From positions 13,764,001 to 13,828,000 of the forward strand of contig NC_081331.1 in NCBI RefSeq assembly GCF_022539665.2: a stretch of DNA of 64,000 bases, given 5' to 3'. Of this stretch, positions 1 to 64,000 are shown one piece after another. Within the stretch, counting starts at the first letter, position 1. Each line of letters begins with the position of its first letter. The notes under the pieces are model-generated. The model made no database searches, was not told where the DNA came from, and saw only the letters and a program-made list of their open reading frames with translations. The stretch comes from Daphnia carinata (taxonomy: Eukaryota). The translations under genes and the position numbers were made by a program.

Positions 1-489
1 CTGGTCATCCAAAAAGCATGTGTTCTTAGAAGTACCACGGATCACGCAAATGTTCTGTCCATTGTTATTCTGTTATCATCCCGTTGGTTATACCTCACCA
101 GATTTTCAAGAGCTTATCTATAGATGGCGTGGATGACGCTTCTGTTATCTTTTTTTCGTCCCTGTGCTGCTGCTTGTAAGGTGAAACACTTGGATGGCGA
201 TAGAACACAGTTATTAACCTAACGTCACAACGTACTGAGGCGGTGGCTCGCTAACGGGGTTGGCAGCGTGACTGAAGTGCATCTCGTATCCACTCCTATT
301 TTCTTATTCTTCGTGAACATCTCCAAGTGACTTAATGTGGAGACGTAGGAAAAAAATTTTCGAAACCAGTTAGAAACGTATGTGTTGTGGTGCTGATGCA
401 ATATAGTGCTGTTGGCTCTTTGAAAAGTGTCATCAGTCTCATACAAAAACTTGTTAGTTCTCTTTCCGGTGTTGCTTCAAGTTCGACAA

Positions 490-1285
490 ATGGGGCCTAC
501 CGGGAAGATGATAATTGTGTTCTTCTTCGTTGCCTTAGGTACGGTGAAAATTCCTATGGAGATAAGAAAAATTTGTGAGTCGAAAAGTTACGTATGTGCT
601 GTAGGTCTATACGGCATCTGATGTTGCGTTTTTTCCAACGCCGTTTAAGACGGAACGTGAATGTATGAGTCATGCGTTTATACTTTGGATGTAGGGCCAA
701 ATGCGTATTTAGAAAAGGAATGCACTAAGAACAGTAGAAAAAGTGTATTCGAAAAAAGGAATATACGTCAATAATGTATGTTGTCACGCTGAAGGCTTAT
801 CTTTGACGTAGCTGTTTAGACATAATGGTGCCACTCTTCACTATCTTGGTATTCAGCCAAATTGCTCTCCAATGATGCCCAAAGGCCAGATGCCCGCTGT
901 ACGACAAATGTAGTAGAATGACAACTCTTTAGTTCCCCTAACTAGGCTCCATCCCGCGACAAAAATTTCTAGTAGTTTAATGCTAAATCATTTGCTTGAA
1001 TTTCATTCCCCGTGTTCTAGTGGTACTAGTGGTTGTCATTGCAAGCACTTTGTCGGGGCCGGCAGATCCAGGAAAATGGAATTCTACACAGCCAAACGGT
1101 ACAGAAGATCTGTCTATGGGGGCCATTGGCCTCGCTCCGAATCGCGGTAGTACCGGAACCGGCGTCGACAAAACCGGAAAACTCAAGCCCAAATGGTATG
1201 TTTGGTTGATTCATTTGTGCATGACGATCAGAGATCTTCATTTAAAGAATTACCCGTTATTTCCCTTTTGTTTTACAGGGGGTGA
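490..1285 (+). CDS. Candidate 3-exon microprotein (~76 aa) with N-terminal hydrophobic segment, ending KPKWG
   Basis: Exons 490-538, 1021-1195 and 1279-1285 join in phase through GT-AG introns and give MGPTGKMIIVFFFVALVVLVVVIASTLSGPADPGKWNSTQPNGTEDLSMGAIGLAPNRGSTGTGVDKTGKLKPKWG*. No homolog recognised. Confidence 0.45.
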
Positions 1286-1636
1286 TCGGGCATTTCAGGA
1301 GTGTGGACATACTTGCCCAAGTTTCCAGAAATACAGCGTGTTCACTTATGCATGTGTGTGTTATTTACGTTTATTTTTCATGATCGTTCACTGAATTTCT
1401 GTTTTCATTTGAACTTGTTGATTCCAAAGACCCAAGTCATTAACCGGTTATACTTTCATCATTTCCCACTGTTAAATGTCATCACACAATTTTTCACTCA
1501 ATACATCATTTGTAAATACTTGACAACGTTGGTGCACTCATTTGAATTTTAGAACGTCTGCATTTTCAGTCAGTTATTTTCTTTGAGCTCACGTTGGTGT
1601 CTGTTTAATTGTACAAATCGTAAATGTATCAAAGTA

Positions 1637-4600
1637 ATGTTTCTCGATTATGAAGATGAAACCTTTCCCGAACAATCAATGGAAGAAATCGTACCAAAGA
1701 GAGGTAATAATCAATACAAAACCTAGTTCTACCTCGTGCTATCTCCAAAAATCCATTCTTTCTTTTTTACGGTGTGTTAGATGTGAATATTCCGCAGTTG
1801 ACGTGCATGGGAAAAGTTAGTTTTGCGGAAGACTTATTCCATCCAGCTGGTTATGTTTGCAGCAGAGAATTTGACTCTGTGCTCAGTAATCGAGATCCCG
1901 CTCATTGCTTGCATGTTGATGAGAATGTGTGGCTCTTCAACAAGTGTTTCATTTTTGAAGAAGCCTTTTTTAATGATCATGTTTTACTTTTTACCCTCTT
2001 AAAGTAGGTAAACATCTACATGTTGTTTAACTGTTTTTCTAATTATTTATTTGCATCTAATATAGAACAACATATGGGAGGATTGAGTTCGCAGCGAAAG
2101 CAAATCAAGTTAACTCTGTGGGCACCCCTCCCCTAGTTATGAGACAAAACATCTTGAATTTCATGTCTTATTTGAGAGTATATGTGTACAGGTATCAAAA
2201 TCATCGATGAAAAAAGCTTCAACAATATTTACCTTTTTATTCTTTCAAGGTTTCTATCTGAATTTGGAAAAGAAGATGAGCTTATTTTGCTATATGAGAA
2301 GCTGACAGATATGATCGAAGATGCATGTTTGTGGTTGACCTGTGTAAGTGACATGCCAAGTGTAGTCTTTAGCAGCGGATTGCTGAACAATAACTCACCA
2401 GTAGCTGTATTGTTTCACACCTATTTTGACATCAAATGGTCTTTTCTTGAAATATCCTACATGGCTTCAAATTTGAGGAAGTACAGTGAAAATTCAAGAA
2501 AATCTCGGGAAAACTTTTTGGTTATTTTGCAGCAGCTTGAAGAAAGCTTGTGTGGTGATCTGCTGTATCTGGCTATCCGCAAATTTCCGGAAGTAAATAT
2601 ATTTTATGCTAGACAAAGAGACCATTTTGAAGATGGCGTAACTATTTTGATTTTTTTTTTAGGTGCCCCCTAATGATTGGTCAGGTACAGCCCCTTTCAG
2701 TTGTACTTGCATCCGGGAGTTATGGTACATGCTACTGGTTATTCTGAAAAGTGAAAATTCCGTTTTCAGTGTTGTTCTGAAACAGTATACGAACTTATTG
2801 GAGACACAAGGGCAGGGATGTGTTCAAAGTTTTAGCGATACGAAAAGACTGAAAATTCCAAGCAAAGATCCATTGGCTATTTTGTGGCTGTTTGTCCACC
2901 TCTCTCGACTCAGTGGTTTCAGCCAGACTGGTAATTGGGATAGAAATTTCTCTAGGGTATGAAGTGTTAATTTTTGGTTTAAATAATTGTTTTAACAATC
3001 TGTTTTCATTATCAGATGGAACCTAATTACGATGTGATCAATAAGTTAGTTCAGTTGTATTTTACTGGTGCGGACGCAATGGTTACTGAAGATCGCTCAA
3101 AAGGACTCATGGGCTGCTTGTATTCCCTTTCGCACATCTGGGGTTCCAACCTGAACTTGTGCATTATTCTGTGGGAATACTTCAACAAAAAACTGGATGA
3201 TAACTTCACTCACTCCTCTGCATTTGAGCAATTGCCTTAGTAATCAACAAAAAAGATATAATTGCGCTTTATTTTAATTTCTTCTATTGATTCTGAAGTT
3301 CTTCAAGTCTTTGCTGGTACGAAAATTTAACAGCAAATATTGAACCGTGGAAGAACCTTACTGCTCGACATAACAGTTATTTTATCTTCCTTCGATTGTT
3401 GGGTATGTATGAACTTTTCAATCAAATTGAATTGTTTGTATTGTATAATGTCACTTTACGAAGGTCATCACATGGAGCTACTGAATACAAAGAGCCAGGC
3501 TTCGCTAAAAGCAAGGCTTTATGTGAAACTTCAAGGCAAGAAAATCCAAGAATTGAGCCTTATGGGTCTGTATCACATGATCAGTGCTTGCCTAACGATT
3601 GTCCTCACCAGCGAATCTTCCGAAGACATGGTAAAAAAAAGAATTTCTAACAGTTTGAAATTGTAAATTAAATTCTCCGTCCTTGTTAAAGTGTTCAAAA
3701 ATCCTGGAAATGTCAGCAAATCACAAACAGAAATTTATTTTCTTCGTGGCGGAAATGGTTGTACTCTTGATCTGTGTTAATCGGGGCCGTGATTGCAAAG
3801 AAGTGGCTGCTTCTATATCGTCGCAACTGGAGAAGGTATCGCATTCTCTTAAAGACGGTGATCTCAAAGTTCGCGAAGAGCAGCGCAAATTCGGAACAGC
3901 TTTCATTGAAAATTTTCAAGAAGTCGTTTTCCAGAGCAAGAATTTTTCGCTCGGGCAGAAAACACTAATTGGTATCTGAAAATTCCTTTTCCAATTAAAA
4001 TTTAATGATGGTTCTCATAGTTTAAATTTTTATGTAGATAAACCCCTCAGGAGCTATTTAAAAAACTGTGGCAGCTGTGACCGAACCGCCGTACTCGACT
4101 CACTTTCTAACTTGTTAAGGAAGCTCCGTAACACACCAGATACTTGTCAGCATTCAGTAATTACATTACAGTTGGAATGTAATAATGATTCCATCTTTAT
4201 TTTACATTAGCCGAAGAAGTGTACGCAGCGGTAGTGACTCATATTTATCCTTTAATGAAAGAAAGATTCACATCTATTGAGCATCTGTCTTTCTTTGTCG
4301 AGCTCACAACTACCTCACTGGAGACCAGTAAACCCGAATTCCAAAACATTTTCACATTTCTATGCCTGGATGAAAAAGTTAGCCCGAGGTATTTCTATTC
4401 AAACTTTCGATATAATTATCGGATTAATGCTCGAGTGTTTGATTTGCACAAATTACAGATTGAGTTTGAAATACTTGTCGCAGTTGTTGGAAACCAGGCA
4501 GTTTCTGGTCAATCTTTCATTTTCTTTGAGTAATTACCAAACAATACTCATACAGAGTTGGTTCCGGTAATGCTGAAATGTTTACTTGGCGACTCTAATT

Positions 4601-6306
4601 TTTTCTTATTTCATCAAATTTTATTCTGTTCAAAAGGGTTTCATTTCTTCTTCCCCCTGTTGAAGATTTGAAGGACGACTTGGATCGTCTGAATAGTATC
4701 GTAAAACGACTCCCACGTATGGCTGAACTAGCCATCCAATCGAAAATTCAGCCCAATAGCAACGAGATGATTATCGATTTTTTGCTAATGATGTCAGCAA
4801 ACCACCAAAATATTCAGGTGAAAATTACCTGTTGTCTCTTGTAAAAATGGCCGAAAAATTCAGTTGATTCTTTTAAACGGCAGAATTACAGCGAGCGGGC
4901 CTCTGTACGAGATTCATACCTGCAATATATCGGACCACTGGATAAATATCTCACTAATGTCTTTGTTGGAGGTCTGTGGGATGCAGTTGATCAGATCGCG
5001 CACATCGTGCGCCTAGGTGGGCAAATGTACTTCCAATGTGGCAATATCATCTACACAAAGGTGACTCGCACTTTGAAATTTCTCGTTTGTTTCGTATTTA
5101 AAATGAATCGCCTATTAACCGTACAGGGCAAAGTTGATTGTTTACTGGCTCAGCTGAACAACGTCCTTATAATTCCTATCAGTTTTTCTGATGTAAACAA
5201 GGAGCTCCCCGCTGCGGCTATTTCCCCGCTACAACAGTACCTTCCGTCGGTAAGCCAACTCTTTAATCAATTTGAATATCTAACTCGAGAAACTTTCTTC
5301 AAGCGCGTCTTATTCATTCGATTGTTGGTTTAATTTTTAAGTATATTTTTGGGCTATTCCGACTAAACCCGTCTCGTGATCCGTACGTGATGCGGTGCCT
5401 CAGCACAGTCTTCCAGACTTATATGACGCGGTTTCCGCTGAATCATTCCCATCCTTTCACGGTAATATTTCGAAATGCAAAAAAAAAAAAGCTTTGAAAA
5501 ATTCCGACAATAATCCACATATTTCTCTTTATGGTCTTTGTAAACCCCACGAACCATTTCATTAAATAGCGATGCTGGATTGGCCTAGAAAGTGACCCCA
5601 TTTCCAACACGCTAGTGCCAATCGTGAAGACTTGGTTTCTGCAGACCATTGCAAGCAATGTTCTGCCTCAGAAAGCAGCAAGGACGTCACCTTATTTACA
5701 GCCGGTAATAATTTAGCAGGAAAAAAAAATCAAAATTCCCCTTTACATATGTTTAAAATCTCTGTTTAATAGACTCTGCATTGGTTAAAATTTTTGATAA
5801 CCAACAAAGACTGGAAACTAGAAATTCTTAAGGCAATTTTACTGCCGATCTTCGAACTCTCATTGATCCTGGATGAGATCGTTGGAAAGAAAAATGTCAC
5901 GGATTTCTTGCAGTTTGCGGTTTCCACGCCCAACGCTGAACAAATGTAAAGAGAACAATAACAGAATCAATTGGAATCACTAAAGTAACTGTTGATTGTT
6001 TCAAATTATAGGGCGGTGATGGAGCAAGCATTGAACGAGCTCATCGAGCGCCATTTGGCATTCAATTCCAGCAAACTTTTTAAACTAATGGAGGTCATTT
6101 CCTTCCTGAACGCAGATCTGGTAAGGCGAACACTTCCCAAACTCAGAGAGCAAGTGGCCGTCACAGAATTGAAACGCGGAATAGGCACGGATTCGGTTCT
6201 TAGGTAGGCATTCTATACAGATCATTTTCTTCATCGTAACTAATAGATTGCGATCAATTTCTCTGACAGGCAACTTCTTGGAACTCTTGAACTCTCCCTG
6301 AGTTAG
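1637..6306 (+). CDS. MMS22L: Protein MMS22-like (replication fork repair, TONSL partner), many short exons
   Basis: Exon peptides match MMS22L motifs: PFSCTCIRELWYML, ILWEYFNKKLDDNF, NSYFIFLRLL, LKARLYVKL, and C-terminal TELKRGIGTDSVLR. ATG at 1637, TAG at 6304-6306, short GT-AG introns. Confidence 0.85.
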
Positions 6307-9050
6307 TCACGACATATTGAATTGGTCGATGCTGCTTTCAACAACAGGTATTTTAGCCTAGTTCTATTTGTACGGATCATTCGGCCCAGGGGCTGTATGA
6401 TTACGAGGCGATCGATCTATGTAAATCGTAACGGGAAATACAAATTATTTTGCACGAAACAAAATAATTTGTGGTGGTAAGAAAGATACTTCCCAGGTTA
6501 TTGGAACACCTGGTTCTTTACAAATTCGTAAGATAGCACCAAACCTATTCATGCGATAAGTTTGGTCCTATTTTGACGTTACGATGTAGGGCAAAATTAT
6601 AAAAGTAAAACAAGGTCCACGTATTGAAACGTGGATGATTTAGAATTTGCGGTTTAGTCATGGCTTATACGAGCGAGTCGAAGCGATAAAGATATGATGG
6701 GGCGTAACGTTATCCACCATTTCCATCGACGTTTGTGGTTCGCCTTTTTAATATGTCTTTAAACAAAATATTACCCGTTCCAGAGAGAGTTTTACGTATT
6801 GCTGGATGAATCGACATATATTTTTTATTCAATTTTTTTTTTCTGTTTCGAACAAGGGTTTAACACCATCTTTTCTTCGCCGGCTAACAATGTAGAAAAA
6901 AGGAAAACATGGTCGTAGCTTCACACTCGAATGACTCCACCCAGAAATAGCCCACTTCTTTTGTCCGCATTGCAAAATCTCCGTTTATACAATTATAATC
7001 TTTTCATTGCGAATCAAAAGTTCAAATCTCTTTCAAACTCGTCTGAAAGCAAAAGGTGGCGGAGGACATGTATTGAAAAGTTTTGTCAAAATTGCGGGTC
7101 GTCTAGTCCATGGAACAACTTTTTAATCTAGAATAATTAATCTTTATTACCTTTTTTTCCATCTTTTACTGCCGCATTTAGCGCGGTATTACTCGTTTAA
7201 GAACCGGTTGCATGCTAGCTAATTGGGCGGGTTGGGAACATCACATAATTAATTTGGCAAGTCACGACGTACCCAAGACATGCTAGTCTAAAAAAAACGC
7301 TAGAAGAGGTTTTTCGTACATTTCGCTGTCTCGCCGTCGGTAGAAAGAAGTGTGTATGAAAAACCGCGTCAATGGTACATTTCAAAGTGCTAAAGTTCCA
7401 CACTGTATACTTTAAGCCACATGTAGAATGGTTCGAGACCACACCCGAATATTTACCGCGGGACAGCCGTCCGACGTAAATTTTTTTTATGCATTCCTCG
7501 AGGGCACTGCCGTTCGTCTGCCTAGCCGCTCTTTGGCATGCAGATCCAGTTTAGACAAATATTCAACTACCTCTGAGAAGATAACGAGAGAAAAAAAACA
7601 CGACTGAAAATTTACGAGCGAAATTATTTTTTTGAATGTAAAAACAAATAATATCTTTCAGTTTGGTCATGTCTAGCTCACCATTTTTGTTTGTGGCTGC
7701 TCCTTTTTTTTGTTGCTCTTTTTGGGCCTCGCTATGCAAATTAGTGCATACCGTGCCGTTATTCCGCCGAAAATCTACAACTACCGCTATATATATAAGA
7801 ATCTTTCTTTTCGTAAAGGTTAAGGTGAAAGTATCCATCCTCGAGCTAGTGAGTATTCTTCAACCTGTCTTGGTCGGTTTGAATAATTAACATCCCCATT
7901 TCTAAGCGAATCGAATCACGTGAGGCGATATAAAAAAACGAACGGCCGCCAGATTTTTCAACAAACATTGATTCTGTGCGGTATATATACAGGCGAATGG
8001 ATAGAAAGCTGAAATACGAAAGAAAATCACCACCTGTAGTTTTTATACTATGATTATATTATTCCGCTCTCAAGGTATATTTTCTTTAGAAAGTTTTCTT
8101 CCGTAGCTTTTTCAAGTGTCCCGCCAAGCCCCGAAAGAGATGGAACGGTGCGCAGATCATTCTGTTCAACCATTATATCAAAAGATATGCAAAACTAGCT
8201 CACGGTTTGGATAACAGCAGATTTCGATGTATCTTGATATGTTGTTCGATAGATACGCATGTGATTTAAAGCAAACTGCGGGACATAAATAACTGAACAA
8301 CATTCTAGGTGACTGGTTGTCGTCGTGACCATTTGAGTGTCACAATTGCTTACTGGTTTACGAAAACGGACTGAAAGGTTCTCACCCAGTAGGGTACTTG
8401 GCAAAACAAACCAAAGAGAGTCACAAATTTCTTTTACATGTTTGTTTACCCCCTTTTTTTTCGAAAAATTTTCTCACGAGTTTCTTGTATACTTATTTTC
8501 TATTGTCTCGTCGCCTTGCTTAATTAATTCTAGCACAGATGTTCTAGACTTTTTTTTGCTAGAGGGTATTTTTTAAGGAAAAAATATTGAGGAACACACA
8601 AAAAATATGAGTCGTGGTGTAAGAAGCACGCTTCAGCAGCTTATATCGAACGGCATCAGAAGCATGTTTGCGGCTGGTCTATAACGGGTACTCTTTTTTC
8701 TCTCTCTCTTTCAGTTCATTCCCGGCAGTGAAGGCATTCGCATCTAGTTTATACTCGTCCCGGCCGTAAAACAAAATACCTGCAAGTGTTGTGAAGTGAC
8801 CCAGAAGAGAGAAGGAAAAGCTGTAAATTATTATTGTTTCGATCAAGGAACTGTTTGATTTGTTTTCCATCAATGACACATCTTAACGAAAACATGTCTT
8901 GAAGATAATAATGGCACCGAGTGGGACGTGTCCATTCATAACTGTTGGTAAATAGACCAAAGAAGTGTCCAGTTTTATTTCCGTTCAGAACGGGAGTTCA
9001 CGGTGCAAACGAAAGGATTTGTTTCTCGAATTAGTTTGGCCTGTAGAAAA

Positions 9051-11750
9051 ATGGCCATCAACGTGCCAGGTTTATTGTCGGTTGTCATTTTTTATTTCCT
9101 CATTCTGGTTGTGGGCATTTGGGCCGGATGGAAGAACCGTGGCAAAGGATCACAAGGCGGAACGGAACAAATCATGTTAGCCGGAAGGGATATGGGAACG
9201 TTTGTCGGTGTTCTTACCATGACAGGTAGGCCAAATGTTTAAAATGGATTGACTTATTTTACAACTTAAATTATTGTTTTCTCTTTAGCTACTTGGGTAG
9301 GAGGAGGTTATGTTATTGGATCCACCGAGGGAGCTTTCACTAGCGGTGTTGTATGGTGCCAAGCTCCATTCGGATACGGCATCAGCTTGATTGTCGGTAT
9401 GTAGACGTTGATCTCACCTGTTGATTCTTAATTTGCATTTGTTTTTTGAATCAGCTGGACTTTTTTTCGCCAATCCGATGCGCAGCGCCAATTACCACAC
9501 GATGCTGGATCCGTTCCAAGAAAAGTACGGAGCTAAAATTGGGGGCATCCTCTTTCTCCCGGCTCTTTGCGGAGAGATCCTCTGGTCTTCGGCCATCCTG
9601 TCGGCTCTCGGCTCAACTCTATCCGTCATTCTCGGTCTGGACAACACCATCGCTGTGGTAGTCAGCGCAGCGGTAGCCATGCTCTACACCTTGTTTGGGG
9701 GTCTCCACAGCGTCGCCTACACTGATGTGGTTCAGCTCTTTTGCATCGCCATCGGACTTGTAAGGCTATTAAACTCGTAGTTTCTTTTCATTCATTGTGA
9801 AATCGTGTGTAGAAATGGTAATAAAATCATTGCCAATTTTTTTTTTACAGACAATTTGCGTGCCATTCGCCTGGAATCATAAAGCGGTAGACACAAAGGC
9901 TTTAACAATTCCAGGAACCTGGGAAGGAGTGATAGAGATTTACAATGTTGGTGTTTATATTGAAAATTACCTTTTGATCGTCATAGGAGGCATTCCCTGG
10001 CAGGTTGTTAAACGTTTCATCCATTTTTAAAAAACAATACTTTAAGCGATTTCGTGTTTTTAACTTTCTGAATTTATCCTACAGGTTTATTTTCAGCGTG
10101 TCCTTGCGTGTAGAACACCAAAACAGGCTCAGACGATTTCATATTTGGCTGGATTTGGAGCTATCCTGCTAGCGGCTCCACCCATATGCCTGGGAGTCAT
10201 AGCCCGAGTTACAGGTGGATGCTATTGGCTTGTAATTGAAGCTGTCCAACAATTGGCGATTTATTATATAGTATGGGTAGTGTCTAGCTGTGAAGAGAGC
10301 GTCAGGGGAGAAATTCCTTGTAATGAATGGGGATAATAATAGTGCAAGCGGAAAATAGTAGGTTGACTCTGCTGGATATGTAGTAGATAAAACATAACTC
10401 CCATTTGAAAATGGTTCTGAAGTAGAATTTCAAAAAAAAAGCAATGAGAGCCATTTTATGACCTGATCTGCTACCATCTGCTCACCTGAAGCCTCTTTTG
10501 CATTTTTAATTTAATAGAGTCTCATAATTTTAGCAGAGCTTTCTAATTTTTTTCGTTGAAGATTGGAATGATGCAACACATGGAACTCTTAATGTCACAG
10601 TCGAAGAACACGGAAGAATGATTTTACCTCTAATGTTGCAATTCTTAACACCCCCGGTGAGCAACTAATTAATTTTTACCGTATCATATTTCATTATTTA
10701 TGCGTTTGTTTTATTTTGGGACTATACTAGTGGGTTTCCTTCATCGGTCTTGGAGCAGTCTCGGCAGCAGTCATGTCGTCAGCCGACTCGTCCATTCTTT
10801 CATCTAGTTCCATGTTTGCCAGAAATATTTATCAAGCCATTTTCTTCACGGATGTATGTAGAACAAAGAAGTCATGCAGCGTAACATAAATACTTAAATC
10901 TTGCAAACATATCGTTGCAGGCATCGGAACGGCACGTTCTTCGAGTGATGTGGGTCGCCATTGTTGTTGTATCCGCCCTGGCATCTTTGATGGCCTTAAC
11001 CGTCAATTCTATTTATGGTTTATTGTAATTAACCATTCCATCTCTGATTCGTATGACGATATGGAAATATTTACGCCAGCATTGTTAAATCTTTCCAAAC
11101 AGCGTGCTGAGTTCTGACTTGGTCTACGTGTTGCTGTTTCCTCAGTTATTGCTGGTCCTCTACTGGAACGAACATTGCAATTCGTATGGCTGCCTAGCCA
11201 GTGTTTCCTCAGGATTTCTGTTTCGGTTTCTAGGTAACATCTTAATAGAACGTCCTACTTTCATACTTCATTAATTACTCAGGTTGTGTTCTTTGTAATA
11301 TTTCAAGGAGGAGAACCGCTAATAGGATTACCAGCCATTTTGGCTTATCCTTTCTACGATCCAAAACTTGGCCAACTCTTCCCATTCCGAACGATGAGCA
11401 TGATCATATCTCTCTTGTCGCACGTCATCGTTTCGATTATCGCTCGTTGGATCTTTGTGAATAATTTTTTACCCGCTGAATGGGATTTACTCCGCTGTTT
11501 CAATCAACACATAATACCGGCCTCCGTTCCGGCGTTAGCGATCCGGCCAACCATTCCTGTATCCACGATTTCGCAATCCAGTGACCTGCGTAAAAAAAGT
11601 CATGAAGATTCCGTAAACGGCCCATGTTCAAGTTTAGACATGGGCCGGTTGTACATACCCCGGCCGAAACTCAGGCGAAATTCAGGTCATGGAATTTATC
11701 GAAGGGAGATCGTACCTGGTTCTTCACAGGGAGAACTACGGAACCACTAA
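9051..11750 (+). CDS. SLC5A7: High-affinity choline transporter-like (sodium:solute symporter, SLC5A7 family), multi-exon
   Basis: [118 protein letters not shown]. These are family motifs; probably a divergent paralog. Confidence 0.88.
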
Positions 11751-12179
11751 TGTTTCTACCAAATCGCTTTAACGCGTCGTTTATTATTAAAAAATACATC
11801 GCCCTATGGATGACAGACAACTGGCTTAACTTTCTAATTGGGTGCGCATTAAATTACCTGACAGGGATTTTATCGGTCGAAAAAGGATGCAGCCATGGGA
11901 TGCCCTAGTTTCACGGTTGATTGACGATGAAGTAGTTAAATATGGTGAATACTTGGATTGAAATGAAAAAGAACTGACGACTTCAACACAGACTGGCGAT
12001 TTTCAATCCAATATTCTAAAAGGAATAAAAATTTGAAACGCTGCCTAGAAAACAAATCTGCAAGATGACAGTGTTACTTCTATAAGAACTAAACTAAGAA
12101 CATTTTCAGTTTCCCGATAGAGATCCGGTTTAGAGAGAAGACGTACCAGGAACCAGCGTTCAAATGTGATTATCAAAGA

Positions 12180-14210
12180 TTAGGCCTTATCGAATTCAAA
12201 GTCAAAATTTTAATTCCAATTTTTTTGTGAAAAAGTACGGCTGAAAAGTAAGCCCTTTTTTAATTAAACGTCAAAAACACAAGGCCGGCCATATTTTGTC
12301 GGGCTTAAAATTTGTAACTGCAAAAAATGACACTCATTGGAATTGGCTGAAAATCACAGGATATAGTCAAAATTTAATGCTGATTACTGTGAAATTGTTC
12401 TTTTTTTTCACTAGGTCAATCGTTTTTTGAATACCCACTATTTCTACTGTATAGCGCTATAGCGTACTGGCGCGCTAGCATTGTGTCGAATATTCGGTGT
12501 CTTTAAAAAACGATTGATTTGACGCAAAAACAAACCACTTTATCGAAATCAGCGTTTAATTTTGCTTGTTCTGTGTGATTTTTATCGGATTCTAAGAGTT
12601 CTTATTTTTTGCGGATTTTGACAAAAGTGGGAAGGCTATAGCCTTCTCACTTTTTCATTTTTGGCCAAAATTTAGATTTCATTTTAAATACATGATTCCG
12701 ATTCAAAATTGAACGAGAATCACAAAAATGAAGTTTATTTTTACGTTGGCCTTATAGCTTTTTAAATAAAAGGAAAAAACGGGTGATAAGTGCTGGCGCG
12801 CCAGAAGCGCGTTAATTCCATTTATTATGAAAACGGCCGGTTTGACGAAAAAACAAATACTTTTTCTGGCATCAGCGTCTTATTTTAGGTTAAGTTACAT
12901 CAAATTTAATGTTAAAATTACAAAACTGAATTTCTTTTTTTAGATATAGCTATAATAGTACATGATTTTGATTCGAAATTAAACGAAAATCATAAATTTG
13001 TCGATTGTTTTTCAACAGAGCTAATAGTTATTGAATAAATTGTAAAAAACAACAAACCCAAATATGTGCGCCACCAGCATTTTGCTTCCGTTTATTTAAA
13101 AAACAGTTGGTTTGACGAGAAAACAAACCACTTTATCGAAATCAGCGTTTAATTTTGAATGTTTTGTGTGATTTTCATGGAATCCTAAGAGATTTCGTTT
13201 TTTGCGGATTTTGACAAAAGTGGGAAGGCTATATAGCCTTCTCACTTTTTCATTTTTGGCCAAATTTCAAATTTGGCTAAAAATACATGATTTAAATCCA
13301 GAATTAAATGCTGATCACGGAAATCTACTTTATTTTTCCATTGGCCTTTTAGTTTTTAAATTAAACGTCAAAAACACAAGGACGGCCATATTTTGTCGGG
13401 CTTAAAATTTGTAACTGCAAAAAATGACACTCATTGGAATTGGCTGAAAATCACAGGATATAATCAAAATTTAATGCTGATTACGGGAAAATTTATATTT
13501 TTTTTCATTAAGTCAATCGTTTTTTAAATACCGACTATTTCTACAGTATAGCGCTAGCGCTATAGCGTACTGGCGCGCTTGCATTGTGTCGTATATTCGG
13601 TGTCTTTAAAAAATGATTGGCTTAATGTAAAAAATAACAATTTTCTCGGCATCAGCATTCAATTTTGAGTATGTCTTGTGATATTTAACCAATTCCGATG
13701 AATGTCGGTTTTTGCGGCAAAATTTTTTAAGCCCGACTAAAAATAAGCCCGACTTTTCTTATTTTTTCGTTTTTACGTTTAAACGGCTAACTTGACAAGA
13801 AAACGAATGGCGGTTTCTGAATCAGCGTTGAATTTTGAATCTATTATGTGATTTTCATGGAATTCCAAGAGATGTTATTTTTGGCCAATTTTGCCAAAAG
13901 TGGGAAGGCTATAGCCTTACCACTTTTTCATTTTTGGCCAAATTTCAAATTTTGCTTAGAATACATGATTTCAATGCAGAATTCAATGCTGATCATCGGG
14001 AAGGCTATAGCCTTACTTTTTCATTTTTGCCAAATTTCAAATTTTCTTAGAATACATGATTTCAATGAATTCAATGCTGATCATCGAAATCAAGTTTATT
14101 TTTCAATCGGAGTGATAGTTTACGAAATAAACGGAAAAAATTACCTTTCGTAGCGTAATTGATAGCGCTGATTCGCATTAGAGCGCCAGTACGCAATAGC
14201 GCTATCACGA
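12180..14210. repeat. AT-rich mosaic repeat of direct and inverted modules (fold-back/non-autonomous transposon-like)
   Basis: 12258-12520 recurs at 13355-13620. The block AAAAGTGGGAAGGCTATAGCCTT..CATTTTTGGCCAAA recurs at ~12620, 13215, 13895 and 13997. ATCAGCGTTTAATTTTG-like modules alternate with their reverse complements (AAATTTAATGCTGAT). No coding signal. Confidence 0.75.
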
Positions 14211-14280
14211 CAATGAACACGAAAACCATTCATAGATGGCGCTGGGTTAAGCAGTCTAATGTGTCTAAAAACCTAGAAAA

Positions 14281-15688
14281 ATGTCTGCAATTGTAAATCT
14301 ACGTGTTTTTCGCAATTTCCAGCAGTTTGTGTCATTCAGACCGATTTCGAATTATCCCACTTCGTTGAATAAAAACGCAGAAGTCCAAAATGTTGAAGGT
14401 AGCGTTAAACCGTTCAAACTAACGTTCAATAACATTGAAGGGCTTAGAACACGGATGGCATGTGAGGATTTGCCGGTTATATTTCATTTTTCTTTCATTA
14501 ATTAGATGATGATTTTCGAGCATTGGAACTGCGTCCCAACAAATCAAATAATATGAGAGGAAACCGTCGAAAAACAGCCTACAAGAAAACACCAGTTCAT
14601 CCCCCACGCAGCAACAAAATGCCTGTTGACCAAGATTGGCCTTCTGTGTGGCCTGTTGCACGAGTATTTCATCCTGCCAGTGTTCCATTGCCCTTGCATC
14701 AAGGCTGGGTAGAGCCTGGGATTACACCTCCTGGAAAATTTGCCAATGCAGAATTGATGAAGATCCCCAACTTTCTTCACTTGACACCACCTGCCATCGA
14801 AAGGCAGTGTGCTGCATTGAAAAGTAAAAATTGTATTGATAAATATGGTTATTGGACAAAATTTCAACAGCCTGTTGTATATTCACAGAATTCTGCACGG
14901 AGTGGCCTAAGGAATTGGATACTGATGAGAAGATTGACCATCATTTTCCTATACAAATCACAACAAGCGATTATCTCCATTCCTCCCCAACAATCAGGGA
15001 TGCCCGAGCAAGAATTGTCACACTACAAGTATTATTTGAAAAGACACCTTTGTTATCATTTTTCTTTCATTTAAAAACATAAAATATCTCACGTTGTAGG
15101 TGAAACTTAGCACATTGCATCTCAACAGCCATGCTAAGGATAAACTACTTCGACTAGTCAAAGAACGTTACGATCCCATAACCGACATCTTAACTATAGT
15201 GTCAGAAAGATGTCCTCTAAGAAAGCAGAACCTGGATTATGCGATGTATCTGCTGAACGTCCTCGTCAGCGAGTCTTGGGTACGTAATAATGGCCGAACA
15301 AACTATGATTCCTTGTTTGCCCACTGGGCAGTAATCGACACTTCCTTTCTGTCCACCACTATGTGATTGTTGTTGAGTAGAAAACAGAGCCGTGGGAGAA
15401 CGAGAAATCGGAAGCAGACATGGAAAAATACGTGTGGGAAGGAAGTCAGTCACAGCGTACATTACAGCAGCTGTTAGAACGAATGCCGGACAAAGCTCCC
15501 GTCCTGCCCGAAGACATCGAACAGTACTCAACTAACGTTACGCGGTTCCATAATGAAGGTCTGCTTCAATTTAATCAATAATAAATTAACACTAAACTAT
15601 TTTTTTTCCTTTAAAAATAGGTGAAACCACTGAAAATGTAAACACATACAAGGAATCTGTTAAAAAGCTATTGGGTTTGAATGCCTGA
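14281..15688 (+). CDS. MRPS35: 28S ribosomal protein S35, mitochondrial (mS35), 6 exons
   Basis: N-terminal targeting-like peptide; [86 protein letters not shown]; stop TGA at 15686-15688. Confidence 0.93.
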
Positions 15689-16099
15689 TCCCTTTGAGTA
15701 GTGCTAACCATCGAGTCGAAATAAAAGTGTTTTTCACTCAAATTGAATGAAATCAAAACCGTTGGATGTCTGTTTTAATCGTCGACACAACCAAGAATAT
15801 TTTTTTTTTTAGTTTTCTTCACAGCGACAGCAGAGAGAGGAACACAAATCAGAAGACAACCCCTCAATAAAAACGAAATAATAATAGAATAATAAAACAG
15901 AGAGAAAAAAAGGTTATTAATATCAAACACACGCACAACACGCAGAGTCAAAACTAATTGGAAGGAGGATTTCTTTTTATCTCTTTGGCCGTTGATCTTG
16001 AGATGACGATAAAATTGAAAATGAGAAGAGACAGAGATAAAAAAAAAAAAGAGAGCGTATGTTTTCTGCTCCGGTACCACCCGTCTTTTTAATTAATTT

Positions 16100-19000
16100 T
16101 TATAGCTGAGTCTCCTTTTTGATGACGCCAACCGGTCGACTGACGGCGTTACACAGAGCGTTTTTCAATTTGGTGCTGCCGTGGAGTAGGGCGCTGTTGC
16201 GGATGCCGGCCAACATTCCACTGAAACCACCGCCGTGGTGACTATCGCGTGACACTTGCGGATGGGCAATTGGACGGTGACCGAATCCATTACGTCGTGA
16301 TTTTGATGGGATTCCTGCGAAAAAGATCAAATTAATTTTTGTTTTTGAATAATTAGAATTATGTGACACACCTAAAATGATCTGCATGTGACTACTCTGC
16401 GTGAGGGGAACCGAAGACGGCCTTAAAGAAGGCTCGTTTTTAAGTATATCCATCCGTTGCGTAGGTTGTGTACGATCCGGATCGATGCTGGATGTCCGAT
16501 GTGGCACAGGAGGTGTTGTGCTACCGATGCTCGAGACTCTGAAGGCATCTTCGGACCGCTCACGACGCAAAAGGCTCGTCAAACTGGAACGTGAATGGCC
16601 ATTTTTGGCCGTCATCGGACCTATACGATCGGTCAGGACAGACACCAAACGATGGTGATCCAGCGATGACGGTACGCATGTTGGGGGTTGACTTTGCGGC
16701 GTAGTTTGATGGATCGGCTGCCAGATGGGCTCGTTGGGCGGAGTGGGAGGTGGAGGAGAAGCGTAAAGCGGACTCTGCGGCTCGCTCAACGGCGACAGGA
16801 TCCGATTGGCCGAGTAAAGTGGCAAATGCAGTCCGGCTGTTCGAGGTCGAGATCCTCGTTGCTGTCCAGCTTGCTGCTGCAGCTGTTGTGTAAAGCTGAG
16901 TTGCGACGTTTGAACAGACGGTGATGGAGAGGCTTTCAATTCGGCCGTCAGAGAAGACGACCTTGGTGTTGACGATGTCAAGTTGCTACCAGACTTGCAA
17001 CTCTAAAATAACAAACCAGATTTGAATGACTCATCTGCAAAGACTTGACTCGTTCCAACTTACGGCCGTCTCGAAAGTTGACGCAGGGCTGTAGTCCTTG
17101 GGGTCTGGCCCATTGACCGACAAATATTTCGATCCAATATCGGACGATTTTGACGACGTGCTGGACGAGTTTTCCAAAAGCTGGATTACTTTCTTATGAC
17201 CGCCTTTCATGGCCAACTAAAAAAAAGAAAACATTTGAATCTCTCTGCTATTATGCGGTCACCATTTTCTCTTACTTTCAGGGCAGTGCGACCGCAGCCG
17301 TCGGCTCGGTTGGGATCCGCTCCGCTGGCCAGCAACAGCCTGGCAACGCCTTCGTGGCCTTCTTGCGCAGCTGTTTTCATTAAATGAAGAGGAAATGAAA
17401 CATCCAAATCTATATGCACGCGTGTGTTTTATTCATACCTATAGAGAGAGGTGTGGCTCCCTGCGAGCACGGCTGATCGCCCCGTGCGCCGGCCTTGAGC
17501 AGGAGCCAAACAACGGACTCGTGTCCTTGCCACGCAGAGCTCTGTAACGGCGTCCGCTGTTCCCGGTCCACCGCGTTCACGTCGGCTCCGTAACGGAGCA
17601 GCAACTCCACCATCGATGTGTGGCCCTGCCAGGCCGCTATGTGGAGCGGCGTCCGGCCTTCGAGATCGCGATCCTCCTCCAAGTTGTATTTGCCCGCAGC
17701 CTTGGAAAGGATAATCTCCACTTGCTGGATTTTATTCTCTATTGTTAGGAGGTATAGAGTACTGCGGCCGTCAGGGTCCTTGGACGTCAGATCAGCACCG
17801 GCTTCCACTAAGGCGGACAAAACGGAATTGTGGCCCTCGAGGGCGGCCACGCGTAACGGTGTTTTACCGTCAAGACTCTTTTGATTGATATCGGCACCTA
17901 ATTCAATCAATCGTTCAACAACGGACAGGTGACCTTCTTGCGTGGCCAGCAAAATAGGAGCTCGGCCGTCATTGTCGGTAGCGTCCATTCGAGCACCGAC
18001 TTCTAGTAAAAGATCAACAACAGCCGCATGGCCTTCGAAAGCCGCATAATGTAAGGGCGTCCATCCGGCATTGTCACGATGAGCTTCATCCAGCCCACGA
18101 TCCAGCAGCAATCGGACAACATCAACCGACCCCTAAAAAAATTAGAAATTTTTAATAAATGTATTTTTTTCTAAACTGATTTTATTTACCTGGGCGCAGG
18201 CGATGGACAAAACGGTGCGACCTTCAGCATCGATACTGTCCACATAGCAACCCCAAAAAAGGAGAAGTTCGACAATGTGACCGTGCCCCATGGACGCGGC
18301 CGCTAGGAGCGGCGTCCGCCCTCCTAAATCTGCCTGATCGACATCGGCATCTCCTTCCAGTAGCAGTTCGCATACCGTCCTGAAACAATTGACGAGTTCA
18401 ATGTCGTCCTTGTGTAAAGAAATATTTCAAATGGAATTACCGATGGCCTTCAAAAGCAGCCACTAAAAGTGGAGTTAGTCCGTCTACTTTATCTTGATGG
18501 TTAACCGAAGCGCCGTATTCTAAAAGGATGGTCACTGTTTCAACAGCTTCGTTATCTTCGCCATCTAACGTTCCAGCCAAAGTGCCCGTCAGGGTACCGG
18601 TAATCCCACTGTCCGGATAAATGGACGAGGCCACTTCGGCTGGAGGTGAAGTGTCTTGCTCTTGGCTGGCCGGATCGATGTCATCTGAATTGACTTTAGA
18701 TGGACGTCGTTTGACCAACACACGAGGACGGCGGCGACGGACGCTAACGTCTCCACCACCAGATGGCGGATGATTTCCATTAGGTTGTGTCCGGCAGGCG
18801 ACGCTAAGCACGGCCACCGAAAGGGCTGTCCGCCCTTCGCAATCGACATGGTCTGGCTGAGCACCTGCGTCTAACAGAGCGGCAACAATGTCTGCGTGAC
18901 CCATATAAGCGGCCGCAATAAGCGGCGTCCGTCCTTGTCGATCTTCCCCGTCCACTTGTGCACCAGCGTTTAAAAGGGCCCTAATAAAATTTAATTTTTA

Positions 19001-19470
19001 AAAAACGAATGAATCATTACGATAAATGCAAAGCTTACCGGACGACTTCTTCGTGGCCAGCCCAAGCGGCCGCTCTGAGAGCCGTCCTGCCTTCAGAGTC
19101 ACTGGCGTCCACCTGAGCTCCGCGTTCCAGCAACACTTGGACGGTGGAAGCGTGTCCGCCCCAAGCGGCGGCTCTCAGCGGCGTCCAGCCCTCAGAATCG
19201 GCCACATCCGGATCCGCTCCGGCTTCCAGCAACGTGGAGACTAGAGAAGCGTGACCCTGACGGGCGGCGATCGACAGAGCGTGCCGTAATGCCGCTAGAC
19301 TGATGGACGATCTATAACGATGGCAAAGTTTGGTAACGGCCGACGTGTATCCCATTTGGGCCGCATAAAAGAGCGATTGCTCCGGATCTTCCGCTTCGTT
19401 CAGCGAATGGGCGTGGCGTAATAATCTAACACTGTTCCGGCGTTCCAAAACAGGGGAAATGGCCTCTTCC

Positions 19471-19502
<32 letters not shown>

Positions 19503-21197
19503 GTGTTCAATCAATCTTTCAATCTCTTCCGCCGGATCCGCCATCGTCGTCCCGGCTAATGGACTAGTAGTAATAACAGGCGACTGACGAATGGATTCAT
19601 CGGTTGCCATGGCAGCAACAATAGCACTATCGTCTTCGACCATATCCGGTTTGTCTTGAGATCGGCATTCCTCCGCCACTAAACCAAACGTTCCGTCCAG
19701 TTGACTTTCGATGTCATCTGGGCTCAGATTCTGAGCACCGAGGCTGCTGACCATAACGGCTTCAAGGACGGCCTGGTCCGGCAGAGGCGTTTTGGTCCAC
19801 AAGAGCCAAAGAGGAAGATGCCAAGCTTCCAATGGCGACTGCAGCTGCATCCGTCCGAGATGGAACGTCAAATCTTCCACCTCGTCCGGCGTCATGTTTT
19901 CACCGCGGCTGGCCAGCGTGACGGCCCAGCGAGCGTGACCTTCGGCCACTTTGATTAGAAAACGTTGCGTACAGTGTTTGACGTCCGTCAGCCACTCGCC
20001 GAAACTGCTGTGAAAGATCTGCATTCGCCCACCGGAAGAATCCGGCCCAGCAGCCGGAATTAATAACTTGCGCAACATGTTCATTCGTTTGCGAAACTCG
20101 GATCGAGACATCCGCGCGTCAATGGTATAAGCCGCGCGAAGGAGTTGATCTTGACTTGGCGGATGCCTGCTGGCCAACAGAGCGGCCAATAATGGCTGGA
20201 CTTTATTCCAACCGCGTCGGGTGAAAAGCCGTTGACAGAGCCACAGGTAGAGCCCGTTAAGTGTGCCAGGTATTTCAGGTATGTCACGAAGGAGGACGGA
20301 CCCGTCCGCGACACCATCCAGCACCGCTTCAACGTACAACAAACATCCGTGGCTTTTAATATGCAACATGTTGAGAGCTGGCGCTGTCTCGCGCGTCAAG
20401 TGGCGCCGTAGGGCTGCCTCCTTCTCCAGACGGGCTAGAATGTATTGCTGGACATCGCGGATGACTGAATTACGACGCACCTGATCCAATGCGATTTTCT
20501 TGAAACCCGTAAACAGACGGGCAAGAGGTTTGTTACTCCTCCGCAACGTCACGAGTAGAAGAAGCCATGGCGGAAGCAAATGGTGATGATTGGCCAATAA
20601 TTCAGCAATGCTCTGACTGGAATCGCCATCGGGCAAGTCCGTTAGCCTTCGAACGCTGTTGAAACCGCCGTCCAGCACAAGCGAAGGCTCGTCTAATGAA
20701 TCTACAATGAGAAGCAAATTGCGCGGAGGCGTGTCCATCTCGAGGAGAGGAAAGAGAACAGTTCGCTGGAAGGCTTCATCCGGATCAAGTTCCATACGTT
20801 GCGGATGAAGCCATTCGGCTAATTCAGGGTGTCGCAACTTGTCTGCGTATCCATCGATTAATCTTGATTCTTGAAGTTGATCCACCAACCGCCGGATGAA
20901 TCCAGCCACCGATTGCGTTTCCGGTTCGTATCCATTGATGAAATGGCTGGCTAAAACTCGATTTGAAAGAGACCTGCAATGTTGGTTGACTCCTCCACGC
21001 ACAATTTCTAACGTGACGGCCGTCTTGCCGGCGCCCGGCTCGCCGACGACCAGGACGCCGGAAATGTTGGCCACTTGAATCTTCTCGGCCGTCCTGTTGT
21101 CCAGGATGTGGCCAACTTTGGCAAAGACCCATTCGCGGCAGTAAAACGCCTTGCCGGACCCGTCGTGCATCAATTGCGGATGAAAGCGGATCGACAT
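16100..21197 (-). CDS. ANKRD50: Ankyrin repeat domain-containing protein 50-like (N-terminal P-loop domain plus many ankyrin repeats), multi-exon
   Basis: [15 protein letters not shown]-loop [41 protein letters not shown]; ankyrin repeats [40 protein letters not shown]-terminal KKETQL. Confidence 0.92.
19464..19503 (-). repeat. (GAA/GAG)n coding microsatellite, poly-Glu tract in ANKRD50
   Basis: TCTTCC/TCTTCT run on the + strand encodes the poly-Glu run (HEEEE...EAIS) in the 720-aa ORF. Confidence 0.85.
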
Positions 21198-24100
21198 GTT
21201 TGTTTGGAAGCAGAGACGATGGATGAATAAATTGACGTCACTGAAGTCAAAAATCGAACTGTTTGACGTCCGTCTTCAACGTGAAGCAACTGTGACTTCA
21301 GCCAACATTCCAGGACGACCCGAAAGCAACAACGCGTCGGCGGATGTGAGGATTACAGTTGGCACTTTTTGGCTGGCTTCCACAACGGCGAACGCCTTTT
21401 CCAAATCCATTCCAGCAAAAAAAAAATTCTTTTTTTTTGTTTTTTTTTTTTGTGGGAGGAGAGAGAAGCGTCTTTTTTTTTTTATCCACCGGAAAATGCA
21501 ATTCAAAAGGGAGCGGCACGTTGTTGAGGTCTGCCAATCTGAAAAACGAAAAAGAATTAGATATGTAGGCAACAACAGCATACTGTCTATTAACAAACAT
21601 CAAATATGCAAAGCACGACGTCGGTATGCATGCAAGACGGAACCCAATCAAAAGTCTTTATTTCCATTTTTTCTGATTGTCGGAAAAATCGTGAACAATT
21701 TGAGTAATGCGCGAGCGATGTTGCCAGATTCTTTCTGGCAAAAATCAAAGAAAATATTTTTAAAAACAAATGCACAAAATTGCTTTTCTTTCATTCCAAA
21801 AATGGCTGTTGAGAAATGCATACCGACATTCAAGAGGTCTGGGTGGGCTGAGGAACACCTGCGAGCCGAATATAGGCAAGCGCCAGGTACTGAATCCTTC
21901 CAAAAGAAAAAACAACAGACTCGGTTTTAGACTATCCATCTTTTCAATTAGCTTCTTTCTAACTGTTTAGGTAATCGTTTGCCTCCCTGCCCCCCCGCAT
22001 AGAGAAAGTGGCAAATGGATATGGGCGTGTCCGGTCGATGTGCTTCGCGATGTATGTCAAATGTGGGGCAGATCCAATTAACACCCACGGGTACAACAAA
22101 AAATGGGAGAGTTTCAACGATCCATACAAGACGCCGCAAAAGTACGTAAACGAATCTTTTCCCAATTCGCCATTTTGTTTTTAAAGAGAAATCGAAAGAT
22201 ATTGATCGTACGTATACTGGTGGGTTTTCAAAACGAAGTAAGTTACGAGCTCGATTCAGTCTACGGGATCAAAAACGCAGCGATCGATCGCGTGTCACGT
22301 GATAGCACGTAAAATGGCATCATCTCCATTGGGAACCAGCCTTCAATAAGAATTCAAAGCGGAATTCTCTTTATGAGGTGAATATCCATCTGTCGTACAA
22401 TGGCACAGCTCCAAAAAAAGAGAAAATATACGACGCACATCCTACCTATCGGGAAATACAGTCGATACGTTTTTCCGTGTCACGTCATCATTAACATCCA
22501 TTCAATTTCTTCTTTTCATCAGATGCCTGATGAGGCGTCGCTAAAGTGCCATCCAACAGATGAAAGACTATCTCTTTCATTCGATAAACCCAACAAAAGT
22601 GGAATCTCATTAACCTGCAGTCGAAGGACGTTTTCTAAATTTAAAATCATTTTAAGGATTGAAAATGGGATTAAATGGCAACGTCTTGTGGAGGGGAAAA
22701 CTTCCGTTCTCGTGTTTCCTGTTTTTTTAAGTGTTGATTTATAACGGGCAAATCAGACAATAAAGAAAAGAACATCAAAACTTGAAGGCCTAAGGGGGGA
22801 AAAGTCCGACCTATTGAGCTGGAGATGACAGGAAAAAAAAATGAAAGAAGAGTTCGTCATAACAACAACAACAACTTTTTTGTACGATGAAGTTTAGTTG
22901 CTGGCCAAAGGCAACGGAAGCCGAGACCTTCCTCTTGTTCTGTAAAGCCGCGTAACGCAAGGTTCTAATTACACCTTCAATTATAGAACGGGAGACACAC
23001 TGGGGGTTAAAAAGAATTGGCCTCTTTTTCCTCTAAAAGTTTTTGCTCAGTCATCTATTCCCTTCTTTTTTTCCCACACTTTTTGTGTTGGAGATGTGTC
23101 GTCACTTATTTAGCCAGAGGGAGAACCCGACTAATATCGATCCACGCCGAGCACAGGGAGCCATTAGATTTCCCTTTTCTTCTAGCAATGCAGGCAAATC
23201 CACTGTGTGCTGCTGGACTATGGTGAAAAAGAGCTTTGTCAGATTACCACGGCTGAGGCTGAATATTTTCAATTTCTGTTTCCAGGCCTTGTCTGCGAAA
23301 TAAAAAGGAATCAGCAGCTGTTTCGACAGCCAGCTGATGGTGACAGAGAGAAGGACAGGAAGTAGTTGAAGGAATATGTAACTCGATCGTCCGACAATTG
23401 TTTTCTGGTGTTGCCTAGAGATAAAGAACAAAAGAGTTGAGACATGTGACACCCTAAACAATATAAAAAAAAGGGACGTCATGTGGTTTACGAAATTCCC
23501 CCCCAGACTGATAAACCACAACGACATTTCACGTGGCGATGACCTATACTTGATTTCCATTTCTTCATTTCTTTTTGGAATTTATCCAATAATGCCATCA
23601 ATGACCGACTTTTTCAAGGATTTCAGGGTTTCGAAAAACGAGAAAGAAAAAAAAATAACAAACAAAAAAATAGAGTTGACGACAGAAGAGACCTCTGCGC
23701 TGAAGGATATTTACCTCTAGAAGAAGGCGCAGTGGATGAATCACACACAGACAACGAGGGGGCTTTTTCCAAATGGCGCCACTGTCTATACACAGACACA
23801 CGCAAGACAAATCGACTGCTTCCTTTTGGTGCAGTTGATGGCTTGGAAAAAGAATTTTCCTTTCCACGCTTCAATTCACTTTCGAAAAGGTCGAAAGCAA
23901 CGAATTCTTTAGGTCAACTATTTCACGAAAACTGGAGAACTGTCTCATCATCTTTCATCCAGAGGTTTAACAAAAGGGAGAACTGGGTGATGAATTACAT
24001 AGCACAAGTTATTAGACGACACGACGACGTGCACTCACAATGATGAAGCATGAAACGTTCGGCTTGACAGTCAATTTTTGTTAAGACACGGTGCACGCAT

Positions 24101-27100
24101 TACACACGAGCAACCGTGGTTCCCTCAGCACTGAGATCCACGAGCGAAGGAGATACCTACTACAGTGCTAGACCAAAAAAGGATGGGCGTCTGCTTCGAC
24201 CAACGCCATCTAACGGCCAATAATGTATATCCAAGCGAATTTTGCTTTGTTGTTGTTATCGACTGGTCTTTGGTACACAATGCACTGCTGTGATTGGCGT
24301 CATCAAACAAACAACAGAACACAGACAACACTAACAAAAGGCGCGGCCCTTTCACTATACAACGTCAACAATGCAAACGAAGAAATTGCGTTTACATCCG
24401 TTTGCAATCGATGGACGCTCTGTATACTAACAATGCAATACTAACAATGCTAATAATCACGATCACATTTCGAGACTTTGAGCAGCGCCAGCTGCAAGGC
24501 ATATCACGTAAACTCTAGTTGTCCATCCAACACCTACGCACGGTGCTTAGCTGCTGTAGCTGCTACAGGCTCTTTTCAGACAGAGAATGTGTGATGCATT
24601 AAACATCACGTAAGACGGCGAATCATGGCTTTCACTCCTGCTCACAAGAAAAATGAATGGCGTGCTGGGCTTTCAGAACTTCCTCAACCGAATCGATAGA
24701 AGCTCTCGCTTTTTATGTTTCTTAGCAATAAATAAAGACCAAAGTACGTACAAAGATAGAAAATAAAATAGACAAAAACTTAACCCACGAACTTCTCGTG
24801 TGTCTGCGCTGCATCACGGAGCGTGAAATCGCATCGCTTCACGAATTTCTCCCATTGTTTCATCGTCTCTTTTATTCTTTTTTATCTTCTTGACATGAAC
24901 TGGCTTGTTTTAATATCCGCCTTTAAACGTCTCTGTTCCTTTTTTTTAGTACTATTTTACCTATATACCTTCAACAAAAAGCTTTCACCTGGTTTCACAA
25001 GTTTTTTTTTTTTGCTTTTAGTTGTTTGAAGGGGAGAGATATTTCATTCATATCATTGTCATAGCTTGGAGCTATTTCTCTAGAATGTTTGTCTGAGTAA
25101 GCTGATGGGCACGGCCAGCAGGGCTGACCACAAGATGGAAAAAAAAATAATACCTGTGCCAGTATTTTCTGTTGAACACAGTGCGAAAGTTTTCTTTTTT
25201 CTCAGCTCAAATAAAATATTATCCGCAGTGTACATTTCCGTTCCCAATTCTTTTCTGGGGTGTCGTCATGTATTTGGAATCCTGCACGAAAAAAAACTAT
25301 GACCGTTCATTCTGTGTGGTCGATAATTGAACGTATTGATTTCAGAATTTAAGCATCAGAGTGCAGACAATGTGTCACGTTTTTCAGCCGTATGTTGCCA
25401 ATTAAAAAATAAAGGCAGTCGGCCATTTTAATCAATTCTGCCATCGCCTCTACGTGTAGACATAAAATTGTTAATAGCCCCAACTCATGACATCCTTTTG
25501 GTTTTACTATACACATTGGGAAGGGCTATTACCTGTACTCGTTTATACGTTCACATATTGTTGATCCTACACAAAAACGGTCGATTACATTCCCAGTAAA
25601 ATAAAAGGAACTGATTTTCTTCTTTTCTCTCATTGTTATTGGGTTTTTGGGTCATCGGCTGCCTATCGTATTATTAAAGTTATTTCTTATAATGATTAAG
25701 TGGTGACTCACGAAGCTGATCACGAAGGAAACTGGTTTTGAATAGACAATGGATGCAGACATCGTCTGTCAGACAGACCAAAAATGTCGCCAATAAACTG
25801 ACGACGAATCCAATAGAATTTTCCTTTGAAACGATCTTTTTTGTTGACACCATATCAAATTGGAAATGAGCGGCGGGAGCGAATCTGATGGATTGGCGTG
25901 CCGTGTCTTTTTAAGTGCCCAATGATACGTAAATGTTAGGGAAAAAAGTATAATTTGGAAATGTTGTGTTACCTTTTTTTTTAAAAGGAGATTGTCACTT
26001 GTTGACATAAGGTAACCACACATGCACTGCTGGGTTTAATTTACTATTAGTCACTGCTTGACCATGAATCCCACATCCTTTTTCTTTCAATTGTAGTCAC
26101 ATCACAAGAAAACCTGTCCCATTTGAGAGTGTGAATAATTGTAACGCAAAATCGGACATTCGTTGATGGCGAACTTGATTTCCCTAAAATAAAAAAAGGG
26201 GAAAATGACGTGACTAGTTATCCACATTCCAAAACAATCGTGACAATAGGAGAATGTAAAAAAAGAATTGTGACAATAGATTCCGGTATTACAAGTTTTG
26301 TGTTGATGCGTATGACTTATGACCATGGTCCTATCTATTTACGGCGTATATCTTATTGATGACGTCATGCATCCAGAGGATGCCAGCATGCCTCGTCATT
26401 CACCGCATGATTCTTGTATCCGCGTGAAACTGACCGTGTTGGATCGACTGGGCGGCATATGATGAATGAGCCATGGCTATATTCCTTCCTATCCATATCC
26501 TTAAAATATTTTGATTCTTTTTTGTTTTTTTTTCGGGCATACTTTGTATCGTATATAGAATGAAAAATTGGCTATCAAAATCCATCATTTATCCTTAACA
26601 GCATCTGCTGCCCAGTTGGCCTAATATTAAAAGAAAAAGAAATTATTTTGCCACTGAAAATTTTAACAATTTCTTACCACCGATACAAAATAGCGCATAA
26701 TATTTGGTCGCTTTCCATATCACAAACAGGTAGAAAGTTGGTTGTGTAACTAAATTGTCTCGCCTTTAGCTAAACGCAATCGCCAATTGTTATCCAAAAA
26801 AGAGAAAGATTGAAAAAATGCCTGTCGTGCAATGATTACATCCACGTTGCAGAGATACATGCGAGAAGGGATAACGAGGTGGCAACCCAAATGGCCGTGA
26901 GCCAATTTTATTACAATTTTTTTTTTTAAATACCTGCAGGGATATGGCCAGTAGGTGAAAGTGAGAAATTCACATGGAACCTGGAGCAATAGATTGAGCC
27001 GTTTTTGTTTTTTAATGCTGAATATTTTTTTATATATACGTCATCAGCAGTGCAAATGGACGAGGACCTGTTTTGAATGAACGCCAAAACAAACGTGAGC

Positions 27101-29812
27101 TGCTATTAGACAAGTTATAGCCCACACGGAGCCATTACCACGTTTCACATTCTTTTCATCACAACGATGACGAAGGTGATCAATAGCTGTCGCTGTATGC
27201 AAATTTCAATTTTCATCATCGCCCATTTTTTTTTTTGTTTTATCATGGCATTTATGATGACTTGCATTTGCTCATCCAATCTTCTTTTCAGTTAATCTTT
27301 TTACCTGCAAAAAAAAGAGAATATGTTTTTATTCGTTAGCCGCAGACAATCGTAATCCTTTTACCGCATACAGTTTATTCAATTGCGTTGAACTTTTGCC
27401 TCCATTTTTACTATTTCTAGCCTCAAAAAAAACTAACCGCATATCAAGTTTCGTATTCTTTTTTTAACTGGTCAAAATGAAGCCATACGTTCATCCCTAC
27501 CCTTTTTTTATGATTTACGTGAGCGGTATAGATGCGGTCGTACCTTGCGATGACATACATGTTACGACTACGTCAGCAGTTGAGCGGATGATTTTGAGGC
27601 CCACCGACTTGTTTATATTTTTTGAAAATATTCTACGTCTTCGTGGGAGTGTCCGCGTGAACTGACGATGACGCATACAAACAGCCTGTCGGCAGCAGGT
27701 GTGACCCACGTCAGCATTTGACAGCGGTCACGTAAAAAACCAGCACACACACAAAAAATGGCTTTGAAAAAAAAAATTATAAGGTTGTCATAATTACATT
27801 GGCAATTGCATAATGTGTGTCCCGCTGGGTTTTGCTATTGTGGGTAGGAATGTGTCAGACACCTTGATCGTCGTTTTTACGCTTTCGTGCGGGAAAATGA
27901 GAAAAAAAGACAGAGATGGATGGACAAAGAACCACTTCCAAGTCTCAGCGGGCATTACGCTAATGATGTTATATTATAATCAGCCAAGCACGCTGAGTGT
28001 CTATTTATTAACGTTTTGTGTGATTATTCATCGAAGAAGACAAAAAAAAAAGAAGCCCAACAACTAAACAGCCGCCTTTTTTTGTCTTCGTTTTAAACGA
28101 AAGTATTTTTTAAAGAAATTTCCGCCCGACTGCGTTTTAACAAAAAGTTACTCACGGCCAGTGAAAGATTATAACGGAGGTATTATCATTTTAAGCGAAG
28201 CGCGCGCAAGAGATTTAAAAAAAATTTTTCCAAAGTTTCAAAGAAAAAGAAAAAAATCTCGTTTGTTCCAGCAAAGTCCCTAGAGCGCCATCTGCTCTTT
28301 TTTCCACGAGCGCAAACACGGGGGTGAAGAGATATATAATAAGCCAAAAAGTCTCGCGTGAGTTTCTACATACCTTAAACCCTACTTTTTTTTTTTCGAA
28401 AAAAGAAAAATTATTTCTAGGTTTACCACACAGCAGCGCCGAAATATCCCGTTTTTAGAACGAAAAAAAAAAAGGGGGGAAGTTTTTCAGTGGACTAAAG
28501 AGAGAGGGCCAGAAAAAAGCTATATGGCCTATACGCGAGATCGTCTGCTACGGGCGTTTGCTCACCACCGAAATATATCTGTTTATAGAACAGCACCATG
28601 TATATATACGCGTGTCTGTATATACATCGTTCTTCTTTTTCGACTAGAGAAAAAAAAAAGTTGTCAGTCTATAGATAACTTTCTGCTTGTGGACATTTAA
28701 AAAAGAAAAGGAGAAGAGAAAAATTATAATGTGCTGCTGTGCCCTTGTGTTCGCTGGCCCTTAATGAATTGTGAAAGATATTTATTTCTTTTACAACGAA
28801 ATGTGGGAAACAAAAAATAAGATCTGGCGATAACTTGTTCCCGCAGTCCCTCCCCTCACATACAGGCGTCGTGAAGCGCCTGAACATAACGGCGGCAACC
28901 CACTCCCCTTATAGCTGGTCCGCTCGTAGCCATTTCCCCCCAACGTCTAATTAACTGGCCCAGTCGTTACACATTTTATACGAGGGCAAAAGTTCCCTCT
29001 TGTTTCTTTTTTAAAAAAATTAAACGGAAATACATTTTACACGCTCGTTTTTGTGGCCGAGAGTTTTAGATTAGAGTTTGAATTTCCGTGGGTCAAACTA
29101 GTAACAACATGAACGACCCAAATTGCGTCACCACCACATACGCATTTCTTCTATTTCTTAAATTTATTTTAATCAAATAGAGAACGAATGTAGTGGAAAA
29201 CAGGGTCTGTTATTACAATCAGATGGTCAAAGTGCCAGCAACGACAGTGTTGCTAGCTCTCCTTTTTTGCATATCTCACACATAGTTTGCTTCTGCCTGT
29301 TTGGTATATCTGGTTCCACGATTATATTGACATCCCTAGCGGTAAAGAACGTAGCAATAAGATCGGCAGCCAAGCGCAATTACCGACGCTTACATCACTA
29401 AAAGATCCATCTTCCGCGTTGATATTTGATACACATGACCACGGAATAACCTGATCGTTATCTTGGCGATAGACGATCAATTGTTATTCGTTTTCGTTCC
29501 TTTGTGCGGCAATTTCGCTTTCTTAGAGATATCAACGACATCTAACGTTCATTTCACACCGCTACCAAGACATCTACTGACGGATGCTACGGTTAAGTTT
29601 TCAAAGCGACGCAACGACATCTATGACACGATTTTAAAGGTGAGTTTAAGATGGTAAGAATACCATTATGGGCGGGCTGCGCGCTGTCTTTTGATATTTT
29701 GTTTTGGTGGCGAAATAATTGAATTCGTAAAAACATTTAACTGAAATGGTAAACTGTAGCCCAACCTGTACGTGTAGCAATCATCTTTTTTAATTTCGCA
29801 CTAATTCCGAAC

Positions 29813-30241
29813 CAGGCTTGCCGTAAGCGCGCTCACAAAATGTGCGAATTTCCCCTCTCGCTTACATTTTTAAGCGGCCGAGCCGCTTAATGGCATTTGA
29901 GCGTGATTACCGCCACGCTTGAAAAAAATGTGCGATCAGTACCCGCTCAAAACGTGAAATTACCACGGAAAATAGCGCCACCTAACGGTCGATACCATAA
30001 CTATTTATAAATTATTGCAGCCGACGCTTTCAAAAACTGCAAGTCATGCACAAGCAAGTATCGTTCCCTAGGCAACCGCCGTATATATAGCAGACAGCAG
30101 ACGGCAGAAGACAAAATGTGCGATAGGGCAGATTTTGAGCGCCGCACCTCAAACACAATTGAGCGTGTTTGGTGATCCGCTCATTGCTTGTTAAGAGGTG
30201 CGGCGCACCAGCTTAAAATTTTAAGCGAAACGGCAAGCCTG
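29813..30241. mobile_element. 429-bp MITE (non-autonomous DNA transposon, hAT-like)
   Basis: 12-bp terminal inverted repeats CAGGCTTGCCGT / ACGGCAAGCCTG. 8-bp target-site duplication TTCCGAAC at 29805-29812 and 30242-30249. The duplicated locus has a single TTCCGAAC (empty site) at 40451-40458. Confidence 0.92.
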
Positions 30242-32034
30242 TTCCGAACCACAGTAGGTTGAAATGTTAGCTTGATAAACATGTGAACCCTACGCTGGTT
30301 TTCGCTTCGAGCATGAACTAAAACCAACCTACGATTAACCAAACATTCACAGTCGATCTGAAAATCGGTTTATGCAGTAAAATCCCTTCCCTTAAGTAGC
30401 ATGCGTCACGTAGCCTACCTGGGAAAGTTGAACGTTGAAGATGTCCGATGCTTCCAAATCCAAGACGTGATTCCGTACGAAGGCGAATGAAGCACTACAT
30501 TTTCTTGAATCAAATACTGAAGGAAATAAAACAGAGCACCAGTCAAAGTTATTTATGATTTCATTAGAAACAGGCAATTGTAGACTATTACCTCAACATA
30601 GTTTTTCAATTGATTACAGTTTTGCACTTCATCAGCAACAAAGGGGCCTTTGTTTATCACAGAAGTATAAAATCCTAGTTGTTTCTTTATTGGAACAGCC
30701 ATCACATATTGCGAGCAAGGTTTGGTGGCAATTACCTATCCAAAGTTTGATAAGTGCTGTTTCATTTTAAGATTTAAAGATAAAGTTTTCACCTGATGTT
30801 GCTTAGCTGGTAGTATTCTGAGTTTACAATTCATTTCTCCCCATAGTGCAAGACAAACTGTTTGGAATTCCATGTATCAAACATTAGGAAAAATATCCAA
30901 TTAACATAGATGGAGAACATTCTAGGTGCTTTTAACTTTCACATGACTTCTTGTGCATTTGTAGCTATTTGGTAACCCTATTTCAATTCAGAATTGTATA
31001 AGAAAGTTAACTCCATAATCTAACAAATTATTTGAATAAAATCTAATTGCCAGAAATAAGCATTACTTATTCAGCCAGCACATTTTCCCAGGTAGCATTA
31101 TCAGCATATGATTTCCTAAACTCTGTTTGGAACATTGGATTAACTAGTTGTTTTGCAAAGTGGTCTTACATTTTGGTGCCCCTTCGTTCCCACGTGCCAT
31201 TTTTCTGTCTAAAGGAATAATCGAAAATGCTCTAGGTTAAAATAAGACAAAACGATCATTTGGCCATGAACTTTAGACACAACAACTCACTTGAATGCCT
31301 ATTGCCAAGCACCATAGTAGAAACAAAGATTCCAAAAACGAAACCATGAATTTCAATTATCCAAATTAGATTTGTTTGTCACACTAACACTTATTTCACA
31401 GTAAATCACACACAAAGAGGATGACGAAAGGCCGTGCTGAGTGTGTGCTACGAAGTACGAACTTCGAATTGTAATATTTTCTTGACTTTTGATTTCCCTT
31501 CCTCTCTGTCTACCTCACGTTGCCAACTTGAGCAGTTATTTAACTATGATAATTATTAGAACAAATCAAATCATTGATTCGTTGTAATATGGTATGCTGA
31601 GAAAGTAAAACGTAATGAAATACAGTACAAGAAATTGCATTCGTCTTTGCCGAAATTTACCGATTTGAAAAGCATTGAACTTCGTGAGAAGCGGGGCAAA
31701 AGGTTTCGTGTTAGGTATGATCAAGTTTGGCTAAGAATTGCTGTTGTTATAAAAAGCTAATTACATTTTGCTGGTTGCAGGTCGTGGCTCTCTTTTTCCG
31801 TAACTCAAAAACTTTAACGATACTTAGTCTAAAGAGTTCCTTTAGTTACCTCTTAATCAGTAGGGTTGCATAAGTTGACTATCCCTTTAGAAACGACTGA
31901 ACGTCGGTGGCGAATGTCAACACTTTGATTCAAAATTGTATTTTGAAAATCAAAATATAATGCTGGTATACAAAGGGGAAAAACTACATGTTGGGTGTAT
32001 TAAATAGTAGAACATCATTTACTCACTAAGAAGT

Positions 32035-32772
32035 TTATCCCAAAAAGGTGTCGGCTGGAACGGCACCTTTTCCGTACTGGGCCAAGGTATTCATAAATGA
32101 AGGGCCACTGTAGGGGGTGAGGTTGTTTAAATATGGGATAAAACTACCAGCAGATGGTTGGGCGGCGTTGGGCATCTCGTTTTGATAGGCAACGTATGGA
32201 ACATTGACGTAGGGGTTCCAAAAAGTAGGGACAGTGACGGGAAGTGGACGTTTCTGATTATTAGGGTTTACAGCAACTTTAGCAATGGAGGATACTGGAG
32301 AAAACGCAAAGCTTTCGTCAAAACCATTGATTTGTGGCATATCATAAATTCCTAACTGTTCCAGTACGCTCTTCAAGCTGTCAACCTTTGCTGTTGTGTT
32401 TTCGGAACGGAAAGGGATGGTAGGCGACGGGCAATTAGTGGAAGTAAAGACGCACGATAAGTACATATTGATGATTCTCTGAGTACTTTCCTTACACATT
32501 CGACTTATAAGATTCAAGTTTGTGACGAGAGCATTGAATGCATTGGCATTTCGACTTTGTTTGTCGTCAGCAGCAACTGGAACTGAATTCGTCAATAATG
32601 GCTCACGAACGACAGTAGAAGTCTCAAGAGGGATAGATGCTGCTAGTGCAGTGGCAATGATTGGAAAAAGAATGATCTGTTCAAATTCACAATGATCACA
32701 TATTATAAGATGCATATAGTTAAGTTCAAGTAAAACAGCTTTACGTTGCAATATACTTACCAAAAATTTCAT
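32035..32772 (-). CDS. Uncharacterised secreted protein (~217 aa after splicing), family copy A
   Basis: Exon 1 MKFL (32772-32761), 84-bp GTAAGT..CAG intron, exon 2 IILFPIIATALAASIP (signal peptide). TATAAAAA at ~32855-32848. Confidence 0.75.
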   Translation of the reverse strand: MKFLVSILQRKAVLLELNYMHLIICDHCEFEQIILFPIIATALAASIPLETSTVVREPLLTNSVPVAADDKQSRNANAFNALVTNLNLISRMCKESTQRIINMYLSCVFTSTNCPSPTIPFRSENTTAKVDSLKSVLEQLGIYDMPQINGFDESFAFSPVSSIAKVAVNPNNQKRPLPVTVPTFWNPYVNVPYVAYQNEMPNAAQPSAGSFIPYLNNLTPYSGPSFMNTLAQYGKGAVPADTFLG

Positions 32773-35201
32773 GGTGATTCTTGTTGTTTAAAGTATACGG
32801 GAAGATCGTTCGTTGAATACTGAATATCAAAGGGTCTACTTCTCGGGTTTTTATACACCGAGGAAGCGAATGGCAATATCACCGTAAGCATGTCATTTTA
32901 TACGAATAGAATATTACTTACAATGTCTTGACCAGCGTAATTGCCTCCTATACGATTTTCTTCCCCGCTCAAAACAAGATGAAAAAAAAAACTGGTTTAG
33001 AGTTCATTATATGGTTCCATCATACTGGATCCAGTCCAGCTAAAATGCCCCGACTCCTTGGTCAAAGCTGAAGATCAGACAAAGGTGAACTTGCATTTTT
33101 GCATACACGATGGCATGAAGTCAGTGATCTGGGCAAGTTCTCCGCCGGACCATCTGCGCATAGTATTGAGCAGCCAACCCAACTGATTCAACTTTATACC
33201 ACATTCACCGCCTCATTTATAAAGATGCCCAGTTTTAGAACCATTTCGTTGATCAAAAGTATGAAAAAAACAAGGCGAAAACCTTAATGCGCTAAAAAAT
33301 GACACCTTGCTGTCAGGCTGTTGGCCATTTTCTGTATAAATGAAAACCTAGTCAATACTTTCCCAACATTAAGTTTTATTGAATTTACGGTACGCTTATA
33401 GAACCACACTAGGTATTATCAATATCTTTTCGTTAATTGGGACCGTCTCGAAAAGGAGGGGCGTGTGAGAAGTTTGGTCTACCGGGCAAAATTGTGTCCA
33501 TGACGGATGGTTCGTGAGGCAAGGTCAGGCCAGCCAAGTACATCGGATAAAATTAGCAACAGGTAAATAGCTGCCTTCAGCATTGGCTTGCTGCACGCGT
33601 GTTCACAACGCGGGGAATTTTTATTTCAAGGTTCTGCAGGGCAGGATCAAGCGTCTGGAAACAGCCGTGCTGGATCATTTACAATGGCAGACGATGTGTT
33701 AACTAGGCAGACAGACCAAGAGTATTGTAGAAATTTTTGTTTATACCAGTTTTCTGTTAAGAATAGAGTCGACAAAGATTGATGAGGTCAAGTTGAGTTG
33801 CTGCCCACCTATTCAAGTGAACTCTGGCCGAGGCATCAACATTTGTTGCTGATTTTTCCGGAACACATGCCCACGGTGGAATGCATAATCACAAATTAAA
33901 TAGTATTTAATTATAGCTACATTATATATATTGCCAGACCATACAACAGTATGGTGAGTAATGTAATTCTATACGAATTTTGATTGGTTACTAGTAAGAA
34001 ACGCATAAATTTAAGGCGAAATAGGAATTGGTATTTAAATAGCAGTACAAAAAGAAACCTTACCATTCAGTTGAAAATAACAATTTACCAATGATTAACG
34101 AAAAATACTACTAAAGCTAATTAAACTTTAGTGCAATAATAATATTTACCGAGCACTTTACGGTGGCACTTGCAGTCTTAATTGAGATGGAACACGATTC
34201 ACCAATAAAACAAAATTCAAATAGGATATTTGTATGGTAATGCATACAAGGTATTCCGCACATACACAAATAGAAGAACAAAGTCTGAACCGGTTCCATA
34301 AAGCCTAGTGCCCACTAATTCAGGTTTCAATACTCTTGGAGGTATAAGCTGAAAGGTGAGAAAATGTGTTTCGAAATCGAAATGCTTTCGAATCGTTATT
34401 CGAATGCACAACACTTAAAATTCAACTGTCACATTAGAGAGGCATCTAAACCACAGAGGTAATGTACACGAACTAACTAGACATGGTAAAAAATATGTAG
34501 CTCAGTCTCAGCAGTAACCTATTGAAGTTGAGACTGAAAGGTGAGACAATACGATATGAAGAAAAAAAAAGAAAAGGAGAGAAAAATGAGATAACGGCCA
34601 TTATGGATTTTTTGTGACCCTTCCCACAGCTCTCGTCGCTTACAAACCCATGACTAAAAAAATTGTCAGTTTCTCGGAAAACCGTCTAGCAAAAAACAAA
34701 AAAGAAAAAAAAAGGAAAAAGGAAAAACCAGTGACCGATGAGAGAAAAAAACAAGAGGAGTGCACTAATTTAGAAAACGACATTATGTCGGAGCTGATTG
34801 TCGCTATCAAATTGTTTTAGTAAATTCGCTATTTGAAACGAAGATTTATTAACAGCGGAGACTTGGACTCATGTAAAATTTTTATTGTGAATCCGAATGA
34901 TGAAACTTGAAAAATAATTTGGACTGATTACTGTCTTAGACATTTTCTTAAGTGCTTATCCCTCAGTCCGTTCTCAATCAATATCCAGCATTTCACATCA
35001 CGATGTACCTACACATCATTCAGTCGCATCGCAATACTCTTCCACAGCAAATCAACGCCGAGCACCCAACATCGACGCAACAACTCAATTTCATAAAGAA
35101 CTACATTAAATTTCAAACAATCACGTTTACTAGATGGTATCGGCTTTCATAGATGAAGTACATGGCTTTAAATTATTTATTCAATTGAGAGTTTCATTAA
35201 T

Positions 35202-35913
35202 TTAGTAGATCTTGTAGCCTTTACCGTTGAAAGGGATGTGGACAGGCAGTTCGTATTCGTGGACGGGAGCGACGGGCAAGTGATCACCTTTGGGTTGAAA
35301 TCCGGCTTCATCAGCGGCCCAAGTGAAAGTGAACTTCTGACCCTCAGGAGAAATCCAGTAAGAAGATCCTTTGTTGGTGTTGCCAAGGACTTCGCCGTAA
35401 GATTCTTTTCCATAAGAATCATAGGTGACTCCTTGCATCTTCTTCTGGACCTGAGACTCTTCACGGGTGGTGTAATCAGACTGGGCGTAGCTATAAATTG
35501 AAACAATTCAGTTTATTAGTATGCGAATCTTGGATCCCCATATTAAAGGGATACTGAATGAAACTGACTTACCTCCATTGGCTACTGCCATCGATGTTGC
35601 GTTCATCAGATTGGCTGGTGACGGTAATGGCAGCGTACTTGTTATCCTTGTAGGCTGGTGCGGAGTAAGCTGGTGCGGGGTAGGCGGGCGCGGTGTAGGC
35701 TGGTGCTGGGTAGCTAGGAGTAGGGTACTTTGGAGCGGGGTAGCTTGGGGCTGGATAACTGGTAGCTTTGTATTCCGGTTTGAAGCTGGATGGTACGGCG
35801 GCAGCAACAGCCAAGAATGCGGCGACGAAGAACTATCGGAAAATGCCGTTATTAATTTTAAGTCCAAAGTTTTTTCCACTTTAAGAAGAAATAAAAAGCC
35901 TTACCAGCTTCAT
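35202..35913 (-). CDS. Cuticular protein, R&R (chitin_bind_4, RR-1-like) family, gene 1
   Basis: Exons 35913-35905, 35832-35573 and 35490-35202. Signal peptide, YPAP/YSAP repeats, and GSSYWISPEGQKFTFTWAADEAGFQPKGDHLP R&R motif. Confidence 0.9.
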
Positions 35914-36017
35914 GTTGTACAATGTTAGTTTGGTAAACAACTGATGCTTTTTTGTTCTCCATTCTTGGGCTTTTATAGTCAAGTGAATGGTAAGTAACAT
36001 GTAGTCGGGCATCTAGT

Positions 36018-36030
36018 TGACCTAGTTATT
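36018..36030 (-). promoter_or_regulatory. RORE-type nuclear-receptor half-site (AACTAGGTCA) upstream of cuticle gene 1; equivalents at 46228, 50705, 52478, 60141
   Basis: An A/T-rich 5' extension plus RGGTCA lies ~30-45 bp upstream of the TATA box of all five minus-strand cuticle genes. Confidence 0.55.
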
Positions 36031-36575
36031 TTGGCTGCTAGCTTTCGTTCTAGTAACATAGGTGTGGGCGTTGTGCAAAAATTCTGCACTCTCACTTTTC
36101 ACATTAGACACTTTGCAAAATGTTTCCCTTCTTTGCGATAGCTCTATCTGCCAGACCGTCTACAATTTCACATTTCAATAGCCCAGTTTTAGACGAAAGT
36201 GCTAGAATTTGCCAAATGCATTGAATAAAAGTGCTGAATCTCTTAAAATTGGTATATTGATTTCTTTCTACTCGTTCAAAGTGAACATCTTCGCGTAAAT
36301 CAAGAGAAAGGTTATTAATTGCTCAATAAACCAAAGCAGAAGTATAAGCAAAAGTACGTAGATGTTCCTACCTATTCGCCGCATGCAATCACTGCATTGC
36401 AAGAGCCATGGCCTGGAATGCAAACCATAGATAACCACCAAAGGACGGTGATCATCGCTTTCAAAAGTAGGTTGTTAAATGAAATAGAAACGACACACCC
36501 TTTTCTGCCGGCTACATAAGCCCGTGTGATTGTGATTCAAGTCATCAGTTGTTCAAATCATCAATAGTACTCAAC

Positions 36576-37329
36576 ATGAAACTAGTAAACGGAATTTTAT
36601 ATTTGATTTTGATCTTAGAAGTTTCATCTCTTATTAACAAGTTTCGATTTCTTTTCGTGTAGTTTGTCCTCGTCGCTTTCTTGGCCGTCGCTGCCGCTGT
36701 TCCATCCAGCTACAAGCCGGAATACAAAGCTCCCAGTTACCCTGCCCCAAGCTACACTACACCAAAGTACCCTACACCGAGCTACCCCGCACCGAGCTAC
36801 CCCGCACCAGCCTACCCCTCACCAGCCTACCCTACTCCCAGCTACAACAAGGACAACAAATACGCTGACATTACCATCACCAGCCAATCTGATGAGCGCA
36901 ACCTCGATGGAAGCAGCCAATGGAGGTAATTCAACTTAATTCTTTACGTTATTACCATAGGGTTTAATAATTCTTAAAAATAAATTTAATTCTTTCACCT
37001 ATAGCTACGCCCAGTCTGACTATACTACCCGTGAAGAGTCTCAGGTCCAGAAGAAGATGCAAGGAGTCACCTACGATTCTTACGGCAAAGAATCGTACGG
37101 TGAAGTCCTTGGCAACACCAACAAAGGATCATCTTACTGGGTTTCGCCTGAAGGCCAAAAATTTACCTTGACGTGGACTGCCGATGAAGCCGGTTTCCAG
37201 CCCAAGGGTGATCACTTGCCCGTCGCTCCCGTCCACGTTTACGAGCTTCCAGTTGCTCCCGTCCACGAATACGAACTCCCGGTCGCCCCCGCTCTCCCTT
37301 ATGCGCGGCGCACTGGACTCGGCTATTAA
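36576..37329 (+). CDS. Cuticular protein, R&R family, gene 2
   Basis: 3 exons (MKL / FVLVAFLAVAAA... / YAQSDYTTREES...). R&R motif; C-terminus PALPYARRTGLGY. Confidence 0.9.
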
Positions 37330-37521
37330 AATTTAAACATTTCGTTAGTGATATCTATGCGATGCGACCTATGCAGGCCTAACTTATTCTAATTATGTTC
37401 AAATAAACGAATGGAAACGGAACACATTTCAAACATGAAACTTGTTGCTCCTAAAAATTATTGTTGTGATAGGGAACAAAATAAAATTACAAAAAAGATA
37501 TACCTGGATTTTGTTACTCAT

Positions 37522-37535
37522 CTGCCACCTAGCGG
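37522..37535 (-). promoter_or_regulatory. CTCF-like motif CCGCTAGGTGGCAG; equivalents at 47730, 54149, degenerate at 61781
   Basis: Matches the CTCF core consensus and lies 278-295 bp upstream of the TATA of each candidate ncRNA copy. Confidence 0.5.
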
Positions 37536-37826
37536 CTGAACGCGGAGAAAATTCCCGATCTTTAGCGTTCCATTCACGCACGGTGATTACGTCATACAAA
37601 TCTTATATTTTGCATTTCCACGCATAATTATTGTTCTTTAATGCATTCTATCTTATTAAAGCAACAATGTAAAAAGGAAAAAATAAAGTTCATTTCTTGT
37701 TTTCGTCAATTTAGTTTATTATGTTTGCGAAATCTAACAAAAACGTGCAAAAAACACCACTTGTATTTTGTAAACGATGGTTGCATCGTCTGGGAACGGT
37801 ATAAAAGACTTGATAAAGCACTCCAA

Positions 37827-38247
37827 GGATAGTAACGGTGTTAGCTCGCTAGCACCGTTACGGTGGGATGCCATAGGTTCAACTATGTGCGATGGTATAC
37901 GGTGGCTAATATGGTGATGGACGTAGTCCGACCATTTGGAGATTGTCTGACGCTAATTCCAGGTCGAAATGGCTTCAAGACTATCGTAAAGATCCACATT
38001 AGCTACAGTATGCTATCACACATGGCTGCACTCATGGTAAATGGTGGCTATATGGTGATGAACGTAGTCCGACCATTGGAGATTGTCTGACGCTCATTCC
38101 AGGTCGAAATGGCTTCAAGACTGCGGTAAAGATCCATATAGTCTGAACAACCTTGGCTCGACTGAAAGCGAACGCTGTACCCCTAAATGGAGGAAGCTAG
38201 GAGTCAACACGGATTATCGGCCGGTAATTCGACCAAATCCCACTTTT
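37827..38247 (+). ncRNA. Candidate structured ncRNA of unknown family, copy 1
   Basis: TATAAAAG at 37800; 5' hairpin 37832-37861; GTGGGAT/ATCCCAC closing helix; two ~141-nt internal repeats; TTTTGTTTTT end. Confidence 0.6.
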
Positions 38248-41200
38248 GTTTTTACATTTTACCCGTTCATCCTGCAACGTACCTGCGTAAGTAGTATGCG
38301 TAACGCATAATATACAAGCTTTAAAATATTGATTACGCTTTATTTACCCTTGATTTCCTATGACTTAGTTCTTTAAGGCGTATTAACACTGTGTATGAAA
38401 TTTATTGCCTGGCAAGAACGTGTCCTTGGATGGTTTGCTGGACATACCCCTATACGTTAAATAATAGAATGAAATTATTAATAGATTTTTGTTTTCAGGA
38501 ACGCGTTAAATTCTTATATTACGGTTCTTTCAGAAAAGGCTAGACAATGGAAAACGACCGTGATGAATCATTTTTGCATAATAATTTATCTAACGCAGGA
38601 GCGAGCAGGATGGTGAAACTCTTATCTTACCTAGTGGGCTCTTGGCGATAAGTTGATAAAGATTTAATAGGTCACGGTTACTTGTTGCCAACCCGTTCAA
38701 GTCGAAACTGGTCAAAGCTTCAAATTTTGCATTTCACTTGCTGGAATGCAGGTGAAATATTTCGGCATAACGAGGGATTAGTGGCGCACAAAATCAAGTC
38801 ACAAGTGAAGTTGAATTTCAGCCTACATCATTTAGTAATATAACAACATTGCAACAACTTGCACGATTTTATGAAATTTTTGAGAGACTAATCTGGCTCA
38901 TAATTTTGAGGCCAGAGCCGACGGCCTCCTGCAAGTTTCAGGTGGAACAGGTAGTACTGATTAAATGGCAGTACCAAAAGAAAGACGTTTCCATAAAGTT
39001 AATAGTTGCATGTTGCCAATCACTAACACAAGCAAAATTTTGCTCGAAAATTAAAACATCCACAATTTTTTTTGTTGAGAACGAGATGCACGACACGCAG
39101 TATTTGACTGTACACTATGGAATTACCGAAATTATAGAGATACAAAAGTTAAACTGTTCGCGCTGGTAAAAATGACATGTGGCATGGTTTCAGTTAATAG
39201 TTTTGGAGGTAGAGGCTGAAAAGTGAGAAAAAATTGAAAGAAAAAGAAAGGAAGCGGCCATCATGGATTTTTGATCCCCTCTTCCCCCAGTTCCAATATG
39301 CGGATGTTTTCTCTACCTTAAGAAATGCATTTTCTCGAAACTGTTGAACCAAAAAGAAAGTATAAATAATAAAAAAGTGGCGGGTGGGGTATGAGAAAAA
39401 CAATCACTTGAAGGCGCTAAAATGGGTGGAGCAATGGGGATAGCGCACTCGAGCGAATCAACCACGGGAACTTGGGTGGGAAATAATAATTATATTAATG
39501 GATTATTACCGGGCAGACGGTACGCTGTCGTCATTCGCACGTACAAGAGAGAGAGACTACGTCGTAACCGAACTTGACTACATCTAAAGGCCAAGAGAAA
39601 AACGCTGTCCGCCTGTTTCAGCAATAAAACGTCTTTACATTTCACGATCATTCACTTGGTGAGATGCTATAGTGAAAGTAAAAGAGGATCGATTCGTTGA
39701 ACTGAATAAAGGGCTTTCAAATTGATGGCGCTATGGGTCGTTGTAGACGGTTGGATGCTACCCAAGCACCGCCAGTTCATCCTTAACGAGGCAGAAAACA
39801 TGTGTAGCATGACGTTTGTTGGCGTGGTGAAAGGAGGTGGCTACAAATAGGCATGCCCGGCTAAAAACATTCAAAATTGGCAGCTTATAGGATCGTATAA
39901 AAGGTATTAAAGCGATACCGCTATAGGCAACAGGGATGAATTAAGCAAAAAACTTGGACGAAATAAAAAATGATTGGTACGTTTTAACAGTACAGCGTCT
40001 CTGGCAGGACGTGCTGGACACCACAAAAGTCGATATAAGAACGCGACCCACCGAATGGGACAAACACTTGCACTCGAATCGTCTTCTTAAAATGTCGGCC
40101 TTGCCTTTCTCCTTTTGTTTCATCGCTCTCTTATGCGCACACGTGCAGGCATTTCATTATCGATGGAGCCATCTACATCCAGGTAACTTTGTCGGGGTCA
40201 ACGTCGGTTTCGGCTACTGTAGCGCGTCAATAGAGCAATGGAAATGCATAATACCTTTCGAATAGCGTTGTGAAGGTCTTTGTTTTGATTGAAAAACTAG
40301 AATCGGATGTGCTCGTCGAGGACACAACTATCAGAATAATAATTGAATTAACTAGCCGAAATAATTGAATTCGTAAAAAAATTTAACTGAATTGGTAAAC
40401 TGTAGCCCAGCCTGTACGTGTAGCAATCATCTTTTTAAATTTCGAACTAATTCCGAACCACAGTAGGTTGAAATTTTAGCTTGATAAACATGTGAACCCT
40501 ACGCTGGTTTTCGCTTCGAGCATGAACTAAAACTAACCTACGATTAACCAAACATTCACAGTCGATCTGAAAATCGGTTTATGCAGTAAAATCCCTTCCC
40601 TTAAGTAGCATGCGCCACGTAGCCTACCTGGGAAAGTTGAACGTTGAAGATGTCCGATGCTTCCAAATCCAAGACGTGATTCCGTACGAAGGCGAATGAA
40701 GCACTACATTTTCTTGAATCAAATACTGAAGGAAATAAAACAGAGCACCAGTCAAAGTTATTTATGATTTCATTAGAAACAGGCAATTGTAGACTATTAC
40801 CTCAACATAGTTTTTCAATTGATTACAGTTTTGCACTTCATCAGCAACAAAGGGGCCTTTGTTTATCACAGAAGTATAAAATCCTAGTTATTTCTTTATT
40901 AGAAGAGCCATCACATATTGCGAGCAAGGTTTGGTGGCAATTACCTATCCAAAGTTTGATAAGTGCTGTTTCATTTTAAGATTTAAAGATAAAGTTTTCA
41001 CCTGATGTTGCTTAGCTGGTAGTATTCTGAGTTTACAATTCATTTCTCCCCATAGTACAAGACAAACTGTTTGGAATTCCATGTATCAAACATTAGGAAA
41101 AATATCCAATTAACATAGATGGGGAACATTCTGGGTGCTTTTAACTTTCACATGACTTCTTGTGCATTTGTAGCTATTTGGTAACCCTATTTCAATTCAG

Positions 41201-42243
41201 AATTGTATAAGAAAGTTAACTCCATAATCTAACAAATTATTTGAATAAAATCTAATTGCCAGAAATAAGCATTACTTATTCAGCCAGCACATTTTCCCAG
41301 GTAGCATTATCAGCATATGATTTCCTAAACTCTGTTTGGAACATTGGATTAACTAGTTGTTTTGCAAAGTGGTCTTACATTTTGGTGCCCCTTCGTTCCC
41401 ACGTGCCATTTTTCTGTCTAAAGGAATAATCGAAAATGCTCTAGGTTAAAATAAGACAAAACGATCATTTGGCCATGAACTTTAGACACAACAACTCACT
41501 TGAATGCCTATTGCCAAGCACCATAGTAGAAACAAAGATTCCAAAAACGAAACCATGAATTTCAATTATCCAAATTAGATTTGTTTGTCACACTAACACT
41601 TATTTCACAGTAAATCACACACAAAGAGGATGACGAAAGGCCGTGCTGAGTGTGTGCTACGAAGTACGAACTTCGAATTGTAATATTTTCTTGACTTTTG
41701 ATTTCCCTTCCTCTCTGTCTACCTCACGTTGCCAACTTGAGCAGTTATTTAACTATGATAATTATTAGAACAAATCAAATCATTGATTCGTTGTAATATG
41801 GTATGCTGAGAAAGTAAAACGTAATGAAATACAGTACAAGAAATTGCATTCGTCTTTGCCGAAATTTACCGATTTGAAAAGCATTGAACTTCGTGAGAAG
41901 CGGGGCAAAAGGTTTCGTGTTAGGTATGATCAAGTTTGGCTAAGAATTGCTGTTGTTATAAAAAGCTAATTACATTTTGCTGGTTGCAGGTCGTGGCTCT
42001 CTTTTTCCGTAACTCAAAAACTTTAACGATACTTAGTCTAAAGAGTTCCTTTAGTTACCTCTTAATCAGTAGGGTTGCATAAGTTGACTATCCCTTTAGA
42101 AACGACTGAACGTCGGTGGCGAATGTCAACACTTTGATTCAAAATTGTATTTTGAAAATCAAAATATAATGCTGGTATACAAAGGGGAAAAACTACATGT
42201 TGGGTGTATTAAATAGTAGAACATCATTTACTCACTAAGAAGT

Positions 42244-42981
42244 TTATCCCAAAAAGGTGTCGGCTGGAACGGCACCTTTTCCGTACTGGGCCAAGGTATT
42301 CATAAATGAAGGGCCACTGTAGGGGGTGAGGTTGTTTAAATATGGGATAAAACTACCAGCAGATGGTTGGGCGGCGTTGGGCATCTCGTTTTGATAGGCA
42401 ACGTATGGAACATTGACGTAGGGGTTCCAAAAAGTAGGGACAGTGACGGGAAGTGGACGTTTCTGATTATTAGGGTTTACAGCAACTTTAGCAATGGAGG
42501 ATACTGGAGAAAACGCAAAGCTTTCGTCAAAACCATTGATTTGTGGCATATCATAAATTCCTAACTGTTCCAGTACGCTCTTCAAGCTGTCAACCTTTGC
42601 TGTTGTGTTTTCGGAACGGAAAGGGATGGTAGGCGACGGGCAATTAGTGGAAGTAAAGACGCACGATAAGTACATATTGATGATTCTCTGAGTACTTTCC
42701 TTACACATTCGACTTATAAGATTCAAGTTTGTGACGAGAGCATTGAATGCATTGGCATTTCGACTTTGTTTGTCGTCAGCAGCAACTGGAACTGAATTCG
42801 TCAATAATGGCTCACGAACGACAGTAGAAGTCTCAAGAGGGATAGATGCTGCTAGTGCAGTGGCAATGATTGGAAAAAGAATGATCTGTTCAAATTCACA
42901 ATGATCACATATTATAAGATGCATATAGTTAAGTTCAAGTAAAACAGCTTTACGTTGCAATATACTTACCAAAAATTTCAT
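42244..42981 (-). CDS. Uncharacterised secreted protein, family copy B (identical to A)
   Basis: Identical translation to 32035-32772, inside the duplication. Confidence 0.75.
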   Translation of the reverse strand: MKFLVSILQRKAVLLELNYMHLIICDHCEFEQIILFPIIATALAASIPLETSTVVREPLLTNSVPVAADDKQSRNANAFNALVTNLNLISRMCKESTQRIINMYLSCVFTSTNCPSPTIPFRSENTTAKVDSLKSVLEQLGIYDMPQINGFDESFAFSPVSSIAKVAVNPNNQKRPLPVTVPTFWNPYVNVPYVAYQNEMPNAAQPSAGSFIPYLNNLTPYSGPSFMNTLAQYGKGAVPADTFLG

Positions 42982-45411
42982 GGTGATTCTTGTTGTTTAA
43001 AGTATACGGGAAGATCGTTCGTTGAATACTGAATATCAAAGGGTCTACTTCTCGGGTTTTTATACACCGAGGAAGCGAATGGCAATATCACCGTAAGCAT
43101 GTCATTTTATACGAATAGAATATTACTTACAATGTCTTGACCAGCGTAATTGCCTCCTATACGATTTTCTTCCCCGCTCAAAACAAGATGAAAAAAAAAA
43201 CTGGTTTAGAGTTCATTATATGGTTCCATCATACTGGATCCAGTCCAGCTAAAATGCCCCGACTCCTTGGTCAAAGCTGAAGATCAGACAAAGGTGAACT
43301 TGCATTTTTGCATACACGATGGCATGAAGTCAGTGATCTGGGCAAGTTCTCCGCCGGACCATCTGCGCATAGTATTGAGCAGCCAACCCAACTGATTCAA
43401 CTTTATACCACATTCACCGCCTCATTTATAAAGATGCCCAGTTTTAGAACCATTTCGTTGATCAAAAGTATGAAAAAAACAAGGCGAAAACCTTAATGCG
43501 CTAAAAAATGACACCTTGCTGTCAGGCTGTTGGCCATTTTCTGTATAAATGAAAACCTAGTCAATACTTTCCCAACATTAAGTTTTATTGAATTTACGGT
43601 ACGCTTATAGAACCACACTAGGTATTATCAATATCTTTTCGTTAATTGGGACCGTCTCGAAAAGGAGGGGCGTGTGAGAAGTTTGGTCTACCGGGCAAAA
43701 TTGTGTCCATGACGGATGGTTCGTGAGGCAAGGTCAGGCCAGCCAAGTACATCGGATAAAATTAGCAACAGGTAAATAGCTGCCTTCAGCATTGGCTTGC
43801 TGCACGCGTGTTCACAACGCGGGGAATTTTTATTTCAAGGTTCTGCAGGGCAGGATCAAGCGTCTGGAAACAGCCGTGCTGGATCATTTACAATGGCAGA
43901 CGATGTGTTAACTAGGCAGACAGACCAAGAGTATTGTAGAAATTTTTGTTTATACCAGTTTTCTGTTAAGAATAGAGTCGACAAAGATTGATGAGGTCAA
44001 GTTGAGTTGCTGCCCACCTATTCAAGTGAACTCTGGCCGAGGCATCAACATTTGTTGCTGATTTTTCCGGAACACATGCCCACGGTGGAATGCATAATCA
44101 CAAATTAAATAGTATTTAATTATAGCTACATTATATATATTGCCAGACCATACAACAGTATGGTGAGTAATGTAATTCTATACGAATTTTGATTGGTTAC
44201 TAGTAAGAAACGCATAAATTTAAGGCGAAATAGGAATTGGTATTTAAATAGCAGTACAAAAAGAAACCTTACCATTCAGTTGAAAATAACAATTTACCAA
44301 TGATTAACGAAAAATACTACTAAAGCTAATTAAACTTTAGTGCAATAATAATATTTACCGAGCACTTTACGGTGGCACTTGCAGTCTTAATTGAGATGGA
44401 ACACGATTCACCAATAAAACAAAATTCAAATAGGATATTTGTATGGTAATGCATACAAGGTATTCCGCACATACACAAATAGAAGAACAAAGTCTGAACC
44501 GGTTCCATAAAGCCTAGTGCCCACTAATTCAGGTTTCAATACTCTTGGAGGTATAAGCTGAAAGGTGAGAAAATGTGTTTCGAAATCGAAATGCTTTCGA
44601 ATCGTTATTCGAATGCACAACACTTAAAATTCAACTGTCACATTAGAGAGGCATCTAAACCACAGAGGTAATGTACACGAACTAACTAGACATGGTAAAA
44701 AATATGTAGCTCAGTCTCAGCAGTAACCTATTGAAGTTGAGACTGAAAGGTGAGACAATACGATATGAAGAAAAAAAAAAGAAAAGGAGAGAAAAATGAG
44801 ATAACGGCCATTATGGATTTTTTGTGACCCTTCCCACAGCTCTCGTCGCTTACAAACCCATGACTAAAAAAATTGTCAGTTTCTCGGAAAACCGTCTAGC
44901 AAAAAACAATAAAGAAAAAAAAAGGAAAAAGGAAAAACCAGTGACCGATGAGAGAAAAAAACAAGAGGAGTGCACTAATTTAGAAAACGACATTATGTCG
45001 GAGCTGATTGTCGCTATCAAATTGTTTTAGTAAATTCGCTATTTGAAACGAAGATTTATTAACAGCGGAGACTTGGACTCATGTAAAATTTTTATTGTGA
45101 ATCCGAATGATGAAACTTGAAAAATAATTTGGACTGATTACTGTCTTAGACATTTTCTTAAGTGCTTATCCCTCAGTCCGTTCTCAATCAATATCCAGCA
45201 TTTCACATCACGATGTACCTACACATCATTCAGTCGCATCGCAATACTCTTCCACAGCAAATCAACGCCGAGCACCCAACATCGACGCAACAACTCAATT
45301 TCATAAAGAACTACATTAAATTTCAAACAATCACGTTTACTAGATGGTATCGGCTTTCATAGATGAAGTACATGGCTTTAAATTATTTATTCAATTGAGA
45401 GTTTCATTAAT

Positions 45412-46123
45412 TTAGTAGATCTTGTAGCCTTTACCGTTGAAAGGGATGTGGACAGGCAGTTCGTATTCGTGGACGGGAGCGACGGGCAAGTGATCACCTT
45501 TGGGTTGAAATCCGGCTTCATCAGCGGCCCAAGTGAGAGTGAACTTCTGACCCTCAGGAGAAATCCAGTAAGAAGATCCTTTGTTGGTGTTGCCAAGGAC
45601 TTCGCCGTAAGATTCTTTTCCATAAGAATCATAGGTGACTCCTTGCATCTTCTTCTGGACCTGAGACTCTTCACGGGTGGTGTAATCAGACTGGGCGTAG
45701 CTATAAATTGAAACAATTCAGTTTATTAGTATGCGAATCTTGGATCCCCATATTAAAGGGATACTGAATGAAACTGACTTACCTCCATTGGCTACTGCCA
45801 TCGATGTTGCGTTCATCAGATTGGCTGGTGACGGTAATGGCAGCGTACTTGTTATCCTTGTAGGCTGGTGCGGAGTAAGCTGGTGCGGGGTAGGCGGGCG
45901 CGGTGTAGGCTGGTGCTGGGTAGCTAGGAGTAGGGTACTTTGGAGCGGGGTAGCTTGGGGCTGGATAACTGGTAGCTTTGTATTCCGGTTTGAAGCTGGA
46001 TGGTACGGCGGCAGCAACAGCCAAGAATGCGGCGACGAAGAACTATCGGAAAATGCCGTTATTAATTTTAAGTCCAAAGTTTTTTCCACTTTAAGAAGAA
46101 ATAAAAAGCCTTACCAGCTTCAT
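45412..46123 (-). CDS. Cuticular protein, R&R family, gene 3 (duplicate of gene 1)
   Basis: Same structure as gene 1, with one F>L change in KFTLTW. Confidence 0.9.
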
Positions 46124-46786
46124 GTTGTACAATGTTAGTTTGGTAAACAACTGATGCTTTTTTGTTCTCCATTCTTGGGCTTTTATAGTCAAGTGAATGG
46201 TAAGTAACATGTAGTCGGGCATCTAGTTGACCTAGTTATTTTGGCTGCTAGCTTTCGTTCTAGTAACATAGGTGTGGGCGTTGTGCAAAAAATTCTGCAC
46301 TCTCACTTTTCACATTAGACACTTTGCAAAATGTTTCCCTTCTTTGCGATAGCTCTATCTGCCAGACCGTCTACAATTTCACATTTCAATAGCCCAGTTT
46401 TAGACGAAAGTGCTAGAATTTGCCAAATGCATTGAATAAAAGTGCTGAATCTCTTAAAATTGGTATATTGATTTCTTTCTACTCGTTCAAAGTGAACATC
46501 TTCGCGTAAATCAAGAGAAAGGTTATTAATTGCTCAATAAACTAAAGCAGAAGTATAAGCAAAAGTACGTAGATGTTCCTACCTATTCGCCGCATGCAAT
46601 CACTGCATTGCAAGAGCCATGGCCTGGAATGCAAACCATAGATAACCACCAAAGGACGGTGATCATCGCTTTCAAAAGTAGGTTGTTAAATGAAATAGAA
46701 ACGACACACCCTTTTCTGCCGGCTACATAAGCCCGTGTGATTGTGATTCAAGTCATCAGTTGTTCAAATCATCAATAGTACTCAAC

Positions 46787-47537
46787 ATGAAACTAGTAAA
46801 CGGAATTTTATATTTGATTTTGATCTTAGAAGTTTCATCTCTTATTAACAAGTTTCGATTTCTTTTCGTGTAGTTTGTCCTCGTCGCTTTCTTGGCCGTC
46901 GCTGCCGCTGTTCCATCCAGCTACAAGCCGGAATACAAAGCTCCCAGTTACCCTGCCCCAAGCTACACTACACCAAAGTACCCTACACCGAGCTACCCCG
47001 CACCGAGCTACCCCGCACCAGCCTACCCCGCACCAGCCTACCCTACTCCCAGCTACAACAAGGACAACAAATACGCTGACATTACCATCACCAGCCAATC
47101 TGATGAGCGCAACCTCGATGGAAGCAGCCAATGGAGGTAATTCAACTTAATTCTTTACGTTATTACCATAGGGTTTAATAATTCTTAAAAATAAATTTAA
47201 TTCTTTCACCTATAGCTACGCCCAGTCTGACTATACTACCCGTGAAGAGTCTCAGGTCCAGAAGAAGATGCAAGGAGTCACCTACGATTCTTACGGCAAA
47301 GAATCGTACGGTGAAGTCCTTGGCAACACCAACAAAGGATCATCTTACTGGGTTTCGCCTGAAGGCCAAAAGTTTACCTTGACGTGGACTGCCGATGAAG
47401 CCGGTTTCCAGCCCAAGGGTGATCACTTGCCCGTTGCTCCCGTTCACGTCTACGAGCTTCCCGTTGCCCCCGTCCACGAATACGTTCTCCCCGTTGCCCC
47501 AGCTCTCCCTTATGCGCGCACTGGACTCGGCTATTAA
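46787..47537 (+). CDS. Cuticular protein, R&R family, gene 4 (duplicate of gene 2)
   Basis: Same structure as gene 2; 3' end differs (HEYVLP, PYARTGLGY). Confidence 0.9.
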
Positions 47538-48034
47538 AATTTAAACATTTCGTTAGTGATATCTATGCGATGCTACCTATGCAGGCCTAACTTATTCTAA
47601 TTATGTTCAAATAAACGAATGGAAACGGAACACATTTCAAACATGAAACTTGTTGCTCCTAAAAATTATTGTTGTGATAGGGAACAAAATAAAATTACAA
47701 AAAAGATATACCTGGATTTTGTTACTCATCTGCCACCTAGCGGCTGAACGCGGAGAAAATTCCCGATCTTTAGCGTTCCATTCACGCACGGTGATTACGT
47801 CATACGAATCTTATATTTTGCATTTCCACGCATAATTATTGTTCTTTAATGCATTCTATCTTATTAAAGCAACAATGTAAAAAGGAAAAAATAAAGTTCA
47901 TTTCTTGTTTTCGTCAATTTAGTTTATTATGTTCGCGAAATCTAACAAAAACGTGCAAAAAACACCACTTGTATTTTGTAAACGATGGTTGCATCGTCTG
48001 GGAACGGTATAAAAGACTTGATAAAGCACTCCAA

Positions 48035-48455
48035 GGATAGTAACGGTGTTAGCTCGCTAGCACCGTTACGGTGGGATGCCATAGGTTCAACTATGTGCGA
48101 TGGTATACGGTGGCTAATATGGTGATGGACGTAGTCCGACCATTTGGAGATTGTCTGACGCTAATTCCAGGTCGAAATGGCTTCAAGACTATCGTAAAGA
48201 TCCACATTAGCTACAGTATGCTATCACACATGGCTGCACTCATGGTAAATGGTGGCTATATGGTGATGAACGTAGTCCGACCATTGGAGATTGTCTGACG
48301 CTCATTCCAGGTCGAAATGGCTTCAAGACTGCGGTAAAGATCCATATAGTCTGAACAACCTTGGCTCGACTGAAAGCGAACGCTGTACCCCTAAATGGAG
48401 GAAGCTAGGAGTCAACACGGATTATCGGCCGGTAATTCGACCAAATCCCACTTTT
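48035..48455 (+). ncRNA. Candidate structured ncRNA, copy 2
   Basis: Appears identical to copy 1; TATA at 48008. Confidence 0.6.
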
Positions 48456-49866
48456 GTTTTTACATTTTACCCGTTCACCCTGCAACGTACGTGCGTATCG
48501 GGGGAAAAAATCAGATCAAGGTACGCTAAGCTTTACTGAACTGATTACGCTTTATTTACCCTTTATTTCTTATGGCTTAGTTCTTTAAGTTACTTGGTAT
48601 GAAATTTATTTCCTGGCAAGGGCGTGTCCTTGGATGATTTGCTGGACATAGCCATGCATGTTAAATAATAGAATGAAATTATTAACAGGTTTCGTTCTCA
48701 GTAACGATATCTTATATTACTATTCTTTCAGAAATGGTCAGACAATGGAAAACGAGCGTGGTGAACCATTTTTGCATAATAAATTATCTAACACAGGAAC
48801 GAGCAGGATCGTGAAACTCTTGTCTTACCCAGTCTGCTGTTGGCGATATAGTCGATACAGATTTAATGGGTCACGGTTATTTTCTGCCAACACGTTCAAG
48901 TCGAAACTAGTCAAAGCTTCAAGTTTTACGTTTCACTTGCTGGAATGCACGTGAAATAATGCGGCATAGTATCGGTGGCGCACAAAATCAAGTCACAAGC
49001 GAAGTTGAAGCCGACGGCATCCTTACGTTTCAGGTGAAACAGGTAGTACTGATTAAATGGCAGTACCAAAAGAAAGACGTTCCCACAAAGTTCATAGTTA
49101 CATATTGAAAACCATTTACACACATAAAATTTTATTCGCAAATGAAAATATCCACAAGCTTTCTTGTTGAGAACGAGATTCACGACACGCAGTATTTCAT
49201 TTTTACACTTTAGAATTGCAGAAAACAGAGAGATAGAAAAGTCAAACTGTTCGGGCTGGGCACAAATGACATGTGGCATGGTTTCAGTTAATAGCTTTGG
49301 AGGTAGAGGCTGAAAAGTGAGAAAAATTTAAAAGAAAGGAAGCGGCCATTATGGATTTTTGATCGCCCCTTCCCTCAGCTCTGATGTGCGGATGTTTTCT
49401 CTACCTTTAAAAATAATCTTCTCTAAACTGTCGAGCCAAAAAAAGTCTAAATAATAAAAAGTGATGGATGGAATAAGAGAAAAACAATCACTTGAGGCGC
49501 TAGGGTGGAGTAAAACAAAAATAATTATCAGCTGACATCCTGTTAGCATTTTCCAGACGTCATTCATTAATGAAATTTAATTCAATTAGTTGTTCCTCCC
49601 ATTACGCCGTATCTATGCTGCGTTGTAAATATAAAGAAGTATTTAACTCTAAAACTTAAATTTAAGGCATTGGAATTACCAAATAATTGTGATTGGTGAT
49701 TCTGATCGATGTAGAGCGAGAAGCAATTTTGATTAATGAAGTAGATTAATAGTATCTTTGATAGACATCGTTTTATATTTCCTCGTATTTACACCAACAA
49801 TACAAAAAGCATCAAGGCATAAAATACACGGATTTAAGTTATTTGTGCGGTCAGGTAGTCAATAAT

Positions 49867-50611
49867 TTAGTAGATCTTGTAGCCTTTGCCGTTGAATGGG
49901 ATGTGGACGGGGGCAACGGGGAGAACGTATTCGTGGACGGGGGCAACGGGGAGCTCGTAGACGTGAACGGGAGCAACGGGCAAGTGGGCACCCTTGGGTT
50001 GGAATCCAGCATCATCAGCGGTCCAGGTCAAAGTGAATTTCTCGCCTTCAGGAGAAACCCAGTAAGAGGATCCTTTGTTGGTGTTGCCCATAACATCTTC
50101 GTATGTAGCCTTTCCGTAAGAATCGTAAGCGACTCCTTGCATCTTCTTCTGAACTTGGGACTCTTCGCGGGTAGTGTAGTCAGACTGGGCGTAGCTTTAT
50201 CGGATAAGATTAAACATAGCATATATGAAAAATCTGTTTACTTAAGAAGGATTAATTTAAATACAAATCTTACCTCCATTGGCTGCTGCCATCAAGATTG
50301 CGGACATCAGATTGGCTGGTGACGGTGATGTCAGCGTACTTGTTGTCCTTGTAGGATGGGGCGGAGTAGGCTGGTGCGGAGTAGGCGGGGGCGGAGTAGG
50401 CGGGGGCGGAGTAGGCTGGTGCGGAGTAGGCTGGTGCAGAGTACTTTGGTGCGGAGTAGCTGGGGGCTGAGTAGCTTGGAGCTTTGTAGCTTGAAGGAGC
50501 AGCGGCGGCAACGGCCAAGACAGCGGCGATGATAAACTGTAAAACAAAACATTTCAGTATTAGAACAAGTGAAATGAATTTGATGATTGTGTTGTTGCTC
50601 ACCAGCTTCAT
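49867..50611 (-). CDS. Cuticular protein, R&R family, gene 5 (unpaired)
   Basis: MKL exon, YSAP repeats, R&R motif GSSYWVSPEGEKFTLTWTADDAGFQPKGAHLP, end FNGKGYKIY. Confidence 0.9.
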
Positions 50612-51666
50612 GTTGAATTCGGTTGAGTGAAACAACTGATGCTGTCGGTATGTGAAATCCTGGCTTATATAGTCGGTGAATGGAAATATTGGCCAACTAT
50701 GAAGTGACCCAGATTTGAGCAACTTACATTTTCATTTGGTTGTTTTTACACCATCATATTAGTGGCCCTTCTAGTCCCTTCTCTTTGCCAATCCTTTTTA
50801 GGTAAAGTCTTGAGTATTTTTAAAAGTTACGTTTCTATTTGCATTATCCAAACTAGCCCTTGATGCGGCACTTCATTGACTTTGCTGTTGGCTATAGATT
50901 TTGATAGTTAACTAAAATTTTAAGAGAAGGGCCGTTACAACGCGTTATAATTAAATGAATACTTGGATACGTACAGTAGGGCTTAGTACATATATCTAAT
51001 TCGTTCACGTAACGCTCGCAATTAAAATTATAGCGTCCCTTTTTAATGTGCTTTAGAATCAAACCAAAGTAGGCAATATGCCTGGTAAACGGTTACCATT
51101 TAAAATTTGGATAGTTAAAGTTTTAGATAACTACACTATAACATTTATAATCGCATCATGGGAATTTTGGTTACTCTTAAGAGATATGCTAAGGGATTAA
51201 ACAATATTTAAGATATTGTTAAGATACTGCTTGTGTTGTGTTTGTTAAGATATTTAAGGAATTAACAATACTTCAGGATGCAATACACGATTCTGAATTC
51301 CATTAACAAGAGCAGTTTGTTATGAAGAAATAATCCAGCAAAATGACAATACAGATGACAATTGTAGATGAATTATCTTGCCATTAAAACGTTGGCTAGA
51401 AAAAGTTGAAAGACAGGTTTTTCAGGTAAAAAAAAAATCTAATATTTGTTTCTTATCTGACAGAACTAAAATACTATTAGAATATTGGCATGATGCCATG
51501 AATGTTCGATGGTTAAACTTGAATGTAACCTTCATGTGCTTGTCAAAATTTACCAAAACGCACCTGGGTAGATTGATTGCATTTATATTTACTCCGCGCT
51601 TGCGATAGACGAGATATACAGAAACTATCGGACATACTTTAAATATTAAATCATTTGTCGGGAAAT

Positions 51667-52386
51667 CTAGTAAATCTTGTAACCCTTGCCATTGAAGGGG
51701 ATGTGAACGGGGAGCTCATATTCATGGACGGGAGCAACTGGGAGCTCGTATTCATGGACGGGGGCTACGGGCAAGTGGGCACCCTTGGGCTGGAATCCGG
51801 CATCATCAGCGGTCCAGGTCAAAGTGAATTTCTCGCCTTCAGGGGAAACCCAGTAAGAGGATCCCTTGTTGGTGTTGCCCATAACATCTTCGTAGGTGGC
51901 CTTTCCGTAAGAATCGTAAGCGACTCCTTGCATCTTCTTCTGGACTTGGGATTCTTCGCGGGTAGTGTAGTCAGACTGGGCGTAGCTGTGAATTGAAACA
52001 ATTCAATTTATTAATATGTGAATCTTGGATCCCCATATTAATGGGATAATGAATGAAGCTGACTTACCTCCATTGGCTGCTGCCATCGATGTTGCGTTCA
52101 TCAGATTGGCTGGTGACGGTGATGTCAGCGTACTTGTTATCCTTGTAGGCTGGTGCGGAGTAAGCTGGTGCGGGGTAGGCAGGGGCGGAGTAGGCTGGTG
52201 CGGGGTACTTTGGTGCGGGGTAGCTTGGGGCTGGGTAGCTGGGAGCTTTGTAGCTGGATGGAACAGCGGCGGCTACGGCCAAGACAGCGGCGATGACGAA
52301 CTGTCAGTCAATGTATTTATTAAATAAAGATCTAAAGTTTTTAGTTGTTCAGAAAATATAATAATAAAATGCCTTACGAGTTTCAT
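51667..52386 (-). CDS. Cuticular protein, R&R family, gene 6
   Basis: Same 3-exon structure and motifs. Confidence 0.9.
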
Positions 52387-53113
52387 GTTGTACTAGGATG
52401 ACTTGATAAACAACTGATGGTTCTATTTCTACGTTTCTAAGCTTATATAGTCAAGTGAATGGTACGAAACATTCAACTGACCTAGTTGTTGTGCTGCTCA
52501 ATCTGGGCGTTGTGCAAAAATAGTGCACTCTCACTTTTCACGTTAGGCAACACATAGAAAAAATTTGTCTTACTAGTAACTGCTAATTTCCTTTTTGTGC
52601 ATAATTTGAGCTAATAGTGCTCTACTGGCGTTCTTTTTTTGTAACAGGATCTGATTAATTCACTATCATTCGTTTTTAAAATGATAACTCGTCAGGGGTG
52701 TTAACTTTCGCTAAGGATAGTAAATTTAATCCATGAACTAGATGTCAACATAGCATTTGTCTGAATCGGGTATTGCTATTCCCTTCTACCAATTCAATGT
52801 TAATCTATTGGAAATATCAGGCAAATGAATTGGTGTATGCCAATTCAAAAGCGAGCTATAAATGGAGAAAGTGAATGCTGATTTATAAAGAAAAAAAAAA
52901 TCTTTTTGATTCCTACGTGTAGAAAACGATAACTACATGATGGTCTGGCATACAAATCATAGGTAACCACCAAGGAACGGTTGATCGACGTTTTCAAAAA
53001 TAGGTTAAGAAACGAAGCGAATGGAAAATGACACACCCTTTCCTGTTGGCTACATAAACCTGTTTGAAAACTATTCAAAACATCAGTTGTTTAAGTCTTC
53101 CACCATAGTCAAC

Positions 53114-53767
53114 ATGAAACTCGTAAGCACAGATATTTTCATTTAGTCAGTTCACAGTTTCATTGCTTTTTGCATTTTTTTTCGTAGTTTGTCATCGCCG
53201 CTGTTTTGGCCGTTGCTACTGCCGTACCATCCAGCTATAAACCGGAATACAAAACTTCTAGCTATTCTGCTCCTAGTTACAATAAGGATAACAAGTACGC
53301 CGACATAACAATAACCGGCCAATCCGACGAGCGCAACATCGATGGCAGCAGCCAGTGGAAGTAAGTGCATTTCATGTTTTACTATTGTTATCAAAGGGAT
53401 TAAAGAAACTCACGTTTGAAACATTTAATTTTTTTCAACCTAAAGCTACGCCCAGTCTGATTACACTACCCGTGAAGAATCTCAAGTTCAGAAGAAAATG
53501 CAGGGGATTACCTACGATTCTTATGGAAAAGAAACATACAGCGAAGTACTAGCCAACACCAACAAAGGGTCATCTTACTGGGTTTCCCCTGAAGGCCAGA
53601 AGTTCACTTTGACATGGACTGCTGACAATGCTGGATTCCAGCCTAAAGGTGAACACTTGCCCGTCGCTCCGGTCCATGTCTATGAGCTCCCAGTTGCTCC
53701 TGTTCATGAATATGAACTCCCGGTCGCACCTGCCCTTCCTTATTCACGAACTGGTCTTGGCTATTAA
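53114..53767 (+). CDS. Cuticular protein, R&R family, gene 7 (short repeat region)
   Basis: MKL exon; exon 2 has almost no YxAP repeats; R&R motif ..WTADNAGFQPKGEHLP; end PYSRTGLGY. Confidence 0.88.
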
Positions 53768-54463
53768 GAATGAAACATAAATGTACTATATAAGTTTATT
53801 TTACTGATACGAAATAAAAATAGATATGTCTTCATATCCGTTTAGCATTATTACGGAGGGTACGAACAGTTTGAAAGATGTTACTTCTCTGTGTGAGCAC
53901 AAGTTTGTCGATTTGCACACATTTCGAACGCAGGTCTCACATACAGCTTCATTTGACGCACGGCGGAGTAAAGAATACCTTTGGCTTGATTGTTGGTTAA
54001 AAGCACTCAAAGATACAATTCAAACAACAAAATAAGAGTTAAATGTTGTAAAGGCCACTAATTGTTGTTTGCTCCTGAAGAATTACTGATGTGACACTGC
54101 ACAGCAGACTAAAAAACTTTTAAAAGATTTCTGTTATGTGCGACTCATCTGCCACCTAGCGGCAAGCCGAAGAGAAGTTTTTAAATTTTGTAGCGGGATT
54201 GGTAGATTCCAGTCACGAATGATGGTTACAAGAAACAATTCATCTATTATAACGTTTTTCACGTAAAATTGTTTTTCTTCCATGAAAATAATTCTATCAA
54301 TAAAATAATACATGAAGTAACGAATAAAGTTCATTTTTTATTACCGTCAATATATTATACCTTGTTTGCGGAATTTTACATCAAGCTTCAAAATCCGAAA
54401 AAAATTGTAGTGATGGTTGGATCATCTGGGGAGCTGTATAAAAGACTTGATAAAGCACTCCAA

Positions 54464-54889
54464 GGATAGTAACGGTGTTAGCTTGCTAGCACCGTTACGG
54501 TGGGATGCCATAGGTTCAACTACGTGCGATGGTATACGGTGGCTAATATGGTGATGGACGTAGTCCGACCATTTGGAGATTGTCTGACGCTAATTCCAGG
54601 TCGAAATGGCTTCAAGACTGTCGTAAAGATCCACATTAGCTACAATATGCTATCACACATGGCTGCACTCATGGTAAATGGTGGCTATATGGTGATGAAC
54701 GTAGTCCGACCATTTGGAGATCGTCTGACGCTCATTCCAGGTCGAAATGGCTTCACGACTGTCGTAAAGATCCACATAGTCTGAACAACCTTGGCTCGAT
54801 TGAAAGCGAACGCTGTACCCCTAAATGGAGGAAGCTAGGAGTCAACACGGATTATCGGCCGGTAATTCGACCAAATCCCACTTTTTTTT
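54464..54889 (+). ncRNA. Candidate structured ncRNA, copy 3
   Basis: About 11 differences from copy 1 by eye; TATA at 54437; T8 tract at 54882-54889, after which similarity stops. Confidence 0.6.
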
Positions 54890-57004
54890 CCATGTTCCCT
54901 AAAAATAGCTTTAATTAATTTTAAAATAAAAGATTTAGAGAAGTGTGTTAGTAAATATCGATACCGGTTAAGTTAATCACTCGAATTTAGAATTTCTTCC
55001 ATTGAATGCTGGCAATGATCAACTTTGTTTTTTCCCGAACGGACGTTGCACACGGACGTACACACAACGGACGATGCACGACACCAGGAATTTGGCATTT
55101 AACGCTGAGTGCACGAGTTTAAAACTCAGTTCTGCCTTCAACGAACGCTTCGGGATTTCGATTTCTTTTTCCCCGCAGCTAGAAGAAGTGCGCCATCTTG
55201 ATGCCGTTAAGAGAACCTCAAAATGCTGTTAATGAAGTAGCGGCGGTAATAAGGGACCTTTTCAGAAAATAGTTAATATGGAATCAATCATTTGTGTGCT
55301 GTAACGTTAATTAAACTGTTAACGTTGGTTTACACAGAATTTATGGCGATCCTTTAAATCGTTTAAAATTTCGTCAAATAATCAAAATGACAAATAACGA
55401 GACTTACCTCGAGAGTGACTTTCCAAATAATTCCATATCCTGCGCGGAAAATTAATGCTGGCGTGTGCTATCTCATTTCGTCAATGGCCAACGGTAACAG
55501 GCCATCAGTTTCAACGAAGATGGAGAAACAGAAAAAGCCTGTACCTGTCGAAAAGCTAACCAAAATATTTTACCGATCAATCGGTGCATGCTCAATTAGC
55601 ATATTAAAATTGCATTATACATACCCGCAACATACTCATGGCAAAACTTCGAGTCGCTTTGGAATGCTTTTCCGCTAGAAAGGTCAGACAGATTCTTACA
55701 GTGTAAGATTTTCCCTCCCGTATGAACGAATCTTCAATGCATAATATTTGGTAATAAATCCATTTGGCTCCACACCATCACTTTCTTCCTCTCAGCAAAA
55801 CCATGGCAATGAAAACTGGTTATCGACCAATTACATTAGTGAGTAAGATAACCGTTGAGCAATAATAAACGCTTACCAGAATTATAAATTTATACCTAAA
55901 AGGTGACCCATCGGCAATTTCATGTAAACAATTCATAAATCTGGTCTTCTTTGATGATGCAGCTCAAAATTGTTTTACGCATTATCCCATCACTTATTTT
56001 TGGCATAAGCAAGGGCGTCTCCCAATCTTGGCCTGCCAAGAAAAAGTGTAATGATGAATCATCGTTACAGGTGGTCCGCTGAACAGGATTAGGCCAGTCA
56101 ACTGCGAAAAGGCAGGTAGGTACATGTGCACTAGAGGTAAATAGACGACTTTTTTCCCCACTGGCTTGTAACTTAAGGTTTCTTCGTGGCGAGGGCAAAA
56201 AGAAGCAATAGAAAAACAAACGCGTTGGGTCATTGGCATCTAGAGTAGTTTTAAATTAATGCAAAATGTAGAGGAACCGAAAACTCGTTCTTACCCAATT
56301 TGCTGCTGGGGATTAACTCGAGAAAGATCAAAGAGATCCGGGTAACTTGCTGCTGAACTGTTCAACTTGATACTGTAAGTGGTACGTATAGGACACTATC
56401 GGTAGGAATATAATGAGACAGGATTTCCGTATTTTTCCTTGGAATAAAGACGAAAATCCTTCCTATTAAGACAAAAGTAACATGTATAGCCAATCATCCT
56501 AAATTTAGGTTAACCAAACAAAAACTAGTACATTATGAATATTTACCGGCGGATGCAGTTTCAATCCCATTGGAACATTAATCGACCGAATTTTGGAGAT
56601 CAAACTAAGGTCATGCAAGTAGCATTTTGAAAGAGTATGGGGGCAACCATTTGGCTTAACAGGTTGTCCGGCATGCAAGTCTCTTTTACGTGTAATGAAA
56701 TATCTTGGCATAACGCAGCTTCTGTTGTCTTCGCTTGCGCAAATCTTGTTCAGGAAACAAATTTCAATATTCGCAGTTTCAGAACACCTTCCGGAAAAAC
56801 ATAAAACAAGACAGGTAAAGTTAATGTACAAAGATTTTTTTTAAAACTTATTACTAGTTACGGTGGTTTCGATCTTGTGGCTGCCGGCATACACGGGCAT
56901 CTCACCGCCGATCACGTATGTATAAAAGGCCGCACTTCAACTACGTTCAATGTCCAGTGTTGAACAAGCTGTCCGCCAGTAAACTACAAACACGGAATAT
57001 CAAC

Positions 57005-57644
57005 ATGAAGTTCCTGGTAAAATAAATTTCAATGTTAAGCAGTAGATTTCAGCTAAATATTGTAAGTTGTTAATTATTGATTTCATGAAAAGGTTCCTCT
57101 TTTCCCACTTATCGCCACCGCATTAGCAGCATCGATCCCTATTAATACTTACAATGCACCACTCTGGCCTTCGTTGACCCCTTTAATTCCAGTTGCTGCA
57201 GACGACATAGAAGGCCGAGATAATAGCTTGCTCGCTGAAAATGCTGCACATTTATTACTTGTGCCGCTTTATGCAAATGTGTTGAAAACTCAAATCATTT
57301 TTCAAATGGTAGATTGCATCTTCCACCCTGATGACTGCTCAGCTGGTTTTGGCGGTCTTGGCGGTTTAGTTAAATCACCCTCAGAGTTTAATGCCTTGTC
57401 CAGCATCTTGAGCAAGCTGGCAGTTAATAATCCTCAACACAAAAACAGCATTGTCGAGGGATTGTCATTATTCCCAGCTTCCACCGGTGCCCTAAACGTT
57501 GTAAACCCAAGTAAACGAAACGATGTAGTTCCGTTCGTTGTACCTTCTTCTTGGAACCCCTATGCCAATGTTCCGCTCATCAGCAATCAAAAGGAGATGG
57601 CAAACTGGAACTATCCATCTACTAGGGGTTTCATTCCGTATTGA
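57005..57644 (+). CDS. Diverged paralog C of the secreted protein, C-terminally truncated (possible pseudogene); homology continues out of frame to 57766
   Basis: TATAAAA at 56921. Exon 1 MKFL (57005-57016), exon 2 from 57093 VPLFPLIATALAASIP. Shares PVAADD, C-x-F-x3-C, VNP, WNPYxNVP, QxEMxN and FIPY with copy A, then TGA. Confidence 0.7.
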
Positions 57645-59296
57645 AAATGAACACCATCATCTGGTTCAGTAATCCTTCGTTTATAAAGACTGTAGCACCG
57701 CAAGCTAAAGCTCTGGTTCCAGTGGTTGAGCAACTGTCTACTGAGCAACTGGCGATCCCTCCTTAATTTCTGTTACTTTTTTTTCCACGATTTCAATTCA
57801 CGACGACAATCCAACAAGATAATGTATGTTTTCCAAATATAGATTAAGGCAAAAGCCACAGCGCATTACACAAAATTAGAAACAACATTGACTAGTTTCT
57901 CTACCAATGAACCTCACAGCCTAGGTAAAAGTAACAATTTAAGATGGCACATACCTATGGCTCTTGAAACATCCAAATATTTCTAACTTATCCAAACCCA
58001 AGATCCAAATCACGGTAGCACGAACGACATCACAATGCAATACCAATAAATTACCTAAAACAGATCAAAGGCAAAATGAATAAACTGAATCAAACAAAGA
58101 AAATTAGATATTGTGCAACTTACACTGTTAAACATATCAGTTAAAGCTAGGACTAGCATTCTGGTAACTAACACTATACTAATTGATGTTTTCAATTGAC
58201 ATGGGAAAAGTTTCCTGCAAGCAGACCTCATAACAATTTCTGTAGCCAAAATTTGCTTTCAATAGAGTTGTATTACGAGGTATTCCCTTTATTGTGTGTT
58301 GCCTGTGATCCTACATTGCAAAAAACTACTCCATTTGCAATTTATTAGGTTCACATTATTATGATAAATTCTGGCTTTAAGCTTAGGTGACCCTGTGGAA
58401 ATAAAAATGCAGGAATGGGGTGCTGACCAACAACAAAATTTTTACCTCAACAATATCAATAAAAGGAAATTGGTTTTGTCTTCAGTACTTTTCTGCATTA
58501 GTTCAATATGGATTCAAGCACAATTGTTTTTCCCTGAAATAGAATTTTTGCAATTCTTGGAAATTGATGAAATCCATACTTTCAGAAAATGAGGTAAATT
58601 TTAGATATCCAAACAATCTGTCAATAATTGCATTGCACAACTTTTACCGATGCGAAAGAAATGGCATCAACTAGAATATGAGCTAATTTCAGTAACTTCT
58701 CAAGTTAACTGTAATTACACCACACTAAAAGAAAACTCTTACTTTTTACTTGACGGCTATCATAGTTTACACTTCACAGCGTCTCCTCTCACCATACACT
58801 GGCTTATGGCGTCGAAAGATAAACAACGAACCCCTTCGAGTGGCGCGTAAATTTGACACCGCTGCAATTTTAGTTAATGTTTATTGCAATGGCATCAAGA
58901 AAATCAGTCATCTTGTTAGCAAGCTAGGGGGAAAGGGGTGGAAAACTAACTTTAACTAAAATAGAAGCCAAGGTAAACAAATTTTGCCGCCTTTCCGTAC
59001 CGACTACGAGCTACGGGACGGTATATTGCCATTGCCAATTCTTAGACCACAGCTAGTGCTCAACTGCCCAAAAATAAACTAAGCGGAAGCAAGACAGAAA
59101 AAAGACCTAATATATTTTTAATTATTCTTGAATATAGCCGAGGAATATATAAATTAGTATAACGCATGACACAGATATACTCAACACGACTTTAATCAAT
59201 TCATATTAACATGTATTTTTTGTACGGTAATACAAGAGATGACAGTGCGTTGCGTACATGATTTTAAATAATGTGTTCAGTCAGGATTTTAATAAT

Positions 59297-60049
59297 TTAA
59301 TAAATTTTGTAGCCTTTGCCGTTGAAAGGGATGTGGACGGGGGCAACGGGGAGCTCGTAGACGTGAACGGGAGCAACGGGCAAGTGATCACCCTTGGGCT
59401 GGAAACCGGCTTCATCGGCAACCCAGGTCAAAGTGAATTTTTGGCCTTCAGGGGAAATCCAGTAAGAAGATCCCTTGTTGGTGTTTCCCATAACATCTTC
59501 GTAGGTGGCCTTTCCGTAAGAATCATAAGCGACTCCTTGCATCTTCTTCTGGACCTGAGACTCTTCGCGAGTGGTGTAGTCAGACTGGGCGTAGCTGTGA
59601 ATTGAAAAAATTCAGTTTATTTATATGCAAATCTTTGATCCCCATAATAATGGGATAATGAATGAAATTGACTTTACCTCCATTGGCTGCTGCCATCGAG
59701 ATTGCGCTCGTCAGATTGGCTGGTGATGGTGATATCAGCGTACTTGTTATCCTTGTAGGCTGGTGCAGAGTAGGCTGGTGCGGGGTAGGCTGGTGCGGAG
59801 TAGGCAGGTGCGGGGTAGGCTGGTGCGGAGTAGGCAGGTGCGGGGTAGGCTGGTGCGGGGTATTTTGGTGCTGGGTAGCTTGGAGCTGGGTAGCTGGGTG
59901 CCTTGTATTCCGGCTTGTAGCTGGAAGGAACAGCGGCAGCGACGGCCAAGAAAGCGGCGACGATGAACTGTCAGAAAATACCATTTTAAATATAAAGTTG
60001 TTTCTAGCTCAAAATAAGAATAAGAGATCAAATGTCTTACGAGCTTCAT
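59297..60049 (-). CDS. Cuticular protein, R&R family, gene 8
   Basis: Same 3-exon structure; longest YPAPA/YSAPA array; end FNGKGYKIY. Confidence 0.9.
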
Positions 60050-60688
60050 GTTGTACTAGGATAAGTTGATAAGCAACTGATGGTTTTAGTCCTTCCATCT
60101 TGGGCTTTTATAGTCGAGTGAGAGGCAAAGAACATTCAGTTGACCTAGTTGTTTTGGCTGCTAGATTTCGCTAGAGCAAATGAGGTTTTGGGCGTTGAAT
60201 AAAATACCTTACTTTCGCTTTTTACATTGACCACAGTGCATGTTTGATTTTGTTTGGCTGGTGAAAGATTTATTTTTCTGGTCTATGATGATGAGAAATC
60301 AATATCTTGTTATAGGAGTATTCACACGCCTGTGTCTGTGAAATACAAATAATATCATTAATCTTACAAAAATCAGGTTGGGTAACGATAATTTGCTCAA
60401 TTCTGAAATCATGAGTCGATGGTGATAGGTGACACTTCTGAAGGACAATCATCAGAAAAAATTGTGTTAGGTTTCTACTTATCGAAAACAATCACTGCAT
60501 TGCAAGGGCCATGACCTGCAATGCAAACCAAATCATTTAACCACCACAAGGCGGTGATCGCCGCTTTCAAAAACTAAGTAAAGAAATCAAACGAAAACGA
60601 AAGACACACCCAATATTTTTTCGACTATATAAGGCCGTCTGAAGGTGATCGAAGACATCAGTTGTTCAACTCTTCAACCGCTCTCAAC

Positions 60689-61423
60689 ATGAAACTAGTA
60701 AATTTCTTTTGATTTTTCTTTTGTTCACAATTTCATAGCTTATTGAAAAACTCTTTTCGCAGTTTGTTATCGCCGCTTTCTTGGCCGTCGCTGCCGCTGT
60801 TCCATCCAGCTACAAGCCGGAATACAAGGCTCCCAGCTATCCTGCCCCAAGCTACCCTGCACCAAAGTACGCAGCACCTGCCTACTCTGCCCCAGCCTAC
60901 TCCGCACCTGCCTACTCCGCACCTGCCTACTCCGCACCAGCCTACAAGGATAACAAGTACGCTGGTATCACCATCACCAGCCAATCTGACGAGCGCAATC
61001 TCGATGGCAGCAGCCAATGGAGGTAAATCTATTTCAATCTTTATATTCGTTAATTTAAGATTTAAAGATATTTTATAATAAATAATTCTCCCAACTCACA
61101 GCTATGCCCAGTCTGACTACACCACCCGTGAAGAGTCTCAGGTTCAGAAGAAAATGCAAGGAGTTACTTACGACTCTTATGGAAAAGAATCGTACGGTGA
61201 AGTCCTCGGCAACACCAACAAGGGATCTTCCTACTGGATCTCCCCCGAAGGCCAGAAGTTCACTTTGACCTGGGTTGCTGATGATGCCGGTTTCCAGCCC
61301 AAGGGTGACCACTTGCCCGTTGCTCCCGTCCACGTCTACGAACTCCCAGTTGCACCCGTTCACGAATACGTTCTCCCCGTCGCCCCGGCTCTCCCCTACT
61401 CCCGCACCGGAGCTGGTTATTAA
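60689..61423 (+). CDS. Cuticular protein, R&R family, gene 9
   Basis: TATATAA at ~60626, Inr-like TCAGTT, 3 exons, R&R motif, end PYSRTGAGY. Confidence 0.9.
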
Positions 61424-62100
61424 GTTGTGAATTTTTCCGCCGTGAAATTTGAATGGCGTGAGCCATCCAAGTGTAATTTATTGATAAGAAATAAACGCAA
61501 ATTATGTTTTGAATTCCGTAAAAGGCAATGATCTGAGTAGTCTAAACAAATGTTTCCTTATATAAATGGAACTTCTTTATTTGTAGAAGAATGTCGTGGC
61601 CAGCGCAGTTATCACCTTCGTTTCCACCGATTCCCGTCAATTCCATTCGTTGAAAACATAGCGACAAAGGTGTCCGGTTTCGCACCAATTAAATCAACTA
61701 AGCTGCTAATCACGTTTTCTCTAATAACATTACAGGCCCAGCTACACGAATGAGAAGGTTTAGTTAAACGTGCTAGTCACGTGCCACCTCGTGACGACCG
61801 AGGAGAAGCTTCCCGGTCTTACAGCGGTACACGGTCCAATCACGACCCGTGATTAGGTCATCCGTCTTTTCTATTATGGCTTTTTTTGCATGTAATTAAT
61901 CTTTAGCATGAAAGAAATTCTATTCAAAAGACATTAAAAGAAGTAAAGAATAAAGTTCATTTATTAAAATTTTCAATTTTATTTATTTTGTTTGCTATAT
62001 TTAACATTAAACGCCAGTTTGTACCATTGGGCCGTAGTTTTTTTATCAGTGATAGTTAGATCATCTATTGTACGGTATAAAAGACTTGATGAAACAATTT

Positions 62101-62348
62101 ATGTTTGGTGACGGTGTTGGTTCTCTAGCGCCGTTACTGCGTGTATGTGCGTTACTAATGAATGTTTATCTAATTGCAGGTCTGGGAATGGATGAAAAGA
62201 GTGACGCAAAGGTCGCGGCCGTTTGAACAACGTTGGATTGTGATTACACTGGCTGGTTACATGGAAAGGAAACGCTATAAACTCTAAATGGAAATTAGAT
62301 GTCCACACGGTGGATTAAAACGGATATGACGACCAATCCCACTCTTTT
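62101..62348 (+). ncRNA. Candidate structured ncRNA, diverged short copy 4
   Basis: GGTATAAAAGACTTGAT (TATA 62076); 5' hairpin retained; conserved blocks CTAATT.CAGGTC, TGAACAAC.TTGG, AACGCT..CTAAATGGA, ACACGG, CGACCAATCCCACT and a final TTTT. Confidence 0.5.
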
Positions 62349-63080
62349 GGGTAAGTTGAACTTCACAAATATTTCTATTATATTTAAATCAATCACTCAC
62401 ATCAAAGCACAAATCAAAGTAACATAATAGAATTACGTGTTGGAAAGGGCATGATATACCCAATCGATACAGACTGAAATAATTTGAATTAAAAAAAGCT
62501 TTTTAATTTAAAAAAATATTTGCCAACAATAAAACGATTTATCGCTCACGCGGGAAATGTCCGTGGAATGGTGGGGTGGAGAGCCGGAAGTTAAAGTAGC
62601 GTGCGATTCTATAAGATACATGTTAATATGAATCAAAGGCAATCTAAAATCACGCGAGAAAGGAGTGGGCTTGTACGTCGTATCCATATTAAATTTAATC
62701 TACATTTTATAATCGACGTGGACACCTATAGTTTCCTCCATTAGTAAGGTGTTTAATCCCAGTATCCCAGTTTAGTTTTGAATCGTTTCAATGGAACGAA
62801 AATACTTCATTTCGATTACAAAAACGAACGCAATGATAAAAAGAACAAATGTAATTTATGCTTTGTGTATTCAGTTCCCTATTTATCTGAATAGTTTTCA
62901 AATTGGATGAATAGTTACGTATTTGTAATACATTCGAATAGTGGGACGTGTAGGGATAATCGTGTGCCGAAAATAATAGAACGTTCACAAATCCCGGCTA
63001 CTAAGGGTTTCATTATTCTCTTCGATCTACTGCTAGATGGCTTTTGCGCAGAAGATTCAAAGAAATATTAGATTTTTCTG

Positions 63081-63981
63081 TTAGTTGAACTGTTCGGAGA
63101 TAGGAGCAGGGAAGTCGTACACGATGGTGTTCTTAACAACCTCAATAGAAGCAGGAACTGCAATAGCAACTGGTGCAGGGGCAGGCGCCGAAATGCGAGC
63201 AGGGAAGTCATATTCCACCTTGACTGGTGCAGGTGCAGGAGCAGAGATGGGAGCAGGGAAGTCGTACTTAACTTTAACGGGGGCAGGTGCAGCGTATGCA
63301 ACTGAAGAAGGAACTGCAATTTTGAAAGATGCAGAAGCAGAGATGGGAGCAGGGAAGTCACGCACAAAGTACAGAGCGGCACCGGGCACCTCAAAAGCGA
63401 CCTCCTGCACGTTGACTTCGCTCGGGTGCTGGGCAGTCACCTGTAGGGTAATCTCGGAGACGCTTCCATAATCGTCAAGTGTACCAAATTTACTCCGGAA
63501 AAGGCGAGAGTACAAGCCTCTGCTTGCTCGGTTTGACGTTTTGTAGCTTAACAAGCAACCGAAATAATAAAAATGTAATGCTGAAAAAGAGGTACGCTGT
63601 TACGTGAAACGGGACGTATTAATTTCAAAAAATTATACATTTTAATGTCTAGCTTTTACGAGCTACTTGGGTGCCCAGAGGCCAATCAGTCAATAACAAG
63701 TTGGAACGTCAAAGTGTACAACAAATTTCAAAATAGAACTGTTTTTCTTACTTAGATCTATGTTGAGGCATTGGTGGAGGTGTAGGTAAATGGTCACGGT
63801 TGGAGAAAACTCCTTCAGCATCAATTTCGTCCATAACGAAATCGAGAATATTCTCCAGTTCGCGCAGGTTGATTTGAGCAGCACATGCGAAGACTAACAG
63901 ACTCAGGAAAACGCTCAGCCTGCCGTACTGAATCGAGCAAAAGAACGCTTAGTAACAATGTTTTACGTATTGTACGTTCAT
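63081..63981 (-). CDS. Secreted low-complexity Pro/Ala/Val-rich protein with YDFPAPIS repeats (likely structural/cuticular); first exon uncertain
   Basis: Exon 63927-~63753 (YGRLSVFLSLLVFACAAQINLRELENILD..., signal-peptide-like) joins in phase to exon 63546-63081, which carries 4 (Y/R)DFPA(P/R)IS units. The ATG AAC|GT at 63981 is tentative. Confidence 0.65.
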
Positions 63982-64000
63982 TTGATACAAAAGAGTTGAC

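Follow-up and report, generated by a model that had tools for sequence, protein, structure and literature searches.

A conserved non-coding unit in five copies beside Daphnia cuticle genes, without a catalogued RNA family

The 64-kb stretch of Daphnia DNA analysed here, which we call the window, contains a conserved non-coding unit that is present in five copies beside cuticle genes and has no catalogued RNA family. The first copy occupies positions 37800-38253 and is composed of a TATA box, a predicted 417-nt RNA (~37832-38248), and a T-run. Its upstream neighbour is the last exon of an RR-type cuticle protein gene (36961-37329, plus strand), a paralog of which (47172-47534) matches PF00379 and Daphnia cuticle proteins. 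The TATA word TATAAAAG begins at 37800, within a 16-nt block, GTATAAAAGACTTGAT (37799-37814, plus strand), that is invariant in copies 1, 3, and 4. At the other end, the predicted terminator TTTTGTTTTT (38244-38253, plus strand) reads T4GT5 in copy 1, T8 in copy 3, and T4 in copy 4; when these three copies are aligned, no homology extends beyond the T-run and no conserved AATAAA follows it. The predicted RNA contains no internal TTTT, an absence that is not significant, as 1475 of 2000 shuffled sequences likewise lacked this word. The end of the TATA word (37807) is separated from the predicted +1 (37832) by 24 nt, a spacing that is equal in copy 4, and among Pol III genes of type 3 the TATA box lies 21-27 nt upstream of the RNA (PMC4287351). 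A preliminary description of this DNA had proposed a multicopy unit with a TATA start and an oligo(T) end in a type-3 Pol III layout. The positions were confirmed and the spacing fits, but the Pol III assignment is unproven because the local cuticle genes use the same TATA word: the window has 10 occurrences of TATAAAAG, of which four belong to the RNA family and several precede genes of the cuticle cluster.

All five copies in the window lie within the cuticle cluster. Copy 2 (47720-48461, plus strand; TATA box at 48008) has an RNA part identical to that of copy 1 because it belongs to a recent 8.6-kb, 98.4% tandem duplication, and it is therefore not independent of copy 1. Copy 3 (54143-54889, plus strand; TATA box at 54437, predicted RNA 54469-54886) differs from copy 1 by 10 substitutions and one insertion over 37800-38244, i.e., at 11 of 445 positions, as many as had been estimated previously and, as had also been claimed, fewer than the neighbouring cuticle genes, whose last exons are 81-85% identical. 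Per 50 nt of a forced global alignment, copies 1 and 3 are 92-100% identical across 37800-38249, compared with 66-70% immediately upstream and 52-68% downstream, in line with the earlier statement that high similarity runs only from the TATA region to the T-tract. Copy 4 (61771-62348, plus strand; TATA box at 62076) is of a short, one-armed type with a predicted 241-nt RNA (62108-62348; folding z -1.9, 10 of 200 shuffles as good), and this paralog has the promoter, the 5' hairpin, and the 3' domain in common with the long form. Copy 5 (62657-63047, minus strand) is decayed, lacking the TATA box, the 5' hairpin, and the arm, and it consists of the upstream region followed by the 3' domain, in the retained order (profile matches with E values of 9e-4 and 2e-3, respectively).

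The region upstream of the unit, ~310 nt in length (37512-37799, plus strand, in copy 1), is conserved in four diverged copies and is likely to be the promoter. Its local alignment scores are 160-209 against shuffle maxima of 40-48, and 175 of 324 ungapped columns are invariant among copies 1, 3, and 4, with invariant blocks at -309, -287, -258, -150, -126, and -110, counted from the predicted +1 (37832); the block at 37682-37716 was also found in one relative's contig. A further block conserved in the alignments (37777-37792, plus strand) occupies a PSE-like position (-55 to -40), ending 7 nt before the TATA box compared with 12 nt in Drosophila. It lacks the Drosophila PSEA core (PMC1761439), a core that may not be that of Daphnia.

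The predicted RNA of copy 1 has a folding energy of -155.8 kcal/mol (z -5.87, a value reached by 0 of 100 shuffles), in support of a strongly folding unit, and z is still -4.2 once the 5' hairpin is removed. The minus strand folds as well (z -5.49), and the strand is therefore not given by folding alone; in 200-nt sliding windows, strong z values appear nowhere inside the unit because its long arms span more than 200 nt. At the predicted RNA start stands a 13-bp terminal hairpin (37832-37861, plus strand; p 1.0), for which 39 of 39 cells are paired, with three one-sided changes and no two-sided ones. All three one-sided changes, located in the copy 4 hairpin, yield G-U on the plus strand, a pattern that speaks for selection acting here at the level of RNA from this strand. 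The 5' strand of the closing helix (37862-37869, plus strand) pairs with 38237-38244 (p 0.93 in copy 1, 0.95 in copy 3), and a 3' hairpin lies at 38210-38231 (plus strand; p 0.99); these helices had been proposed by eye, and all three hold in the ensemble. Arm 1 (37869-38039, plus strand) is a long interrupted stem (z -6.7, 0 of 100 shuffles; stem p 0.86-1.0) that carries module 1 (37911-37997) and includes a 6x6 loop (37915-37920/37988-37993) and a conserved CAGGUC. Arm 2 (38046-38143, plus strand; z -3.0) contains the second module copy, 141 nt after the first and 91% alike, and in copy 3 the ensemble favours other pairings for it. Of the tandem 141-nt modules described previously, the repeat and the module stems (0.86-1.0) stand, but the helices inside module 1 are weak, at 0.2-0.55. 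The long arm that had been drawn from 37870 to 38157 does not survive: the complementarity is real, but this pairing is 11.3 kcal/mol worse than that with 38008-38039, and its mean pair probability is 0.002. The 3' domain (38144-38209, plus strand), common to all five copies, has a weak predicted structure (z -0.3) and is related between copies 1 and 4 (score 74.5, 0 of 2000 shuffles); a two-sided change is found in only 2 of 22 pairs of its consensus. In copy 4, the module-base helix forms with different letters (p 0.94), its 3' strand being aligned by sequence alone. Between copies 1 and 3, three changes (37886, 38008, and 38137) break predicted pairs, and of the other changes in predicted pairs one keeps the pair and two shift the register.

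Fifteen sequencing runs matched the unit, all with shares of 0.04-0.06, and in each of the three that were read (X1, X4, and X8) relatives are present, amounting to nine contigs with 1-5 per run. Five of the nine contigs are 90-95% alike to the unit, and frame-breaking 1-nt indels occur among the relatives. As judged by eye, the stem of the 3' hairpin is kept in contigs of X1, X4, and X8, its loop being longer and one G-C pair having become G-U, and stems vary more than module heads. A copy-4-like sequence in X1 agrees at ~25 of 30 letters (by eye), and the conservation of copy 4 is based on this single 30-letter loose end. In the 5' strand of X8, seven changes (by eye) correspond to two pairs gained, one kept, three lost, and one open, a tally that presumes an unchanged partner strand, which the contigs leave uncovered. 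X8 is the only run recorded as RNA; its contigs also lie on the upstream region and continue for at least 255 letters beyond 38220, at a depth of 4-8, so that DNA or read-through may account for them. The contigs reveal neither the ends nor the strand of any transcript. Beyond these runs, a metagenome pattern scan returned a single match, L001, which is a bacterial-looking, unrelated contig agreeing in the pattern only; the 21-nt 3'-domain pattern was found in none of the viral contigs and none of the genome contigs, and the search of viral contigs anchored on cuticle proteins produced 14 candidates, none of them confirmed. No such RNA in Daphnia is reported in the titles and abstract openings of the papers found.

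An Rfam search with the unit and four sub-regions returned no family at the gathering cut-off, in agreement with the preliminary description, which had recognised none. The weak matches (MIR6217, sR2, sR14, SNORD65, and snoMBII-202) scored 10.8-20.9 bits against cut-offs of 38-110 and were taken as chance.

We tentatively favour, at somewhat less than an even chance, an independent family of small-RNA genes transcribed by Pol III, whose ~417-nt RNA would serve as a 7SK-type scaffold with two copies of one protein-binding arm. Its first base would be the G that opens the 5' hairpin, and transcription would stop within the T-run. The ends of Pol III transcripts can be protected by a 5' hairpin and by a La-family protein on the U-tail, and both may act here, the closing helix presumably bringing the two ends together. 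Copy 4, with its single arm, points to an origin of the long form by tandem arm duplication, and such a step would make the binding valency twice as high. The candidate surfaces for binding in this model are the conserved CAGGUC and the 6x6 loop, in which tandem G.A pairs could form. Selection together with gene conversion at the DNA level probably keeps copies 1 and 3 alike; conversion is proposed because these two copies agree even throughout the 24-nt spacer that precedes +1, which differs in copy 4 and in run X1.

The likeness to 7SK extends to the size, the TATA box upstream and the T-run downstream, the joined ends, the long stems, and the 3' hairpin. However, in our unit the 5'-most element is a closed hairpin, the arm is duplicated, the gene is multicopy, and the closing helix encloses the 3' hairpin with none after it, whereas in 7SK a hairpin comes after. 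The 7SK and Arthropod_7SK models gave no match. Neither a GAUC/GAUC pair (the GAUC stem, the HEXIM site) nor the M1/M3/M8 core was found in the unit; each arm has GAUG on the 5' strand opposite GAUC on the 3' strand, and copy 4 lacks both words. Drosophila 7SK is 444 nt long, and snRNA:7SK:94F carries a GAUC to GAUG change (PMC8406779).

In an improbable alternative, Pol II would transcribe the unit from this TATA box, and the transcript would either have its long arms cut by Drosha/Dicer to small regulatory RNAs or act as a structured lncRNA. The use of TATAAAAG before cuticle-cluster genes and the extension of contigs beyond the T-run would suit such a transcript, and so would the long interrupted arm 1, whose highest-scoring Rfam match, at 20.9 bits, is to a generic pre-miRNA model with a cut-off of 110. 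However, the end of homology coincides exactly with the T-run, with no conserved AATAAA after it, the excess variation of the relatives' stems over the module heads (by eye) is the reverse of that in miRNAs, and no long complementarity of the unit to genes of the window was found.

At a similarly low level, and next in probability, stands the proposal that the unit acts as DNA, being a CTCF-anchored boundary or an enhancer that lies between cuticle cassettes and is kept uniform through gene conversion, with no functional RNA. A CTCF-like site (37522-37535, minus strand) has counterparts at 47730, 54149, and 61781 and is still recognisable in the decayed copy 5; four of the six matches to the motif in the window, at no more than one mismatch, fall upstream of the four intact copies against 0.63 expected, for a motif that was picked after the sequence had been seen. 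The spacer outside the predicted RNA, identical in copies 1 and 3, also points to a DNA role, as does the nearly equal folding of the minus strand, the RNA being only predicted. Against it, the G-U-type changes are specific to the plus strand, the order of TATA box, hairpin, closing helix, and T-run is fixed in both very different paralog types, and relatives retain the 3' hairpin despite its altered loop.

Distinctly improbable is a non-autonomous mobile element, either a SINE source gene or a rolling-circle element of the HINE/DINE-1 type, even though homology ends at both borders of the unit and copy 5 is in opposite orientation behind a different gene. A SINE source gene is at odds with the missing tRNA head (ARAGORN 0 genes, no Rfam match) and with the conserved promoter being external, which a retroposed copy would lose. 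On the minus strand, short end repeats, central tandem repeats, an end hairpin, and a T-run at one end loosely recall HINE/DINE-1 elements. However, HINEs have 12-15-bp subterminal repeats and T-runs at both ends (PMC4067079), whereas the repeats of the unit are 7-8 bp long and, in the relevant orientation, one end is flanked by an A-run. The fixed place beside cuticle genes, with copies 1-4 standing 470-670 nt behind paralogous ones, and the presence of merely 1-5 contigs per run likewise argue against mobility.

We consider it very improbable that the unit is a 7SL-derived RNA with a duplicated and decayed S domain, which the preliminary description had flagged as a guess. The 5' hairpin(s), the long closing helix, and the U-tail recall the outline of SRP RNA (RF00017), short words (the CAGG and AATATGG patches) are common to both, and module 1, in one of its predicted folds, forms two hairpins at the head of the arm; nevertheless, a perfect 13-bp hairpin replaces the Alu domain and the body is multi-armed. 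None of the four sub-regions gave an SRP-clan match at E up to 10, in a search that scored 204 bits on the real metazoan SRP RNA L002, and all 18 pairwise tests against real metazoan SRP RNA, represented by a single 279-nt, non-cladoceran sequence, lay within shuffles (best z 2.07, 56 of 1000). The helix-8 strand, already noted as missing, is indeed absent: at three mismatches, none of the six matches in the window to the motif (GNRA loop, CAGG/AGCAG symmetric loop; visible in the SRP consensus) falls in any copy, and the SRP pattern had no match in viral contigs.

Least credible of all is a far-derived RNase P/MRP paralog with the AGGUC loop and the 3' UUCGACC as helix P4 remnants, for although a P4-like long-range helix can be drawn (GGUCGAA/UUCGACC near the 3' end at p 0.86 in copy 3, GGUCG/CGACC at p 0.97 in copy 4) and GAAAG, which fits the GARAR word of MRP, occurs in both types, there was no match to RF00009 or RF00030, neither the P2, P3, and P8 hairpins of the RNase P/MRP layout (by eye) nor full CR-I/CR-V words were found in the unit, GAAAG lies outside any stable hairpin loop, the P4-like strand competes with the conserved 3' hairpin, and the RNase P pattern had no match in viral contigs. 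The proposal gains something from D. pulex, which has ten RPR-like genes and an MRP that retains Pol III signals, and MRP in insects and crustaceans has a PSE, a TATA box, and a T-run (PMC4287351).

The favoured Pol III gene family can be carried further, to a reading that we hold doubtful: a new crustacean Pol III RNA class with one- and two-armed isoforms and a CTCF site in the cuticle cluster, titrating a protein regulator via a repeatable ~100-nt arm and possibly 7SK-like in cladocerans or linked to the moult. In animals, structured RNA families that are new and have promoters of their own are seldom found. As far as is known, the type-3 Pol III set is small, comprising U6, U6atac, 7SK, MRP, some RNase P and telomerase RNAs, Y, and vault. 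If the family is real, the natural contrast between one and two arms in Daphnia, an established model, would give a direct handle on the binding partner, the genes would supply a Daphnia Pol III promoter, and the locus would present a clear case of concerted evolution limited to the RNA gene within a diverging protein-gene cluster.

Several further classes were compared with the unit and rejected. A protein-coding role is argued against by the 78-aa frame of copy 3, frameshifted to 59 aa in copy 1 and with no Pfam match. The 6x6 loop fits the RUGAN/NGAN core of SECIS elements by eye, without an AAR loop or a selenoprotein context; the tandem G.A stem fits a K-turn, with the second stem off by 3 nt. 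For a telomerase RNA, with known telomere repeat units, complementarity to TTAGG repeats extends over no more than 5 nt in copy 1 and 4 nt in copy 4, where at least 6 nt are needed, and none of 12 repeat/copy combinations is long enough. The unit does resemble the type-3-promoter telomerase RNAs of insects (PMC9841428), which are short and divergent, have a TATA box and a T-run, and are missed by family models. The words GUGAUGA and GUAAA recall the hammerhead core, without stem III, and the best box C/D snoRNA match scored 15.2 bits against 42, and no stem was seen by eye to flank C and D. The word GUGAUGA itself is present only in module 2, the corresponding word of module 1 being GUGAUGG.

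The TATA sequence TATAAAAG at 37800 and the T-run at 38244-38253 lie where the preliminary description had placed them. The RNA predicted between them has a folding energy of -155.8 kcal/mol (z -5.87; none of 100 shuffles is equally good), and its z remains at -4.2 when the 5' hairpin is removed. Because the reverse strand also reaches z -5.49, energy does not fix the strand of the unit. The near identity of copies 1 and 3 is borne out, with 11 differences in 445 nt, and so are its edges: per-50-nt identity, 66% ahead of the TATA box, reaches 98% there and is 54% past the T-run. As had been claimed, these copies are closer to each other than are the adjoining cuticle genes, whose last exons are 81-85% identical.

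The predicted fold of the long, two-armed type, on the + strand, opens with a 13-bp hairpin without mismatch (37832-37861), followed by a closing helix (37862-37869 with 38237-38244). Within this helix lie arm 1 (37869-38039; folding z -6.7), arm 2 (38046-38143; z -3.0), a 3' domain with little predicted structure (z -0.3) and, behind that domain, the 3' hairpin (38210-38231); a U-tail 3' of the closing helix is the last predicted element. Each arm contains one of two tandem modules, which are spaced by 141 nt and 91% alike, and at each module base the centroid fold places a 6x6 internal loop that could hold tandem G.A pairs. Inside module 1 the fold is only loosely predicted, at pairing probabilities of 0.2-0.55, and the ensemble fold of arm 2 in copy 3 differs from that in copy 1. 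The long arm originally proposed is a possible pairing because the 3' strands of both arms are homologous, but the model disfavours it, at 11.3 kcal/mol above the minimum.

Every one of the 39 cells in the 5' hairpin pairs, and each of the three changes in copy 4 yields a G-U pair on the + strand; in DNA, or in an RNA of the complementary strand, the same changes would be mismatches, which favours selection on a + strand RNA. No two-sided changes occur in this hairpin among the copies compared. A helix at the base of the module, in other letters, is found in copy 4 too (p 0.94). Of the changes that separate copies 1 and 3, three disrupt predicted pairs, two shift a register and one leaves its pair intact. 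Covariation under the predicted fold is therefore no more than suggestive.

The family is larger than first reported, as copies 4 and 5 are added. Copy 4 (62108-62348; TATA at 62076), the short, one-armed type, has in common with the long type the 16-nt TATA block, the 5' hairpin, the 3' domain (alignment score 74.5; 0 of 2000 shuffles as high) and the final bases before the T-run. Its single degenerate module is weakly similar (42 of 2000 shuffles as good), and its predicted 241-nt RNA folds with z -1.9. Copy 5 (63047-62657, - strand) is matched by the upstream profile (E 9e-4) and the 3'-domain profile (E 2e-3) in the correct order; its TATA, 5' hairpin and arm are all absent. A Pro/Ala-rich repeat frame of FPAPIS units (63068-63599, - strand), without a match in Pfam, ends ~34 nt before the copy 5 upstream region.

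Copies 1-4 lie 470-670 nt downstream of paralogous + strand cuticle genes. A neighbouring exon matches PF00379, and among the best 120 of 164 homologues every named match is from Daphnia, which places the genome in Daphnia or a closely related cladoceran. The cluster (35150-37330, 45360-47540, 49820-53770 and 59250-61420) comprises ~9 RR-type cuticle protein genes, several in head-to-head pairs, with 15-nt tandem repeats encoding SAPAY-like units. Copy 2 owes its identity with copy 1 solely to their shared position in a recent 8.6-kb tandem duplication of 98.4% identity (30242-38815 and 40451-49009), which also holds cuticle genes and which could instead reflect an allele that the assembly left uncollapsed.

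Copies 1, 3 and 4 share a conserved stretch of ~310 nt upstream of the start (175 of 324 columns invariant); in the 1 kb downstream, copies 1 and 2 are the only pair with homology. The upstream region opens with a CTCF-like site; 4 of the 6 matches to the motif in the window fall in such regions, against 0.63 expected, the motif having been picked after the sequence had been seen. Other CTCF-like sites lie at 18756-18769 (+) and at 29975-29988 (-), the latter 250 nt ahead of the duplication start and without an RNA copy behind it. A predicted start 24 nt behind the TATA box and a T-run at the other end agree with the layout of type-3 Pol III genes (PMC4287351), but TATAAAAG is found also ahead of cuticle-cluster genes. 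The -55 to -40 block has neither the core nor the spacing of the Drosophila PSEA (PMC1761439). On balance, we favour transcription of the unit by Pol III.

Relatives come from the three runs read among 15 listed, representing two organisms and one invertebrate gut metatranscriptome. Nine contigs align to the unit (one at 95-99%, five at 90-95% and three under 90%); between them they reach the TATA box with the 5' hairpin, both modules and the 3' domain. Inspection by eye shows that in all three runs the 3' hairpin has a lengthened loop and retains its stem, in which a G-C pair has become G-U; one run (X4) gains a U-A pair in arm 2, and another (X1) has tandem modules with a 159-nt period and a copy-4-like sequence behind its 5' hairpin. 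In X8, a run recorded as RNA, seven changes in the 5' strand, also judged by eye, gain two pairs, keep one, lose three and leave one open, on the assumption that the partner strand, to which no contig aligns, is unchanged. X8 contigs, with depths of 4-8 throughout, also cover the upstream region and sequence past the 3' end, and DNA or read-through may account for this coverage.

Rfam gave no match at the gathering cut-off across the window and chance-level matches only for four sub-regions of the unit. The unit resembles 7SK in size and in its closed ends, and GAUG stands opposite GAUC in both of its arms, but it lacks the 7SK features set out in PMC8406779. Its resemblance to RNase P/MRP RNAs (PMC4287351) goes no further than a possible P4-like helix and the word GAAAG. 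The 7SL-derived RNA hypothesized earlier is not supported: 18 of 18 pairwise tests against a real metazoan SRP RNA (L002, 204 bits) are no better than shuffles and the helix-8 motif is not in the unit even with three mismatches allowed. The comparison sequence (positions 1-279 of a 279-nt contig in a bacterial species-representative genome) is animal contamination of that assembly. Also unsupported are a HINE element (the unit lacks the features given in PMC4067079), a tRNA-derived element (no tRNA detected in the unit), telomerase RNA (no telomere template) and a protein-coding gene (reading frame not conserved).

The family is real and undescribed; its gene layout is familiar, and it matches no known family. 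No description was found in the literature searched, most subscription papers lying outside that search. We consider the unit quite probably a real RNA gene. An external promoter would likely drive a short RNA with a U-tail, its ends sealed by the 5' hairpin and closing helix and its body acting as a 7SK-like scaffold or decoy with one putative binding site per arm. The long type would have its arm doubled, the short type would retain a single arm, and selection and gene conversion would hold copies 1 and 3 alike within the gene as the flanks drift. We advance this entire scaffold reading tentatively.

Nine bases at 38222-38230 (CGGTAATTC) correspond to the SNORD65 guide region in reverse and hence have the sense of its rRNA target; the last base differs in the relatives, and the match is likely due to chance. 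Elsewhere in the window, an AT-rich region (12256-14140) with direct and inverted repeats of period ~593 nt, including a 700-nt imperfect palindrome (13216-13927), is possibly a foldback or satellite element. Three paralogous open frames have a signal-peptide-like start (32035-32787 and 42244-42996, - strand; 57081-57644, + strand); the one tested, at 57084-57641, has no Pfam match. Translation, read by eye, places an ankyrin-repeat gene with a P-loop NTPase-like domain at 17410-21275 (- strand).
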